Counted from the first letter of the stretch, positions 1 to 64,000 are shown. The stretch: DNA of 64,000 bases from a virus (IMGVR_UViG_2799112225_000003:2968-66967); one strand, 5' to 3'. The notes: generated by a model not told the origin, from the sequence alone. Translations and numbers: made by a program.

Positions 1-2
1 AG

Positions 3-233
3 TCCGACCGCGACAAGAACAATTCAGGGCGCAATCTCACCGAAGTGATGTTGTTCGAGAACTGGGGACTGCCTCAAGCTCGTTCAGCCGGACGGATTAC
101 GGATCCGACCTTACTGCCGTACAAGGGCAATGGCTTCTTGCTCTCCGGCATCGAGCTCGATACCGGAAACGATGGCACTGCAGAGTATCGGCAGGTCTGG
201 CTAGTGATTCCTGTTGAGCAAGGCGGTCCGTAG
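3..233 (+). CDS. Hypothetical protein, 5'-truncated by window edge
   Basis: Frame open from base 3 to the stop at 233 (...GFLLSGIELD...YRQVWLV). Confidence 0.55.
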   Translation, partial: SDRDKNNSGRNLTEVMLFENWGLPQARSAGRITDPTLLPYKGNGFLLSGIELDTGNDGTAEYRQVWLVIPVEQGGP

Positions 234-252
234 CGAAAGAGACAATCCGGCC

Positions 253-468
253 ATGAGCCAAACAGAATTCTTCCCCTCCGAGTCCACCATCCTCTACACG
301 CCGGCCTGGTACAGCAGTACCGCGCGCGAGGAACGCGCCCTGCCGCTCGCGCCGGGCGACTACAAGGTCACGCCTGGCCACGGCGCCGAGCGCTGGACGG
401 TCACTTCGCTGAAGGACAACACCACGGTCTACAGCGGCATCGGGCCCGTCGAGATCCGCCGCGCGTGA
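253..468 (+). CDS. Small hypothetical protein
   Basis: ATG at 253 (MSQTEFFP...), GC3-rich codons, tandem with next ORF. Confidence 0.6.
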   Translation: MSQTEFFPSESTILYTPAWYSSTAREERALPLAPGDYKVTPGHGAERWTVTSLKDNTTVYSGIGPVEIRRA

Positions 469-478
469 GAGCAACACG

Positions 479-736
479 ATGACGACCCTCTACCTGCAGA
501 TGACCGACAAGCTCTCCGCGCACTGGAGAGCCCACAACAACGCCTACCCGCGGAAGTTCGTTCTGAGCCCGGCGCTGCGCGACGAATACCTGAAATGCCT
601 GAGCTGGGTGACCGACGCGCGCGTGAGAGTGACCACCATCCCGGAGAAGCACATGGGCGTGCCCATCGAGATCGACGAGGCCTCGCCGGGCGTCATGGTG
701 GCCGCCGACGGCGCCGAGATTGCATTGCAGGGCTAG
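479..736 (+). CDS. Small hypothetical protein (85 aa)
   Basis: GAGAG upstream, typical codon usage. Confidence 0.65.
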   Translation: MTTLYLQMTDKLSAHWRAHNNAYPRKFVLSPALRDEYLKCLSWVTDARVRVTTIPEKHMGVPIEIDEASPGVMVAADGAEIALQG

Positions 737-953
737 CTTTCAGGGCGCAGTGGCTTTGGCCTAGCGCTCGCGGCTCGCGCCGGCGGCGCCGCGTTCATCA
801 GCAATGCGCGCCAGCCCTCCCCCTCGCGCACCAGGCCGGCCGAACAATTCGGCGCGCAGATCGAGCATCGGAGGCTGGCGGCCCTCGGCGCCAGCGGCGG
901 GCGCCGTGATGGCTGCACGGACGGCGGCGCCAAGACAGGCCTGGCAGCCCACT

Positions 954-1844
954 TTATTCGTCCGCGCGCGGAGGGTCGAGAGCGAGCCCGACCTGCTCAT
1001 GAGGCGAGAAATGGTTGAGCACTTTGACCACGGTGCGATCCACGCTCACCTTCGCCCCCACCTTATTCTGAATGACCTGCATCTCTACCTGCAGTGCATC
1101 CCCCTTGCCAAAGCGTTCTCCTTTGTCGACTCGCGCCAAGAAATCCCCATCAAGGATCGCCGCATTGAAGGTGGTCTGCCCGTCATTGAACCGCCACTTG
1201 TTGCCGTCTTGAAAAACCGCAGCGACGATGGTCACCGCCATGGTGACCGTGTTGTCAGATAGCTTGGTTTTCGCCACCACCGGAACGAAGAATTCGGAAT
1301 CTCTTCGGTTCACCTTCACCAGCGGACGGTCGCCTTCTCCGCGGATCGATAGTTCCTTGTAGCCATCGTGATCGAGGCCCATTTTCACGAATCGCTCAGC
1401 AGCTTCAGAGGCCTTTTCGTTCATGACAAGTGTGAGCGAATCCGTGCGGACCTGAAGGATCGTGCCGGAGTTGTTCGTCACTTGAACGTTCTGCCCTTCG
1501 TGCTTCACCTCTTTCGGGGGCTGCCCCTTGAGATGCTTCCAAAGAGAAAATGCCCCCTTGACGACCTGCCAGAGTTGATCGGGGGTAAGGGCCGTGAACA
1601 CGGTTGCCGCAGAGCCACCGACCGTGAAAACCAAGTCTGTGACGAAGGACCCCTTCTCGAATCCTGCTACTTCCGCGTGCGCTTCCGCCGCATCGCCATA
1701 TGCGCTCTTGACGGCAGCAACCATGAACTCGCTGAAGGCGATCATGTTTGCCGAGGCCTCGTAGACGCTCATACGTCCAACGTCTAAGGCGGGACCCTCG
1801 TATTTCAATGCGGCGCTTGTCTTCATGGATCGCAAGTGTCGCAT
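954..1844 (-). CDS. Moron protein of unknown function (~290 aa; start may be MKTS at 1826)
   Basis: Long ORF with globular composition, lower GC than flanks, SOS box upstream. Confidence 0.8.
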   Translation of the reverse strand: MRHLRSMKTSAALKYEGPALDVGRMSVYEASANMIAFSEFMVAAVKSAYGDAAEAHAEVAGFEKGSFVTDLVFTVGGSAATVFTALTPDQLWQVVKGAFSLWKHLKGQPPKEVKHEGQNVQVTNNSGTILQVRTDSLTLVMNEKASEAAERFVKMGLDHDGYKELSIRGEGDRPLVKVNRRDSEFFVPVVAKTKLSDNTVTMAVTIVAAVFQDGNKWRFNDGQTTFNAAILDGDFLARVDKGERFGKGDALQVEMQVIQNKVGAKVSVDRTVVKVLNHFSPHEQVGLALDPPRADE

Positions 1845-1895
1845 TTTGTTTCAATCGTTTGCCGGGAGTTTTCCCGCGAGGGCCGCTGTTAAGAA

Positions 1896-1911
1896 CTGTG
1901 CTTTTATACAG
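1896..1911. promoter_or_regulatory. LexA (SOS) box
   Basis: CTGT-GCTTTTAT-ACAG matches the beta/gammaproteobacterial CTGT-N8-ACAG consensus with an AT-rich spacer; intergenic, upstream of 954..1844. Confidence 0.75.
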
Positions 1912-1925
1912 CAACGACCGGCGCC

Positions 1926-2423
1926 TTAGCGCGGCCATGCTTCCGTCAAGGTTTGGACGTCTGAGGCGTGGGCGTCAGCTGCTCTTGCCAGTTCTTGAAC
2001 TTCAGCCGTGCACTGTCCGAGTACGTCTGTGACGGGATCGGGCGGCTGAGCTTTGGCAGCGGAAGAGGTGCTGGGCACTGGAGTGCGGCGGGTGGCAGCG
2101 AGCGCGGCGGCGCGGAGCAGCCTGTCGCGCTCAGTGCGCAGAGCATCAGCAGCGCCAACCAGCGCAGCTTCACGGTTTCGAGCGGCATTGGTCGCCTCCA
2201 GTTGTCGAGTGGTGTTTTCTGCAGCGCGGCGGTCGTTCGCGGCCTGCAGGATGCGGGTGCTTTCGGAGACCGACAGTTGGTAGTCGGCCAGCTCCCTGCG
2301 CGCGGTGGCGGCGTCGGCCCGCGCACCTGCCGCGCGGGTCCGCTCGACACCGGCGGTCAGCAGTGCTCCGGCGAGGCCCAGGCAGAGGGCCCAGAGCATG
2401 GGGGTACGAAGGTCGGGCAGCAT
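1926..2423 (-). CDS. Rz: i-spanin (Rz-like)
   Basis: N-terminal TM (MLWALCLGLAGALLTAGV), Ala/Arg coiled coil, directly after endolysin, GGAG RBS. Confidence 0.85.
   Translation of the reverse strand: MLPDLRTPMLWALCLGLAGALLTAGVERTRAAGARADAATARRELADYQLSVSESTRILQAANDRRAAENTTRQLEATNAARNREAALVGAADALRTERDRLLRAAALAATRRTPVPSTSSAAKAQPPDPVTDVLGQCTAEVQELARAADAHASDVQTLTEAWPR
1946..2188 (-). CDS. Rz1: o-spanin lipoprotein embedded in Rz (+1 frame)
   Basis: Signal peptide with lipobox LSATG-C, Pro-rich mature part, fully nested in Rz. Confidence 0.8.
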   Translation of the reverse strand: MPLETVKLRWLALLMLCALSATGCSAPPRSLPPAALQCPAPLPLPKLSRPIPSQTYSDSARLKFKNWQEQLTPTPQTSKP

Positions 2424-2431
2424 GGAGCCTC

Positions 2432-2992
2432 CTACTGCGCGGCAATGCAGGCCTGATGCCGCGCCTGCTGTCGCAACCACACGCCCTTGCAGCCTTTGGG
2501 GCCCCAGTTCTGCGGCTGCTTGCAATCCCGCCCGGCCTGAAAGCGCCAGCTGAGCAGCGCATCGCACGCCGCACGCGGCCGCCCGGCGAGCAACTCGCGC
2601 CGCATGCTGGAGCCCGACCAGTTGGGCATGCCGTACTGGCCCACGAAGTCCATGTAGAGATCGAACTCGTCCTGCGTCATGGCCACACCTGGTAGAGAGG
2701 CGGCGAAGCGTCGCTCCTCGGATCGGTTGAGGTTGCGTGCGAGCTCTTCAGCGCGTCGGCGGGTAATGGGCGGGTCGGCCAACGTCACGCGGGTGCCGTC
2801 TTCGTAGCGGGTTGAGCCATGCCCGATGGTCGGCACGTCGCCTTGCGTCGGTATGTAGGGGTGCAGTACTTCCACTCCGTCTCCGCGCACAGTGACCGGC
2901 CCGTCGCCCTCGTGGGCCTTCCAGGCGCCAAAGCCTGCGATAGACAGCGTGAGTGCTGCCACCGCAACGCGCGCACGATTCGGGGCGGCCAT
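2432..2992 (-). CDS. SAR-type endolysin, phage lysozyme (GH24)
   Basis: Weakly hydrophobic N-terminus (VAVAALTLSIAGFGAW), HEG...PYIPTQGDVPTIGHG, C-terminal GCKGVWLR; TGATG overlap with holin. Confidence 0.9.
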   Translation of the reverse strand: MAAPNRARVAVAALTLSIAGFGAWKAHEGDGPVTVRGDGVEVLHPYIPTQGDVPTIGHGSTRYEDGTRVTLADPPITRRRAEELARNLNRSEERRFAASLPGVAMTQDEFDLYMDFVGQYGMPNWSGSSMRRELLAGRPRAACDALLSWRFQAGRDCKQPQNWGPKGCKGVWLRQQARHQACIAAQ

Positions 2993-3303
2993 CAGTCGCT
3001 CTCGGTGGGGCGCAGCGCTGCCCATTCGCTTGGGGTGAGCACCAGGCGGGGCTTCGGCTTGATCCAGCCGAGTCGCTCGAAGAACGGCCGCCAGAATTTC
3101 TTCCAGCAGAACTCTGCGAGGAGCGCGAGCGTGTAGATGGCGGCGGCGGCAGAGGCGATGTTCGGCCAGTTCAGCACGAACAGGTCGGAAAAGATCGATG
3201 TCGCCTTGGAGGCGCTTTCCACGACCTGCGCGCCGGCGGCGGATGCGATCGCGGCCCCGGCCTTGATGGCCGGCGCGCTGATGGTGGTGGGGTCTTCGTT
3301 CAT
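2992..3303 (-). CDS. Putative holin
   Basis: Small membrane protein (NIASAAAAIYTLALLAEFCW) with basic C-terminus, immediately upstream of endolysin. Confidence 0.7.
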   Translation of the reverse strand: MNEDPTTISAPAIKAGAAIASAAGAQVVESASKATSIFSDLFVLNWPNIASAAAAIYTLALLAEFCWKKFWRPFFERLGWIKPKPRLVLTPSEWAALRPTESD

Positions 3304-3309
3304 GCCCGC

Positions 3310-3351
3310 ATGATTCCGAGAGAAGCGCCACCGGGCCAACCCCAGAGGGGG
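3310..3351 (-). promoter_or_regulatory. Putative phage late promoter, copy 1 (lysis cassette)
   Basis: CCCCCTCTGGGGTT-N20-GGAATCAT, then 6 nt to holin ATG; motif recurs six times before late units. Confidence 0.65.
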
Positions 3352-3401
3352 CCCGCCGCAGCCTATACATAATTGCCTCTCACCTTCGCTCGGGACACAC
3401 C

Positions 3402-4001
3402 ATGGCTCTCACCCAACAGGAACTGGTCGAACAGCTGAAGCGTCAGCTGGTCTTCCTCGAAAACTCTTCAGCGGCATTCGACGCAGGGCACCAGATCGAG
3501 GCCATTCGAATCGGCGTCATCCTGCGAGTCCTTTTTCACGACACCGGCAAATCGACGTCGTTGCTAAAGCTGCTAGGCCAGAAAGGAACTGTGCAAGTTG
3601 TCACCTCCGCAAAGAAAATACCTGCGGGTATGGCATTTGACTTTGGCGTGCTTCTTGCCGGAGAAGGTTTCGGCGACACCATCTATCCCAGCCCATTGGA
3701 AGCGGGCTCTCCCTCGGTCACCGCTGATCGTTGGTGGAAGGAAGAGATATTCACCCGAGACGGAGTGAATTACACCCGCGAGCAGGTAGCCCTCGCGGCC
3801 GCCCACAAGGATGGGGGAGCGCACGTCGATGAACCAGATGCCGACTTGAAAGCTTTCAGGGAGCCTTTCTGGCAGAAGACGACTACACACCCCGACGGCA
3901 CCAAGACACAGGAGGGGGTCGACAACAACCACTTCCGGATGCTTCGCCGCCTCGCTGACGAACTGCTCAACAGCCCGGACCTCAAAGCGCTCGCGATCTG
4001 A
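3402..4001 (+). CDS. Moron; helical protein, possibly HEPN-like
   Basis: Opposite strand to the late operon; EAIRIGVILRVLFHD and TREQVALAAAHKDGGAHVD motifs; GGGA RBS. Confidence 0.75.
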   Translation: MALTQQELVEQLKRQLVFLENSSAAFDAGHQIEAIRIGVILRVLFHDTGKSTSLLKLLGQKGTVQVVTSAKKIPAGMAFDFGVLLAGEGFGDTIYPSPLEAGSPSVTADRWWKEEIFTRDGVNYTREQVALAAAHKDGGAHVDEPDADLKAFREPFWQKTTTHPDGTKTQEGVDNNHFRMLRRLADELLNSPDLKALAI

Positions 4002-4044
4002 AGTCCGGAGTCTTGTGAGACGGTGACCACTGCTTCAATCTGCG

Positions 4045-7000
4045 CTAAACGCCTTCCGCGCGTGCCCGGGCCACATCCTCGCGCATCTGAACACGCATAG
4101 CTTTAGGTGCGGTATCAGCAATGCGTTGATCCTTTGACTTCTGCATCTCGCGCACCCGGCGCATCACGTCGGGGATGCGCACCAGCATCGGCTGCTCGGG
4201 GTTCTTTCGGTTCCATGCGGCCACCTGGTCGCGAGCATCCTGCACCTTTTGCTGGTCGCCCTCGAAGATGCCTTGAGCCCACATCGCACGGATTTCCTGC
4301 GCCCGCAGGTTGTAGAAGGCCTTCGCGCCCTGGTTGATGCCGTTCGCCTCCTGGATGGTGGCGACGCTGTTGGGCTGGAAGCCGATGGTCTTCAGCGTCG
4401 CCTCCAGCGTGTTCGTGTCCAGCACCTTGTAGCCCTTGGCGTCCCGGTACATGCCGGTCGCAGCCATGTCCGCGCCTTTGGCGGCGTTGCGCACCGCGGC
4501 CGGAGACATTTCCAGCAGCCCAGCACCAACGTCGCCAGTCAGCACGCTACGACCACCCGAGAGGATGCGGCTGGCGAAGTCGCCGGCCGGGCCCGCGATC
4601 TCCAACAGGTCGCGCGAGTGGCTGGTCTTCTCCAGCAACAGGCCGGTGCCCGGGATCAGGTTCCCCATCCCGAGGCGGCCCGACACATCCAGCGGCGCGC
4701 CGGGCAGGCCGCTCACGCCCTTGTCGATGAACTGCGCAATCGGCTTCGGCAGCAGGCTCTCCAGGAAATCCTGGCGGGCCTTCTTCGTCGAGAAGTTGTA
4801 GCCCAGCATCTGCGCCAGCGCGTCGACGGCATCCTCCAGGTCTTCCTCGAAGGGCAGCCCGCCGGCGCCGCCCATCAGCATCAGCATGCCCAGCGCCAAC
4901 AGCGCGGCGCGCTTGCCCTCCGGGCCGCCTTGCGTGTACATGCGGTGCAGCAGCTCGAGGTAGGCCACGCTGTAGGTCTTGAAGGTCATCAGCGTGCCGC
5001 CGATGGCTCCGCGGCCCCACTCCATCTTGTTCGCCTTGCTGTAGAGGAACTGCGTTTCCGTGATGGCCTTGCGTGCGAAGCCCGCCGGGTCTTCCATGCC
5101 CTGCGCCTTGGCCGTCCGGTAGGCGGCAACGAAGGTGACTCGGCGGTTCACCTGCTCGGCGGCGCCGAACAGCTTGCCCCACGCCAGCGAGAGGCGCGAA
5201 AGGGCGTTCTGCCCCATCGCGCGCAGCTCGCCGCCTCGTGTGCCGTCGCCCGAGCGCAGCGAGCTCGCGCCGCGCGCCTGGGCCATCAGCTGGTGCACCT
5301 CCTGCGGGCTCACGGTGCCTTCGTCCTCGGCGCGCTTGAGCGCCGCCGCGAGATCCGGCTCGTACTGGAAGCCGCGCGTGGCGATGTTCTTCGCCGCCCT
5401 GCCGATCTGCGCAGCGGCCGCGCGCGCCCCGCCGTACTGGCTCAGCCACGGCAAGGTCACGGCGACAGGCTGAGTCATGTTCACGAACGCCGACGCCACC
5501 GAGCCGCCCAGGTACTGCGCGAACAGCAGACCTCTCACGGCCTGGGCCTCCTCCTGCGGGTTCTTCACATACTCGGCCAGGCGCACTGCAGCGTCTTTCA
5601 GCTCGCCCTGCTCCTTCGGGATGGCCTGCACCGCCTCGCCGAGATCGCCCATGTGCAATCCTGCGGCCGTCTGGCGCGCGTTCGAGTAGATGAACGAGGC
5701 CAGCACCCGGCCCACGTCCTCGCTGAAGCCGGCGATGCCCTTGCGGTGGATCAGCCGGCGCATGGCACTGCGGTTGGTCTTCGTCAGCCGCAGGTATTCC
5801 TGGAATGCCTGGTCCTGCGCGCTGTCACCGGTCGAATCAAGGCCGAGGGCATTGCCGAACAGTTCCAACGTCTCGGGCGTCACGCCAGCGAAGAGCTTGA
5901 AGGCCTCCTCCGAGAGCGTGCCCTGGGTGACAGTGGCATCGCCGAACTCCTCCCGCATCTTCGTGGCCATGTTGTTTGCCTCGCGCGCCGTCTCGAAGAG
6001 GCCGAAGTACTGCCGCTCGCCGGCAGCGTCCACCACATCGACCGAGTAGCGCCCGAAGCGCGACAGCGGCGCATACCCGCGGGCCTGCAGGTCGCGCACC
6101 TTGTCGGCCCGGTCGATGATGCCGTTGGCGGTGTTCAGGATCTGCGTCGCGCGGTCAGGCTGCTCGTTGGCCAGCTGCACCAGATGATCGCGCAGCAGCA
6201 CGGCGGCTGCCTGCACGTCTGGCGCATCCATCACCATGCCACGCATGGCCTTGGCGTCGTCGCCCACGAACCGCAGCATGTCGGCGCGCGCCATCGTGTC
6301 TAGGCTCCGGTCGGTCGTCTCGCGGAACTCGTGGTAGAGAGCGATCTGGTCGTCGGAGAGTTTGAACATGGAGCGCAGCTCCGCATCCGTCCAGACGACG
6401 CCCGGCTGCAGCATGCGCGACTCGAAGCGCGTGTTGATGGCCTTCTCATAGGACTCCAGGGGCATGCCCTGCCAGGCCTTCAGCATGCGCTCGTCGATCT
6501 GCCCGTTTCGCAGCAGGCGCTGCGCCTTCTGGTCGGCCGTCAGCTCTGCCGCGGCGTCGATGAGCGACTGCACCGGCACCGGCTTGCCCTGTTCGTCACG
6601 CGCCCAGGTCAGCGTGCCCTCGAAGACCGGCTTCGCCACCGCCGCGTTGTCGGCCGCGGCCACCGGCGCTTTCTTGATGTCGCGCCACGTCTCCAGCTTC
6701 GGCAGAAGCTTGGGTGCCAATTCGGCCGCGTCGTTGGCGTAGAAGCTCACGTCGTCCACGAAGCCCTGCGCCGAATCGAACACCGCCTTGAAGGCCGGCG
6801 AGCGCTCCGCGAGGTTGTACATGGTGCCGACCGTCTTGTGCCACCACGACAGCTTGCCGGGAGCGGTGAAGGTCTTGTTGAGCTCCGCCGTGGCCTTCTT
6901 CGCGAAGTCCTGCACCGTGGACCGGCTAAACCGGATGTCCGGGTTGCCGCCGTCGAAGGCCCCGCTGTTGCCGATGGCCGACTTCACCTGGGTAGGCTCG

Positions 7001-10000
7001 AAGGCCACGATCTCTAACGAGCCATCCTCGGCCGTGAGGGTCACGCCGTCGTGCCCCATCGCGCGCAGGTTCGACGTGAACCGGTCCACCTGCGCCTGCG
7101 TCGCCCGCTTCAGCCGAGCCTTGATTTCCGGGGTGGCAACGTAGGGGTTCGTGACTGCGAAGTACAGGGGCATAACGCGCGGTCCGCCCTGACCGCGCTT
7201 CGCGCCGGCATAGTAGTTCGCGTCCGTCGCGTCGCTCGCACCGTAGACGCCGCGGCCGAGCCAGCCTACGTCTTTTCGGTTTGGGTGCTCGGTATCGAAG
7301 GCGGCGAAGTCGTCGCGCGTGCCGTGGAAAAATACGAGCGGGCGGCCTTGCGCATCAACGGGTCCGAGTCGCCCAGGTGCGCCGCCATCTCGGCCGGGCC
7401 CACCGGCGGCAGCTCCGCCAACAGCTCCTCCAGATCCTTGCGTGCCGCTTCGGGTGTCTTTGAGGCTTCCATCCTGCCCACTGTACCAGTGCCAGAAGTT
7501 CGCGACACCTTCGTCGTTCGAGGCGATGGGGGCGCCCAGGCTATTGGCCGTGGCGGGGCCAGCCTCGCCACGGCTGAATCGCAGGCCGTCGCCGGGCCCA
7601 CCGTCCGGACCGCCCTGCTCGACGAAACGGCGGGCGGGCAGGATGAAGTTGCGCACGATCTCGTCATCCGTCATACGCAGGTTGCTGAAGCCCGGCACGT
7701 GCTGGCGCAGCCATGTGCGGATAGCAGCGATCGCGCGGCGCACGAAGTGCAGCTCGGGGTGGGTCTGCGCCATCTCGGCCAAGACTTCCTCCGCCGCGGC
7801 GCGCCGGTCCAGCTTGTTGACGCCGCGCAGGCCGTATTCCTCGATCTTCGCGTCCACGTCAGCCCGACGCATCGTGCCGATCTGGTTCAGCACCTCATCC
7901 AGCCCCTTCCCGAACTGGCCGCGCAGCCCGTGATGGCCCAGTACTTCATGGAAGAGGACGCGCGCAGCGTCGTTGGCCGTAGGAAGCCGCGAAGCCATCA
8001 GGTAGGCCTTGCCGCGATAGTAGAAGCCCTCGGGGGCACCACGCGCGCCGCCGCTGCGCTGCTTGAGGTCGGCGCGCCGGGCCGCCTCGGGCACAACGGG
8101 GTCGCCCATGTCGAAAGCAACGATCACCTCGGGCCCGTTGCCCCAGCCGGCGCGGATCGCCTCGACGGTCTTGGTCACGGACGCCACCGCCTGTGCCCGC
8201 GCCTGGGGCGAATAGTTGGGCAGCAGCGCACGCATCGCCCTCGCCGCCTCGGGCGACAGCATTTCGGTCCCGTCGCGCCGGAACTGCGCGTCGTCGGCGG
8301 GGCCACCGAACTCCTCGAGCGCATCCCCGAATCCTTGCTCGGTGAGCTGCTGACGCTGCTCGGCCATGGCCTTCTGCAACGCGGGCCGCTGATTCAGCGG
8401 GATGTCCGGCCCCTTCGCCACCAGCCGGCGCTGCACGCGGCGGTGCGCCTCACGCGCTACCTCCAGCTCCTTCGCCTGAGCGAACGGCTTGCCGGCCTGC
8501 TCGCGCAACTGCACCGCCGACTGCTTCGCCTCCGCGATCTTGGCGTCCAGGTCGACGATGTGCGCCGGAAGTCGATTGATGTAGTTGCCGAAGCGGGTCA
8601 GGATGCCAGCCGCCGACGGCAGCACGTCCCTGGCCGGCCGGTAGGAGTCCAAGCCGCCCGTGGGCGAGTTGAGCTCCACGTGGTCGGGCGTTCCTTCCAG
8701 CATGAAGGTCACGCCGCGGTACTGGAATTCCTCCTGCCCACCGCTCACGAACACGCGGTCGATGCCACGCTTGACGGCCTTGATCGCCGCCTCACGGTCA
8801 GTGATCGTCTTCCCGGCGACGGTCAGGCCGGCGAAGCCATCCTTGGGCACCGGGTGGGCTTCTGCTGCGGCCTGCAGCGCGCGGAACGTGTCCAGCTCCT
8901 TCGGTCCCCAGTCTTGCGCGAAGCGCTGCTGGTCGCGCGCCTGGCGCACCATCGCCGCAGTTTCGTCAGCGTGGGAGGCCTGCAGTGACTCCAGGCGGCG
9001 CACGTCGTTGCGGAGCCGGGTCTCTTCCAGGATGAGCGGGTCGCCCGATGCGGCGGCCTTCATGTCGGCCGCGTTGGCGGCCTCGCCCTCGATGTCGTCG
9101 ATCTCGTTGAGCGTGCCGTCGTACTTGCGCAGCTGCTCGATGCCGCGTGCCTTGTGTTCCAGGATCTGCCAGCGGCGCGTGTCGTAGGTCTGCTCGGTGG
9201 CGTAGCGGTAGATTTCCACCTCGAAGCCGTCCGGGTCACGGGCATAGAGCGCGTTGCCGCGGCGGATGATGCGGCCCTCGCGCTGCTCCAGGTCGCTCGG
9301 CCGCCACGGCGCGTCGATGTGGTGCAGCCCGACGAGGCGCTCCTGCACGTTGGTGCCTGCACCCATCTTCGGAGTGGAGCCCAACAGGAAACGGATGTCG
9401 CCCCGATTCACCGCCTTGAACAGCTTGTCCTTCGCCGCGGGCGTGTTGTAGTCGTGGATGAACGCGATCTCGCGCTCGGGCACGCCGCGGGCCATCAGCT
9501 TGCCCTTGATATCGTCGTACACCGAGAACGCGGTAGCCCCCGACATGCCCGCGATGTCTGCCAGCGAGATCGATTCGGTTTCCTCGGTGTCGATCTCGTT
9601 GGCGTTGTTGTAGTCGTCGATCTCGTCTTGCTGGAGGTCGCCGATGCGGTCCCGCGCGTCGATCCAGCGCTGACGGCGGCTGTCATCGTTCAGAGCCTGG
9701 GCCGCCCAATCGGTCGCAATGCCCTTGGCCGGCAGACCTGCGTGCACGCGCAGGCCGGTGGCCGCGTCGTAGATGGTGAAGGCCTTGGCGTCTTTGCCGC
9801 CCTCCTTCACCACGAAGAACGGCAGGTCTTCGTGGCCGCGCACCGTGTGCATCGTGCCCTTCTTGTGCACCAGCGCGCCTTCGTCGCGCACGTAGACGCG
9901 CCGCTCCTTGCTGCCGAAGCCGCTACGCGCCGACAGCGGCACGGAGAGGTCGCAGAAGACCAGTTGCGTTCCACGGTCGGCGGTCCACTTCTGGTAGGTG

Positions 10001-13000
10001 CCCAGCATGCGCTCGACGGCGAGGTTGATCTTCGAGCCCGCGAAGTCGGGGGCCGAGGGGTCGATCAGGCGGAAGTCCAGGCCCGCCTTGTTGGCCTGGC
10101 CAGTCAACGACAGCGCGTTGACCTTCCCCTTCGTCTCCTTCGTCAGGCGCTTCAGGTCCGCGAACTGCCCGAGGATCGACTTCGGGTCCACCTTGATCTT
10201 GGGCGACAGCGCCGCTTCGACCACCAGCAGCTTGGCGTCCTCTTCGGTCTTGGCGGACCCGATGAGTTGCCGAATCTCCTTCTCGTCGGGCTGCGGCACG
10301 CGGGTTTCTGCGCGCCAGCTGTTACCGTCCTCGGACTTCTCTATCACCGCGCGCTCGCCCGCGGCCGGGTTGAACCCGAACTGCACTCGCCCGCCCTGGA
10401 TGTCCAGCTGGGGCACGCCCATGAAGTTCGCCACCTCCGGCGAGCGCTTCGCCACCACGTTCACCGGCCGGCCGCCGGCCACCTGCGGCACCGGGAACGT
10501 ACGGCCCCGGGCCTCCTCCTGCGCCTTCAGGTCGTCCAGCGTCACCGTGTCGGCAAAGGTCTGGTACATGCCCATCAGTGCAGGCAGGTTCTTGAACTTG
10601 GCGAACCGCGAGGCCTGGCGGTATCCCGTGCCCGACGGCGAAACCTCGTACAGCGACTCCACGCTGCCGAATTGCTTGGCCCAGGCGTCGAAGACGTGCA
10701 GGCCCTGCGCCTTGAGCGTCGGGTACTGCAGGAACCGCTGCATGTTGAACATTTCCACCAGGCTGTTGGAAACCGGCGTGCCGGTCGCCCCCATCAGCGG
10801 GGCCTTGTCGCCCAGCGCGTCGAAGAGGTACTGGGCCTTCACGAAGAGGTCGAACGCCTTGTCCGATCCGCCCGGGTTGCCCATGCCCGGCACGCGCTCC
10901 ATGGTGGAGTTGTAGAAGAGGTTCTTGAACTCGTGCAGCTCGTCGATGGCGAAGGCATCGACGCCGAGCTCATCGAACGTCACCACCTTGTCGCGCTCCC
11001 CGAGGGCCTGCACGCGCTGCTTCATGCGCGCTTCCAGGCGGGCCTTGATGCTCTCCATGTCGCGCACGATGTTGCGGTCGCCGCGGGCGCGCTTCATCTC
11101 GCCGATGCTGTCGGCCAGCTCGGTAATCTGCTCTTCGAGCACCGCCTTTTCCGTCTCGGCCGGCAGAGCAATCCTCTTCAGGCTGGAGTGGCCGATGATG
11201 ACGGCATCCCAGTCGCCGGTGACGATCTTGGAGAAGAACTTCTCCCGGTTGCCCTTGGTGAAGTCGTCCGGCGTGGCCGCCAGCACGTTGGCCGCCGGGT
11301 ACAGGCGGGAGAACTCGCTGCGCCACTGCAGGGTCAGATGGTTGGGCACCGTTACGATGGGCTTCCGAGCGATGCCGAGCCGACGCATTTCCATGATGGC
11401 AGCCACCACCTCGAAGGTCTTGCCCGCGCCAACGACGTGATCCAGCAGGATCTGGCGCTGCTGCAGGGCCCGCCAGACCGCATCCTTCTGGTGAGGCAGC
11501 AGCTCCATCGCGGGCGACATGCCCGGGAAGGTCATGTGCGAGCCGTCGAAGCGACGCACCACGATGCGGTTCATCTTGTCGTTGTAGATGCCTGCAACGC
11601 GGTCGGCGCGCTCGGGATCGCTCCACAGCCAGCGCTGCCACTCGGCCTTCATGGCGGTCTGCTTCTCGCGCGCCGCCTCTGTCTCTTTCTCGAGCACCAC
11701 CGTGCGGGTACCGCCATTGGGGTCGCGGATGGTGTCCGTGACCACCACGCCCTGCCCCGCCATCGTGCGCATGAAGATGTTCTGCGCCGTCATCCGGCTG
11801 ATGCCCCACTTCGCGGTGTTGAGGGCCGGGTTGGGCTGAGAGGTGTAGTCCACCAGCCACTGCCCGGTCGCTCGCAGGTAGGTGACGCGCGCATCCGCGC
11901 CAGTCACTTCCTTGGCGAACTGCTGGAACAGCTCCTGGGGAATGAACGCCGCACCCATGGCCGCGTGGATTTCGCTCGGCCGCTTGTCGGCCGGGATGAC
12001 CTTGCGCAAGGCTTCCACGTTGCGGCGCAGTGCCGGGTCATCGCGCGCCGCAGCCTCTGCTTCGGCCAACTTCGTCTTCACGTCGCCGGACAGGTATTCG
12101 TCGGCCATCACGAGCCCGTTCACCGGGTCGGCATACACCACGTCGCCCAGCTCCGACACGATCTGGGCCGGCGGCTTGTCGTACAGCGTCGCCATGTAGT
12201 CGGCGTCCAGCCGCCCCTTGTAGTTCAGGCTGGCCAGCAGCGCGTCCTTGGCGTTGCTCACCTTGATGTTGTCCGCTGGCGGGAACATCACGCGGCGCGC
12301 GAAGATGTCGGCCTTGACCGCCTTGGGCGCGCGCGGCTCGATGTCCTCGCGCTCGGCCACCGCCTTGCTCACACCGCGGTCGTAGTCGAACTCCAGTGCC
12401 AGCACAAGGGCAGATTCTGTGTCGTCCAGAAAGATGCGGCGGTTGGTGGGATCGTTCAGGTAGCCGTACTTGCTCTGGAACCCGTCGTAGAGGCGATTCA
12501 GTTCGCGGCGATGCTGTTCGATCTGCCCGTCGGTCGAGTCGGGGGAGCGCTCCAGGCGCATCTGTGCGCGCAGCGCATCGCGCAACCCGACCATTCCCTT
12601 CATGCGCTCTGCCGCTTTCACATTGGGCGGCGTCCACGGCTCGGCCCTCCGGTTGCCGAGCGAATCAGGGCCGCGCATCAACACACGGCCGCTGTCGTCC
12701 ACGTAGAACGAACCGACCTTCACGCCGTCGGGCACCACCACGTCGGCGGCCTCCCGCTCGTGCGTTCGCTCGACTGGCTGGTAGACGTCTTCCGGCAGCG
12801 CATCGGCCCAGGTCTTCAGCTGCTGCGCCAGGTCGCCGGAAGGCTCCACCGTGTATTCGCCTGCACGGTACATCGAGCCCGCGGCCGTCGGCGTGCCGAG
12901 TACCGCCTCAGGGTTGCTCAGGAAGTAGCTGCTGACGTTGTGCTGCGTGGCCTCGCCCGTCTTCGGGTTGGCGAGGGTCTGCTGACCCGCCTTCACCCAT

Positions 13001-16000
13001 GCTGCGTCGCCCAAGCCATTCGCGCGCTCGGATTCCGTCTTCTTCTGGAACACAACGATGTCGGTCACCACCTCGGTGCCGGCGTTCGTCTTGAACGTGG
13101 TGTTCGGCAAGCGGACGGCCGCCACCAGGTTGGCGCGGTCGGCGATCCACTGGCGGGTCGCCTCGTTCTTGGCGTCGAGGAAGTTGTGCGACACCACCAT
13201 CGCCAGCAAGCCACCGGGGCGCAGCTTGTCGATGCTCTTGGCGAAGAAGTAGTTGTGGATCGAAAAGCCCGAGTACGGCGAGCGGTCGTCATCCACGATG
13301 GGCTCGGAGCCGAACGGCGGATTGCCCACGGCCAGGTCGAAGTACTCGGCCGGCGCCTGGAAGTCCTGGAAGCCAGTGGCCTGCGCCACCTTGGCGCTGG
13401 GATACAGCGCGGCGGCGATCTGGCTGGTCAGCGGATCCAGTTCCACGCCGTGCAACTGCGAGCGCTTCCGCATGCTCGCGGGCATCAGCCCGAAGAAGTT
13501 GCCGGTACCTACAGCCGGTTCGAGCACCCGGCCCGCGGAGAACCCCATGCGCTCGAGCGCCTGGTAGATGCCATCGACCACCACCGGCGACGTGTAGTGC
13601 GCATTCAGCACCGATGCGCGGGCGGCCTTGTATTCGGCATCGGTCAACAGCTCGCGCAGCTCGGCGAACTCCTTGGACCACTGCTTGTTCTGGGGGTCGA
13701 AGACACCCTTCAGCGCTCCCCAGCCGACGTAGCGCGCGATCTGCTTGCGCTCCTCGGGCGTGGCCTTGCGGCTCTCCCCGGCCAGCGCCTTGAGGATTCG
13801 GATGGCCGCAATGTTGTCGCGGTACTTCTTGGTGAGCCCGCCCTTGCCGATGTCCTCGGCATCTAGGGTGTGGTCGCTCGGCTGATCGAGCTCGGGCTTC
13901 GGCGACGCCTCGGCGGTCGCCGGGTCGGCTACAGCGTGGGCGGGCTGTCGCTCAGGCCGTACATCTCCGAGATCTCGTGGCGCGCGAGGTGCCGGTTCCC
14001 CGGATCGCTGTACGCCCTCCGTTCGGCCTCCTCCTGTTCCTTCAGAGCCGGCAGGAACTCGTTCGCCTCGATCAGCGCCTTCACCCGCTTCGGCCACCCG
14101 AGCATCCACCGGTTGGCGATCTCGGTCGCCAGCGCCGGCATCGCGCGCATCGCCTCCTTGATCGGCGGCGGGTAGTCGTTCGGTCTGTACAGCTCCTGCA
14201 TTTCGTCCATTGTCGTCTCCTGTGGAATGGGCATCAACGGGCTGCGGCGCCGATGCAGAGGGCTTGGGTTCGTTCAGCCGCGTTACCGGCCCGCGGCGAA
14301 GGTCCACGGCTGAGGGTTGCGTCGAATGTGTGCGCTGCTGCTCGCCTGGGATGTCTTCGAATTGCCCCTGGGCAACTTGGCGGACGGCCCGCACGTCCAC
14401 GCTCCACAAGCCGCCGTTGACGCCGGGCCGGTACGCAACCACACGGTCGAAGCCGCCGTAGCTCTTCACCACGTTGCCCGGCTGGAAGTACGAGGCGCGC
14501 GCCCGCTCTTCTGCTTCATCCTTCTTGGCGAGGACGCCTCGGCGCTGCTTGGGCTCTTGCGCGGGCGACGGGATCGAAGGGGCCGCGGGCTCATCCTTGC
14601 GGCGCATCGTGGCCAGCGGCTTCTTGAACCGGCCGTCCGCGAGGCCGGCCTTGAACTCGTCGACGGACATAGCCGTCACCGGGCCAACCTTCCAGCCCGC
14701 GTCGTAACTGCCCTTGTACGCAGCTACAGCCTCCGCTTCGCTGTGGAAACCGAAGAGGGCCTTCGCCTCGTCATAGGTGCCATCCCCGTTGATCTGGTCC
14801 ACCACGTAGACCGTCGGGGCGGTCGCCGCGGCGGGGCCGACGAACACATCCACGTGGTCGCCGTCGGCAGCCTCGGAGCCCTTCACGTAGCCGTAGTGCG
14901 CGGCCATCGTGTTGCTCCATTCGGTGCCGTCCGGCGACGTGCCGCGGCGCGTGCTGCCCTGCGGGTTCTCCACGCTGATGCGCAGGCCCTGCACCTCATC
15001 GCCGGACAAGTGGCCCATCTTGTAGTTGCCGGCCTCCTTCTGGGCCTGGCTGGGCTCGGGCAGGTCGTTTTGCGGGCTGGTCGCTGCTTCGTTCGCCGCG
15101 GCGTCGACCGGCGCTGCCGCTTCCGGCCGACGAGCGGCGCTGCTTTGCTCGCGCTCGATCTGCGCGATGTCGTTGTCGATGTCGCGCCGCAGAGGCGTGC
15201 CAGGCACAGCCTCGGCGCGCCGGCGGCGCAGGTCCGCCAGTTGATCGGCCGACGCAGCGGCTTGCGGCTGCGCAGCTTGTGCCGGCTGGGCGTCCTTGGC
15301 CTGCACAATGAAGCGCCGGTTGTCCGGCACCACCTCGTGCGTCTCCGTGAGGCCTGACGTTTCCACGAAGGCCTGCGCCTTGTCGCGGGACAGGAACCAT
15401 GCACTCCCTTCTTCCACCCGGCGAACCGCCTTCTCGCGCTTCGCGTTCGGGACTGCCGGTGCTGCCGGCGAGGGTGTCAGCGCTGCTGCGGCTGTGACTG
15501 GCGCTGCTGTAGTCGCTTCTGCTCCTGCCGGCGCTTGTTGCGCGACTGCTTGCTGGGCTTGATCGGCTTGAGTGCCAAGGGTTTCTCCTTTGGGTTGCGG
15601 TGCGGATTCGGGCGCGGCGCGGCGGTCGCGTGCTTGCGAAATGCCCTCCTGCACGCTGTTGGGCGCGGTCGGCGCCGCGGGCGCGAGGGCAGCAAGCTCG
15701 GCCCGGGCGCTGTCGCGCTCAGCGATCAAGCGCTGATCCCAGCCGTTCGACGCGGCCTGTTGGCGCACGAACTCCAGCCGCGCGCGCAGTTCGGCCTCCC
15801 GGTCCTGCGCCTGTTCGGAGATCTCTCCGGTTTCAGCATTGACGTTCGCCACAGGCGCTGCGGCGGGTGCCGGCGAAGCCGCCGCCGGTTTCGCGTCCTT
15901 GCCATCGGCAGCCTCGGTTTGAGCGGCGAGCTGGGCCGCCGCATTCATCACGTCGTGTGCGCCACCATCCACCGCCAGCGCGGCGGCGGTGGACAACGGA

Positions 16001-17238
16001 CCTGCAGCGGGGTCCAGCCCCATCGCTTCGGAGGGACGCACGGGCTTCGCTTCATCAGTGAGAGCGAGGTTGCCCGTGCTGAACTCGCGCGCGTCCGGTG
16101 CTGCCGCCTCGAAGTCCACGCCATCGGTAGGCGCCGTGGGCATCACATCGAGCGGCGGCCGGCTGGCCGGGTCGCGCGGATCAAAGGTGCGCTGCACGCT
16201 GGCCAAGCCGCCCGCAACCGCGGGAATCTCGCTGACCGCCGCGGGTGCCTGGCCCTGGTCCACTGGCAACAGCGAGAGCTGCTCGCCGGGCGTGCGCCCT
16301 GCACTGCCGAGCGCCGCCTGATTCGGGGCGTGCTGACCAGTGGCGCCATGCAGCAGCGCAGCCCCGCCGCCCATGGCACCGCCCGCGAGCAACCCGGCGG
16401 CGGCGGCCTTGCCGACACCTTCACCGACGGGCTTGTCCAGCGCGAGGTTCTGCAGCGCCTGCTCGGACATCGACTGCGGCAGTTCTTCGAGCACGCCCTC
16501 GGACAGGATGCCGGCGCCAACCTGGCGCGCGAGCGAACGCTGTGAGGCGGGCCCGGCGCCGTGGATGGCTCCCTGCGCCAGCATCGTGTCGGCATCGCCG
16601 ATACCGAGGCGTTGCGCCAGGCGGCCACCGAGTGCGCCAAAGCCAGCAGTAGCGGCGCCGGTCGCGGCGGACAGAGCCGCCTGCTTCGGGGTGAGCAACC
16701 CGTCTTGCGTCTCTTGGCGGATCTGCTCGGCCTGCGAGCCCGCCCCCAGCACGCCTTCACCGATGGCGCCAGCGATGGCCGGCGCCACCTTGGGCGCCAA
16801 CTTGAGCAAGCCGCGCGCCACGCCCGCGCCGCCGAGCATCTGCGGGATCGACTCGCCCACGCTGGTCGCGATGGTGCTGGGGTTCTCCAGCATGGTCTTG
16901 GCCGTGTCGACGAAGCCGTCGGCCGCCTGCACCTTGCGGTTGGCGCCCTTCTGCGCATCGGAGTACTGGTCGTCGAGGAACTTCTGCGCGTCCTCGAAGC
17001 GAACTCCTGCCTGCTCCAGAGCTTTGCCAGCGTGGCCGCCCGTCACGATGTCGGCCAAGCCGACGACGCTCTGCGGCAGGCCAACTGCGCCCTTCAGCGC
17101 AGTGACCCCGACATCCTTTGCGGTGCCGAGCACGGTGCGCTTCGCATCGGGCGGATCGAGCTCACCCGAAAACGGGGTGAGGTTGTGGGGTGGGGTATCG
17201 AGTTGCCCGTCGAAGGGCTTGAGGGTTTCGCCAGCCAT
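4045..17238 (-). CDS. Giant polyvalent/DarB-like virion-ejected protein (4397 aa): PPase-like, N6-adenine MTase, SNF2 helicase, zincin-like peptidase, ART-like and PLxRFG domains
   Basis: GNYKMGH...HYGYVKG...DGDHVDVFVGP; EPAVGTGNF and NPPF; VGAGKT, DELH, ATGTP, QREGRIIR; HEVLGHHG; FFHGT...GRGVY...EIVAFEPTQVKSAIGN; YAPLSRFGRY. Confidence 0.92.
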   Translation of the reverse strand: MAGETLKPFDGQLDTPPHNLTPFSGELDPPDAKRTVLGTAKDVGVTALKGAVGLPQSVVGLADIVTGGHAGKALEQAGVRFEDAQKFLDDQYSDAQKGANRKVQAADGFVDTAKTMLENPSTIATSVGESIPQMLGGAGVARGLLKLAPKVAPAIAGAIGEGVLGAGSQAEQIRQETQDGLLTPKQAALSAATGAATAGFGALGGRLAQRLGIGDADTMLAQGAIHGAGPASQRSLARQVGAGILSEGVLEELPQSMSEQALQNLALDKPVGEGVGKAAAAGLLAGGAMGGGAALLHGATGQHAPNQAALGSAGRTPGEQLSLLPVDQGQAPAAVSEIPAVAGGLASVQRTFDPRDPASRPPLDVMPTAPTDGVDFEAAAPDAREFSTGNLALTDEAKPVRPSEAMGLDPAAGPLSTAAALAVDGGAHDVMNAAAQLAAQTEAADGKDAKPAAASPAPAAAPVANVNAETGEISEQAQDREAELRARLEFVRQQAASNGWDQRLIAERDSARAELAALAPAAPTAPNSVQEGISQARDRRAAPESAPQPKGETLGTQADQAQQAVAQQAPAGAEATTAAPVTAAAALTPSPAAPAVPNAKREKAVRRVEEGSAWFLSRDKAQAFVETSGLTETHEVVPDNRRFIVQAKDAQPAQAAQPQAAASADQLADLRRRRAEAVPGTPLRRDIDNDIAQIEREQSSAARRPEAAAPVDAAANEAATSPQNDLPEPSQAQKEAGNYKMGHLSGDEVQGLRISVENPQGSTRRGTSPDGTEWSNTMAAHYGYVKGSEAADGDHVDVFVGPAAATAPTVYVVDQINGDGTYDEAKALFGFHSEAEAVAAYKGSYDAGWKVGPVTAMSVDEFKAGLADGRFKKPLATMRRKDEPAAPSIPSPAQEPKQRRGVLAKKDEAEERARASYFQPGNVVKSYGGFDRVVAYRPGVNGGLWSVDVRAVRQVAQGQFEDIPGEQQRTHSTQPSAVDLRRGPVTRLNEPKPSASAPQPVDAHSTGDDNGRNAGAVQTERLPAADQGGDARDAGAGDRDRQPVDARVAEAGEGADRGERVPAGSEGTGGGRTEGVQRSGEPAPRAPRDLGDVRPERQPAHAVADPATAEASPKPELDQPSDHTLDAEDIGKGGLTKKYRDNIAAIRILKALAGESRKATPEERKQIARYVGWGALKGVFDPQNKQWSKEFAELRELLTDAEYKAARASVLNAHYTSPVVVDGIYQALERMGFSAGRVLEPAVGTGNFFGLMPASMRKRSQLHGVELDPLTSQIAAALYPSAKVAQATGFQDFQAPAEYFDLAVGNPPFGSEPIVDDDRSPYSGFSIHNYFFAKSIDKLRPGGLLAMVVSHNFLDAKNEATRQWIADRANLVAAVRLPNTTFKTNAGTEVVTDIVVFQKKTESERANGLGDAAWVKAGQQTLANPKTGEATQHNVSSYFLSNPEAVLGTPTAAGSMYRAGEYTVEPSGDLAQQLKTWADALPEDVYQPVERTHEREAADVVVPDGVKVGSFYVDDSGRVLMRGPDSLGNRRAEPWTPPNVKAAERMKGMVGLRDALRAQMRLERSPDSTDGQIEQHRRELNRLYDGFQSKYGYLNDPTNRRIFLDDTESALVLALEFDYDRGVSKAVAEREDIEPRAPKAVKADIFARRVMFPPADNIKVSNAKDALLASLNYKGRLDADYMATLYDKPPAQIVSELGDVVYADPVNGLVMADEYLSGDVKTKLAEAEAAARDDPALRRNVEALRKVIPADKRPSEIHAAMGAAFIPQELFQQFAKEVTGADARVTYLRATGQWLVDYTSQPNPALNTAKWGISRMTAQNIFMRTMAGQGVVVTDTIRDPNGGTRTVVLEKETEAAREKQTAMKAEWQRWLWSDPERADRVAGIYNDKMNRIVVRRFDGSHMTFPGMSPAMELLPHQKDAVWRALQQRQILLDHVVGAGKTFEVVAAIMEMRRLGIARKPIVTVPNHLTLQWRSEFSRLYPAANVLAATPDDFTKGNREKFFSKIVTGDWDAVIIGHSSLKRIALPAETEKAVLEEQITELADSIGEMKRARGDRNIVRDMESIKARLEARMKQRVQALGERDKVVTFDELGVDAFAIDELHEFKNLFYNSTMERVPGMGNPGGSDKAFDLFVKAQYLFDALGDKAPLMGATGTPVSNSLVEMFNMQRFLQYPTLKAQGLHVFDAWAKQFGSVESLYEVSPSGTGYRQASRFAKFKNLPALMGMYQTFADTVTLDDLKAQEEARGRTFPVPQVAGGRPVNVVAKRSPEVANFMGVPQLDIQGGRVQFGFNPAAGERAVIEKSEDGNSWRAETRVPQPDEKEIRQLIGSAKTEEDAKLLVVEAALSPKIKVDPKSILGQFADLKRLTKETKGKVNALSLTGQANKAGLDFRLIDPSAPDFAGSKINLAVERMLGTYQKWTADRGTQLVFCDLSVPLSARSGFGSKERRVYVRDEGALVHKKGTMHTVRGHEDLPFFVVKEGGKDAKAFTIYDAATGLRVHAGLPAKGIATDWAAQALNDDSRRQRWIDARDRIGDLQQDEIDDYNNANEIDTEETESISLADIAGMSGATAFSVYDDIKGKLMARGVPEREIAFIHDYNTPAAKDKLFKAVNRGDIRFLLGSTPKMGAGTNVQERLVGLHHIDAPWRPSDLEQREGRIIRRGNALYARDPDGFEVEIYRYATEQTYDTRRWQILEHKARGIEQLRKYDGTLNEIDDIEGEAANAADMKAAASGDPLILEETRLRNDVRRLESLQASHADETAAMVRQARDQQRFAQDWGPKELDTFRALQAAAEAHPVPKDGFAGLTVAGKTITDREAAIKAVKRGIDRVFVSGGQEEFQYRGVTFMLEGTPDHVELNSPTGGLDSYRPARDVLPSAAGILTRFGNYINRLPAHIVDLDAKIAEAKQSAVQLREQAGKPFAQAKELEVAREAHRRVQRRLVAKGPDIPLNQRPALQKAMAEQRQQLTEQGFGDALEEFGGPADDAQFRRDGTEMLSPEAARAMRALLPNYSPQARAQAVASVTKTVEAIRAGWGNGPEVIVAFDMGDPVVPEAARRADLKQRSGGARGAPEGFYYRGKAYLMASRLPTANDAARVLFHEVLGHHGLRGQFGKGLDEVLNQIGTMRRADVDAKIEEYGLRGVNKLDRRAAAEEVLAEMAQTHPELHFVRRAIAAIRTWLRQHVPGFSNLRMTDDEIVRNFILPARRFVEQGGPDGGPGDGLRFSRGEAGPATANSLGAPIASNDEGVANFWHWYSGQDGSLKDTRSGTQGSGGAVGGAAAGGPGRDGGAPGRLGPVDAQGRPLVFFHGTRDDFAAFDTEHPNRKDVGWLGRGVYGASDATDANYYAGAKRGQGGPRVMPLYFAVTNPYVATPEIKARLKRATQAQVDRFTSNLRAMGHDGVTLTAEDGSLEIVAFEPTQVKSAIGNSGAFDGGNPDIRFSRSTVQDFAKKATAELNKTFTAPGKLSWWHKTVGTMYNLAERSPAFKAVFDSAQGFVDDVSFYANDAAELAPKLLPKLETWRDIKKAPVAAADNAAVAKPVFEGTLTWARDEQGKPVPVQSLIDAAAELTADQKAQRLLRNGQIDERMLKAWQGMPLESYEKAINTRFESRMLQPGVVWTDAELRSMFKLSDDQIALYHEFRETTDRSLDTMARADMLRFVGDDAKAMRGMVMDAPDVQAAAVLLRDHLVQLANEQPDRATQILNTANGIIDRADKVRDLQARGYAPLSRFGRYSVDVVDAAGERQYFGLFETAREANNMATKMREEFGDATVTQGTLSEEAFKLFAGVTPETLELFGNALGLDSTGDSAQDQAFQEYLRLTKTNRSAMRRLIHRKGIAGFSEDVGRVLASFIYSNARQTAAGLHMGDLGEAVQAIPKEQGELKDAAVRLAEYVKNPQEEAQAVRGLLFAQYLGGSVASAFVNMTQPVAVTLPWLSQYGGARAAAAQIGRAAKNIATRGFQYEPDLAAALKRAEDEGTVSPQEVHQLMAQARGASSLRSGDGTRGGELRAMGQNALSRLSLAWGKLFGAAEQVNRRVTFVAAYRTAKAQGMEDPAGFARKAITETQFLYSKANKMEWGRGAIGGTLMTFKTYSVAYLELLHRMYTQGGPEGKRAALLALGMLMLMGGAGGLPFEEDLEDAVDALAQMLGYNFSTKKARQDFLESLLPKPIAQFIDKGVSGLPGAPLDVSGRLGMGNLIPGTGLLLEKTSHSRDLLEIAGPAGDFASRILSGGRSVLTGDVGAGLLEMSPAAVRNAAKGADMAATGMYRDAKGYKVLDTNTLEATLKTIGFQPNSVATIQEANGINQGAKAFYNLRAQEIRAMWAQGIFEGDQQKVQDARDQVAAWNRKNPEQPMLVRIPDVMRRVREMQKSKDQRIADTAPKAMRVQMREDVARARAEGV
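7266..7472 (-). CDS. Candidate nested gene (68 aa) in +1 frame of giant gene
   Basis: MEASKTPEAARKDLEELLAELPPVGPAEMAAHLGDSDPLMRKAARSYF looks helical/HEAT-like while the main frame is a Gly-rich linker; RBS weak. Confidence 0.4.
   Translation of the reverse strand: MEASKTPEAARKDLEELLAELPPVGPAEMAAHLGDSDPLMRKAARSYFSTARATTSPPSIPSTQTEKT
13929..14210 (-). CDS. Nested gene (93 aa) in +1 frame of giant gene
   Basis: AGGAG 7 nt before ATG; protein-like sequence (IANRWMLGWPKRVKALI...HLARHEISEMYGL) while the main frame is low-complexity G/R/D/A. Confidence 0.75.
   Translation of the reverse strand: MDEMQELYRPNDYPPPIKEAMRAMPALATEIANRWMLGWPKRVKALIEANEFLPALKEQEEAERRAYSDPGNRHLARHEISEMYGLSDSPPTL
15477..15578 (-). 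CDS. Candidate nested basic micro-protein (33 aa) in +1 frame of giant gene
   Basis: AAAGGAGA then TTG start; MALKPIKPSKQSRNKRRQEQKRLQQRQSQPQQR. Confidence 0.45.
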   Translation of the reverse strand: MALKPIKPSKQSRNKRRQEQKRLQQRQSQPQQR

Positions 17239-17244
17239 TGCGCC

Positions 17245-17286
17245 AGTCTTCCGACGGGCGCTCCATGCGTCGAACCCTACAGGGGA
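17245..17286 (-). promoter_or_regulatory. Putative late promoter, copy 2 (giant gene)
   Basis: TCCCCTGTAGGGTT-N20-GGAAGACT, 6 nt to ATG at 17238. Confidence 0.65.
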
Positions 17287-17307
17287 GCGCTCTGCGGCGC
17301 CTGCTCA

Positions 17308-19329
17308 TCAGCCGCCGATGAACCGTTTTCCCTGTGCATCCTCGTAGACCGGCTTCCCGTTGGACGTGCCAACTTGGCGAGTCATCCCCGGGGGCAGACC
17401 TGCGCGTTGCGGCTGGCCTTGCTCCACGAACTGCCCGGTCTGATTGTTGAAGACGCGCGCCGGCCTGGTAACGGACTGCTGGGTGGTCGGGTCGATCTCC
17501 TGCCCGCCCGGCACCACGGTGAAGCGGCTCGGGTGCTCCTTGCCCGTCATCGTGCGGATCTGTTCTGCGATGGCCGCCCGATCTTCCGGCTTGGCCTTCT
17601 CGTACTGCTCGTACAGCTTCTCCACGCGCTGGGCCCCGCGAGTCTGGAACCCCTGCGCCTCCTGCCGCAGGGCGAGCTCGCCGCGCTGCACCTCGTTGGT
17701 CGCGCCTGCACGGGCATTAGCGCCCGCCTCCTGCACCGCCGTCCGGCCGGATGCGCCCGCCTGCTGAATGGCCTCGCGCTCCAGCGAAGCCGCGTTGTTC
17801 GCGGCGGTGGTTTCGCGGGTCACAGCATTGCGCCCGTTGGCTTCGTCCATGCCGGCCAGCACGCGCACCTGGTTGGCGGTGAGTTGCCCGTTTGGCGATC
17901 CCCTGTACGGCGTGCTCGCTGCCCCGAACGCGCTCCGGCGCACGCGATCAGCGTGGGTTTCGTCTCCGATCACCGTCAAGCCATTCCCGGGCGCGAACCC
18001 GACAGCCGGGCCTCCAGCCGCAGCAGCAGCTCGCTCGCCGGCGCGCTCCGCGATGCCGCGCGCCTCGAGCGCATCAGCCGCTGCCATGTTCTGCGCGCTC
18101 GGTGCGGAGCGTGGCGCAAAGCCCGCCGCGGCGGCGGCCGGCGAGTCGCCGTAGCTATTGCCCTGCCGAAACACGCCCGGCATGACCGGGCTGACGGCCG
18201 GCGCCGCCGAGCTCGCCGGCAAATCGTTCGATACAGGTGTCGCGGGCGGCACGACGACGGGGACAGAGGCCGGGCGGACCGCAGGGGCCGCTGCCGGTGA
18301 GGTGGCTGTTGCTGCGGGCTTCGCACCACTGCCCCAGCCCTCGCCTACCCCGGCGAATCCTCGGCTGGTCGGCGCGGCCGTGGTGTCGGTGCCGCCCTTG
18401 AACAACGTCGAACGCGGGTCGCTGAATGCGTCGAGCCGCCCGGTGCCGTCCTGCACCTTCGCCGGCTCGAATGATGCGGGTCCGGTGGCAACGTACGGCT
18501 GCATCATGCCGCCGCGCGTCCCCGCCGTCTGCTCGCGTCGGAACACGCCGAATGCAGCCCCTTGCGTCGGGGCCAGCGGGCTCGTCTGTGGTGCGGGCGC
18601 TGGTGCAGCCGTGGCAGCGGCCCTCTCGTTCGCAGCCAACTGCAGGGCCTGCGGACTTGGCGGCAGCGAGGCCGACAGCATTGGCAGGGGGGCGGGGATG
18701 CTGGGGCTAACGTCCAGCGCAGCCATAGGCGTCGGCGGGCGCGGCTTGCGTGTCTCGTCGTCGACAAGCCCACCATCGGCGAAGAAGACCGGCGGCTCGA
18801 CTGTTTCGGGCGCGAAGCCACGCGCCTCGGAGGCCGGCGCATGGGTCGCCCCCTTGATTGCGTCCAACGCCTGTACGCCCACCGCGTGCACCTGCTCGGG
18901 CGGCAACTGATATTCGCCGTTGCTCAGGTTCACCGGCACTTTCTCCGGGCTGAAACCCAGCGCGGCCACGCCGTCTTCGCCGAGTTGCTCGGTAGAGTCC
19001 GCCGGCATGATGTAGCTGCCCGGCCGCACCTCCGTCTCGATGCTGTCTGAAGTGCCGGTGCCGGGCCCGCGCACCGGCCCGCCGTCCTTCAGGCCCATGG
19101 CCTTCATGCGGCGCTCGGTCGCGCCCATGCCGGCGTACTGAGTGATCGCCTTCTCGGGTGCCGGTGCTGGCGCGGGTGGCGGCGCGGCCGGTGCGGCTGC
19201 AGGCGCCGCGGCGCCGGTGTCCGTGGGCTCGGAAATGCCCATCACCTTGCGCACCAAGCCGCGCACGAGGCCTCCCTCGGCAAGGTGTTGCGCCGGGGCG
19301 CGCTTCGTTTGGGGTTGAAAGCCGAGCAT
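17308..19329 (-). CDS. Internal virion/DNA ejection protein (673 aa)
   Basis: Start MLGFQP with AGAGG RBS; DGGPVRGPGTGTSDSI...LSNGEY motif as in tape-measure/ejection proteins; Ala/Pro-rich; precedes giant gene. Confidence 0.75.
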   Translation of the reverse strand: MLGFQPQTKRAPAQHLAEGGLVRGLVRKVMGISEPTDTGAAAPAAAPAAPPPAPAPAPEKAITQYAGMGATERRMKAMGLKDGGPVRGPGTGTSDSIETEVRPGSYIMPADSTEQLGEDGVAALGFSPEKVPVNLSNGEYQLPPEQVHAVGVQALDAIKGATHAPASEARGFAPETVEPPVFFADGGLVDDETRKPRPPTPMAALDVSPSIPAPLPMLSASLPPSPQALQLAANERAAATAAPAPAPQTSPLAPTQGAAFGVFRREQTAGTRGGMMQPYVATGPASFEPAKVQDGTGRLDAFSDPRSTLFKGGTDTTAAPTSRGFAGVGEGWGSGAKPAATATSPAAAPAVRPASVPVVVPPATPVSNDLPASSAAPAVSPVMPGVFRQGNSYGDSPAAAAAGFAPRSAPSAQNMAAADALEARGIAERAGERAAAAAGGPAVGFAPGNGLTVIGDETHADRVRRSAFGAASTPYRGSPNGQLTANQVRVLAGMDEANGRNAVTRETTAANNAASLEREAIQQAGASGRTAVQEAGANARAGATNEVQRGELALRQEAQGFQTRGAQRVEKLYEQYEKAKPEDRAAIAEQIRTMTGKEHPSRFTVVPGGQEIDPTTQQSVTRPARVFNNQTGQFVEQGQPQRAGLPPGMTRQVGTSNGKPVYEDAQGKRFIGG

Positions 19330-19357
19330 AGGCTGCCTCTGGAAAGTAATGAGTTCG

Positions 19358-19399
19358 ATTCTTCGAAGCGAGCCGGTTGGCGTCCAACCCCACAGCGGT
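19358..19399 (-). promoter_or_regulatory. Putative late promoter, copy 3 (degenerate)
   Basis: ACCGCTGTGGGGTT-N20-CGAAGAAT upstream of 19329. Confidence 0.5.
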
Positions 19400-19410
19400 A
19401 TCCTCGCCAA

Positions 19411-19992
19411 ATGCCCGTGACGCGCCTCCCCAACATCAAGAAGCTGAGAAATGATCGCGAACTGACCCAGAAGCGGTTGGCAGAGGCGATAGGAGTCACT
19501 CACCGAACCATCATCCGATGGGAGCAAGGCGAGGGAGAGCCTGGCATCGATGACCTGCTGACCTTGGCGCGATATTTCGGCATTAGCATCGATCAGTTGG
19601 TGGGCGAACTGCTGCCCGATCGAGACCTTGGCGCGCTGCCGAAGATGTCTGATTTGTCAGGACGGGAGTTGGACTTCTGGGTCGCTACTGCCCAGGGTGA
19701 CTCTCCAGAAATGCTGGATGGTGAGCCGGTGATCGTGGTTCCTGGCCAGAATCCTCGGCCCGTTCTGGCTTACAGCAGCAACTGGAGTCACGCCGGGCCG
19801 ATCCTGAGCGAGTACGACATGCATTTCACCCCGACGCCATCAGGCATCCCCTTCGACGGGGTCCTCCGCATGGAAAAGGGTGTCATTGCGCGTCCGGCAG
19901 CTCATCCAACCGCTGCTTGGGGGCGAAATCATCTTGAGGCGGCTATGCGCGCTTACCTGATCGCAGCCCTGGGCGAGCGGATCATGACCTAA
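19411..19992 (+). CDS. XRE-family HTH fused to NinX/DUF2591-like domain
   Basis: IKKLRNDRELTQKRLAEAIGVTHRTIIRWEQGEGEP; LSGRELDFWVA...YSSNWSHAGPIL...HLEAAMRAYL. Confidence 0.8.
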   Translation: MPVTRLPNIKKLRNDRELTQKRLAEAIGVTHRTIIRWEQGEGEPGIDDLLTLARYFGISIDQLVGELLPDRDLGALPKMSDLSGRELDFWVATAQGDSPEMLDGEPVIVVPGQNPRPVLAYSSNWSHAGPILSEYDMHFTPTPSGIPFDGVLRMEKGVIARPAAHPTAAWGRNHLEAAMRAYLIAALGERIMT

Positions 19993-20004
19993 GGTGGCAG
20001 GCGT

Positions 20005-20040
20005 CTGACATTTTTGTTACCCCAAAACACAATTTGTCGC
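20005..20040 (+). promoter_or_regulatory. Putative enhancer (PilR-type upstream activation sequence)
   Basis: TGACA-tttt-TGTTAC and ACACAATTTGTCGC, AT-rich, ~100-130 bp upstream of the sigma54 element. Confidence 0.45.
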
Positions 20041-20135
20041 ACAAACGCGGCGCAGAAGCCGAAATTCGCGCTTCACGCGCCTGAGAATTGCGAACTTTTT
20101 AACTCTTTTTGGCCAACCGCGGCGGTACTGGCGGG

Positions 20136-20151
20136 TGGCACACCTTCTGCA
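20136..20151 (+). promoter_or_regulatory. Sigma54 (-24/-12) promoter of pilin gene
   Basis: TGGCAC-ACCTT-CTGCA, exact GG-N10-GC spacing, 60 nt before pilin ATG. Confidence 0.85.
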
Positions 20152-20211
20152 ATTAAAGAAGCGCTCCGGGGGAAAAGGCCCTCGGTGACTCAACTAACTC
20201 CGAGGATTCAA

Positions 20212-20739
20212 ATGAACCGTCGCACCATCGCTCGCCGCGCACAAGCAGGCTTCACCCTTATCGAACTGATGATCGTCGTGGCGATCATCGGTATTCTGGC
20301 TGCTATTGCTATTCCCCAATACCAGACCTACGTCGCCAAGTCTCAGGTCTCTCGTGTGATGGGCGAAACGGCCGCGCAAAAGACCCCTGTTGAAGACTGC
20401 CTGAACAATGGCCAAATGACCCCTGGCGGTGCTACCGACGCGACGCACTGCGGCGGCACGGCCAGCGCTTCGAATCTGCTGAAGGACAACGACGGCAATA
20501 CGCTGAACGGCACGGCACCGGCAGCTGGCAAGGGCGGGGTTCCGGCTCTGTCGATCACCGCTGGCGCTGACGGCGCAGGTCCGACTGCTGCGCTGGTTGC
20601 CACCTTTGGTAGCTCGGCTTCTGCCGCTTTGACGGGTCAGTCGCTCACCTGGAACCGTGACGCTAACGGTAGCTGGACCTGCGCCACTACGGTGGCGAAG
20701 AAGTACACGCCGGCCGGCTGTGTTTCGAGCGGCGCTTAA
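20212..20739 (+). CDS. pilA: Type IVa major pilin 1
   Basis: Basic leader, G|FTLIELMIVVAIIGILAAIAIPQYQTY, C-terminal disulfide loop WTC...PAGC; GAGG RBS. Confidence 0.95.
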   Translation: MNRRTIARRAQAGFTLIELMIVVAIIGILAAIAIPQYQTYVAKSQVSRVMGETAAQKTPVEDCLNNGQMTPGGATDATHCGGTASASNLLKDNDGNTLNGTAPAAGKGGVPALSITAGADGAGPTAALVATFGSSASAALTGQSLTWNRDANGSWTCATTVAKKYTPAGCVSSGA

Positions 20740-20756
20740 TTCACGTCCACAAGATC

Positions 20757-20783
20757 AAAAAGCCGCCTTCGGGCGGCTTTTTT
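20757..20783. terminator. Intrinsic terminator between the pilins
   Basis: AAAAAGCCGCC-TTCG-GGCGGCTTTTTT. Confidence 0.85.
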
Positions 20784-20800
20784 ATTGGAAGGAAGCGATC

Positions 20801-21307
20801 ATGCAACGTACCGTTTCGCGAGGTTTCACTCTCATCGAATTGATGATTGTCGTGGCTATCATTGGTATCCTCGCGGCCCTCGCTTTCCCACAGTACCAGA
20901 CATATGTTTTGCGATCCCAGGTTCAGCGGGTGGTGGGCGAAACTGGGGCGATCAAGACAGCCGTCGAGGCGTGCTTGGCAAACGGAAAGACCAAGGTCGG
21001 AGACCCGGCCCTGAGCGCAGAAAACTGTGACCCTCAGGCGACTGGATCTAGTCTTCAAGCAACCGGAGGCAATGCCGCTCCGACCATCGAGCAGTCTTGG
21101 ACGATTCAGGGCAGCGGCGTACCAGTCGTAACCCTGTCGACCACCAGCAACTCGACCATCGTCGCGACATTTGGCAACCTTGCTGGCTCCGCATTGAAAG
21201 GGGCGACAGCTGGTAGCGTACGGTGGGAGCGCGATCCGAATGGATCTTGGGCCTGTCGAGTGGCGAACATTGACCCGCTTTATGTCAGCCCTGCTTGCCC
21301 GCTATAG
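20801..21307 (+). CDS. pilA: Type IVa major-type pilin 2
   Basis: G|FTLIELMIVVAIIGILAALAFPQYQTY, C-terminal WAC...PAC; GGAAGG RBS. Confidence 0.92.
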   Translation: MQRTVSRGFTLIELMIVVAIIGILAALAFPQYQTYVLRSQVQRVVGETGAIKTAVEACLANGKTKVGDPALSAENCDPQATGSSLQATGGNAAPTIEQSWTIQGSGVPVVTLSTTSNSTIVATFGNLAGSALKGATAGSVRWERDPNGSWACRVANIDPLYVSPACPL

Positions 21308-21337
21308 CTGTAGGCGAGCAGTTCAGGCTACCCTTTC

Positions 21338-23230
21338 TCAGTACTGATAGCTGTAGGTCGTGCTTGTGCTCTTACTGTTCGAATCCGAAGCGCTGGCACT
21401 CCCCGATCCGCTGATGCCGGCAGACACGTGCATCGCCGACATCGCGCCCGCCGCGAGCTGCGCGGTGTACTGCCCCAGCGCCTTGGCTGCCTCCAGCGCG
21501 ATCTGAGCCTGCTGGACCGCGTTCTGCATGCGGGCGGTGTATTCGCTGATCTGCATCTGCGCGTAAGCGATGTTGGTCCGGGTGTTCATGTCGGCGAAGC
21601 GCGACTGCATTTCGGCGTCAGCCACCACCGCGTTGGTCTTGGCTCGCCAGCCCTCGACCTGGGCCTGGTAGACCTGCGTGCTGTACTGCACCTCCCGCAG
21701 GCTCGCGTCGATGCGCGCCTTGAAGGCGTCCACGTCGGCCAGGAACTTCGACACCTTGGTGCGCGCGGCCTCCATCTTGATCTGCGCGCCCTTCACCTTG
21801 ATCTCGGCCTTGTTGGTCACCGCCTGCACCGTGGCTGCGTAGGCACGAGACTGCGACTCCAGCACGCCGGCCTTGGCCGCCTCGCCCTTCACCTGGGCCT
21901 CGTAGGCGTCGAACTTCACCTTCTCGACGCCCACCTGCTCGGCGAAAGCCTGCACATCGGCCCGGTATGCGTCGAACTGCGCCTTGATCGTGTCCGCGCG
22001 CACCGACGCGCCCTGCATCAGGGCTTTGTAGACCTCGACGTTCGACTGCACCGCCTCGATCTTGGCCTTGAACACCTCGACTCGCTGCTGGTTGATCTGG
22101 CCCAGCGCGACCTGCCCCTCCACGGCCGTCTTGTAGGCGGTCAGCTTCGACAGCGCCGCGTCCAGCCGCGTGCGGTACACCTGGGCCAGCGTCTCGAAGG
22201 CGGCGTTCTGCGAGTTGAACAGCGCGATCCGCGCGTTGAACACGTTGATCTGACTCTCGGCCTGGAAGCGTGCCACCTCGAACAGGCGCTTCGCCATGTT
22301 CTCGTAGAGGTTCGTCGTCAGTTGCTCCAGCGCCATGCCCTGCTGCACCGCGAAGCGGATGTTCTCGATCTCCCACTGCGCGGCCTGGATGAGGATGTCG
22401 CGGTTCAGCTCGGCGGCCTTGAGCCGGCCCTGCTCGCGGATCACGCTCGCCTGCTTCGTGAGCATGCCCGGCGGCATCGAGAAGCCGCGTGCCGCCCAGG
22501 TATCCACGGCCTCTTGAACTGCGCGCTCGGTTTCCGCGCTGTCGCGCTCGCGGGTGCGCGCGAACAGCGCATCCTCGACCGCCGGCGGCAGCCCGGTCCC
22601 GCCGGCCATCATTCCCCGCACCTCGGCCTGCAGCTCGTCCAGCACCTCGGACTCGTAGACCGGCTCGACCCAGTTGATGAAGACGTTCGGCACCGTGACG
22701 CCGTCAGCGTTCGGCGGCGTGGCATCGAAGGTCGGCAACTGCGGGAACTCGAACACCGGCAGCGCGATGCGTTCGAGCGCTTCCATTTCCGGCATGACGA
22801 TGCTCGGCGCCGCGGGCAGGTCTACCGTGGTGTCTATCTGCGGGCGCTGCGGCGCTGAGATGTCCGCCATGCCCGGCGCGTCGGGGATGTTGATCGGGAT
22901 CGCGGTCGGTGGGTCGGGCAGGTCGCCTAGGTCGCCCAGGTCCAGACCGTTCAGCAGTGCATCGATGTCGATGTCCGCAGGTGACGAGGGCATGGTCAGG
23001 TTGGGCGGCGAGTAGCCGGGCGCGTCGCCCAGGTTGATCGCGGGCGGATTCGCCACCGGCGCAACCGGCCGCGTGGGCACCGGCACGTCGGCCACCTGCA
23101 CCGCGCCAATCTGCGCGAGCGCGCTGCTCAACAGCGCGTTGTAGCGGTCGGCCAGCACCTCCAGGTGCGCCATCTTGTCCGTGACGGTTTCCACCGCCAC
23201 ACCGAGGATGCTGTCTGGTTGAATGCCCAT
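21338..23230 (-). CDS. Virion structural protein (Pro-rich N-terminus, long coiled coil; 630 aa)
   Basis: Start MGIQPD overlaps upstream stop (TGATG); last gene of the tail operon. Confidence 0.75.
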   Translation of the reverse strand: MGIQPDSILGVAVETVTDKMAHLEVLADRYNALLSSALAQIGAVQVADVPVPTRPVAPVANPPAINLGDAPGYSPPNLTMPSSPADIDIDALLNGLDLGDLGDLPDPPTAIPINIPDAPGMADISAPQRPQIDTTVDLPAAPSIVMPEMEALERIALPVFEFPQLPTFDATPPNADGVTVPNVFINWVEPVYESEVLDELQAEVRGMMAGGTGLPPAVEDALFARTRERDSAETERAVQEAVDTWAARGFSMPPGMLTKQASVIREQGRLKAAELNRDILIQAAQWEIENIRFAVQQGMALEQLTTNLYENMAKRLFEVARFQAESQINVFNARIALFNSQNAAFETLAQVYRTRLDAALSKLTAYKTAVEGQVALGQINQQRVEVFKAKIEAVQSNVEVYKALMQGASVRADTIKAQFDAYRADVQAFAEQVGVEKVKFDAYEAQVKGEAAKAGVLESQSRAYAATVQAVTNKAEIKVKGAQIKMEAARTKVSKFLADVDAFKARIDASLREVQYSTQVYQAQVEGWRAKTNAVVADAEMQSRFADMNTRTNIAYAQMQISEYTARMQNAVQQAQIALEAAKALGQYTAQLAAGAMSAMHVSAGISGSGSASASDSNSKSTSTTYSYQY

Positions 23231-24378
23231 CACACTTTCCTTTTCGTCGGCGCCGCGTTGACGCTCAAGTCGTTGATCTCGCCACGCTTCGCATCCAGGC
23301 GAAGCGTGAAGCTGAAGTGCCTGCCCCGCAGCCCGCGGCCGAAGATGAATCGCCCGTTCGTGAGCGCGGCGGCAGGCTCCGGCTCCAGGGGGTAGCTGTA
23401 GGTCTCGGCAGCGCCGTCCTGCGTGGTGGTCACGTCCATGGTGGCTGTGCCGTCCAGCTCGTACTCCAGGAAGGCCTGCAGCGGGTGGACCAGCACTCCC
23501 TTTCCAACATCGACCGGCGCCGTGCGGATAGCAGCCGCCTGCGGGGTGGGCGTGTCCAGCGCGTACACCCCACCTTCGGCCAGGCCGAAGAGCGCACCGT
23601 CGATGACCACCAGCGCGGTGAACGGCACCGGATCGTGGCGAGACATGGCCCACGACTCGGTGTTCGTCGTCCAAGCCTGCGCCCGCACGGGCTCGCCGAC
23701 CATCTGGTCTTCCACCATCGCGCTGTCGTGGACCAGGTCCGCAGCGTGCAGCCGGCCGAGCACCTCATCAGCGACTCTCGCCACCTCGATCACCGGCGCC
23801 GCGGCCTGGCGCGCGTCGATCACCTCATCGACCGCCACGCCCGTTTCGATGGTCAGGGCGGCCGCGTGCAGCGTTCCGCCCGAGGAGTCCTCGGCGTGCG
23901 CCAGCTCCACCACCAGGGAGGCGGCGAAACTGGGCGCCGAATCGAAGATCTGGGCCTGCTCCTGTACCACGCTCCTGACGCGGCGCTGCGCCAGCACCAG
24001 ATCGCTCACCGCGGCCGACTCGACCACCAGCGTGCGCGTGCGGTCGGCCACCTGGTCGCTGATCTGCGCGCCGTCGGTATGCAGGACACGCAGGCGCCCC
24101 GTCGTCATGTCGGCGGCCGTTGCGCGCTCCACGACCACCTCGCGGCTGGCCCGCGCATCGATGACTTGATCGCTCAGAGTCGCCCGCTCGACCACGATGC
24201 CGCCAGGCCGGTCGAACACGGCATCGCTGGCCAGGGCCGCTTCGGCATGCAGCACCATGAGCCCGAACAACAGCACGCTCGACGCCCGCGCGATTTCCTC
24301 GGTCACGCTGGTCAGCCCGAGCCATATGGAGCTGCTGGCCACTGCGGTTTCCTGAACGTCGTCGCGGTAGCTACTCAT
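23230..24378 (-). CDS. Putative tail/virion protein (382 aa)
   Basis: Coupled in tail operon; repeated V.E.A...D units; C-terminal GRGLRGRHFSFTL. Confidence 0.7.
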   Translation of the reverse strand: MSSYRDDVQETAVASSSIWLGLTSVTEEIARASSVLLFGLMVLHAEAALASDAVFDRPGGIVVERATLSDQVIDARASREVVVERATAADMTTGRLRVLHTDGAQISDQVADRTRTLVVESAAVSDLVLAQRRVRSVVQEQAQIFDSAPSFAASLVVELAHAEDSSGGTLHAAALTIETGVAVDEVIDARQAAAPVIEVARVADEVLGRLHAADLVHDSAMVEDQMVGEPVRAQAWTTNTESWAMSRHDPVPFTALVVIDGALFGLAEGGVYALDTPTPQAAAIRTAPVDVGKGVLVHPLQAFLEYELDGTATMDVTTTQDGAAETYSYPLEPEPAAALTNGRFIFGRGLRGRHFSFTLRLDAKRGEINDLSVNAAPTKRKV

Positions 24379-26965
24379 TGATGACTCCGATGAAGTGGTG
24401 CGCGCTGCGGTTGTCGGCCAGCGCCGTGTAGCCCCAGCGGCGGCGCAGGCCGTTCTGGTCCTGCTCGTAAATGCTGGCGTAGCTGCTGTCGCCGATGGCG
24501 ACGTGCACCGCGTCGCGATAGAAGTAGGTCTGTTCCTCCGGCGAGAAGCCGAAGTACCAGGAATGCGGAATGTCCTTGTGGGCGACGACAGAGCCGGCGC
24601 CCTTCATCGATACGCTCAGCCGGCCCGACTGCTCGGCTGGGAACAGCTTCTCGCTGAAGAACGGCTCGAAGCCCGGCGCCTCGCCGCCGATGACCACCCC
24701 GTTCGCGTGGTGGGTGCTCGACGAGCGCGAGGTGTAAGGCCCGCAAACCGCCGTCACGTCGAGGAACCCGCCGGGCGGCAGGTTGAACCAGTCGCCGCTG
24801 TCGGCATAGTCGCTCACCTCGGTGGGCGAGTAGACAAGCGTGTCGACGTAGACGGGCACACCGTCTTTCGAGGGCGGATCACCCTTGTTGTGGTTGTCCG
24901 TCTGCCCCATGAAGTGAAAGATGTTGTCGTAGCACCAGAGCTGGTAGGAGGTCGGGTCCGCCATAGCGAACTGCTCGGTCTTCTCCGACTCGGCACGGCG
25001 GGAGGTGCTCTCGGTGTAGGGATAGAGGATGCAGTCGCGCTCGAACACCGGCACGCACGCGGCCACGTCGATGCCGAAGCCCGACGTGCTCTTCACCGTG
25101 GTGCGGTGGTAGTAGTAGCGGGCCCGCGAGAGCGAGCCGACGCAGTACAGGAGCGGCGGCGTGGCGAAGGCCGGCTGGCCGTAGCCCATGTCGATGCCCG
25201 TGATGTGCGTCGTGGTGCTGACCGGCGGCGCCACCTGCCGATCGTCGAATGCCGAGGTGTAGAAGTAGCCCATCAGACCCGACAGCCCGGTGGTTTCGGT
25301 CTTCTCCCACTGACCGACGATCATGTACTTCTCGAAGGTGCTCTGCACCTTCTCCTGCACCTTGCGCTCGTCGTAGAAGTACTTGACCACCTGCAGCTCG
25401 TCATCGACGTAGCAGCCGAACACGATGGTGTCGCACTTCACGGCTGGGCCGTTGTAGTCGTCCGACACCATCACGAACGACTCGCAGCCCTGGCCGCGCA
25501 GCTCCGGAAACTTCAGCCGCCCCATCGACTTCGGGTTCTTGCCCGGCCAGTACATCGGACCGGTACCGACCCGCGCCACGTTGCCCTGATGCGAAGCGAT
25601 CGGCTCCAGCTCGAGCGCATCCCAATAGTCTTTGTCGGGCCCATTCGATACCGACGCCCGCGCCAGGATCTGCGCAGCGGTCGCGCGGCGAACCTTGTAC
25701 GCAATGGCCCGCGCCCGGTGCGAGCCGTCCCGCAGTTGCTCGAAGAGCCGATCCAGATAGGCGTGGGCTCGCGCAGCCTCCTCCGCGTCGAACTGCCACG
25801 ATGCCTTCAGGCGCCCGCCGCTCGGGGCTGTGCCCAGCCGCAGCTTCATCTTGTAGGCGTGGGCGCGCAGCAGCCCCGCGCCGTCTCGGTCCCAGCAGGT
25901 ATTGAAGCCCTCGCTGCCGCGGCTGTTCATAGACCAGCCGCCAGCGGCGTAGAAGGCCTGGTGAGCGTAAAAGTCCGCGCAGTCGCACACCTTGATGAAC
26001 ACGCCCGCGCGGCGCCAGGCCTCGAAGTCCTGTTCATCGTCAGGGAAGGTTTCCCCGGATGGAAGTCCGCCGAAGCGGTCCAGCACCTTGAGGAGCTCGG
26101 CGTCGCCGACCTCCTCGATGTAGTCGCGGAACGCAGTCGCGGTGGTGGCCGGTACCAGCGGCAGGGGCATGGCGAAGACACCGCGGGCGTTGATGCGCAG
26201 CAGCCATGGCTTGCCGCCAGTGTCGAAGGCGACAGCATCCCCTTCCCCGTGCTGGTAGCTGTATTGGAACTGCCCCTCGCGATCCGGGAAGCCCGTGTAG
26301 CCCGGCAGCCGCAGGCCTGCAACCTCGCGCCGGATCTCGCGCATGAAGCGCTCCGGCACGCGCATGCGCGCACGCTCGATCTGGTCGTCTGGCAGGTCAG
26401 CCAGCACCTGCCGGCCATACCCACCCACCACCTGCGCCACCTCGGCCATGGCCCCGCTGTACCAGGTCGGGCGCTGCTTCACGTACTGCGTGAACATGTA
26501 GATGCCGCTGTAGTTGGGCCGGAAGTAGGCGAACCGGTCCTGGTAGTCGATGCGAAAGCGCTGCAGCGCCACGTCCTTCGGCGGCAGGTCCACGTCGGTG
26601 CGGTAGCCCACGAGGCGCTGGCGTGTCTGCTCGGTCAACTTGATGCCCACGCCCTCGCCTTCCAGCACCTGGGCCCGCGTGATGACACCGGAGAACAGCA
26701 TGGGCACGTTCGTTTCAGCCAGGCCAGTGAGCTCGTGCTCCGGGTTCTCGTGGCGCTCCAGCACCAGGATGCGGAACACGCCGCCCATGTCGATGGCCAC
26801 CGCCTGCCGGCCGCTGGGCAGATCCGCGACGCGCTTCACGCTGTCCAGCGCGGACAGTTGCTTGAAGTTGGTCGCGGCCCTGGCCAGCCGCTCGACAGCG
26901 GCCTCATCTTCTGGGGACAGCTCCGCCTGCTCGGCAAAGCGCCCGTAGGGGCGCGGTGCGTGCAT
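24371..26965 (-). CDS. Putative tail/virion protein (864 aa)
   Basis: Long ORF, coupled with neighbours, strong GC3 bias. Confidence 0.75.
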   Translation of the reverse strand: MHAPRPYGRFAEQAELSPEDEAAVERLARAATNFKQLSALDSVKRVADLPSGRQAVAIDMGGVFRILVLERHENPEHELTGLAETNVPMLFSGVITRAQVLEGEGVGIKLTEQTRQRLVGYRTDVDLPPKDVALQRFRIDYQDRFAYFRPNYSGIYMFTQYVKQRPTWYSGAMAEVAQVVGGYGRQVLADLPDDQIERARMRVPERFMREIRREVAGLRLPGYTGFPDREGQFQYSYQHGEGDAVAFDTGGKPWLLRINARGVFAMPLPLVPATTATAFRDYIEEVGDAELLKVLDRFGGLPSGETFPDDEQDFEAWRRAGVFIKVCDCADFYAHQAFYAAGGWSMNSRGSEGFNTCWDRDGAGLLRAHAYKMKLRLGTAPSGGRLKASWQFDAEEAARAHAYLDRLFEQLRDGSHRARAIAYKVRRATAAQILARASVSNGPDKDYWDALELEPIASHQGNVARVGTGPMYWPGKNPKSMGRLKFPELRGQGCESFVMVSDDYNGPAVKCDTIVFGCYVDDELQVVKYFYDERKVQEKVQSTFEKYMIVGQWEKTETTGLSGLMGYFYTSAFDDRQVAPPVSTTTHITGIDMGYGQPAFATPPLLYCVGSLSRARYYYHRTTVKSTSGFGIDVAACVPVFERDCILYPYTESTSRRAESEKTEQFAMADPTSYQLWCYDNIFHFMGQTDNHNKGDPPSKDGVPVYVDTLVYSPTEVSDYADSGDWFNLPPGGFLDVTAVCGPYTSRSSSTHHANGVVIGGEAPGFEPFFSEKLFPAEQSGRLSVSMKGAGSVVAHKDIPHSWYFGFSPEEQTYFYRDAVHVAIGDSSYASIYEQDQNGLRRRWGYTALADNRSAHHFIGVINE

Positions 26966-26968
26966 GGG

Positions 26969-27547
26969 TCAGACGGTGAGGCTCAGGCGATAGCCGATGT
27001 CGTAGGTATCGCCGTTCTGGAACACGCGCGCGGCGGCGTACTTCGTGGCCGACACCAGCGCGCCGGTAGTGCCGCCGCGCGTGTTGTTCGTCAGCATGGC
27101 CGCGCCGGTCACGTTGAGCTGGCCGGCCGTGGCGATGGTGACCGTTGCAACGGCCGCCATGTTGTCGATGGAGCCGGTATTCGTGTTCGCCGAGGTCCAT
27201 GCCGGGCGGGTTGGGCTGGTATAGCCCTCAGTGAGGCTGACGATTTCGCTCGCGCTCGCCGCGAAGCTGGCGGCCGTCCAGTTGTCGGCCGGAGCCGCCG
27301 CGCCGCTGAACAGCGCCAGGAAGTAGCCCGCCGGCTTGGCCGTGCTGCCCAGCGCCACGTTCAGGATGTGTGCCAGCCCTTCGACGACGATTTTGTTCTT
27401 GGTGCGGCTCCACTCGCCACCGTTGATGCGGTCGAAGTACTCGCCGCGTGCGAGCACGCCCTGACGGGGGAAGTAGATGCCCTGCTCGGTGACATCGTAG
27501 GTTTCGCGGCTCAGGTCCGCAGCCAGTTCTTTGCGCAGCGTCGTCAT
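26969..27547 (-). CDS. Tail fibre/appendage subunit (192 aa)
   Basis: KNKIVVEGLAHILNVALG...YFLALF...EGYTSPTRPAW; beta-rich structural composition. Confidence 0.75.
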   Translation of the reverse strand: MTTLRKELAADLSRETYDVTEQGIYFPRQGVLARGEYFDRINGGEWSRTKNKIVVEGLAHILNVALGSTAKPAGYFLALFSGAAAPADNWTAASFAASASEIVSLTEGYTSPTRPAWTSANTNTGSIDNMAAVATVTIATAGQLNVTGAAMLTNNTRGGTTGALVSATKYAAARVFQNGDTYDIGYRLSLTV

Positions 27548-27586
27548 AGGAAGCTCCAGTGGTCCTATGCCGCACTCCTGCGCAGC
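27545..27586 (-). promoter_or_regulatory. Translational control element: AGGA-loop hairpin plus start-occluding hairpin
   Basis: mRNA GCUGCGC-AGGA-GUGCGGC then CAUAGGA...UCCUAUG stem containing the AUG. Confidence 0.65.
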
Positions 27587-27618
27587 GAATGATTCCCGGA
27601 TGCCCGGGGTGGAAGGCC

Positions 27619-28806
27619 TCAGACTACAGCGGTCAACAGGCGGCGGCCAAACACTACAGAGGTACCAGACCGCCCAGTGATGCCCTTCAGCACACCCGCC
27701 TGCAGCTCTACGAGCGCACCCGACGCGGTGCCGGCGACGTAGCCGTTCTCCGCCAACCAGACCGCCGCATCGCTGCCGCCTGCGGTGAGATCGCCGCCGA
27801 GAGCATCTGGGGACGCGAGGATGGCGCTACCCGGCACTGGCGCGCGCCCGCCCTTTCTCTCTGCCGTGAACTCGGACGGCGCGCTGCCACGCAGGAAGAC
27901 GACGTGATCGACCTGCCCGACCCATACCCCGCCGTCGACGGGCTGCACGAAGGTGATGCGCTGCGGCATCTGCACGAACCCGTGCCGCTCGTCGTGCAGG
28001 TGGTAGGCCAGCGCCTCGGACCAGCGCAGCACGTTGCCGCGGGCGGTCAGCAATCGGCCACGCCAGTACGCCAGGAACTGGCCCGTCGGCATCGGCGACA
28101 GATGGCGGAACTGCGCCGGCGCACCAAGCTGCGGCAGCAACGGCAGGTGAATCGACGCGGTACCGGCCAGCCAGTCCCCCGCGCGCAGCAGCTCGCCGCC
28201 GTCGTGCCGCGTCAGGTACAGGCGCACCCCGGTGAGCGACGGGTCGAGCCAGATGGGCAGCGCCACCTCGAGCGCGCCGCCCGCACCGACTTCGACGGTT
28301 GCGAGCTCCGACGTGGCCGACTCCTGCGAGCCGCGCAGCCACGCCAAGGCCGCACCGTAGGTGCCAGGCTCCAGCGCGCCGGTGCCGGCCGTCAGCAACG
28401 GCGCTGGTGGCGTCTCCAGCGTCAGTCGCTGTGCCGCCCTGCCGTCGTAGGTGAACAGGCCAGCAGGTCCACCAGCGCAGACGAGGCTGTTGAGCACCAC
28501 GTGGCTCGCCCCCTCGCCCACGGTGGCAAGCTCCTCATGCGACCAGTCCACCGGGTTGATCTTGACCCAGCGCCCGGCAAGCGTCCCGAAGGTGTCTCGA
28601 TGCAGCGGGCTCTGCCACACGTCGCGGAACCGTGCCGCGCTCACCAGGCGCTCGCCGACGCGCACCGACGCCTTTCCGGCTGGGGTGATGTCCACGTTCA
28701 CGGCGTCGCGCACATAGAGCCGCGCCGCTTCGCCGCCGCGCTGCAGGGCCGCATCCTCCGAGACGTTGTTGATGCCGGCCAGCGGCATCAGGGATGTGTC
28801 GGACAT
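27619..28806 (-). CDS. Tail tubular/nozzle-like virion protein (395 aa)
   Basis: Start MSDTSLMPLAGINNV with AAGGAG RBS; GINN...VRDAVNVDIT N-terminus resembles podovirus tail proteins. Confidence 0.75.
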   Translation of the reverse strand: MSDTSLMPLAGINNVSEDAALQRGGEAARLYVRDAVNVDITPAGKASVRVGERLVSAARFRDVWQSPLHRDTFGTLAGRWVKINPVDWSHEELATVGEGASHVVLNSLVCAGGPAGLFTYDGRAAQRLTLETPPAPLLTAGTGALEPGTYGAALAWLRGSQESATSELATVEVGAGGALEVALPIWLDPSLTGVRLYLTRHDGGELLRAGDWLAGTASIHLPLLPQLGAPAQFRHLSPMPTGQFLAYWRGRLLTARGNVLRWSEALAYHLHDERHGFVQMPQRITFVQPVDGGVWVGQVDHVVFLRGSAPSEFTAERKGGRAPVPGSAILASPDALGGDLTAGGSDAAVWLAENGYVAGTASGALVELQAGVLKGITGRSGTSVVFGRRLLTAVV

Positions 28807-31800
28807 TAGAAGGCTCCTTTTCGGTACTGATCGGCGTTGCCGTCGGGCCGGATGAAGTGGACGGCCAGCTTGGCATTGGGCACGCCTGCCGGCGCAGCGT
28901 CGATCCCCACAGGAGCCAGCGTGCGCGCGGCCGGGCCCGGCGGCACATGGGCATTGCGCACGTGCATGCGCGCGGCGAAGTTCTCGGGGTCGTACTCGCT
29001 CGCGAACGCCTCGAAGCCCGGAGGCTCCAGACCCCGGATGCGCAGCGAGGTCCAGGCGGTGCCGAACGAGGTAGCGGCGATGCCGGGCGGCATGGTCGGC
29101 ATCGGCGGGCCCACGTGCAGCGACTGCCACTGGTACGGCGGCTCGCCGCGCGAGCCTCCCATCGCGAGCGCGTTGAAGCCCGTGAGCTGGAATATCCGAT
29201 GCAGCAACGACACCCAGGTCGTGCCGAAATCCGGCGGCGCGAGGCCCACAGGCCGGACGGTCTGCGGGCCGAGGTACGGGCCGCGCGCCACCGCTGGCTG
29301 CCCGAACAGCTGCATATCGGCTCCACCGAACTGCTTCACGAACTGCGTGCCGTCGCCCAGCACCACCCAGCCCATGCGGTAGGCCTGCATGCCCGCCGGC
29401 TCCAGGTAGCGACGGTGCAGCTGCACCGAGGGAGCGCCGAGCAGCGCGGTGTTGCCCACCGTGGTGGGGGAAAGGATGCCGCGGTAGGTGCGCACCGAGT
29501 GCTGCCCGAACCGGGCGCCGGGCCCGTATTCCAGCGTCTGGCCCACGTAGTGCAGGTTGCCGACCGGGTGGTTGCGGATGGCCTGCGCTGGTGCCTCGAC
29601 CACGGCGTAGATGGTGTGCGGTGTGATGCGCGCCGGCGAAGGCTCGAACACCTGCACGTCCGGCCACTCGGCCACCGTGAGGAAGCGCCTCTTGAGGGCC
29701 ACCATCGGCTCGCCGTAGCCATCGATCTTGATGCCCGCGTCGACCATGACACCATTGCTGCGCACCGTCGCGTCGCCCAGAGGCGGCGCGGTGATGCCCG
29801 GCACGTAGAGGACGTACTGGTTCAGCCCTGGCTTGCCAACCTCGCTCTCGGACGCGACCTCCTGGTCCTGAATGATCCACTGCGTGGCGTACGGGGGGGC
29901 GCCTGCTCGGGTGACCACCAGCTTGTCGCCCACGCGCATGAAGTTGTTGCCCGGTACCGTGATGGTCTGCTTGCGGTCGGCGATCTTGGCCTGGCCGAAG
30001 AGCTGGGTGGCTGCGCCGTCTGGCGTCACCGGGCGGTACTGCAGCCGCAGGAAGGCGTTGCCGAACTCCTCGGCGTTCCAGCCGAAGCCGCGCACCTCGG
30101 GGGTCACGTTGTGCATGCGCGGCTCGCCGAAGAAGTCCCGGTGCGTCCACCTGGGCAGGATGATGTTGAAGTGGATGGAGAGCGCGGCCAGGCCGACGCG
30201 CGACATGTCGTCGCCCCTGGGCTCGACGTAGCGGGTGTACAGCTTGACCTCGGGCAGCGGCACATCGGGCGGCTGAATGGCGTAGCGCGACTCGATGTCC
30301 AGCGTCCGGATCGCGAAGTCGATGAACGCGGTGCCGTAGGCGGCGGAGTCGATGTTGCCGATGCGTGGGTAGTAGCGCCGCGTGTTCTCCAGCGCGGCCA
30401 CGCCGAACAGCTGCGAGTCTGCGCCCGTCGGGGCGACCACGCGGGCCGCGTTGAAGACCGCATTCCAGCTGAGCACCGGTGGCGGCTCGATCCCCTCGAG
30501 CGGCAGCAACCGCACACCGTAGGCCACCAGCCCCGCGGGCGTCGTACCCGGATAGCCAGGCGGCGTCATGCCCTCCGGCGCGATCACGCGGGCGTTGTTG
30601 AAGACCAGCGGATCGCCGGTGCGCGGCGGCGCCACACCCAGCGCGCCCACCACGCGGTTGCGGTTCTCGACGGCCGTCCACTGGGGCCATGCCGGCGGAT
30701 TGAGCCCGTCGCTCGGGTCGTAGTTCTGCACCACGAACTGCCGCAGGTTGTAGACCTGCGGGCGGCCCCAGCGGTATTGCTCCTGCACGTTCGTCTCGAA
30801 CCCGGGCGGCAGCACCAAGGTGAGGTGATTGCGGATCGACGTTGAGCCCCAGACCTCCCGGAAGCCCTGCGGCGCCACGGTCTGCGACACGGGGATGATC
30901 CGCGTTCCGAAGGCCGAGGAATCCCATCCGGAGGGCGTGATGTAGCGTGTGCCGCCGACGTTCGGCCGCCCGACAGCATCAAGGAACGCGCCCGATGGCG
31001 CGAGCAGCCGCGTGCCCTGGCTGATCCAGGCCGTACCGAAGCCTGGCGTGGGGATGCCCGCGTTGAGCTGCACGTACTGCCGGTCATGGCTGACCCGGTT
31101 GGTGCTGGAGAAGCCGGTGGCCACCAGCCCAGTCGGCAGCAGGTAGCGCGTATACAGCCACACCGTCGAGCTCGTGCCCAGCACTGGCGGCACGATGTTC
31201 CCGGCCGCGATGTAGCGGTTGCGGTTGATGATGGTCGGGTTGCCGCCAGCCATCGCATCGAAGCCGCCGGGAAAGAGGCGCCGGTTCTTCAGCACCACCG
31301 CGCTGGCGCCGAAGGCGGACTGGTTCACCCCGGAGGGTGCGACCGCCCGCCGGCCGTAGGCCACCAACGCCGCGCCGAAGGTCAGTTGGCTCGGGATGCC
31401 CGTGGGCCGCAGCGCGCCCGCCGCGTTGCGCACCTGGTGCGCGCCCATGGCCAGGCTGTCGATGCCGGCAGGCGCCGCATAGGTCAGGTAGTTCTGGATC
31501 GTGGCCGCGCCGAAGCTGCAGGAGTCCCAGCCCGTGAGCGGGATGTATTTGTCCTCGGACGGCAGCGTCCAGAGCCCGTCGCGCACGCCCACGGCAGGCG
31601 TGTACGCCGGCTTCCCCACCCAACCCGCATTGATCGTCCAGCGCGGCGGCGCGTACTGGTAGGGAAAGATTGCGTAGGTGTCGCCGAAGGCCAGCGGCGT
31701 GAAGCCCAGCGGCCGAACGAACTGCTGCTGCGTGACGAAGGCCGTGCCCGTCGCCTCCGACAGGAAGCCCGGCGGGTTGACGTAGGCGCGCTGCTGGTCC

Positions 31801-32132
31801 CAGGTGACCGACAGCGAGGCTCCGATGGTACGGATGTAGACCGGCTTCCCGACCCACGAGGCCGCGATGCTGTACTGCGGCGGCCGATAGTTGAAGACCT
31901 TCGTGAGCGCGAAGGTCGTGCCCCACTGCGTCTGCTGGCCGGCGGTTGCGCCGGCGACGAGTTGCTGCCCGATGACCGCGGGCGTGCCCACGCCGCCCTC
32001 GGCGCCGGCCGGCTGGTAGATCCACTGGGTGGACGTGACCCAGGTGCCAAGGATGACGCGCGCGGGCCCTCGGTAGGTCGGTGCCCCGACCCACGAAACG
32101 TTCAGTGGGCTGGTCGGGGGCGTGTACGGCAT
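28806..32132 (-). CDS. Tail fibre-like protein with many ~22-25 aa P.G(F/I).....FG repeats (1108 aa)
   Basis: Repetitive beta-strand units; tail operon position. Confidence 0.8.
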   Translation of the reverse strand: MPYTPPTSPLNVSWVGAPTYRGPARVILGTWVTSTQWIYQPAGAEGGVGTPAVIGQQLVAGATAGQQTQWGTTFALTKVFNYRPPQYSIAASWVGKPVYIRTIGASLSVTWDQQRAYVNPPGFLSEATGTAFVTQQQFVRPLGFTPLAFGDTYAIFPYQYAPPRWTINAGWVGKPAYTPAVGVRDGLWTLPSEDKYIPLTGWDSCSFGAATIQNYLTYAAPAGIDSLAMGAHQVRNAAGALRPTGIPSQLTFGAALVAYGRRAVAPSGVNQSAFGASAVVLKNRRLFPGGFDAMAGGNPTIINRNRYIAAGNIVPPVLGTSSTVWLYTRYLLPTGLVATGFSSTNRVSHDRQYVQLNAGIPTPGFGTAWISQGTRLLAPSGAFLDAVGRPNVGGTRYITPSGWDSSAFGTRIIPVSQTVAPQGFREVWGSTSIRNHLTLVLPPGFETNVQEQYRWGRPQVYNLRQFVVQNYDPSDGLNPPAWPQWTAVENRNRVVGALGVAPPRTGDPLVFNNARVIAPEGMTPPGYPGTTPAGLVAYGVRLLPLEGIEPPPVLSWNAVFNAARVVAPTGADSQLFGVAALENTRRYYPRIGNIDSAAYGTAFIDFAIRTLDIESRYAIQPPDVPLPEVKLYTRYVEPRGDDMSRVGLAALSIHFNIILPRWTHRDFFGEPRMHNVTPEVRGFGWNAEEFGNAFLRLQYRPVTPDGAATQLFGQAKIADRKQTITVPGNNFMRVGDKLVVTRAGAPPYATQWIIQDQEVASESEVGKPGLNQYVLYVPGITAPPLGDATVRSNGVMVDAGIKIDGYGEPMVALKRRFLTVAEWPDVQVFEPSPARITPHTIYAVVEAPAQAIRNHPVGNLHYVGQTLEYGPGARFGQHSVRTYRGILSPTTVGNTALLGAPSVQLHRRYLEPAGMQAYRMGWVVLGDGTQFVKQFGGADMQLFGQPAVARGPYLGPQTVRPVGLAPPDFGTTWVSLLHRIFQLTGFNALAMGGSRGEPPYQWQSLHVGPPMPTMPPGIAATSFGTAWTSLRIRGLEPPGFEAFASEYDPENFAARMHVRNAHVPPGPAARTLAPVGIDAAPAGVPNAKLAVHFIRPDGNADQYRKGAF

Positions 32133-32134
32133 CG

Positions 32135-33382
32135 CTAGACCGGCTGCGGCTCCGTCTGAGCGTAGAACAGGTCGTTCAGCAGTTCACCCGCAGCCGTCAT
32201 GAACTGGACATCGAAAGGTCCAATGTCCGGCACGCGCAGGTCGTAGTTGCCGGTGCTCGCGTCGGAGGTTGTCTGGCCCACCAGTTCACCATCGCTGCGG
32301 CGGTGCGCTCGCACAACCCGCGCGACCGGGTTGTTGCTGATGTCTCGCACTGTCCCGGTGATTTTGTACGGAGTGTTGTAGGTGATCACCAAGTTGTTCG
32401 GACTGGAGGAGTTGTTCCCCCAAAGCAAGTGCCGAAAGGCGTTTGGCTGCGTCGCGTAGGGGGCCTTTGTCGAAATCTTGAATCGCGACATGGTCCGCGA
32501 GGGGCTGGTGGAACCAACACCGTGCCGGAGATAGACCGTGTCCTCGCTGGGATCTGGATCGACCACCAGCGACCAACCGCTGCTGATGGCACCGCCCGAC
32601 GTAATGGCCGTGTAATCGGTGATGCTGTTGGTCGCTGGATCGAACTCCCCAATGAATGGCGACGTGCCGAAGGAGAAGATGAACCTGTTCGCCGTCGGGT
32701 GACGCACGATGGTCCTCGCGGAATTGGTTGCAGCTGCGTACTTTGAGCTGGCTGTGTAGGAGTACGTCCTCGCCGCCGTGGTCGGGTTGTGAACTGCGAG
32801 ATATGGGGAGCTTGCCGACTGCACGAGCAAATATGCGTTGTCACCAGAGAACTCACACGAGTACGTCGAGGCAGAGCCGCCTGCTGGCGCATCGACATAG
32901 GCCCAGGTCGAAGTGTTGTAGATCCGGACGTAGGGGCTGGTGTCGTGGGTGATGGCGAACTTGGTGCCGTCTGGCGAGAACGCCATGGACCGCAGAGTCC
33001 CCAAACCCGTCGTGGAAACCGTCACCAGTGCGTGATTGCTGCGATTGAACACATACAAGAACGGGCTGTTACCGCCCACCGCGTAGAAGTTCGCGCCCAC
33101 AGCGCAGCACGTCATGCTTCCTGCGAAGGCCGCAGATGGGGTCACCGAGCCAGCGAGGGTATTCAAGTCAGGGTAGTAGCGAAAAGCGCCCGAACCAGAA
33201 TTCCCGCTCTGCATCACGCCACCGAGGTATTCAGGGCCGATGGCGATATTTGCCGAGGTGCTGAGCGATGGGTACTCGAACAACGCGCTGAAGAAGGGCA
33301 TTGGTTCGAGGCCCTGCCGCAAGTCCAGCGAGCGCATCCCGATGATTTCCCCGACGATAGCTCCGACCATGCGCTTAGGCAT
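32135..33382 (-). CDS. Beta-propeller protein, candidate receptor-binding tip (415 aa)
   Basis: WD40-like blades (MAFSPDGTKFAI; repeated SPF/SPY), C-terminal ITGTVRD...GNYDL domain; AAGGAGG RBS; less GC3-biased. Confidence 0.75.
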   Translation of the reverse strand: MPKRMVGAIVGEIIGMRSLDLRQGLEPMPFFSALFEYPSLSTSANIAIGPEYLGGVMQSGNSGSGAFRYYPDLNTLAGSVTPSAAFAGSMTCCAVGANFYAVGGNSPFLYVFNRSNHALVTVSTTGLGTLRSMAFSPDGTKFAITHDTSPYVRIYNTSTWAYVDAPAGGSASTYSCEFSGDNAYLLVQSASSPYLAVHNPTTAARTYSYTASSKYAAATNSARTIVRHPTANRFIFSFGTSPFIGEFDPATNSITDYTAITSGGAISSGWSLVVDPDPSEDTVYLRHGVGSTSPSRTMSRFKISTKAPYATQPNAFRHLLWGNNSSSPNNLVITYNTPYKITGTVRDISNNPVARVVRAHRRSDGELVGQTTSDASTGNYDLRVPDIGPFDVQFMTAAGELLNDLFYAQTEPQPV

Positions 33383-33704
33383 CGGCAGCCTCCTTAAGCA
33401 CGCCCAGTGGCGTCTCGTTCGGCCAGTAGCCCTTCGCCGCGTGCCAGGCGCTGTAATCGGCCATCACCACGTCGTCACCGCGCTGGCCGGCATAGCGCAG
33501 CGCGTAATCAATGGCCCATTCCTGACTGTCGCGCCCGGGTGGGCACGGCGCCAGCTCGTGCACGAACATCTGGAACGGCGGCAGCGCGCCCACCATGCGC
33601 CAGTTGATGGCCGGCACCGCCGCCGGCGTGAGTTCGACGGGCTTCGGGGCAATGCCTTCCACGCCGATGATGATCGGCGGCGGCTTGCTGGCAGCAACAC
33701 TCAT
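33375..33704 (-). CDS. Hypothetical phage protein (109 aa)
   Basis: Coupled both sides; WHAAKGYWPNETPLG. Confidence 0.7.
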   Translation of the reverse strand: MSVAASKPPPIIIGVEGIAPKPVELTPAAVPAINWRMVGALPPFQMFVHELAPCPPGRDSQEWAIDYALRYAGQRGDDVVMADYSAWHAAKGYWPNETPLGVLKEAADA

Positions 33705-34333
33705 TCGCTGAGTTCCTTCAACTTGCGCGCAACCCGCGCGCGCTCTTCCTTGGTTAGGGAGTCGAGCATGTCCAGCACCTGGTCTACGAGTCGAACCCCA
33801 TGGGGGTCTTTCTTGCTGGTGCCGACGCCGGTCCAGAGTTCCAGGTTCTCGGGGCGGTTGTCGTCGCGCTTGCCGTTCTTGTGGTGCACGCGCTCATGGG
33901 GCTTCAGGGGGCGGCTCAGTTGCTGCTCCATCACAAGACGATGCTGCATCACCCACTTGCCGTCGCTCTTCTGCAAGACGTAGCCATTCGCGTGCTTGTG
34001 TTGAGTGCCCTCGCTGTGGCTTCGTATCGCGCCAGTCCGCACACGTCCCTTCATGGCGCAACTGCGAGAGCAGAACCGTCGATCGGTCTTCCCGTGAGGC
34101 CGCTCGAACGAAGCACCACAGGCTTCACAAGTGCACGTGCGGTCCGCCTTCTTAGCAACGTTCCCGCACTCGACCGAGCAGCATCGCTGCGCCCTGTACT
34201 TGCGCGCGAAAGATGACCCGCAAACTTCGCATGCAGCTTGTCTCTCCCACTTCCGGGAGCTGTACCAGCACTCGGTCGAGCAGAACCGCTTCTGCTGGCC
34301 CGCGAGCTGTTTGTCGCAGTGTTCACATTGCAT
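33701..34333 (-). CDS. HNH homing endonuclease with N-terminal Zn-finger repeats
   Basis: Three CxxC...(F/C)CSxxC repeats; QHRLVME...VHHKNGKRDDNRPENLELW; GAGGAGG RBS. Confidence 0.9.
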   Translation of the reverse strand: MQCEHCDKQLAGQQKRFCSTECWYSSRKWERQAACEVCGSSFARKYRAQRCCSVECGNVAKKADRTCTCEACGASFERPHGKTDRRFCSRSCAMKGRVRTGAIRSHSEGTQHKHANGYVLQKSDGKWVMQHRLVMEQQLSRPLKPHERVHHKNGKRDDNRPENLELWTGVGTSKKDPHGVRLVDQVLDMLDSLTKEERARVARKLKELSE

Positions 34334-34394
34334 GGACTCCTCCTCATTTAGGACAGGTGAATTCTCCGATGCAACGCAACCTGGGACAATGGTC

Positions 34395-34802
34395 CTAAAC
34401 TTTGAATATTTTATTGGTCCCGTTGTCCCAAGTCACAATAATGTCGCCTCCATTAGGAGTGATCGGCAGGCCGGTGGCCGTGTCGATGTATGCGATCAGC
34501 GGCGAGGTGGCCTCGGTGCCGGTGTCGCGGTAGATCACGATGGCCTCGATGCTCGCGCCAGACACGGCCGTGAACGTCACGTCCGCGCCGTCGGCCGCGC
34601 CACCCGTGGTGGTCTTCGCGGTCAGCGTCACCGGCCCGGCGATGCGCGCCGAGATCGGGATGTCCGCGAGGTACTGGTGGATGGCCGTCTGCGGCGTGTA
34701 GGCGCCGGTGTCCACCAGGAGCACCTTGATAGTGTCGGTTGCCCAGTTGAGCTGGGCTTCGAGGAAGCGCTGCCGCGCAGCGTCATACAGGGTGTTTGCC
34801 AT
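34395..34802 (-). CDS. Virion structural/fibre subunit (135 aa)
   Basis: MANTLY...TIKVLLVD...DGADVTF...LIAYID...PNGGDIIVTW. Confidence 0.8.
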   Translation of the reverse strand: MANTLYDAARQRFLEAQLNWATDTIKVLLVDTGAYTPQTAIHQYLADIPISARIAGPVTLTAKTTTGGAADGADVTFTAVSGASIEAIVIYRDTGTEATSPLIAYIDTATGLPITPNGGDIIVTWDNGTNKIFKV

Positions 34803-35004
34803 TTGCGGCCTCTTCAGCGGAAGAAGCGCACTCCTGCGCGCCGGTGGTTGCGCGCCCGGCTGGGCGCTGGATGGGTGTGTTCGCGTCGGCGCAGATGGCG
34901 AGACGCGCGCGCTGCCCCGACTTCTGCGAGAGCGTCACCAGCGTGTTGCCGATGCGCACCGTCTCGCCGACGCGGAGCTCTACGTGAACGAGGGTGGTGC
35001 TCAT
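34783..35004 (-). CDS. CsrA/RsmA-like RNA-binding protein (73 aa)
   Basis: LRVGETVRIGNTLVTLSQKSGQRARLAICADANTPIQR aligns by eye with CsrA [39 protein letters not shown]; ATGA overlap with upstream gene. Confidence 0.7.
   Translation of the reverse strand: MSTTLVHVELRVGETVRIGNTLVTLSQKSGQRARLAICADANTPIQRPAGRATTGAQECASSAEEAANGKHPV
34809..34841 (-). promoter_or_regulatory. Translational control element: AGGA-loop hairpin plus SD-occluding hairpin
   Basis: mRNA GCGCGC-AGGA-GUGCGC then CUUCUUC-CGCU-GAAGAGG stem pairing the SD. Confidence 0.65.
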
Positions 35005-35696
35005 GGCAGGATCAGCACGTTGTGGTGTTGAACGTCCTCGCGCGTGATGCGGCGGAGATCGCTGTCGGGCATCGGCCCGAAGTAGGCCGTGAAACCCGCC
35101 TCTGCCCTGTCCGAGCGCGCGGGGTCGAACGCTTCGCTGTCGGGGATGCTGAAAGCCTTGTGCAGCGCCCACAGCAGGAGGTGCTCGTGGTGCGTCTTGT
35201 GGATCTCGGGGGTGCTACGCACCACTGGCGGCGGCGAGCCGGCCGGCGGCAGCGCCATCGGCTCCAGGGGCGTGCGGTAGCACTCGAGCACGAGCACATC
35301 GCCGGCATCGAAGGCTCCAACCACGCGCAAGGAGGTGTCGTCCTGGATCGCGAAGCACGCCGGCTCCGCGCGCTCCCGCCAGCCAGGAACCTCGGCATCC
35401 AGCCATTCGCGCGAAACGAGCCTGAGCTCGCGCGGTCGGTCGCCGTTGGCGGGCTGGAGGCGCAGGCTGATGAGCTCGAACGCCGCCGCGTGGAGCGGAT
35501 ACACAGCCTGGCCTGACGCGAGCGCGATGCGGCACACGGCGGGGTTCGCATCCTCGCGCAGCAGCCTGCCGCGCACGGCGGCCTGCTGCTCGGCGTCGTT
35601 CAGCCAGTCCACAACATCGGCATCCGCCCAGAAATAGGGCTGCCGCTTGTCGTTGGACAGGACGCGGAAGCGTCGGATCAAATCCTGCAGGGTCAT
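35001..35696 (-). CDS. Head-tail adaptor protein (231 aa)
   Basis: MTLQDLIRRFR...PYFWADADVVDWLNDA...PEIHKTHHEHLLLWALHKAF; position after head genes. Confidence 0.75.
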   Translation of the reverse strand: MTLQDLIRRFRVLSNDKRQPYFWADADVVDWLNDAEQQAAVRGRLLREDANPAVCRIALASGQAVYPLHAAAFELISLRLQPANGDRPRELRLVSREWLDAEVPGWRERAEPACFAIQDDTSLRVVGAFDAGDVLVLECYRTPLEPMALPPAGSPPPVVRSTPEIHKTHHEHLLLWALHKAFSIPDSEAFDPARSDRAEAGFTAYFGPMPDSDLRRITREDVQHHNVLILP

Positions 35697-36136
35697 GGGG
35701 CTCCGAACTGATCCACGAAGCCCTTGACGCGATCACGCATCTTCTCGATGCCGAGGTTGCCGGGCAGTTCCTGCTGGAACTTGGTCTTCGTCCAGTCGCG
35801 CAGCGCCTGCTTGTCCATCTTGTCGATCTGCTGGTGCAGCTCGAAGCGCTGGTTTTCCTTCTGGCGGCGATCCTCTTCAGCCTTCTGGGCAGCTTCGAGC
35901 GTCTCCTGCGTGTCGTCCTTCGGCGTCTCGACCTTCTTGGCCTTCGAGGTCGCATCGGCAGCCTTCACGTCGGCCGCCTTGAACACGTCGGCGTGCAGCA
36001 GGAACTTGGTAGCGAGCTCCGCGGGGACTTCGCGCGTCTGGTCCGGGTCGAACGTCAGGCGAGAACGGTAGATGCGGTCCTGGAAAGGCGTCTCGGTCCC
36101 GATGTAGGTGATGGCGACGAGTTGGCTTGCGGACAT
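35693..36136 (-). CDS. Hypothetical head-associated protein (147 aa)
   Basis: GAGGAG RBS; C-terminal helical-extension-like domain. Confidence 0.7.
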   Translation of the reverse strand: MSASQLVAITYIGTETPFQDRIYRSRLTFDPDQTREVPAELATKFLLHADVFKAADVKAADATSKAKKVETPKDDTQETLEAAQKAEEDRRQKENQRFELHQQIDKMDKQALRDWTKTKFQQELPGNLGIEKMRDRVKGFVDQFGAP

Positions 36137-36205
36137 TGGATGCTCCTCTTGAATGTGACGAAGGGGCGGAACCGATGGCCCCGCCCCGCTACGCATCAGC
36201 GTCGA

Positions 36206-36685
36206 TTACTTCGGGCCGGTGCGTTCGCCGTGCACGATCACGTCCAGGCGCGAGGCCTTCACGTTGGCCGCACCTGCGATGGTCAGCACCAGCAGCGCGG
36301 GCTTGGGCAGCTTCACCGGTGCCTTGGCAGTGGCGGCGCGCAGGCGGCCCGTCGCGTTGAGGACCAGGCCCGCGCCGAAGTACGCGGTGTCCTGCGGCAC
36401 GTCGGCGCTGTCCACGCCGTCGGCGTAGATGAAGCCCAGCGAGCCGGTCACGGCCGCGGTCATCGCCGTCGACACGATGACCTGGGCGTCTTCGAGCACG
36501 AAGCCCTCGGGCAGCTTGTCGAGCACGACGACATCGCCCACGCCTAGCGGCGCAGCGCTATCGGCGTTGACCGCGCCGCCGTCGGCCGCCGTGAGCAGGA
36601 CGGCGCGCAGCGTGGTGAGGTTGCCGTAGGGGGTGAAGCCGCCGAACTGCTGCAGGCCCAGCCCCAGTTTCTTGATGGTTGCCAT
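36206..36685 (-). CDS. Capsid decoration/cement protein (159 aa)
   Basis: Directly after capsid; AGGAGG RBS; GDVVVLDKLPEG beta-rich pattern. Confidence 0.7.
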   Translation of the reverse strand: MATIKKLGLGLQQFGGFTPYGNLTTLRAVLLTAADGGAVNADSAAPLGVGDVVVLDKLPEGFVLEDAQVIVSTAMTAAVTGSLGFIYADGVDSADVPQDTAYFGAGLVLNATGRLRAATAKAPVKLPKPALLVLTIAGAANVKASRLDVIVHGERTGPK

Positions 36686-36752
36686 GGATGGCCTCCTGTG
36701 GGTGTCGTTGAAAGTGGAGAGGGAGGCCGGCCGGGGCCAGCCTCCGAGGGCA

Positions 36753-38045
36753 TCAGCCGCGCGGCTTGATGATGCGGACAGCGGTGTCGAGCACCGTCAC
36801 GCCGTGGTCGGTGAACTGGGTGGTGTCGCCGTGGTCCACCGCGAAGCGGATCTTCGACATGCCCAGGATCGCGCCGATCAGGATTTCCATCTTGTCGCCG
36901 TGATCGCCGTCCTTCTCGCTCCAGAAGAACGGGATACCGCTCTTCTCGGAGCTACCGAACGCCTGCGCCAGCGCCTGGCCGCCGAGCAGCAGCGCGCGGT
37001 CCACCGCGAAGGTGGTACCGAACGCAGCCGGCACCTTCACGGTGGATTCCACCTCGCTGTCGTAGGCGGCGCAGTAAGCCAGGTCGTCGCCCGCGTAGAA
37101 GCGGATCGCCTTGGGCATCTTCACGATGAGGATGCCGTTCCAGAGGCCCACATCGCCGAGGAACAGCGGGTGATCCTTCGCCAGCCGGGCGCGCGCGTAG
37201 GCGTTGGCCTGGAAGCTGCGGAAGTCCGGGTTCGTGGCGAAGCCGCTGTACTGGGCCGGCGACACCAGCGCGACGCGGATCGGGCTGTCGGTGGCGGCGA
37301 GGTCACCCTCGAACTCCACCGGGGGCGGCGGCAGCGGGATCTGGTCCATCCACGAGCGCAGCGAGTCCACCGCGTCCATGGTGAACTGGTCGGTCGTGGC
37401 GATGACCAGCTCGCCGGCGTTCGCCTTCACCTCGCCCACCGCACCGCCGCCGGCCACCAGGTGCCGGTTGCGCGTCGGCGCCTTCACCCGGTTCACCATG
37501 ATTTCCTTGAACTTCGGGTGCGCTGCGACCGGCACGCGCCATTCGATCTTGTTGTCGTGGTAGCCGCGCGCGCCAGCGAGGTGAACGAGCATCGACTGGT
37601 CGATGTAGTCGTTCATCAGCTGCTGCGCCTTCGGCCGGCCCAGGCGGCGCAGGTCGTAGGGGCTGCGGATCTGCGTCATGGTGTTGCCCATGTCCACCGG
37701 GAAACGCGCCTGGTTGATGCGCAGCCGGTCTTCCGAGAACGACATGCCCACGCCCTTGCCCTCGGCGTACTCGCTGCCCATGATTGGGTAGCCGCCGATG
37801 GGGTTGTCGAGGTGGAAGGTGATCTCGTCACCCTTGTTCTTGCCCAGATCGTCGGCACGCACGATGGGCATCGTGGGCTTCGATTGGCGCTTCGCACCCG
37901 CGATGGCGTTCTCGATGGTGGGCATCTTGCCCGTCAGGCGGTTCAGCGTCGTGTTGCGCTGCATGCAGGTGTGGAAGACCCCTACCGCCTGCTGGATCAT
38001 GGCGCCGGTGGCGCCAGATGGGACGTTGGTTTTGCTTTCGGACAC
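36753..38045 (-). CDS. Major capsid protein (N4 gp56/DUF4043-like; 430 aa)
   Basis: GTG start with GAAGGAGG RBS; DLGKNKGDEITF, LRINQAR, HPLFLGDVGLWNGILI, RALLLGGQALA. Confidence 0.88.
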   Translation of the reverse strand: MSESKTNVPSGATGAMIQQAVGVFHTCMQRNTTLNRLTGKMPTIENAIAGAKRQSKPTMPIVRADDLGKNKGDEITFHLDNPIGGYPIMGSEYAEGKGVGMSFSEDRLRINQARFPVDMGNTMTQIRSPYDLRRLGRPKAQQLMNDYIDQSMLVHLAGARGYHDNKIEWRVPVAAHPKFKEIMVNRVKAPTRNRHLVAGGGAVGEVKANAGELVIATTDQFTMDAVDSLRSWMDQIPLPPPPVEFEGDLAATDSPIRVALVSPAQYSGFATNPDFRSFQANAYARARLAKDHPLFLGDVGLWNGILIVKMPKAIRFYAGDDLAYCAAYDSEVESTVKVPAAFGTTFAVDRALLLGGQALAQAFGSSEKSGIPFFWSEKDGDHGDKMEILIGAILGMSKIRFAVDHGDTTQFTDHGVTVLDTAVRIIKPRG

Positions 38046-38097
38046 GGTGTCCTCCTTCAATGGGATGGGCTTCGCCTCCCGGCGATGCCTGGCGCAA

Positions 38098-39132
38098 TCA
38101 GAGTTGCTTGTTCAAGAAGGCCTCGATCTGCGCGGGGCTCATGTTTTCCATGGCCGCGTACATGTCGACGCCACCCATGCCTGCCATACGCTCGTGCGGA
38201 GAGAGCCCGTCTGCGCGCCCGCCGGGGATGCCGGACAGGCTTGCAGGGGGTTCCGTCCGCGCGGAAGCAGCGGCGGCCGTAGCCGCAGCCTTGTCAGGGG
38301 CTGCGGGCGTAGGAGCTTCCTTGTTGCCCTTCGTGAAGGCATCGAACACCTCGACGATCTGCTCAGCCGTCCCGCCCGTCTTTGGGTCGAACAGCTGCCA
38401 GTACGCATTGCGGACCGCGCTCGGGTGGGCATCCACCCAGGCCTTGAACTCGGCGCTCTCCACGATGGAGTCAGCGTTGGGGTGCGCCTTGTAGATGGCC
38501 TCGTAGTGCGCGGTAGCGGCGTCCTGCTGGTGCTTGGCCTGCAGCGGTGCGACGGCCTTGCCGACGCGCTCCTCTACCTGTTGCTGCACCAGCTTGGCGA
38601 TGCCAGCCGCAAGCGCTTCCTCGGAGAAGTCGCCGAATAGGCCCGGGTCCACGCCCTTCTCGATGGCCGCCTCTGCGGTGGCAACCATGTTGTCGGTCTT
38701 GGTCGGGGCCTGCCCTTCGTTCTCGCGGGCTCTCGCCTGCGCCTGCAGGTCCGCCAACTGGCGCTTCGCGTCCTCGGCTTCCGCCTTGTACGTGTCGCGC
38801 TGCTGACGCGCCTTGTCCAGGTGGCTGAAGTCGATGGTGTGCTTGCCATCCTTCGCCAGGATCACGGTGTTGTCCGCGGTCTGCTGGTCTTCGGGGATGG
38901 GCTGCTGCTCGCCACCGGGCTTGCCCTGGGTGTCGTCGGTTTGCTCGTTGCCCTTCGTGGGCTCAGCCGCACCGGGCTTGTCGTCGGTAGCAGGGGTGGT
39001 CGTGGGCGCGCCACCGGTGTCCGGCTTGCCGCCGGTATCGCCCTGCTCTTCCAAGCGCAATGCCTGGAGAGCCTGCTCCGGCGTCAGCGCGCCGTTGATG
39101 CTGTCAAAGAAGTTGTCGGTTGTTGCCGTCAT
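38098..39132 (-). CDS. Scaffolding protein
   Basis: Acidic low-complexity N-terminus, coiled coil, immediately upstream of capsid. Confidence 0.75.
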   Translation of the reverse strand: MTATTDNFFDSINGALTPEQALQALRLEEQGDTGGKPDTGGAPTTTPATDDKPGAAEPTKGNEQTDDTQGKPGGEQQPIPEDQQTADNTVILAKDGKHTIDFSHLDKARQQRDTYKAEAEDAKRQLADLQAQARARENEGQAPTKTDNMVATAEAAIEKGVDPGLFGDFSEEALAAGIAKLVQQQVEERVGKAVAPLQAKHQQDAATAHYEAIYKAHPNADSIVESAEFKAWVDAHPSAVRNAYWQLFDPKTGGTAEQIVEVFDAFTKGNKEAPTPAAPDKAAATAAAASARTEPPASLSGIPGGRADGLSPHERMAGMGGVDMYAAMENMSPAQIEAFLNKQL

Positions 39133-39312
39133 GCTCGTCCGCCACATGTCGCCGTGGCCGCTAGGGACATCCGCATTCGGAGCACTGGGTGAGGCCGAAG
39201 CCCCACCCCGTACACCTCCAGCTGGGGGAGTTACCTCGCGCTCTTTCGAGGGAGGTGCCGGCTCTCACGAGCGGGCTGCGTCACGATCCGCTCTCGCTTC
39301 ACGCTTGAGCGC
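39133..39312 (-). ncRNA. Highly structured 5' leader RNA of the head operon
   Basis: Hairpins capped by GUGA, GAAA, GUAA and cUUCGg tetraloops; multibranch closed by CACCUCC/GGAGGUG. Confidence 0.6.
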
Positions 39313-39313
39313 C

Positions 39314-39355
39314 ACTGTGCCGACAGCGGGTCGCTCCGGGAAACCCTACAGGGGG
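39314..39355 (-). promoter_or_regulatory. Putative late promoter, copy 4 (scaffold/capsid/tail operon)
   Basis: CCCCCTGTAGGGTT-N20-GGCACAGT. Confidence 0.65.
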
Positions 39356-39364
39356 GCAAGAACG

Positions 39365-39396
39365 AAAAAAGCCGCCCAGGGGCGGCTTTTTTCTTT
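39365..39396. terminator. Bidirectional intrinsic terminator
   Basis: AAAAAAGCCGCC-CAGG-GGCGGCTTTTTT. Confidence 0.85.
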
Positions 39397-39406
39397 CGAC
39401 CAATAG

Positions 39407-39862
39407 TCAAAATGGGCCCGTAACCTTCAATAAGTTGTCAATAGCAAACTCATGGGCGCCCGTAACCACATGAAGGGGCGCCTGATGGTTCTTCAGAAGA
39501 TTAGCCTTAGCCTTCTGCAACTTTGAGGTAAAACTGGGGTTCCGAGATGGTTTTCGGCAGACTATTAAGGCAGCCATACTTGATGTTTTTTTATTTTCCT
39601 TCTGAAGAAAAGAAAAAGTCGCCTCTATCTGCTTAATTGCATGCTCAACATCCTTACCCTTCAACTCAACCAAGACGCTTTTATCTTCTAGCTGTATTAC
39701 CCAATAGTCACATGCAATCTCTTTTTTGATCAGGCACCCGTCAACCCTAACCCTTTGATATTTTTGCCTTCCTGGGTTTAAAAAAACGGCCTTCTGCCCG
39801 TTCTCTTCCACCTTGATTTTGGAATCTTTTAGATTCTCGAAGCAGTCACAATTCACGTTCAT
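39407..39862 (-). CDS. Small PD-(D/E)xK nuclease-like protein (151 aa), partner of ATPase
   Basis: VDGC...CDY...VLVELKG.DV.HA.KQ; overlaps ATPase end; AT-rich. Confidence 0.75.
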   Translation of the reverse strand: MNVNCDCFENLKDSKIKVEENGQKAVFLNPGRQKYQRVRVDGCLIKKEIACDYWVIQLEDKSVLVELKGKDVEHAIKQIEATFSFLQKENKKTSSMAALIVCRKPSRNPSFTSKLQKAKANLLKNHQAPLHVVTGAHEFAIDNLLKVTGPF

Positions 39863-41114
39863 GCTCCACTTCGAGCAACCGGTCGAACTCTTGGCCAAGC
39901 TCTCCTGAAACTTCGTCTAGGTAATCCGAGTTAATCAGTCCATCTGCCTCAAGAATACTTGAAACAACACCGCCTTTTATTGCATAAGCCCGGACGGATC
40001 GCGCCTGGAGCCAAGCTCTACGAGGCACGATCGTTTCAAGTTTGCGGCGCTTGTCTTCCGATGCGGACCGCCCTATCGCACCCGCCTTAAGAAGATTGTT
40101 TACCTTGGTCATCACGTAGGGGCTATGTGTCGTGATAACCAAATTGGATTCAGCAGCAACCTGTGAAATTGAACTAGTCGCCATTGCTAACGTTTCGATC
40201 AATGCACTCTGCGCCGTAGGAAAAAGATGGGCTTCTGGCTCTTCGATATAGCAAAGTCGACGCCCTTCGGTCCTAAGCAACCACGGCATAAAGGTGATAA
40301 GCGGCAGCAATTCTTGCTGGCCCGACGACATTGCGGAAAGCGGAATTTTTCTCCCATCAGAAGCATGCATAAATTCTTTTTCCCCGTCGCGCTCCACTTT
40401 GCCTCCCAGCAGAGTCTCGAAAGATTTCTCGATTATTTTTTTCAAGCTCTGATTCTCTTTTGGGCCGTAAAAAGCGCGCTCGCGCATGGTCGTATAAAGG
40501 CGCCCAAACCTAAGAATCAAAGGATCGAGCACACGCCCCTGCTCGAATGCCGCAATTGCCTTACCGATGCTGGTAAAAAATGACCGGCCAGCTGGCACAA
40601 ACGCTTGGTAGGCGGTGTAATCGCGCCCCATAATTTTGCGAAGACTCTTTTCCGAAATCTCTCTGAATCGATACTCGGCTCCAAACAGATCTGCCTCTCT
40701 GGTCAAGTCGGCCGAAGATTTAACCGCATCCTCCAGCAAACTTTCATATTGCGCCATGAACGGCTCAGAAAATTTGACTCTGAAATCGTTTGAACACCGA
40801 CCCCCCCATTTTTTTCTCACAAGGGAGACACTGTAATCGCCTGCAACAAAGGTGATTCGGAATTGTTCTTTCCCCCACGCCGCCAGCGGGAACCACTCCA
40901 AAAATCGCTCTTTAATTGAGTCAACATACTTCTCAAATGAGCTCTGCTTGGACAAGTGGACATATTGAAGATAGGAGCATTCAATGAGGAAATAGTTGAG
41001 CTTACAAAGCACGCTTTTCCCACTTGCCTGCGGACCGATCAACAACGTGAGCCTGCCAATCTCGATAGTGGCGTCTCGGATACAAGAAAAATTTGAAACG
41101 GAAAGGGTGCGCAT
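39846..41114 (-). CDS. ABC-type (AAA_15/AAA_21-like) ATPase, putative anti-phage defence
   Basis: Walker A GPQASGKS, signature MSSGQQ, Walker B YIEEPEAHL, H-loop ITTHSPY; AT-rich insertion. Confidence 0.88.
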   Translation of the reverse strand: MRTLSVSNFSCIRDATIEIGRLTLLIGPQASGKSVLCKLNYFLIECSYLQYVHLSKQSSFEKYVDSIKERFLEWFPLAAWGKEQFRITFVAGDYSVSLVRKKWGGRCSNDFRVKFSEPFMAQYESLLEDAVKSSADLTREADLFGAEYRFREISEKSLRKIMGRDYTAYQAFVPAGRSFFTSIGKAIAAFEQGRVLDPLILRFGRLYTTMRERAFYGPKENQSLKKIIEKSFETLLGGKVERDGEKEFMHASDGRKIPLSAMSSGQQELLPLITFMPWLLRTEGRRLCYIEEPEAHLFPTAQSALIETLAMATSSISQVAAESNLVITTHSPYVMTKVNNLLKAGAIGRSASEDKRRKLETIVPRRAWLQARSVRAYAIKGGVVSSILEADGLINSDYLDEVSGELGQEFDRLLEVEHEREL

Positions 41115-41148
41115 TCCGGGAGTCTAAGCGCGCCTGCTGCGCGCCGTG

Positions 41149-43515
41149 TCAATCTTTCTGGCCCCTTGCTCCGGCCAGCTCTACTTGTGGCGAAGAGCCA
41201 ACCAAGTTATCTGACACTCGCTCGGTTTCAACGCCGCTCAGCCCCCTGCTTGGAGTGATCGCGCGTGCAGGGAATGTCGGGCTGGTGTTCTCGTGCACTG
41301 GCGGCGCGGCGGCGGCCTCCTCCTGCGCAGCCAGCGCAGCAGGGCCTTGCCCCTGGACGTAGGGGTCTTTGATGTTCATGGCCGCAGTCTGCGCAGGCGT
41401 CGGGAAGTTCGGATCGTCGCCGGCCGGCGTGGGCCGCTGGTAGCCGGCGCCCTGCATGATTGCGTCCGCGATGGGCGCGATCATCGGCATCTGCGCCACC
41501 TGCGCGCCGCCCTGCATCGCGGCGAAGGCAGCCTGCACACCCACCTGCACGGCGTCGGCCATGAGCTTTTGGATCTCGGCCTCGGTCTTGCGCTCCTTCA
41601 TGTCTAGCTCGCGCGCCTTGAGGTCGTTGCCGGCCTTGGCGAGGGCATCGGCAACCGCCTCCTGGATGCGCTTCTCCACCTGCTCAGGCGACTCCTGCGC
41701 CGCGGCATTGCGGAGGGCCTCGACGAGGGCGCGCTTGAACGGAACGTCCATGAGGCTGGCCAGGAACGGTATAGCCGCGGCCTGGTACTGCGGCGGCAGG
41801 CTCTTGATCGACTCGGACAGCGCGTTGAGCTGCTGGCCGCGGTAGGTTGGCGAGCTGGGCACGTCTTGCATGCCGACTTGCAGCATGGTGCGCTGCAAGT
41901 CGTTGGAGAGGTAGGGAATGCCGGTGAGCGGGTCCGCCTCCGGCTTGTTGAGCACCACCATGCGCGTGGGCGTCACGTCGTCACCCTCGATGACGACCGC
42001 ATGCTCGCTCGATCCGATGTCCTGCACGATCATCGCCACCAGCATTTCGCCCACCTGCGTGCGCGCACTCTTCTGGTTGCCCATCATGTGCGAGAGAGAC
42101 TGATTGGCTTGCTCCACCTGGGTCTGCTCTTGGATGCCGCTGGTCGCGGTGCCGCGCCGACCAGAGAAGGCGCCCGCGGCCGCCGGGTTGATGCGCTCGA
42201 TGGCGTTGCGCGCGTTCTGCAGTTGCTCGAGCTGCTGTGCGTTGGCCTGGAAGTCGCGCTTCACCTCGAACCGCGCACCCTGCTGCGCCATGTGGGCCGC
42301 GTTGAGCACGATGTCGGCGTCGGGCCGGTTGATGGTGCGACGGAACACATCGTCTGGCATGTCCACGGCGCCCTTGGTGCGCTCGGTGCGGTAGGAGCTC
42401 ATCCCCCAGCGCAGCCGCGCGTTGCCGTTGTTGAGCGTGTCCTGCTGGTCCATCAGGTTGCGCACGTAGCCGAACGGCACACCGGTGCCGTCCTCGCGGA
42501 ATCCCCAGAATGGCACGTATGGGAAGTAGCGGTGCGCATAGGGCGTGGGCCCGTCGAAGAGCACGTGCGGCCCGAGCCAGTAGCTGCGGCGCACCTTGGC
42601 GACCGTGGCACGCATGAACCGCACGCGCCGGTTGGCCAGCGCGAAGACGTGGGCGGGGTTGTTCTCGTCGTACTCCACCACGCGCCCGTCCGGGCTCTTG
42701 AGAACGATGACATCCGACCACCGGCGGTACCAGAGCTCTGAAGCGCAAACCTCACGGTTCATCGGGTTGAACCAGCGGTCTTCCAGCCTGGTCCACTCGC
42801 GCGCGATGTCCCATGCCCTATTCAGGCCTGTGCTTCCGCCGCCGTACTGCGTGTCGTCGTACTCCGACCACCAGTTGATGCCGGCGCGGCCGTAGAGGCG
42901 GATCAGTTCCTTGTGGTCAGGGAAGACGCGGGCGAGTCGCGACGGGTGCATCCAGCGCTGGCGGCGCAGCCAACGCGCGTCGCTCAGGTCAGCCTTCGTG
43001 CTGGCCCAGTCCCAGTGGATCTCGTTGCGATGGATGACGTTGCACTGGTAGGGGTAGTCGAAGGGGTCGGAGTTGCGGCACACCTCCACCCAGCCTACGC
43101 CCACGGCGATCTGGGGATAGAACGCGCCGCTGCAGGCGTCGTCAGCCTTACTCTTGCGCTCAGCCTCGTTCAACTTGAAGTTGATGGCGTCGGCTACGTC
43201 CTGGCCACCGGGCTGCCCGTTCGAGGTCACACGCCAATCTGTGCGGGTTTGCTTTTCGTATCCCCGAATGCCTTCCAGCGATGCCCCGATCAGGTTCTCC
43301 ATCGTGGTCGGAATGCCCTGTGCCTTCATCGCGCGGATGAGCTCGGTGTCGAGCTGGTTGCCGTCGGCGTAGTCCATCTCCCGGTCGGCGGTTCGGCGCC
43401 AAGTGCGGGGCTGATTGTCGATCTCGTCGAGGATCTCGCGGTACTCGGCGAGCGTGAGCGGCACATCGCCGTCCGGCGTGTCTACGGGGTCGAGGTTGTT
43501 GGTCTGGTTCGTCAT
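41149..43515 (-). CDS. Portal protein (P22/N4-like; 788 aa)
   Basis: After TerL; DYADGNQ, FPYVPFWG...PFGYVRNLMDQQD, ATSGI; GAGG RBS. Confidence 0.88.
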   Translation of the reverse strand: MTNQTNNLDPVDTPDGDVPLTLAEYREILDEIDNQPRTWRRTADREMDYADGNQLDTELIRAMKAQGIPTTMENLIGASLEGIRGYEKQTRTDWRVTSNGQPGGQDVADAINFKLNEAERKSKADDACSGAFYPQIAVGVGWVEVCRNSDPFDYPYQCNVIHRNEIHWDWASTKADLSDARWLRRQRWMHPSRLARVFPDHKELIRLYGRAGINWWSEYDDTQYGGGSTGLNRAWDIAREWTRLEDRWFNPMNREVCASELWYRRWSDVIVLKSPDGRVVEYDENNPAHVFALANRRVRFMRATVAKVRRSYWLGPHVLFDGPTPYAHRYFPYVPFWGFREDGTGVPFGYVRNLMDQQDTLNNGNARLRWGMSSYRTERTKGAVDMPDDVFRRTINRPDADIVLNAAHMAQQGARFEVKRDFQANAQQLEQLQNARNAIERINPAAAGAFSGRRGTATSGIQEQTQVEQANQSLSHMMGNQKSARTQVGEMLVAMIVQDIGSSEHAVVIEGDDVTPTRMVVLNKPEADPLTGIPYLSNDLQRTMLQVGMQDVPSSPTYRGQQLNALSESIKSLPPQYQAAAIPFLASLMDVPFKRALVEALRNAAAQESPEQVEKRIQEAVADALAKAGNDLKARELDMKERKTEAEIQKLMADAVQVGVQAAFAAMQGGAQVAQMPMIAPIADAIMQGAGYQRPTPAGDDPNFPTPAQTAAMNIKDPYVQGQGPAALAAQEEAAAAPPVHENTSPTFPARAITPSRGLSGVETERVSDNLVGSSPQVELAGARGQKD

Positions 43516-43526
43516 GGTGGTGGTCC

Positions 43527-45209
43527 TCACACGCAGGCAGGCTCCGGGGCCTCCACGTAGCTGCTGTTCTCGGTCAGGCTTTCGAGGAGTCCGAGTTCCT
43601 TGGCCTGGGCCCATTGGCGCAGGGCGTCGGCACCCTCGGTGCATCCGTTGCTCTTGTCGGGCTGGTCGAGGAAGCGGTTCTCCGACTGGCTGTACTTCTT
43701 GCGGTAGCCCTGGATGCGCTCGATGCCCTGCTTCGTACCGTCGATCTCGAAGTAGGCGCTCTTCAGGTGCTTGCGCACGGCGTAGATGCCGGTCATCAGC
43801 TCGGTGACGCGCGGCACGATGAAGAAGCTCTGGCCGGGCAGCAGGAGCTGCAGCTGCTCACGGGTGCTGCGGTTGTAGTCGCCCAGGCGCTTGTGGTCCG
43901 CGTCGTGCGGCAGGAAGTGGCCGCCGTACAGGAAACCCCTGTCCTGGAGGTGTCGGGCGTAGTGGCGCAGGTCTTCCTCGTGCTCTTCGTAGTAGCCGAT
44001 GAAGCGGTCCTCGCCGCGCAGCACCTGCATGAACCAGATGGCCGTGCCGTCGCTGTTGCCGATGTCCCAGAAGGTGTAGACCGGCAGGTCAAGCACCGGC
44101 ACCTGGCAGATGGCGCCGCGCTTGCGCAGCAGCACCATGTCCTTGGCGTAGTAGTGACCGGCGGTGGATTGCTGGAAGGCCTCCTCGGGGGTCGAGGGGT
44201 ACTCCTGCCACATCCGCTCCTCTTTGCCCGAGAAGTCGTTGCGCAGCTTTTCAACGTACCAGGCCCGCTGGCCCGTGTCGATCTTGCAGTCGCACGCCTG
44301 CTCGATCTCGTTGAAGTAGTCGTGCTGCTCGTTGCTGATGGACACGCCGGACGGGTCCATCGTGTACGCGGGGTCTTGCCACCAGGCGTAGAAGTGGAAG
44401 CGGTACTGGCTGGCGGTGAGCTTGGCCTTGCCGGCCACCAGCGCCTGGGCGCGCTGGCACATGTCGTAGAACTCGCCCTCGGTCCCCTCGGCCGTGCTCT
44501 CGATCACCAGGATGCCGGACAGCGGCACCGCCTGAATCGAGCCGGTGACCACTTCGTTCGCCTTCGCGGGGAACTTGGCGCATATCTTCCCGAACTCGGA
44601 GACGTGCAGGCGGTGGATGGTGCCGCCGCGCACGCTGGTGGCCACGCGGATGCTGCTGTTGTTGTGGCCGAACAGCAGCTCCTTCGTGCTGGCCCTCGCC
44701 AGCGGGAAGCGCTCGCGCAGCTCCTCGGGCAGGTGGTCGTAGGCGAAGACCACCTTGTCGCGGAAGATGGCCTCGGCCGTCTCGCGGTCCTGGGCGATCA
44801 TGCCGCAGCGCTGGTTTCCGTTGAACAGCGCGTGATCGAGCCAGAGGATGGCGATGAGGGTCGTGAAGCCGAGCTGCCGGGCCTTCAGGATGATGTTGCG
44901 GTGCCAGAGCCGGCGGATGAAGCGCTTCTGGGCTCGGTTGGGGATGAAGGGCTGCACCAGGTCGTCATCGCCCTCGTTCTTGCCCTTCACGATGATCTGG
45001 TACAGGCAGCCGCTGAAGAGGCGCCACTCGGGGTCTTGCAGGCAGCGCTCGAGCTCCGCGGCGTCCTGCGGCGCCTGGGTGGGCGGAATGACCTTGATCC
45101 GGCTCGGTTCGCGCGGCTTGTCGGGCCAGAGCTGGCCGTCGAGCGCCGAAGCACCGGCCACCGCGTGCAGCCAGTCTTCGCGCTCGTCGTCCTGCGCCTT
45201 CTTCGCCAT
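43527..45209 (-). CDS. terL: Terminase large subunit
   Basis: ILKARQLGFTT Walker A, LHVSE Walker B, IESTA, FWDIGNSD nuclease, ADALR. Confidence 0.93.
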   Translation of the reverse strand: MAKKAQDDEREDWLHAVAGASALDGQLWPDKPREPSRIKVIPPTQAPQDAAELERCLQDPEWRLFSGCLYQIIVKGKNEGDDDLVQPFIPNRAQKRFIRRLWHRNIILKARQLGFTTLIAILWLDHALFNGNQRCGMIAQDRETAEAIFRDKVVFAYDHLPEELRERFPLARASTKELLFGHNNSSIRVATSVRGGTIHRLHVSEFGKICAKFPAKANEVVTGSIQAVPLSGILVIESTAEGTEGEFYDMCQRAQALVAGKAKLTASQYRFHFYAWWQDPAYTMDPSGVSISNEQHDYFNEIEQACDCKIDTGQRAWYVEKLRNDFSGKEERMWQEYPSTPEEAFQQSTAGHYYAKDMVLLRKRGAICQVPVLDLPVYTFWDIGNSDGTAIWFMQVLRGEDRFIGYYEEHEEDLRHYARHLQDRGFLYGGHFLPHDADHKRLGDYNRSTREQLQLLLPGQSFFIVPRVTELMTGIYAVRKHLKSAYFEIDGTKQGIERIQGYRKKYSQSENRFLDQPDKSNGCTEGADALRQWAQAKELGLLESLTENSSYVEAPEPACV

Positions 45210-45211
45210 GC

Positions 45212-46168
45212 TCAGTCCTCGCCGTCCACGTCTTGGCGCGGCTGCAGTGCGCTCGGCGACGGCACACCGGCGGTAGGTGCCTCCGGATCGTCCGCCACGG
45301 GCCGGAATCCATTGGCATTGCCCGTGGTGATGCGGCTCAGCAGCGAGGCCAGCGGGTCGGTCTTCTGCTGGTTGTCCTTCTCGTAGAGGCCCAGGTGCTT
45401 GAACAGCTTCTCGGCGAACGCGGCCTTGTCGTGCATGGAGATCTCGATGCCGTACTTCGTCATCTTGGCGCCGGCATAGAGGGCGCGCGCCGCGGGAGAG
45501 AGGTGCCGGGTGTCGGCCAGGACCGTGCGGGCATATCCGTCGCCGCCACAGTCCGGGCAGGATGGATGTGGCGGCTTGAGCGGGTCGAACCCGATGCCGC
45601 CCTTCTCGTCGAAGTCGGCCAGGTTGCCGGCCTTCAGGGCGTGCTGCTCGCGGTCGTGATTGAACTCGCCCACGGTGCGCTGGAACTTGAAGCCCTCGCC
45701 CCAGCAGTGCCGGCAGCAGCCCACCTTCACCTGCACCAGCTCGCGCGGGTCGGCGAAAACGATGTTCCAGGCCTCCACCACCACGCGGTCGGCCTCGATG
45801 TGCGTACGGGCCTGCTGGAGCTTTCGAGCGTCAGCGATGGCAATCTGGATGTACGGTTTTGACAGGTTCTCCGATGCCATCTGCCGGGCGGTGTCCGGGC
45901 TGTAGCCGGCTCGAATGGCAGCCTGCGTGCCGTTCAGGTCCACCAGGTACTCATCGACGAAGCGCTGTTGGAGGTCGGTCAGGCCGAGCTGTGCGGGTTC
46001 GGCTGGTGGTGCTGGTGTTGCGCGGACCGGCCGGGATGGCTTCTTCGCCTTTGCCGGCGGCGCCTTCTTGCGCGCAGGTGCGCCCGCGGCCTTCTTGGGG
46101 GCGGCGGGCGTAGTGGTGGTCTTCTTCGGTGCGGGCGCCTGCTTCTTGGCGGGCTTGCGTGGTGCCAT
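45212..46168 (-). CDS. terS: Terminase small subunit with Zn-finger insert
   Basis: QQRFVDEYLVDLNGTQAAIRAGYS; CRHC...CPDC. Confidence 0.92.
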   Translation of the reverse strand: MAPRKPAKKQAPAPKKTTTTPAAPKKAAGAPARKKAPPAKAKKPSRPVRATPAPPAEPAQLGLTDLQQRFVDEYLVDLNGTQAAIRAGYSPDTARQMASENLSKPYIQIAIADARKLQQARTHIEADRVVVEAWNIVFADPRELVQVKVGCCRHCWGEGFKFQRTVGEFNHDREQHALKAGNLADFDEKGGIGFDPLKPPHPSCPDCGGDGYARTVLADTRHLSPAARALYAGAKMTKYGIEISMHDKAAFAEKLFKHLGLYEKDNQQKTDPLASLLSRITTGNANGFRPVADDPEAPTAGVPSPSALQPRQDVDGED

Positions 46169-46175
46169 GCGCGCG

Positions 46176-46217
46176 AGTTTTTCCGCACGCCACGAGTACG
46201 TCGAACCCTAGAGGGGG
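46176..46217 (-). promoter_or_regulatory. Putative late promoter, copy 5 (terminase operon)
   Basis: CCCCCTCTAGGGTT-N20-GAAAAACT, 7 nt to terS ATG. Confidence 0.65.
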
Positions 46218-46233
46218 CGCCGGCTCTACGTAC

Positions 46234-46983
46234 TTACGGCGGAAGTTCCGCGCAGATCATTCCAATCGCAACCGTGGTTTGGTTTAGTAAATCTTCAGCC
46301 TCATTCATTGAGTAAAAAGCTGTGGGATGCTGCGTTGGATTTCTAAAGTGCACACGCATGCCATCGAGATGAGAAAGCAGCTTTTCAGAAGGCTTCGGTT
46401 TGTTCTTGCTTCGCAACTCAGCGGTCATGGGCCCCCACATGGGCTTTGCAAGACGTTTTGTCTTTTTAAATGCGAAATAAAGGACTTTCACTTGCTCCTC
46501 AAGAGCTCTCATTAGATGGAATGCAGCACCCGTTGGTTGATTGAGCGCAATCAGCATGCATGCCGATCTGAAATCTTTTTCTGACGTCTCCGTCAGAGTT
46601 TTCCAAGAGTCTTTTCCAAGTAAGTCCTCCGGACTTTCAGTGAGAGAGGGCAGAGCATGCCTCTTCTTTGTCATGATATACGCTGCACGTAGTTTTAGCT
46701 CGGCATCCAGGGCCGGATCAAGCTTATCGACTGCCGCCTCGATTCTGGCTCCCATTGATGAAGACAATGTTTTATCTGACGACGATTTAAGCTCTGCGCT
46801 AATTACAGCAAGTTCATTTGCAATTTTTTGGGTTACCTGAAGATCGAATTCTTTCAGCGACGCCAAAAAACTATCGAGCTGCGAGATTACAGCATCTTTA
46901 TCTAGTCCACCTGCTGGTCTGACCCGCAATATGCAGTAGTTATATCCGAACGAATAATAGCGATAGAGAGGTTGTTGTTCCAC
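46234..46983 (-). CDS. HEPN-domain protein (moron, putative RNase/defence)
   Basis: AAFHLMRALE and RNPTQH (Rx4H); GTG start with GAGG RBS; AT-rich. Confidence 0.8.
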   Translation of the reverse strand: MEQQPLYRYYSFGYNYCILRVRPAGGLDKDAVISQLDSFLASLKEFDLQVTQKIANELAVISAELKSSSDKTLSSSMGARIEAAVDKLDPALDAELKLRAAYIMTKKRHALPSLTESPEDLLGKDSWKTLTETSEKDFRSACMLIALNQPTGAAFHLMRALEEQVKVLYFAFKKTKRLAKPMWGPMTAELRSKNKPKPSEKLLSHLDGMRVHFRNPTQHPTAFYSMNEAEDLLNQTTVAIGMICAELPP

Positions 46984-47072
46984 TTAAGTCCTCACCGCGC
47001 AGAGTCGCGCGTATCGAGACTACACGCCGGCCGCCGTTTGTCTATGTTGTTAACCAGTAGCTCAAGCTTGCA

Positions 47073-47107
47073 CAAAGAGAAGCCCGCCAGGGGTGGGCCT
47101 GGCGGGC
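47073..47107 (-). terminator. Intrinsic terminator of putative ncRNA
   Basis: GCCCGCCAGG-CCCACC-CCTGGCGGGC followed by TTCTCTTT on the minus strand. Confidence 0.75.
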
Positions 47108-47280
47108 GAACGTGCGGCCGGAGCCGCGCGAGGAGACAACTTGCCGGCGAAGCGCCGGGGGTTCGGTCCATCCGACTGCGTGGGGATGCATCCCCTGAGA
47201 CGCGCAAGGGGTCTAGCGGAGTGGTTTGCCCCCCACTCCAGCACCAGGGCTGATGCCAAGTTCGGGGTCCGGTGATCGGT
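47073..47280 (-). ncRNA. Putative ~200-nt structured phage late ncRNA
   Basis: Lies between late-promoter copy 6 and a terminator, no convincing ORF, several perfect hairpins. Confidence 0.6.
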
Positions 47281-47286
47281 GGAGTG

Positions 47287-47328
47287 ATGGTCACGCAAGA
47301 CCCCAACGTGGCGAATCCCTACAGGGGG
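47287..47328 (-). promoter_or_regulatory. Putative late promoter, copy 6 (ncRNA)
   Basis: CCCCCTGTAGGGAT-N20-GTGACCAT. Confidence 0.6.
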
Positions 47329-47378
47329 CGTGGCATGCTCATACTCGTCGGACGGGCAACAAAGAGGCTGGAGATGCA

Positions 47379-47933
47379 ATGGCAGGCTATATCGAGTTGG
47401 AGGTGACGAAACGGGATCGCGAGAACTGCGACGCTTTGCACGCGGCCGCAAAGTTCGTTTTGGAGCAGGTTGACGGGGCAGACCTTGTGGCAACCGAATT
47501 CGATGATGCTCTCAGCGCGGACGTCTCCTGGACGTTGCTCATTCCGGACGAGCATCAATTCGACCGCATCCTCGATGCCTATCGGGCAGTCAGCACAACC
47601 GGTGAGCCTCCCCTTGTCAACGCTACTTGCTACCGCAGCGGTCGCCCGAACGAACTAGAGCTCGGCGACGACGAGCACTCCATTGAGTACTTCAATCCGC
47701 GCCCGAACAGCGACGGCTTTATGGTTCACCACACCGACAGCGCAGTGCGACTCACTCACCGGCCGAGTAGGACAGTCGCGATTAGCGAGAGAGCTAGGTC
47801 CCGCCATGCCAACCTCCGAATCGCGCGACAAATGTTGAGCGCCAAACTTGCAGACAACCCAGCTGCCTTGCTGCTCGGCCGCCGATCGATTGAGAGCCTC
47901 AAGCACCGGCCTTTTCCAGCACCTACACGCTGA
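47379..47933 (+). CDS. Protein with C-terminal release-factor (RF-1)-like domain lacking GGQ
   Basis: IEYFNPRPNSDGFMVHHTDSAVRLTHRPS...RSRHANLRIARQMLSAKL; GGAG RBS. Confidence 0.7.
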   Translation: MAGYIELEVTKRDRENCDALHAAAKFVLEQVDGADLVATEFDDALSADVSWTLLIPDEHQFDRILDAYRAVSTTGEPPLVNATCYRSGRPNELELGDDEHSIEYFNPRPNSDGFMVHHTDSAVRLTHRPSRTVAISERARSRHANLRIARQMLSAKLADNPAALLLGRRSIESLKHRPFPAPTR

Positions 47934-48462
47934 CGGTGCGCTCGAAATGTCCGCCGTTTGCAGCCGGCTGCGACCGCTGTTGTGATACGTCGAATAACTG
48001 CCCTTGGTTCGCAGTCGCCGGTGCTTCGAGCGCCGCCACGCGCCGCCGCAGGCGCTTAATCTCCTCGGCCATTTCGGCCGCCAGCAGCGCAGTGTTCCTG
48101 CCCGTCTCTACGGCTGCGGCCTGCGCGGCGGCGCCGGCCATCAGGTTCGCCAGCGCCCGGTCCTCGCGTGGCGTGAGCGTGAGCACCTCGTCGCCGATCT
48201 CGATCTTCACGGTGCCGTCAGGCATCACGGTCTTGGACATGGGCCGCGCGGGCGCGTGTCGCACCGCCGGCACGAACACACCGCGCTGCACGCGCACGAT
48301 GTCGCCCTCGTCCACCAGGACGCCGAGGCGGTCGTCGATGGTCGTGAGCTTCAGGCCGGTGAGCTCGGCCAGCGTCTCTCGGGTGACCACCTGCTCCTGG
48401 GCGTGCAGATCCTGCACCGCCTCAAGCACCACCAGCAGGGTTGATTTCTGGGCTTCAGCCAT
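47923..48462 (-). CDS. Winged-helix DNA-binding protein, candidate late-gene activator
   Basis: VTRETLAELTGLKLTTIDDRLGVLVDEGDIVRVQRGVF; last gene of the PR operon; GAGGAG RBS. Confidence 0.7.
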   Translation of the reverse strand: MAEAQKSTLLVVLEAVQDLHAQEQVVTRETLAELTGLKLTTIDDRLGVLVDEGDIVRVQRGVFVPAVRHAPARPMSKTVMPDGTVKIEIGDEVLTLTPREDRALANLMAGAAAQAAAVETGRNTALLAAEMAEEIKRLRRRVAALEAPATANQGQLFDVSQQRSQPAANGGHFERTVSV

Positions 48463-48476
48463 TCGTTCTCCTCGTC

Positions 48477-49010
48477 TTAAATCCTGGCCAGGGCCCATGC
48501 GGCGGCCCGGCGCTCCTTCGGTGTGGCAGGCAGCACGCCCGCCACGATGTCTTGCCAGATGGAAACCATCCAGCGGTGAGCGGCGCCGAAGCGCTCCACC
48601 TTCTCTTCGGCCGGCGCCGGGCCCTGGTCGAGCCAGCGGTGGCATGCCGCGCACCCGTACACGTGCCATTGGTCGTCAGCCTTGCGCGCGCCGGCCTTGC
48701 CGTGCACCGACTGGTTGCTGTGGCAGGCCACCGTGGTGGCCGGGTCCGGCTGGCACACACCGGGCACCAGCAGCAGGCAGCGCTGGCCGCGCGCCATCGC
48801 CAGCAGCGCGGGGTTGCGCTGCGGCTCGGTCTTCGGCACGGCGCCGCGGAAGTCAGCATCGTTGATGGCGACCATGCGGACGATGCGGCCCGGCACGGGC
48901 ATCACCTTCGCGATCACCGTGCGATCTGGGCCCGAGGCGAGATCCACCCCGATGACCTTCGGCCGACGGCGCTTGAACTCGGTGCGCATCAACGGCGCGC
49001 TGCGCTTCAT
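48477..49010 (-). CDS. DUF1364-like Zn-binding nuclease-fold protein
   Basis: ARGQRCLLLVPGVC...TTVACHSN...GKAGARKADD...GCAACH. Confidence 0.8.
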   Translation of the reverse strand: MKRSAPLMRTEFKRRRPKVIGVDLASGPDRTVIAKVMPVPGRIVRMVAINDADFRGAVPKTEPQRNPALLAMARGQRCLLLVPGVCQPDPATTVACHSNQSVHGKAGARKADDQWHVYGCAACHRWLDQGPAPAEEKVERFGAAHRWMVSIWQDIVAGVLPATPKERRAAAWALARI

Positions 49011-49507
49011 GGCGAGATCGCTCCGATGATCTCGCCAGTGTCCGGGTCCACCTGCATGCGCTCCCACTGCTCGAAGCTGGCCGGGAAGGTCACGCCGAGC
49101 TCGCTGGCGGCGAAAGCGCTCACGCGGTCGATGAGCTGGCTGTAGCCCTTCACGCCCAGGTCTTCGGTGCTGACGCGCTGGCGCCGGCGCAGCTTCTTGC
49201 CCGTGAGCGGGTTGCGGGTGGTGACGGTCTTGTAGCCCAGGAACTCCTCGCGGAAGTGCTCCTTCCAGACCTTCAGTGGGAACTGCTGGTCGTTCGGGCG
49301 CGCCTGCGCCGCGATGGTCTTCAGCACCACGCCGTGGTAGTACTTCCGCTGGCGGTCGGTCTTCGCGTCCTCGTGCAGCCGGATCTGGAGTTCCAGCCGA
49401 TGGCCGGCTGCCCACTGCGCTTTGCACCACGGCGCCACGCGCTCGAGCAGGCTGGTGCGTGCGCGCTCCTGATCTGGCCAGACAACGCTCAGGGCAAGAT
49501 CGGTCAT
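49007..49507 (-). CDS. NinB/Orf-like recombination protein
   Basis: KTDRQRKYYHG...WKEHF...STEDL...LIDRVSAFAASELGVTF. Confidence 0.7.
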   Translation of the reverse strand: MTDLALSVVWPDQERARTSLLERVAPWCKAQWAAGHRLELQIRLHEDAKTDRQRKYYHGVVLKTIAAQARPNDQQFPLKVWKEHFREEFLGYKTVTTRNPLTGKKLRRRQRVSTEDLGVKGYSQLIDRVSAFAASELGVTFPASFEQWERMQVDPDTGEIIGAISP

Positions 49508-49932
49508 CGGGCGGTCCTCCTGTAGGGCCATGCCACCATCGCGGCATCGCGTTCATGTTGATTGCTGCGCCCGGTCCAGCGGGTGACGAGCGCGAAGGCC
49601 TCCGCATCCAGCTTGGCGCCCTTTGCCGTCGGGCTGATGCCGTGGGCCGGGATGCCGAGGTCGGCGCAGATGGCGGTGATGAGGCTGCACCAGGCGTCGA
49701 TCTGCCCGACATTGCGGGCGATCTTCAGCGCGGCGGCGCGGCTGCCCGCGGTCGTCCACACCTTCGATTCGAGGCGGCTGTCCTCGAACACCACGCGCGC
49801 CGGCTTGTAGTGGCGCAGGTTGTGCTCGATGGCGTGCGGCTCGATGGTTTTCAGGAAGCCGAGCGCGCCAGCGGTGAAGGCGGCCAGACCAGTACTGGCG
49901 CCCGGGTCGATTCCGAGGATGTGCACCGTCAC
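49504..49932 (-). CDS. RuvC-like Holliday junction resolvase
   Basis: ILGIDPG, VVFED, NQHERDAA; GTGA overlap with upstream gene. Confidence 0.8.
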   Translation of the reverse strand: MTVHILGIDPGASTGLAAFTAGALGFLKTIEPHAIEHNLRHYKPARVVFEDSRLESKVWTTAGSRAAALKIARNVGQIDAWCSLITAICADLGIPAHGISPTAKGAKLDAEAFALVTRWTGRSNQHERDAAMVAWPYRRTAR

Positions 49933-50192
49933 AGGAGCGCTCCTTGAGGCGATGTCCGCAGTTGGTCCAGCCGAGCCGCGGCGGACTTCACCGCTTCGTG
50001 CCCGCCCTTCCAGTCCTCGCCCCAGATGGTCCGGAGCGCAGCCTTGTATTCGTCGCGCAGCGAACCGTCCTGGCGCGAGCGCCAGAACTCGGGGCCGTTG
50101 GCGATGCCGCGCGCCAGACATTCCCGGCAGTTGGCGGTGTAGCCGGGCCAGTCAGCGCGAATGGCGGCCTTGTCGCAGTTGGGGCACTTCAT
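49929..50192 (-). CDS. Small Cys-containing hypothetical protein
   Basis: MKCPNC...CREC; ATGA coupling. Confidence 0.65.
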   Translation of the reverse strand: MKCPNCDKAAIRADWPGYTANCRECLARGIANGPEFWRSRQDGSLRDEYKAALRTIWGEDWKGGHEAVKSAAARLDQLRTSPQGALL

Positions 50193-50623
50193 GCTGCGAT
50201 GCCCTCCAACAGCGCCTCGAAGGCAGCCCAGTTCAGGTGCGCGTTCTGCAGCTTCAGCTCCAGATCGCACGCGGCATCGATCAGCGACTTGCGCTGTAGC
50301 CCATCGACCAGACGGTCGCAGGCCTCCAGACCGGAGCGCAGCGAAGCGCGGCGCGTCGGGTCGATCACCGGCACGCCCGCCTGCTCGTACAGGGCATTGC
50401 AGGCACCGCGCACGATGCGCACGTCCCGCAGGTCGTGATCGATGTCTTCGGCCATGAGCGCGCCCAGCACCACGAACAGCACCCGGCCGGCGGCTGCTAC
50501 GAACTGGTCGCTGTCGTCGCCCAGAATGGCGTGGATCTGCGCGCGCACGGCGGTTGCGTGCCACTGCATCTCGATGAGGGCCCGAGCGATCAGCCCGAGC
50601 GCGGCGGTGCGGCGGCGGGCCAT
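50189..50623 (-). CDS. Hypothetical phage protein (144 aa)
   Basis: Coupled in operon, GGAGG RBS. Confidence 0.7.
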   Translation of the reverse strand: MARRRTAALGLIARALIEMQWHATAVRAQIHAILGDDSDQFVAAAGRVLFVVLGALMAEDIDHDLRDVRIVRGACNALYEQAGVPVIDPTRRASLRSGLEACDRLVDGLQRKSLIDAACDLELKLQNAHLNWAAFEALLEGIAA

Positions 50624-51150
50624 CAGCGCATTCCTCCCAGCATGTCGGCGCTGAAGTCGCGGCGGCTGCGCCCGCGCCGGATGTTGGAAGCGGTCCCGTT
50701 GCCGAGGTGCCAGTTGCGGTCAAACCAGATCGCGGGCTTCTCGCTCGAGCGAATCTCGCGCACCATTTCCTCAGTGAGCTTCGACTTCGCGCGCTTCGAG
50801 GCCGCAATGCGTCGGCGCGATAGCAGTGACCTCGTGACCCCCTTCATCGCCGCGGCGCGAGTGCGCAATACCAGGCAGTCCGGATGCACGCAGAGCTCGC
50901 AGTCGCATTTCACGCCCACCTGGCGGTTGGCCGGCACGGAGCCGCGGGTGAGAACCCACAGCACGCGGCGCACGTTGTAGACGCGCCCCGCCCTGCCGCC
51001 GAGCTTCACCTGCGGATGCTGGCCGCCCGCGGCATGGCCGGTCCATTCGAGGCAGTTTCCGCACAGCTCGGCATGCTTCAGCAGCCGGTCGAGCGTCAGC
51101 TGCTCGAACACCTCGATCTCTGCGTCCCAGGGATTGATCGACGGGATCAT
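50623..51150 (-). CDS. Degenerate HNH-like protein with C-terminal HTH
   Basis: NCLEWTG...KCDCELCVHPDCL...SKLTEEMVREIR; catalytic His/Asn substituted. Confidence 0.7.
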   Translation of the reverse strand: MIPSINPWDAEIEVFEQLTLDRLLKHAELCGNCLEWTGHAAGGQHPQVKLGGRAGRVYNVRRVLWVLTRGSVPANRQVGVKCDCELCVHPDCLVLRTRAAAMKGVTRSLLSRRRIAASKRAKSKLTEEMVREIRSSEKPAIWFDRNWHLGNGTASNIRRGRSRRDFSADMLGGMR

Positions 51151-51383
51151 GCGTGCTCCGGGTTCTGCTCGAAAGCGAGGTCGTTGGCGGGCTGCAGAGC
51201 CGCGAAGCGCTCGGCACACAGGTCAAGGCGCACGCGCTCCACCGCGCAGTAGGCACGGACACCGCCGGTGGCCGTCGGCGTCAGCTCGCCGCGCTGGCGG
51301 AGGAAGCGCTCGTGCGTGGCGAGGGTTTGCAGGTTGCGCTGCGCGGACACAGCCACCTGAGCGATGGTGATGGCACTGGTCAT
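51147..51383 (-). CDS. Hypothetical protein (78 aa)
   Basis: AAGGAG RBS, ATGA coupling. Confidence 0.6.
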   Translation of the reverse strand: MTSAITIAQVAVSAQRNLQTLATHERFLRQRGELTPTATGGVRAYCAVERVRLDLCAERFAALQPANDLAFEQNPEHA

Positions 51384-52354
51384 GCGGGTACTCCTTGTTG
51401 CTTTTCCACCGCCCGCCGGACGCGGGCCTCGTACTGCGCGAAGCTCTCTCGCTTCGCGCTCAGGTCGTGCTCGTTCCAGCGACCGAGCCCGAGCTCCTCG
51501 CCCTTCGCTTCGATGGTCGAACGGCTCTCGTCCCATGGCTTCTCAGGCATGCCCACACCCGAGGCGATGGCAGCGGCCTCGCCGAGCTGGCGCTTCACGA
51601 TGCCCAGCAGGTAGGCAAACCCCTTTGGCGGCTTGGACTTGGCGCAGATGTCGGCGGCGGCCTCGAAGGTTTCGACGGGCACACCCTTGTCGATGAGCGC
51701 CAGCAGCTCGGGACTCGACGGGTTCACGTCGGCCACCTTCTTCGCCCTGATCGCCTTGCACACCTCACCTGCCTTCGTCGGGCTTTGCGAATCACCCCCC
51801 ACCGATCCGGACGTGGTTCGGGAAGTGGTGGTGGTTTCTTCTTTATTGGTACTGGTTCCGGTTCTGGTTCCGGTGCCGTCTCTCCCGGTGTCATTCCGGG
51901 TGTCGTCCTGCTGGTGTCCGCCGGTTGTCCCGTGGGACAAATCCGGATCACAACCGGTGTCCGATCTGCGTTCCGCTTCCTTCCGCTGGCGGTACTCCGC
52001 CTTCCGGCGGCGCTCCGCTTCACGGGCGGCCAGCATCTCCAGGACGCGCTTCGTCACGGTGTCGTGGTAGAGGCGGCCGTCCTCGGCTACCCACCAACCG
52101 CGCATCAGTTTGGAGCGCACCTTGGCGAAGGTCTTCATAGGCATGCCGATGCGCACAGCGATGAGCTCGTCTTCGTTGGGCAGCGAGCCGCAGGGCTCCT
52201 GACGCCAGGCCGTGACCCAAAGCATCAGCAGCCACGGCTTCACCTCCGAGGGCGCGAGCGCCCAGGTGTCCGACTGCTCGATGCGCTCGTGGTCCAGCTC
52301 GAAGCGCCAGCCCTTCGCGCGGGTATCTGCAGGATAGGGAACAGGTCGCGTCAC
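51380..52354 (-). CDS. Phage replication initiator (DUF1376/YdaU-like N-terminus)
   Basis: LLMLWVTAWRQEPCGSLPNEDELIA...DGRLYH; Thr/Gly-rich linker; GTGA overlap. Confidence 0.75.
   Translation of the reverse strand: MTRPVPYPADTRAKGWRFELDHERIEQSDTWALAPSEVKPWLLMLWVTAWRQEPCGSLPNEDELIAVRIGMPMKTFAKVRSKLMRGWWVAEDGRLYHDTVTKRVLEMLAAREAERRRKAEYRQRKEAERRSDTGCDPDLSHGTTGGHQQDDTRNDTGRDGTGTRTGTSTNKEETTTTSRTTSGSVGGDSQSPTKAGEVCKAIRAKKVADVNPSSPELLALIDKGVPVETFEAAADICAKSKPPKGFAYLLGIVKRQLGEAAAIASGVGMPEKPWDESRSTIEAKGEELGLGRWNEHDLSAKRESFAQYEARVRRAVEKQQGVPA
51885..51961. repeat. Iteron-like repeats/palindrome, candidate origin
   Basis: GGTGTC at 51887, 51899, 51913, 51956 and palindrome TTGTCCC-GT-GGGACAA at 51925-51940, inside the initiator linker. 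Confidence 0.45.
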
Positions 52355-54189
52355 GCAGCCAGCCTTTCCTGCGCGTGGCCGAAGTCGCTGTAGTTCGCGG
52401 CCACCAGCAAGCGCATCGGCAGCGGGCTGACAGAGTTGCCGCACATGCGCACCTGCGCTGTCTTCGTGAGCACCTTCCCGCTGGCAGTGCGGTCGATGGT
52501 GTAGTCGCGCGAAAAGTCTTGAGCGTTGTAGAGCTCCCGCGGCGTGAGCATGCGCAGGCAGATGTCCACAATGACCCACGGCTCGCCCTTGAGCCAGACG
52601 GTGACCAGCGCCAGGCGGTCGTGCGTGGTGATGGTGGTGGCGGGGTCGCGCAGGTCCGCCCACTGGCCGCCAGAGGCGTGATAGCGCATCAGGAACGCCG
52701 CGCAGCGCAGCGCGCCCTCCTCGTGGTGCTGGCTCAGGTGGTACTCCACCAGCGCTTGGTGTTCGCCGCCTGCGGAGATCGTGGTCAGCGGGTCGCGGGC
52801 ATCCCGGCCCTCACTGTTGCGGCGCAGTGTGGTCAGGTGTGCGGTGATGAGCTGCTGCTGACTGCCGCTGGTAGTCACTGCCGAAACCGATTCACGCATG
52901 CCGCGCGCGTGCGTCTTATTGAAGCCGCCGTTGGCCTGAACCATGAAGGCGGTGGCGAGACTTTGGCCGCCACCGCTGGCCGTGATCGTGGCCAGGGAAC
53001 CCTCGATGTCGTTTGCGCCATGACTCCACCGCTTGCCGCCGTCCTTGCCTTCGCCGTGGCCGGCCTGCACCAGATAGGCACTCGCCAGCCCGTGCTTCTG
53101 ACCGCCGGCCACCACCGTCCCGAGCGATTGCTGCAGATCGAGCACCCTGGGCGCTTGGCCCTTCCGCTCTCCGTAGCTCATCTGGATCAGCGTAGGCATC
53201 ACCAGTGCGCGGCATCCGCCCTTTTCGGTCGCGATGGTGCTGAACGGCTTGGTCGTGCCCTCGACCTTTCCCCCGTGGGCCATGTTGACGATGAACGGGT
53301 CCGGGCTTTCCAGCACGAATTTGCGCATGCCGTGTGCGATGCGGCGCATGGTTGCGTCGGCGAGCGGCTTCTTCCTGTTGAAGATGCTTTGGCCTTCGAT
53401 GCTCCAGTCAATGCAATCGGAGGCCGGACGGTGAGCCTTCAGCCTGCCCGTCGGCTTCTTCGCGTGGGTCTTCTCCGGCCAGACGATCGGCAGCCCGTCG
53501 CAGCGCGCAATCATGTAGAGGCGCGTGCGCGTGCTGTGGGCGCCGTAGTCGGCATTGCAGATGACGCGCCACTGCACGACGTAGCCCATCGCGCGGAGGC
53601 CTTCGACGAAGTGCTGCCAGTTGCGGCCGAGCTTTTTCTTGTCCGGCACCAGGAACTGGCGGTGCCGCGGTACGTGCTCGCCCGGATCGGCTACCCGGAA
53701 TGTCTTCCGCTTCGTCACCGGGTCGAGCACTTCGTCGAGCGTCACCACGCGACCCGTTTCCGGATCTCGCTTTGCGATCAGCGGCGACCACTGCAACATC
53801 TGCTCGACGTTCTCGAGCGTGATGACATCCGGCCGAACCTTGCCGGCCCAGCGGTGCACCACCCATGCCAGGGCGCGAATTTTTTTCGAGCGCGGCTGCC
53901 CGCCCTTCGCCTGGCTGTGGTCAGTGCAGTCGGGCGACGCATGCAGCAGGCCAACCTGCTGTCCGCGCACCACGGCGAGCGGGTCCACCTCCCACACGTC
54001 GGCGCGATAGTGGCGCGTTTGCGGGTGGTTGACCTCGTGCATGCCGATGGCATCCGCATCGTGGTTGACGGCGACGTCCACATGCCGACCGATGGCCTGC
54101 TCGATCCCGGTGCTGGCGCCGCCGCCGCCGGCGAAGAGGTCGATCACCAGCTTCGCGGAAAGCGCGAGAACGAACTGAGGGGTCAGCAT
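52351..54189 (-). CDS. dcm: Orphan DNA cytosine-5 methyltransferase (612 aa)
   Basis: DLFAGGGG, SPDC, LENV, RTRLY, RMLTPREL, CGNSV. Confidence 0.92.
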   Translation of the reverse strand: MLTPQFVLALSAKLVIDLFAGGGGASTGIEQAIGRHVDVAVNHDADAIGMHEVNHPQTRHYRADVWEVDPLAVVRGQQVGLLHASPDCTDHSQAKGGQPRSKKIRALAWVVHRWAGKVRPDVITLENVEQMLQWSPLIAKRDPETGRVVTLDEVLDPVTKRKTFRVADPGEHVPRHRQFLVPDKKKLGRNWQHFVEGLRAMGYVVQWRVICNADYGAHSTRTRLYMIARCDGLPIVWPEKTHAKKPTGRLKAHRPASDCIDWSIEGQSIFNRKKPLADATMRRIAHGMRKFVLESPDPFIVNMAHGGKVEGTTKPFSTIATEKGGCRALVMPTLIQMSYGERKGQAPRVLDLQQSLGTVVAGGQKHGLASAYLVQAGHGEGKDGGKRWSHGANDIEGSLATITASGGGQSLATAFMVQANGGFNKTHARGMRESVSAVTTSGSQQQLITAHLTTLRRNSEGRDARDPLTTISAGGEHQALVEYHLSQHHEEGALRCAAFLMRYHASGGQWADLRDPATTITTHDRLALVTVWLKGEPWVIVDICLRMLTPRELYNAQDFSRDYTIDRTASGKVLTKTAQVRMCGNSVSPLPMRLLVAANYSDFGHAQERLAA

Positions 54190-54578
54190 GCTGCACCCCC
54201 TTCCATCGAGGGGTCGTTCGCCGCCGCGGCGCGGCCACGGCCGACAGCCTTGGTGATGCGGAACTCGAACAGGCCCGCGAAGGCAGGGTTCAGCAGCGCG
54301 AACAGGCGCGCCAGGTACGGGGTGTGCCAATCATTGAGCTTCCACGGCCCGCCGCGCTCGGCCAGCGCCGAGTTGTGGCGCAGCACCTCGATGATGGTGC
54401 GGGCGCTGTAGTGCTCGAAGCCCCGGCGCACGATGCGCATGGCCTCGCGCTCGAAGGCGTCGTAGACGTGCAGGTTCTCGGGCAGGTACGCCAGGAACCG
54501 CGGCGTGAACTGGTCGGCGTGCTGCTGGGCCATCAGCAGTGGTCGGGACACTGCGGGGCCGGTGGATGCTGCGCTCAT
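54183..54578 (-). CDS. Hypothetical phage protein (131 aa)
   Basis: HYSARTIIEVLRH...WKLND...YLARLF...LFEFR; coupled. Confidence 0.7.
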   Translation of the reverse strand: MSAASTGPAVSRPLLMAQQHADQFTPRFLAYLPENLHVYDAFEREAMRIVRRGFEHYSARTIIEVLRHNSALAERGGPWKLNDWHTPYLARLFALLNPAFAGLFEFRITKAVGRGRAAAANDPSMEGGAAC

Positions 54579-54892
54579 CAGTGGTGCCCTCCCCGCTGCG
54601 CGAATTCGGGGCCCTCAAAAGGCCCTGTCAGTTTGCGCATCGCGCCGATACGCTCCTCCTCATGCAACAGCTTCTCAGCCGCCATCGCACGCCACGTCTT
54701 GCCGTAGCAGGTCAGGTACACGAAGTCGCGCAGCAGCGTGCTCGCGTCGGTACCGCTCAGGGCGCAGTGCTGCCGGAATACCTTGTCAGTCGCCTCGTCA
54801 ACCTTGGTCTTCAGGTCTTCGGTGAGCTTCCCGAGCGGCCCGGCGATGCCGCGGGCGAACGCCGGCTCTTGATCTTGGTCGATGGTGGACAT
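54578..54892 (-). CDS. CII-position regulator, ribbon-helix-helix-like
   Basis: KLTEDLKTKVDE...ASTLLRDFV; downstream of cro. Confidence 0.6.
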   Translation of the reverse strand: MSTIDQDQEPAFARGIAGPLGKLTEDLKTKVDEATDKVFRQHCALSGTDASTLLRDFVYLTCYGKTWRAMAAEKLLHEEERIGAMRKLTGPFEGPEFAQRGGHH

Positions 54893-54919
54893 CTCGAACT
54901 CGTGGTGGGGGTGAAGTGG

Positions 54920-55108
54920 TCAGCCGATCGGCTGCAGGTCGGCGGCGCGAGCGGCGAAGACATCGCGGAAGACGCGGTGCCGCCAGCAGTCGGGGCCGTC
55001 GGCCGGGAATGGGTTGGCCAGGGGGAGCTCTTCACCGCGCTCGGCGGCGTGCGCAGCCAGGTCGGCGACCTCGGCATGGCTCAGTGACGTGAGGGACTTG
55101 ATGTGCAT
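54920..55108 (-). CDS. Small hypothetical protein
   Basis: TGATG overlap with cro, GGAGG RBS. Confidence 0.6.
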   Translation of the reverse strand: MHIKSLTSLSHAEVADLAAHAAERGEELPLANPFPADGPDCWRHRVFRDVFAARAADLQPIG

Positions 55109-55362
55109 CACGCTGCCTCCCTTGCGGTGGCAGCGATGTCGAGGACCGGGCGGCCCTTGGGGTGCGGCCAGTTCTTGTCAGGCACGCGCAACCACGGCGC
55201 TTCGGGGCGCAGCTGCTCGCAGACATAGCGGCCGTTCGTCGCGCGTTCGATCGTTGGGCAGTGGTGCTCCGGTATCGCCTTCCAGCCGTGCACGGTGGGC
55301 ACAGCGAGGCGAACCATCCGAGCTACGGCCGTTGGGCCGCCGAGGTCTTGAACAGTGATCAT
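55108..55362 (-). CDS. cro: Cro-like repressor (YdaS-like)
   Basis: LGGPTAVARMVRLAVPTVHGW...IERATNGRYVCEQLRP; divergent from cI. Confidence 0.85.
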   Translation of the reverse strand: MITVQDLGGPTAVARMVRLAVPTVHGWKAIPEHHCPTIERATNGRYVCEQLRPEAPWLRVPDKNWPHPKGRPVLDIAATAREAA

Positions 55363-55369
55363 GCCGCGC

Positions 55370-55435
55370 ATTCTAAGGTGCACCTAAGATTCACTGCAAG
55401 GTGTGCCTAATGCTTTTCTTATTAGGATGGCCTAA
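55370..55435. promoter_or_regulatory. OR region: three operators plus divergent PR/PRM-like promoters
   Basis: TAAGG-TGCA-CCTAA (55374), CAAGG-TGTG-CCTAA (55397), TTAGG-ATGG-CCTAA (55422); minus strand TTGCAG-N18-TAGAAT; cI appears leaderless. Confidence 0.8.
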
Positions 55436-56175
55436 TGACCACCCTTCAGCAACGCTTCCGCCTGCTCGCGCGCGAGCGACCTGATATTTCGCAGGCGGAC
55501 CTCGCGCGCGCCACTGGCGCCAAGCCGCCATCTGTGAACGCCTGGTTCAGCGGCGAGACGAAGACCATGAAGGCAGTGACGGCGGCGAAGGCAGCGGAGC
55601 TCTACGGTTGCAACACTCTCTGGCTCTCCGATGGCGTTGGGCCAATGTGGCCGTCGTCGCACGTTGCTGCGTTGCCGCCTGGTCCACCCTCGCCCGCTGC
55701 CAACGCGCCAGTCGAGAGCGAAACTGAGGTCGTGATCGTCCAGTACGAGGTGAGCGGCGGGATGGACACCAGGGGCAAGCTGCTGCTGGAAGCTGAGCCG
55801 CCCGGCATCATCAAGAGCTGGAAGGTGGATCGCGAGTGGCTGCAGCTCAATGTGCGGTCGTACACGAGCCTTCAAAATCTCTGCATCGTGACGGGCTTCG
55901 GCCCATCCATGCGAGGCATGTTCAACCCTGGCGACCCTTTGCTAATGGACCGCGGCGTCAACCGCGTCGACCACGAAGGCGTGTACTTTTTCCGCGTCGG
56001 CGACGAGGGCTACATCAAGATTCTGCAGCGTGTCCCCGAGTTCAACGGGCCCGGCTTCATTCTGCGCGTGATCTCCAAGAACGAAGACTTCCCGCCATAC
56101 GACCTCTCGCCGAAGAACCCGCACCTCCAGATAATTGGCAAGATTCTGACGGTGTGGAAGAGCGAGCAGTACTGA
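55435..56175 (+). CDS. cI: CI repressor (XRE HTH + S24 autopeptidase)
   Basis: ISQADLARATGAKPPSVNAWFSG; GPSM...YIKILQ Ser-Lys dyad. Confidence 0.92.
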   Translation: MTTLQQRFRLLARERPDISQADLARATGAKPPSVNAWFSGETKTMKAVTAAKAAELYGCNTLWLSDGVGPMWPSSHVAALPPGPPSPAANAPVESETEVVIVQYEVSGGMDTRGKLLLEAEPPGIIKSWKVDREWLQLNVRSYTSLQNLCIVTGFGPSMRGMFNPGDPLLMDRGVNRVDHEGVYFFRVGDEGYIKILQRVPEFNGPGFILRVISKNEDFPPYDLSPKNPHLQIIGKILTVWKSEQY

Positions 56176-56200
56176 ACTCGCGACCCGACCAGCCACGTTC

Positions 56201-56227
56201 AAAGCCCGCCGCGTGCGGGCTTTCTTT
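56201..56227 (+). terminator. Terminator after cI
   Basis: AAAGCCCGC-CGCGT-GCGGGCTTTCTTT. Confidence 0.75.
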
Positions 56228-56246
56228 CGCCCATCACGAGCTGACC

Positions 56247-56310
56247 TTAGGCAGCCTTAAAGGAAATATTAGGCACGCCTATTGACGGCAGTATTCGGCA
56301 CACCTAAGAT
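56247..56310 (+). promoter_or_regulatory. OL region: three operators plus PL-like sigma70 promoter
   Basis: TTAGG-CAGC-CTTAA (56247), TTAGG-CACG-CCTAT (56269), TTCGG-CACA-CCTAA (56294); TTGACG-N17-TAAGAT (56282-56310). Confidence 0.85.
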
Positions 56311-56348
56311 TTGCGCCGCGGCCACCGAATGGCACGCGAGGAGCGCAA

Positions 56349-56543
56349 ATGCACAACAACCCCGGGCAAGCAGCCCACCCGAAGCCGGCGAAGGCGCCGG
56401 CCCCCTGCTTCGAGTACTCCGATGAGGAGCTCCAGGCGTTCGACCGCGCGTACGCGCAGGCCAAGCAGACCGGTGCGCTGAACCGCCTCGAAACCGAGGC
56501 CGCCATGCGCATCGATGCCCCCCGCCCCTGGGGGCTGGCATGA
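56349..56543 (+). CDS. Early hypothetical protein
   Basis: GAGGAG RBS, first gene after PL. Confidence 0.65.
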   Translation: MHNNPGQAAHPKPAKAPAPCFEYSDEELQAFDRAYAQAKQTGALNRLETEAAMRIDAPRPWGLA

Positions 56544-56662
56544 AGGCCGCGCTGCACGCACAACTGCTGGAAATCCAGCAGCAAATCGCCGCGCTGCGCC
56601 AGCGCTACGCCGATGCACGCCGCGTGCGCGCCATGGCCTCGTTCCGTTGGTGCGCAGCATGA
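56540..56662 (+). CDS. Early micro-protein (40 aa)
   Basis: ATGA overlaps at both ends; MKAALHAQLLEIQQQIAALR. Confidence 0.5.
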   Translation: MKAALHAQLLEIQQQIAALRQRYADARRVRAMASFRWCAA

Positions 56663-56850
56663 CCGCGCAGCACAAGTCGATAGTGACCGTCGACGGGAAG
56701 CAGTTCACTGTCTGGGGTGGGCCCGCCGGTGTGACCGAGGTCACGACGGCCGCAACCCATACCCGCATGGGCTTCCGCCGCGTGCCGCTCACGAGCAAGA
56801 GCGCCAAAGCCGCCATCGCCAAGGCGCAGGCCACCGGGAGCGCAGCATGA
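56659..56850 (+). CDS. Early hypothetical protein
   Basis: ATGA coupling; MTAQHKSIVTVDGK. Confidence 0.55.
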   Translation: MTAQHKSIVTVDGKQFTVWGGPAGVTEVTTAATHTRMGFRRVPLTSKSAKAAIAKAQATGSAA

Positions 56851-57356
56851 ACACGCGCCTGTTCGATCTGCCGCTTGGCTCGCGCTTCCGCTACGTGGGC
56901 ACCCCAGACCGCACGTACGTGCTTCTGGACCGAGCCGGCCCGGGCCTCGTTGCCGATGCCATGGCCAGCGCAACGCCGAAGACCTTCCAGGGCCTGTACT
57001 CGGCCGCCGAGAGCCGCGAGGAGTTCGAGGCGCTGCGGGTCGAGTTCGTCCCTGTACAGGAGGACCAGGCAGCCGCAAGCGAGCCGGCCAGGGCCTTGCG
57101 TGTCATCGCCAGCTACGGCGACCTCCGCCGTGCCGAGAAGGAATGCGGCGCGGACGAGCAGATCACGAGCAATCTGAGCTTCTTGCTCGTGCTGCGCCGT
57201 GGCGCGGACTCCCGCGACGAGTTCGCGAAGGCAGCCATGCAGGCGCTGCTCGCCCGCCAGTTCACGAAGGACGAGCGTGGACGCCCCTTCGTCGAATGGG
57301 TTGCGGAGCTCGCCTACGAAGTCGCCGACGAGCTGCTGAAGGTGCGGGAATCGTGA
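56847..57356 (+). CDS. Hypothetical phage protein
   Basis: C-terminal RDEFAKAAMQALL...AYEVADELLKVR motif common in phage early genes. Confidence 0.7.
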   Translation: MNTRLFDLPLGSRFRYVGTPDRTYVLLDRAGPGLVADAMASATPKTFQGLYSAAESREEFEALRVEFVPVQEDQAAASEPARALRVIASYGDLRRAEKECGADEQITSNLSFLLVLRRGADSRDEFAKAAMQALLARQFTKDERGRPFVEWVAELAYEVADELLKVRES

Positions 57357-57496
57357 GCACCGGACGCCAACCCAGCGCCCTCCAGGCACTTGTCTGGGCG
57401 ATCACGCTCGCGGCGCGCTTCAACAGCGACGCGCGAGAGCTGCACGCCCGGCGCCGCGAGGCCCGCTCTGCAGCTGCACCGGGAGGCGCGCGATGA
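57353..57496 (+). CDS. Early micro-protein
   Basis: GTGA/ATGA coupling. Confidence 0.45.
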   Translation: MSTGRQPSALQALVWAITLAARFNSDARELHARRREARSAAAPGGAR

Positions 57497-57765
57497 AGCG
57501 CCCCGGTTACTCCTTCCCGCTGGTGACCGCGCCCGCAGACCAGCCCACGCTGGTAGGCACGGTGAACGCCGACGACCACCGGCCCGGCTGCATGCCCCGC
57601 TCGCTCGAGGAGGCCTTCGGCCCCGGCCAGCGTTCGAGCACCACGCGGCTCTACGTCGCAATCCCGCGCCGGCAGCGCATCGGCGAGGCGGTGGCAACCG
57701 CCGTGTCCGTCCTCGCCGGCCTTTTCGTCATCGCCCTCCTCATCTACGAAAGGATCTCATCGTGA
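57493..57765 (+). CDS. Small membrane protein
   Basis: PRSLEEAFGP plus C-terminal TM; GGAGG RBS. Confidence 0.65.
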   Translation: MKRPGYSFPLVTAPADQPTLVGTVNADDHRPGCMPRSLEEAFGPGQRSSTTRLYVAIPRRQRIGEAVATAVSVLAGLFVIALLIYERISS

Positions 57766-58004
57766 GCGTCCGCCTCGTGCATCCGCCGCGCGCCAGCGCT
57801 GTCGACACCTCCGCTGCCGGCCTGCCGGCCGCCGCCAACGACGACCACATGGGCGACCCGGGCCTCTGGTTCCCGTCGACCACGCGCGACTACCTCGTGG
57901 TCAGCGCCATCGTCCTGCTGCTGCTTCTCGCCGCCGTGCTCCTGAGCCTGTACGGCGCCGAGCCGCGCGATTCCTGGTTCGCTCTGTGGGGTATCGCAAA
58001 GTGA
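57762..58004 (+). CDS. Small membrane protein
   Basis: GTG start, TM LVVSAIVLLLLLAAVLLSL. Confidence 0.6.
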   Translation: MSVRLVHPPRASAVDTSAAGLPAAANDDHMGDPGLWFPSTTRDYLVVSAIVLLLLLAAVLLSLYGAEPRDSWFALWGIAK

Positions 58005-58807
58005 CCGCGGCACTCGCCCACGCTGAGCCCGAAGTCCTCGGGCCGAGGACCGCTCCCGCCCAGGCTGCGCCGACGCGCAACGACATAGCGATGGTCTTGC
58101 ACGCCATCACGACCGCCGCCAACGACCCAAACATCGACGTGAACAAGGTCGAGCGTCTGCTCGCCATGCACGAACGCATGCACGAGCGGGCCGCCGAGCA
58201 GAAGTTCAACTCTGCGATGACGAAAGCGCAGGCCGCGATGGGCCCGATCTCGGCCGATGCGGTCAACCCGCAGACGCGCAGCACCTACGCCAGCTACGCA
58301 CAGTTGAATCGCGCGCTGCGCCCGATCTACACGAAGAACGGTTTCGCACTGAGCTTCGACACGGACGACAGCCCGAAGGAGAACCACATCCGCGTGCTGT
58401 GCTATGTGTCGCATGCGGCCGGCCATGTGCGCACCTACAAGTGCGACATGCCGGCCGACGGCAAGGGCGCCAAGGGCGGCGACGTGATGACGAAGACCCA
58501 CGCCCAGGGCTCGGCGATGACCTACGCCCAGCGCTACATGCTGAAGCTGATCTTCAACGTCGCAATCGGCGAGAACGACGACGACGGCAATGGCGCGGGG
58601 CAGGCTCAGGCCGACGCAGCAGCCAACCAGGTGCTCGCGGCGCTGATGGATCGCCTGCTGCGCACGGTCCGTGACGAGCAGGCCTTCGCTCTGTGGCAGG
58701 AAGGATCTCGCGCGCTGGCCGAGACGAAGCGCCACGATCTCTACGCCAAGTTCAAGGATGCCGTCGTCGCGCACCGCAAGAGCCTCCGCGGAGGGCGCCG
58801 CGCATGA
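58001..58807 (+). CDS. ERF-family single-strand annealing protein
   Basis: NPQTRSTYAS...GSAMTYAQRY...GENDDDG. Confidence 0.88.
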   Translation: MTAALAHAEPEVLGPRTAPAQAAPTRNDIAMVLHAITTAANDPNIDVNKVERLLAMHERMHERAAEQKFNSAMTKAQAAMGPISADAVNPQTRSTYASYAQLNRALRPIYTKNGFALSFDTDDSPKENHIRVLCYVSHAAGHVRTYKCDMPADGKGAKGGDVMTKTHAQGSAMTYAQRYMLKLIFNVAIGENDDDGNGAGQAQADAAANQVLAALMDRLLRTVRDEQAFALWQEGSRALAETKRHDLYAKFKDAVVAHRKSLRGGRRA

Positions 58808-59730
58808 TCGTTCTGGACTACCCCCAGGGCAGCGAAGACTGGCTGCGCGCACGCTGCGGCGTGGCCACCGCTTCTCGTTTCACCGAGGCGCGTGAGAAGG
58901 TCGGCGGGCTGAGCGACCAGCAGCGCCTCTATGTCGATGCCTTGATGGCGGGCATGGAGGAGCCCGGCGCCCGCGCGAAAGCTGGCTACAAGCAGAAGCC
59001 GATGGCCGAAGCCATCAACCGGGCGCTCAGGGGTGAACCTGTTGAGCTGCCGGGCGCCGACGCGATCAAGTACGCCTGGCTGATCGCTTTCGAGACGATC
59101 AGCCGCGAGCCGCTGGACGACACGTTCGTCACCTACGCGATGCGCAGGGGCCGCGAGCTGGAGCCGCGCGCGCGCCAGGTCTACGAAACCCGGACTGGCG
59201 CACTGGTCGAGGAGGTCAGCCTGATCCTGACCGACGACGAGCGCTTCGGCTACTCGTCGGACGGGTTCATCGACGACGAGGGCATGGTTGAAATCAAATG
59301 CCCGATGGCGTGCGACAAGCTCGGCAAAGTCTGGGCCAACCCGGAAACCGCGCACTTCGAGTACCTGGACCAGATCAACGGCGGTCTGTGGATCACCGGC
59401 CGGAAATGGTGCGACCTGGTTGTGTACTGCCCCTGGCTGGAGCCCGTGGGCAAAGACCTGTTCGTCAAGCGCATCTACCGCAACGAGGATGCCATCGAAG
59501 CGCTCGAATCCGACCTGATCGGCTTCTGGCAGCTCGTCGAAAGCTACCTTGAGGTGCTGCGCACGCCGACCAAGATGTCCGGCGCGCAGAAGAACGCGCC
59601 TCCCGCGCCACCGCTCGCCACCGCCGCACCGGCTCCCACGCCGACGCCGGCCCCGACCGCTCCCCTGTTCCCCCCCGAGCCCGCCACGCCCGCGCGCGGC
59701 GGTCATGCAGTTGTCGAAAACCCGTTCTGA
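58804..59730 (+). CDS. YqaJ/lambda-exonuclease family protein
   Basis: QGSEDWLRARCGVATAS...RGRELEPRAR...SSDG...VEIKCP. Confidence 0.9.
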   Translation: MIVLDYPQGSEDWLRARCGVATASRFTEAREKVGGLSDQQRLYVDALMAGMEEPGARAKAGYKQKPMAEAINRALRGEPVELPGADAIKYAWLIAFETISREPLDDTFVTYAMRRGRELEPRARQVYETRTGALVEEVSLILTDDERFGYSSDGFIDDEGMVEIKCPMACDKLGKVWANPETAHFEYLDQINGGLWITGRKWCDLVVYCPWLEPVGKDLFVKRIYRNEDAIEALESDLIGFWQLVESYLEVLRTPTKMSGAQKNAPPAPPLATAAPAPTPTPAPTAPLFPPEPATPARGGHAVVENPF

Positions 59731-59738
59731 GAGGCCCC

Positions 59739-60827
59739 ATGTCCGATCTCGCCACCACCTCCGCTGCGGAAGTCAGCACCCAACCCTCGCCCATCGCCCA
59801 GGCGGCACTCGCCGTGTTCTCTCCACTGGAGAAGGACATGGAGACGCTGGCCACGCTGCACCGCAATGTCGTCTTCGACATGAGCACGCCGAAGGGCTTC
59901 AAGGCCGCCAAGGACGCGCGCCTCGAGCTACGCGAATCCGGCCGCTTCGCCATCCAACGCCTGCGCGACAAGACGAAAGACCAGCTCAACGACTGCAAGA
60001 AGGTCATCGACGGCGAGGCCGCCCGCCTGATCGCCATCGTGGAGCCCGTCGAAACGTTCGTGGACGAGCAGATCAAGGTCCACGAGAAGAAGCTCGCCGA
60101 CGAGAAGGCCGAGCGCGACCGCATCGAAGCGGAGCGCAAGCAGAAGCACACCGACGCCATCGCAGTGATCGAAAGCTACGTAGCGAAGGCTGCAGGCCTG
60201 CCCATCGCGCGCATCGAGGCCGGCCTGGAGTATGTGCGCAACATCAACGTGGGCGCCGATGTCTTCGAGGAGTTCTCCGTGCGCGCCGCGGCACAGAAGG
60301 ACGCGACTATCCGGGCCCTGGAAAAGATGGTCTCCGACGCTCGCGAGCGGGCTGCAGCGGAAGCGCAGAGGCTCGAAAACGAGCGCCTGCGGGCGCAACT
60401 GGCCGAGCTGCAGAGCAAGCAGACGCCCGCGCCGGCCGCCACCGTCGCTCCGCAGGAACAGGTGACCGAACCGGAGCCCGCCCCCGCGCGTCCCGCCCCC
60501 AGCACCGTCAGCTACTCCACCAGCCGCGTTACGCGCGCGACGGACCCCGCTCCCGCACCCGCGCCTGTCCGCCAATTCGAGGCCGGCGCCATCGCAGCCA
60601 ACGAATCGACGGGAGCTGGCGCGCCCACCCTGCGCATCGGTGACATCGCCGCGCGCCTGGGCTTCACACTGACTGCCGAGCAACTGCGCAGCCTGGGCAT
60701 CGAACCCGCCGCCCGCGAGCGCGGAGCCACTCTGTACCACGTGCACCAGTTCAAGACCATCTGCGACGCCGTCGTCGCACGCGCTACCCAGGCCAAGGAA
60801 GCGCACGAGCTGCGCCTTGCCGCCTGA
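59739..60827 (+). CDS. Coiled-coil phage protein next to recombination genes (362 aa)
   Basis: KKVIDGEAARLIAIVEPVE...QIKVHE; GAGG RBS. Confidence 0.75.
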   Translation: MSDLATTSAAEVSTQPSPIAQAALAVFSPLEKDMETLATLHRNVVFDMSTPKGFKAAKDARLELRESGRFAIQRLRDKTKDQLNDCKKVIDGEAARLIAIVEPVETFVDEQIKVHEKKLADEKAERDRIEAERKQKHTDAIAVIESYVAKAAGLPIARIEAGLEYVRNINVGADVFEEFSVRAAAQKDATIRALEKMVSDARERAAAEAQRLENERLRAQLAELQSKQTPAPAATVAPQEQVTEPEPAPARPAPSTVSYSTSRVTRATDPAPAPAPVRQFEAGAIAANESTGAGAPTLRIGDIAARLGFTLTAEQLRSLGIEPAARERGATLYHVHQFKTICDAVVARATQAKEAHELRLAA

Positions 60828-60839
60828 TCCGAGATGACT

Positions 60840-61187
60840 TCAGAACTGAACTGCAGGAGTCGAGCGCAACTCCGCAAGCGCATGGGTAAGCTGAGAGTGG
60901 GTCGGAGACTGGACTGTGCGTGCGAAATCTCCAGGTGCGCGCTGATCTGTCGGAGTTATGGCTCGATTCGCATACTCCACCGCCGCGGAGTACATGCCGC
61001 AAAACGCGAGGCCGATGGCATACGCCAGATCGCCCGCCTCCCAAGCGTCGGGCTCGCGCCCCTCAACATCCAGCTCAGCGAGTGCTGCTTGCATGAATGC
61101 CTCGAAGTACTCCTTCCGCCTGGCCGCATCAATCGCCAAGAAGTCGACAGAAGCCGGAATCGTCGCACGGATTTTTGCAATGTTCAT
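60840..61187 (-). CDS. Reverse-strand moron, hypothetical
   Basis: GGAGAG RBS; opposite to early operon. Confidence 0.6.
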   Translation of the reverse strand: MNIAKIRATIPASVDFLAIDAARRKEYFEAFMQAALAELDVEGREPDAWEAGDLAYAIGLAFCGMYSAAVEYANRAITPTDQRAPGDFARTVQSPTHSQLTHALAELRSTPAVQF

Positions 61188-61371
61188 AGCACGCTCTCTC
61201 CATTGAAAGCAGCAGTATGAAGGACCGGCCCATTCTGGCGGGCGCGCCAATGTTGCGCGCGCTACTCGACGGCCCGAAGTACAGGCTCATGCAGAGCAGC
61301 GGGATCGATGAGTTCCTGGCCAGCTGCCGATTCCCAAGTGCCGAGTCCGCCGTAGCCACGAAGGAAGCCCT

Positions 61372-61662
61372 GTGACCTACGACCTGTTCGCCGATCCGGA
61401 ACTTGTCGCCCCGGCTCCACCGCCAGCACCCGCGGCGCAGCCGCGCCACGAGCGAATTGCGTATCCGATGGAGCCCCTCGGCGTGAACCGCTGGAGCTAC
61501 AAGGGCGAGGTCATCGTCTTCGACAACCGGCGCGCCGAGGGCTCGCCGCTGAGACGTTGGCGCACCGTCGAAGGCATTGGCCTGCCGGTGTTGCACAGCG
61601 ACGACAGGGCCGAGGTGTGCCGCGCGATCGACGCGCGCCTCGGTGCGAAGGCCAAACCGTGA
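61372..61662 (+). CDS. Hypothetical protein
   Basis: AAGGAA RBS, GTG start. Confidence 0.6.
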   Translation: MTYDLFADPELVAPAPPPAPAAQPRHERIAYPMEPLGVNRWSYKGEVIVFDNRRAEGSPLRRWRTVEGIGLPVLHSDDRAEVCRAIDARLGAKAKP

Positions 61663-61958
61663 CCTGTCGCGACCGTCTCATTGCGGCGATGCCAGGCAGC
61701 CAGGCGCAGTTGGCTCAGCGCGCGCACTGCAGCATCAAGACCGCGAGCATCGAGCTCGGCGCGCTGGTGCTGGCGCAGTTGCAGGCCCACATTGGCGGCT
61801 GGCACCGGCAGGCGCGCGGCGGCAAGCCCGTCGCGATCTACGTCGCCGGCCCGGGGCCCAACGCGCCGCGGCCGCCCCTCACGCGCGGAGCCCTGTACGC
61901 GAAGCGCTCGCGCGTCCGCAGCACATACGAACCTTCGGGCTGCCGAGTTGCCACATGA
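61659..61958 (+). CDS. Hypothetical protein, possible winged helix
   Basis: GTGA coupling; MPGSQAQLAQRAHCSIKTA. Confidence 0.5.
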   Translation: MTCRDRLIAAMPGSQAQLAQRAHCSIKTASIELGALVLAQLQAHIGGWHRQARGGKPVAIYVAGPGPNAPRPPLTRGALYAKRSRVRSTYEPSGCRVAT

Positions 61959-62149
61959 CGCGCACGTTCAAGGTGAAAGGCGAGGATTCCTTCGGCGTAG
62001 AGCTGGAGCGCACCGGCGACTTGGTGCGGCTTCGCACCCACACGCCGGGTTGGCCATTCCCTTCCGAGCGCACGCTGCCGCGCGACGCGCTGGTGTGGAT
62101 GTGCGGCGACCCCGAGCCCGTCAAGCCGCCGGAGGCCGACGCCGCATGA
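61955..62149 (+). CDS. Hypothetical protein
   Basis: ATGA coupling. Confidence 0.5.
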   Translation: MTRTFKVKGEDSFGVELERTGDLVRLRTHTPGWPFPSERTLPRDALVWMCGDPEPVKPPEADAA

Positions 62150-62151
62150 CT

Positions 62152-62394
62152 TCAATCCTCCTCGAGGTCGAACTCCATCTGCGCTTGCCGAATCACCCGC
62201 GCCACGGCCGGGCTGTGCTGATCACGATCGCGAAGGATCGGCACCGTCCACGTGGGCCCGCCCTCGCCTCCGTCCATCCATCGCACGCCGCCAATGTGCA
62301 CGTCAGTGAGCTCGCCGGCCAAACCCGGCAGCGCTTCAATGCGCTCGGCCAAGATCTTCTGCAGCTGCTTGGCCGTCCGACTTGCCTTGGGCAT
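62152..62394 (-). CDS. Reverse-strand moron (80 aa)
   Basis: Abuts upstream ORF; protein-like composition. Confidence 0.6.
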   Translation of the reverse strand: MPKASRTAKQLQKILAERIEALPGLAGELTDVHIGGVRWMDGGEGGPTWTVPILRDRDQHSPAVARVIRQAQMEFDLEED

Positions 62395-62625
62395 TTAGGC
62401 CGCCCCCTTTTTGGCCAGCGACCACTTCGTGGGTGCACCGACTCGGTCCCGCTCGCGGACGAGGTGAGCTCCGCATTCCGTGCACCGGTACCACTCGAGC
62501 TCGCCGGTTTCCGCGGTTTGCGCACCTTCCCGGAAAACAGCCAACGTTCCGCGCACAAGGCATTCGTGCGGCGGGGCACTCGCCGAGGTCCCTTCAATTT
62601 CCTGGCACTGGGTGCATTCCGCCAC
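62395..62625 (-). CDS. Reverse-strand small Zn-ribbon protein (76 aa)
   Basis: CTQC...H.C...CTEC; GAGGAG RBS. Confidence 0.6.
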   Translation of the reverse strand: MAECTQCQEIEGTSASAPPHECLVRGTLAVFREGAQTAETGELEWYRCTECGAHLVRERDRVGAPTKWSLAKKGAA

Positions 62626-62654
62626 AGCCGTCTCCTCGTATGGATTCCAGCAGT

Positions 62655-62939
62655 ATGAACGCTACCAATTTCGCCCAAGGCTCCCAGGCTCCGACCATCG
62701 ACCCCAACCGCCCCGACATGAGCGACGACGAGATCGACTCGATCTGCCAAGGCCTGACACAGAACGCGGCCAAGGTCCGGCACCTGCGCCGCCTCGGCCT
62801 GCGCGTCGACCGACGGCCCAACGGGCGCCCTCTGGTCGCGCGCATCGAGTGGACCCGGATCTACGGGGCGACGGCCACCGCCGCGCCGCCGGCGGCGAGC
62901 AACGGCCCGCGCTGGAAAACCCCTGCAGGAGCAAATTGA
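62655..62939 (+). CDS. Excisionase-like protein (DUF4224-like)
   Basis: MSDDEIDSIC...KVRHLRRLGLRVDRRPNGRPLVAR; TGATG overlap with integrase. Confidence 0.75.
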   Translation: MNATNFAQGSQAPTIDPNRPDMSDDEIDSICQGLTQNAAKVRHLRRLGLRVDRRPNGRPLVARIEWTRIYGATATAAPPAASNGPRWKTPAGAN

Positions 62940-64000
62940 TGGGCAGAACTCGAGATCGCGCCTCGGCGGCCGGGCTGCTGCCACGCATGGAAGCCCGCCC
63001 CTGGTCGGACGGCAAGACCATCACCTACCGCTTCCACCCTGTCGGGAAGAAGCCGATCAACCTCGGCACCGACCTCGCGGCGGCGCTGCGCAAGGTGCTC
63101 GACATGAACGGAGGCGCGCCGGGCGACGGCATGGGCACGCTCAGCTGGGTATGGGAGCGCTTTCAGAGCTCGCCGCGTTGGAAAAAACTGACACAAGGCA
63201 CCCGCGACGACTACGGCCTGGCGTGGAAGCAAATCAACGACCGGCTCGGCCACATGCACATGACGGAGATCACCACCACCGTTGTGGCGCAGTACGTCCA
63301 CGTCGAGCGCGCCGGTTCGCCGCGGCGGGCGGACATCGAGAAGAGCCTGCTGTCCCGCCTGTTCGGCCATGCGATCAAGCTTGGCGTCTGCACCATCAAC
63401 AGCACCATCGGGGTTGAGCCGCACGGAAGCGAGCCGCGCACCGAGGCGCCCGACCCAGCCATACTCGCTCGGTTCCTTGCCTGGCTCGCCGAGCAGACTC
63501 CCCAGCGACAAGTCATCGGTATGGCGGCGGAGTATGCGAGCTTGGCCGGAAATCGAAAGATCGAATTCCTCGAATTGACTTGGCCGCAGGTGGATCGCGG
63601 TGCGGGGGAAATCCGCGTCTTCAGAGCGAAGCAACGCGGCAAAAAGCGCGAGCGCATCGTGGAAATCATTTCGATAACGCCCGCCCTTGGCGCTCTAATG
63701 GACAGGCTCCAGGCGCTGCACAAAGAGCGCGGCGTGGACTGCCTCTACGTTTTTCCGACCCGGGACAATAACGCCTATACGGCCCGGGGATTTAAAACGC
63801 TTTGGCAGCGATGCGTGTTGCTCGCAATTGAAAAGAAGGTGATCGCCGAGAGCGAAAGATTCACCTTCCACGACCTACGCGCCTACTACGCGACGCTGCA
63901 TAAACAGGTGCATGGCGAATTGCCGGATTTGCACACCAACCCGGCAACCACCGCAAAAGTTTACGACCGCAATAAGGAAGTAAAGCGCTCTGCGCTGTGA
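62939..64000 (+). CDS. int: Tyrosine integrase (353 aa)
   Basis: GNRKIE, K, FHDLR, H...VY catalytic residues. Confidence 0.92.
   Translation: MGRTRDRASAAGLLPRMEARPWSDGKTITYRFHPVGKKPINLGTDLAAALRKVLDMNGGAPGDGMGTLSWVWERFQSSPRWKKLTQGTRDDYGLAWKQINDRLGHMHMTEITTTVVAQYVHVERAGSPRRADIEKSLLSRLFGHAIKLGVCTINSTIGVEPHGSEPRTEAPDPAILARFLAWLAEQTPQRQVIGMAAEYASLAGNRKIEFLELTWPQVDRGAGEIRVFRAKQRGKKRERIVEIISITPALGALMDRLQALHKERGVDCLYVFPTRDNNAYTARGFKTLWQRCVLLAIEKKVIAESERFTFHDLRAYYATLHKQVHGELPDLHTNPATTAKVYDRNKEVKRSAL

Follow-up and report, generated by a model that had tools for sequence, protein, structure and literature searches.

Introduction

In the available text of two reports on Burkholderia cenocepacia, members of the RNA family RF02278 are described as double hairpins of ~57–92 nt with unpaired CU-rich stretches complementary to ribosome-binding sites (PMC4603805, PMC5688073). 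One of them, NcS27, is processed to a short form; its overexpression slows growth and the CU-rich 5′ region mediates this effect, according to the accessible part of its description (PMC5688073). S17 of Bordetella pertussis, related to RF02278, is presented in the available sections of its report as a 190-nt transcript from which RNase E produces a stable 67-nt form beginning at a CU-rich site; S17 acts at ribosome-binding sites to repress transporter genes and a sigma-54 activator (PMC11722255). As far as these sources extend, RF02278-type sRNAs (NcS27, S17) are conserved in Betaproteobacteria and act to limit transport and the catabolism of carbon and amino acids, as well as a sigma-54 activator. 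Our literature search, which did not reach the original description (Kimelman 2012), retrieved no paper that connects RF02278 with phages.

The DNA analysed here, called the window, is a stretch of 64,000 nt (IMGVR_UViG_2799112225_000003:2968-66967) that makes up most of the length of a 66,967-bp IMG/VR provirus; positions are counted from its first letter. A preliminary description had placed on its minus strand, at 47280–47073, a stand-alone structured ncRNA with a late promoter and a terminator, and had offered as functional alternatives a CsrB/RsmZ-like sponge for a phage CsrA-like protein, a packaging or structural RNA, and a decoy against host defence. The ncRNA unit was upheld by our analysis; none of the three functions gained support.

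Genomic Setting and Relatives

The large terminase is 65–66% identical to those of the Pseudomonas phages F116 and 8P and 57–59% identical to those of the Burkholderia Bcep22 group, and the best explanation for the source of the RNA gene is an F116/Bcep22-like temperate phage of Burkholderiales. Beside the locus, NinB-like and HNH/YbcO-like genes lie on the minus strand beyond a conserved winged-helix (wHTH) ORF (47923–48462, minus strand; phrog_8117, weak AbiEi_4 match). An RF-1-domain ORF on the plus strand (47379–47933) stands between the wHTH gene and the RNA, and a HEPN-like ORF of low G+C (46234–46983, minus strand) between the RNA and TerS (45212–46168, minus strand), after which TerL comes next.

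Relatives were collected through a TerS search, which gave 80 viral loci. By blastn, the element upstream of TerS was present at 67–80% identity in 17 of the 80 (12 distinct sequences), and only its last 60 nt were matched in three further loci, L005, L012, and part of L009. Pattern scans added more viral and metagenomic copies and one genomic copy, in Variovorax paradoxus NBRC 15149. Three of the four pattern matches in genome contigs (L104–L106) looked like chance and were left out before alignment, and a 17-nt pattern of hairpin H2 (see below) had 11 matches in viral contigs, all in unrelated low-GC coding sequence, which were discarded. Among 50,697 phage records blastn found no match to the element, and in the terminase regions of F116 and Bcep22 the covariance model R1, run with filters off, found nothing above 10 bits.

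The order wHTH gene, variable cargo, RNA, variable cargo, TerS was constant among the relatives, and the genes flanking the RNA change between loci. Since neither the HEPN-like nor the RF-1-domain ORF of the window had a tblastn match in any of the 80 related loci, they are considered cargo and not partners of the RNA. The RF-1-domain ORF (184 codons, RF-1/PrfH-like), probably cargo by this reading, scored 32.5 bits in Pfam, where the cut-off is 35, and 32 bits against NCBIfam prfH, far under the cut-off, and no GGQ motif was visible at the position expected from the alignment. The HEPN-like ORF (249 codons, ~45–50% G+C, weak HEPN similarity with E = 0.004, phrog_32483 match) is confined to the window's provirus among the loci compared. 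PADLOC assigned neither ORF to a family. A type III toxin-antitoxin pairing of the RNA with the HEPN-like ORF was discarded, the ORF being unique to the window and the RNA not.

Promoter Box and Limits of the RNA Gene

Ahead of the RNA there is a promoter box, CCCCCTGTAGGG followed by ATTCGCC (47310–47328, minus strand), which was recognized by motif counts and in the relatives. Its core, CCCCTGTAGGG, at 47327–47317, is located 37 nt ahead of the start given in the preliminary description. At one mismatch or less the core occurs 6 times in the window against 0.75 expected (0 of 100 shuffles). Four boxes on the minus strand stand ahead of the giant ORF (17275–17285), the capsid-region operon (39344–39354), TerS (46206–46216), and the RNA (47317–47327). 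The TerS box, with one mismatch, lies 38 nt ahead of the TerS ATG and downstream of the RNA terminator; in L016 the same arrangement comes immediately after the RNA terminator. Since a separate box past the terminator serves TerS, we regard the RNA as a unit by itself. At 45 distinct box sites in related loci a TTCGMC-like element comes directly after the box, with a GAACAT/CAAAGT/CACACT-like hexamer ~24 nt further downstream. The window has a −10-like hexamer, GACCAT (47287–47292, minus strand), 17 nt past TTCGCC, its position being read from the sequence and the box class.

From the box it is 36 nt to the 5′ end of tRNA-Met in relatives and 37–39 nt to the ATG of TerS (window, L016, and F116) and to that of the giant ORF, neither of which shows a Shine-Dalgarno sequence. 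Because the box class sets a fixed distance to the following feature, the RNA is predicted to start at ~47281–47278 and to end at ~47073, giving ~208 nt, in agreement with the coordinates of the preliminary description. The arrangement also suggests that the late mRNAs of TerS and of the giant ORF are leaderless. In our interpretation a phage activator binds the box and the promoter class serves structural operons, and it is from this reading that we infer the “late” timing. At the other end, a consensus scan found the intrinsic terminator that had been claimed: a 10-bp hairpin with 9 GC pairs (47107–47082) and a U-rich run, together 47073–47107 on the minus strand, with compensatory changes at 3 of the 10 pairs. 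The relatives, the box, and the terminator support a structured ncRNA that stands alone, has a terminator of its own, and is preceded by a phage promoter of the late-operon class.

Other places served by this promoter class were also noted. In F116 the box arrangement is alike, with a one-base variant of the box (L139, ~4033–4082), and an in-frame ATG 25 codons upstream of the annotated TerS start lies at the box-defined distance (L139, 4080–4155). This ATG opens a lysine- and proline-rich N-terminus resembling that of the window's TerS, and the annotated F116 start may be too far downstream. In the window, the giant ORF under its box promoter is a single frame of 4397 codons (4045–17238, minus strand). 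The stretch downstream of the capsid-operon box (~39200–39340, minus strand), which begins with GGCGCUCAAGCGUGAAGCG in the window, is conserved across loci (L082 from 9953; L085 and L127 at minus-strand box indices 8834 and 8442) and may be a structured 5′ leader of that operon. Another box-driven conserved stretch, containing GUCAACGGGUAGCGGCCAAGAC, is found ~5 kb downstream of TerS in relatives (L015 10671, L014 10336, L008 9827, L063 10501, L016 7098, and L083 minus-strand index 8433); no exact box was seen at the matching place in the window.

In relatives, a tRNA-Met (CAT) is under the control of a box located within or just past the 3′ end of the wHTH gene, with box positions L008 2658, L009 4201, L015 2114, L014 2967, L007 1546, L010 2463, L016 707, L063 2904, and L027 4103. 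The one tRNA inspected closely, that of L027, has a non-standard first acceptor pair and a GGG/CCC anticodon stem, which we take to be features typical of initiator tRNAs. No tRNA is present in the window, and the RF-1-domain ORF takes the place that tRNA-Met has in relatives.

The folding energy of the window's copy alone was only modestly unusual (z = −2.06), so the case for an RNA rests on the relatives. ARAGORN found neither tRNA nor tmRNA in the window. The comparison with Rfam by Infernal that had been proposed gave 0 matches at gathering thresholds over the whole window and, in an E-value search of the region, a single same-strand match, RF02278, at a sub-threshold 15.1 bits. The view that no credible ORF exists held: the longest and most widely shared frame, which starts at a GUG within the second hairpin, remains open in 12 of the 16 copies; a UAG interrupts it in the window and L015, L016 and L063 do not have it, and it would cross the terminator. 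On these grounds a conserved small ORF was judged unlikely and rejected. A riboswitch was also set aside, as the downstream genes vary and no alternative pairing with the terminator was seen. As judged from sequence, then, this is a real, conserved, non-coding, and, by prediction, independently transcribed RNA gene of ~208 nt (47280–47073, minus strand), with its own promoter motif and intrinsic terminator.

The 3′ Module and Its Relation to RF02278

Alignments of 19 and then of 22 distinct copies showed that only the 3′ 65–70 nt are common to all. The last 65 nt had been taken for a linker and a terminator; this view has to be replaced, as the module (47074–47143, minus strand) resembles a known host sRNA family, RF02278. 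It scores 80 bits with R1, a covariance model made from 22 phage copies. Its layout is a single-stranded, CU-rich, anti-Shine-Dalgarno-like seed, GUUGUCUCCUCG (47129–47140, minus strand), a covarying hairpin (47111–47130, minus strand), UUC, and the terminator. Ten of the 12 seed bases are invariant in the 22 distinct copies and the other two are at least 90% conserved. The first hairpin shows compensatory double changes at 3 of its 7 pairs over the 22 copies, and its loop differs in sequence and length between them. In the MAFFT alignment, both helices of the module were 88% paired against 37–48% with the partners slid, with double changes at six pairs.

On the module, RF02278 was either the top-ranking Rfam family or the sole credible one, both in the window and in the relatives, where it covered the module at full length with 18.8, 20.8, 22.7, 25.3, 38.5, and 44.6 bits. 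Every phage copy stayed under its gathering threshold of 50 bits, the best at 44.6 and the window at 15.1. An unpaired CU-rich 5′ start, UGUCUCCUC, is present, its core invariant in 22 of 22 distinct phage copies; it is identical to the start of the RF02278 consensus and of the Variovorax locus L107, and L108 agrees at 8 of 9 bases. Two hairpins are also present, the second being a Rho-independent terminator, as indicated by the compensatory changes and the terminator scan. The second CU-rich stretch that RF02278 has in the loop of the first hairpin was not found in the window, where this loop is a short, GC-rich hairpin loop, UCCG; the loops of the L008 type (UACCUU) and of L078 are nearer to RF02278 and score higher.

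Besides its short-form prophage copy (L103), the Variovorax genome holds on its chromosome an RF02278 member of 62.9 bits and a second, sub-threshold RF02278-type locus of 37.7 bits. Both chromosomal loci (L107 and L108) start with GUUGUCUCCU, like the phage module. Detection was reciprocal: in a direct search of these pre-selected loci, R1 scored 35.9 bits on L107 and 31.1 bits on L108, full length, and unrelated sequence in 0.9 Mb scored no higher than ~20 bits. A whole-genome search of Variovorax with R1 returned only the prophage copy among the 150 of 8535 candidates scored. By the curated threshold the module is no RF02278 member, and it shares with the family the seed, the architecture, and the reciprocal model matches. 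Because that threshold is not reached and the second CU-rich loop is missing, we call it related and not a member; by sequence comparison, it appears to be a phage-encoded RNA related to the betaproteobacterial double-hairpin (“toxic”) sRNAs and to work like them.

What stands before the module varies. In most copies the box is followed by the 5′ domain and then the module. In L012, L103, and L083 the module is alone, with the box ~45 nt ahead; in L027 it abuts the CCA end of tRNA-Met; the order is tRNA, 5′ domain, module in L009 and L136, and tRNA, unrelated spacer, module in L005. The 5′ domain is thus replaced in relatives by nothing, by an initiator-type tRNA-Met, or by another spacer. Among the 77 TerS loci searched, R1 found the module in 16 and R2, the model of the 5′ domain, found the domain in 11. 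R1 also detected phage copies in L027 and L078/L079; in L078/L079 the copy immediately follows a TATAAT hexamer.

The 5′ Hairpin Domain

The 5′ domain spans 47144–47270 on the minus strand (112 bits with R2 at 47140–47270). All the hairpins of the preliminary description were found there on the minus strand: H1, GCAUCAG/CUGGUGC (47257–47240); H2, GGAGUGG/CCACUCC (47239–47218); H3, CCCCU/AGGGG (47210–47192); H6, UCGG-AUGGA-CCGA (47175–47163); and H7, CCGGCG/CGCCGG (47158–47144). The helix AACUUG/CAAGUU, said to enclose them, is present in the window, but several aligned relatives disrupt it with no compensating change, and it was abandoned. The window's copy lacks ~35 nt of the family consensus, namely H4 and the 5′ half of H5, the deletion junction being at 47187/47186; its 112 bits compare with 138–191 bits for the 15 intact copies.

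A covariation check came out in favour of the structure. Over 16 long forms, the 60-pair structure had 94.7% of its cells paired against 33–43% with the partners slid; compensatory double changes occurred at 12 pairs against 0–4 in the slid controls, and 0 of 500 shuffles reached the covariation score. The helices H1, H3, H4, H5, and H6 covary, and covariation is silent on H2 and H7, which never vary informatively in the 16 copies. Considering that the alignment holds only these 16 long forms, closely related to each other, the support from covariation is graded as moderate. Long-range pairs given by RNAalifold (columns 27–29 with 186–188) were set aside in favour of the local hairpin H7.

H2, its loop (GGGGYAAR), and the loop of H6 (AUGGA) are nearly invariant over the 16 copies. 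This conservation, which a reading of the domain as mere precursor leaves unexplained, suggests that the domain has a function of its own. R2 found only the 16 known copies among 89 sources and no similarity to the phage domain at the flanks of the Variovorax RF02278-type loci, and no Rfam family matched the domain, an intact copy included; therefore, the 5′ domain appears to be a young, clade-restricted addition. A search with R2 over 151 genomes of the family of Variovorax, with 19 candidates scored per genome and no positive control, gave no match.

Seed Complementarity and Candidate Targets

Sites complementary to the seed were sought in host and phage. Exact copies of the 10-nt complement number 9 in the Variovorax genome, compared with a single one for its reversed control. 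The sRNA genes themselves account for two of these sites, and 6 of the remaining 7 lie 1–5 nt before the ATG of an ORF that is open for at least the 200 codons read; judged by their N-termini, these candidate targets include acyl-CoA dehydrogenase-like and solute-binding proteins. Because any 10-mer with a Shine-Dalgarno core is expected near start codons, the sites speak for plausibility and not for specificity.

In the window, the 12-nt seed complement had no other match better than chance. The ribosome-binding site of the wHTH gene, CGAGGAGA (48467–48474, minus strand), is complementary to the seed over 8 nt, the only phage start region in the window with an 8-nt match, and is a candidate phage target. 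The site is kept in 10 of 10 distinct module-bearing relatives, and also in L011, which is without the module; in L010 and L013 the match is of 8 + 4 nt around a one-base bulge. Feedback of the sRNA on the presumed wHTH activator is a possibility raised by this complementarity. The accessibility of the seed in the long form, predicted by partition function, ranged from 0.21 to 0.77 across copies. Directly before the seed there is a conserved AGUU, a candidate RNase E site.

Discussion

The best explanation, to which we give a confidence somewhat above even, is that the locus encodes a phage-borne, extended seed sRNA of the RF02278/S17 type, released from a precursor of ~208 nt. A phage-specific promoter of activator type (palindromic box CCCCTGTAGGG, weak −35, −10-like hexamer) would direct the synthesis of the precursor up to the terminator. 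Its functional core would be the 3′ 65–70 nt, that is, the CU-rich single-stranded seed, the hairpin, and the terminator with its U tail. By analogy with the conversion of S17L to S17S, the primary transcript would be cut just before the seed, probably by RNase E, and this cut would free a seed-first, Hfq-type sRNA of ~65 nt with its 5′ end at UUGUCUCC. The freed sRNA would pair with Shine-Dalgarno regions and block translation; its likely targets would be transport and catabolic genes under control of the host's own copy and, possibly, the phage wHTH regulator. The 130-nt 5′ domain would be a clade-specific part of the precursor, which may affect stability, masking of the seed, or the timing of its release. 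In this way the phage would probably borrow an sRNA control circuit of the host during infection.

A wider scheme, which we hold to be improbable, would make the RNA one component of a programme by which the phage redirects translation late in infection. Box promoters would start the mRNAs of TerS and of the giant protein at or near the ATG, leaving them leaderless, and in relatives they would also drive an initiator-type tRNA-Met, and the anti-Shine-Dalgarno-like sRNA would blanket host mRNAs led by a Shine-Dalgarno sequence together with the phage wHTH mRNA. The 5′ domain would then be a new structured RNA gating the release or exposure of the seed.

Other readings were weighed against that of a released seed sRNA. 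The RNA might be active at full length, with the 5′ domain binding a phage or host protein or acting as a structural or decoy RNA, and with the 3′ module mainly as stabilizer and terminator. The near invariance of H2 and of the H2 and H6 loops over 16 copies and the covariation of five helices agree with this, as does the fact that the domain, without a match in Rfam, retains 112 bits even in the deleted copy of the window. However, the domain is dispensable, since the complete relatives L012 and L027 have the module without it; H4 and half of H5 are gone from the copy in the window; and the domain occurs in only 11 of 77 TerS loci, whereas the module is spread more widely and has its seed conserved in every copy. 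We therefore consider this reading unlikely, although it is the chief rival. In lambda, pR′-tR′ yields a short, promoter-proximal terminated RNA of the late-leader type, whose terminator falls within the late transcription unit, and there is no separate promoter for the late genes. A cis-acting late leader of this kind, whose terminator would be overridden to express the packaging genes, would suit an RNA that stands between the regulatory genes and TerS, shares strand and promoter class with TerS, and has a strong terminator at its end. It is rendered very unlikely by the box that TerS has for itself after the terminator and by the unrelated cargo genes between the RNA and TerS; in relatives such as L008 and L010, moreover, the flank past the terminator seems, from a direct reading of the sequence, to be the end of an opposite-strand gene, and a leader would not need an invariant seed and covarying hairpins.

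The idea of a CsrB/RsmZ-like sponge has in its favour a CsrA-like ORF in the window (34783–35172, minus strand; phrog_8397, E = 1.7e-17), a CsrA-like gene annotated beside a head gene in Bcep22, and the AUGGA exposed in the loop of one conserved hairpin. Against the Pfam CsrA model the ORF scored 14.6 bits, under the cut-off. The five GGA triplets counted in the preliminary description are present, one of them in the AUGGA loop, but they are not an enrichment: dinucleotide shuffles have 3.2 ± 1.3, and 17% of 2000 shuffles reach five. The GGA of the AUGGA loop is the only one that is conserved (15 of 16 copies) and also unpaired, the others being in stems or poorly conserved. No model of CsrB, RsmY, or RsmZ gave a match. 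Among 11 proviruses that were at least 97% complete, the CsrA-like gene was present in 4 of the 6 with the 5′ domain (missing in 2) and in 2 of the 5 without it, so the gene and the domain are not coupled. A sponge thus seems extremely improbable. Hardly any credence is given to the reading that there is no RNA gene here, the element being a packaging or protein-binding site in the DNA or a small protein-coding gene. The element does adjoin the terminase genes, and its high G+C leaves long open frames on both strands; but the substitutions in the stems are compensatory, which a packaging site would not explain, indels of 1, 2, and 35 nt break the frames, the only widely shared one being stopped in the window, and in relatives this promoter class also serves tRNA genes, some of which immediately precede the element.

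If the reading as a released RF02278/S17-type sRNA is true, a phage copy under a late-type promoter would represent a virus taking a core riboregulator of its host to reset host metabolism or translation. It would also be a natural experiment on the essential part of such an sRNA, in which the seed has been kept and everything else exchanged. The data define, in addition, a promoter class common to F116-like phages, driving a tRNA, an sRNA, and apparently leaderless structural operons, and a 130-nt structured RNA domain outside the known families.

Comparison with Known Systems

The enterobacterial prophage sRNAs DicF, IsrK, AgvB/AsxR, and svsR are, in the portions of their descriptions available, phage-borne RNAs that plug into host post-transcriptional networks, as proposed for the module; their sequences are unrelated to it, and their hosts and promoters differ. 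To our knowledge, none of them is a copy of a conserved core host sRNA. With CsrB, RsmY, and RsmZ the phage RNA shares a multi-hairpin form, an end at a terminator, and one ANGGA loop; unlike them, it is without repeated GGA loops, without a match to their models, and without a strict link to the CsrA-like gene.

The likeness to S17 (S17L of 190 nt, S17S of 67 nt) is drawn from the accessible part of its published description and not from sequence: a long transcript that ends at a terminator, with an active short form as its 3′ third starting at the CU-rich site and repression through ribosome-binding sites, is described for S17 and predicted for the phage RNA. S17 is reported there to be cleaved beside GU/UGU in an RNase E-like manner, a context that the phage AGUU before the seed resembles (PMC11722255). 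Unlike the phage RNA, S17 is described as chromosomal and sigma-A driven, with a 32-codon ORF in its long form. Processing, Hfq binding, and targets are demonstrated for S17 in that same part of the source; for the phage RNA we infer them.

From the RF02278 sRNAs of B. cenocepacia (ncS03, ncS05, NcS27, and ncS62) the phage copies differ in sitting under a phage promoter box, in scoring 15–45 bits against a threshold of 50, and in carrying a structured 5′ extension of 130 nt or a fused tRNA; the first loop in the window is, besides, short and not CU-rich. With these same sRNAs the phage module has in common a length of ~60–70 nt, the CU-rich start UGUCUCCUC, two hairpins joined by UUC of which the second is an intrinsic terminator, a betaproteobacterial setting, and a CU-rich stretch complementary to ribosome-binding sites.
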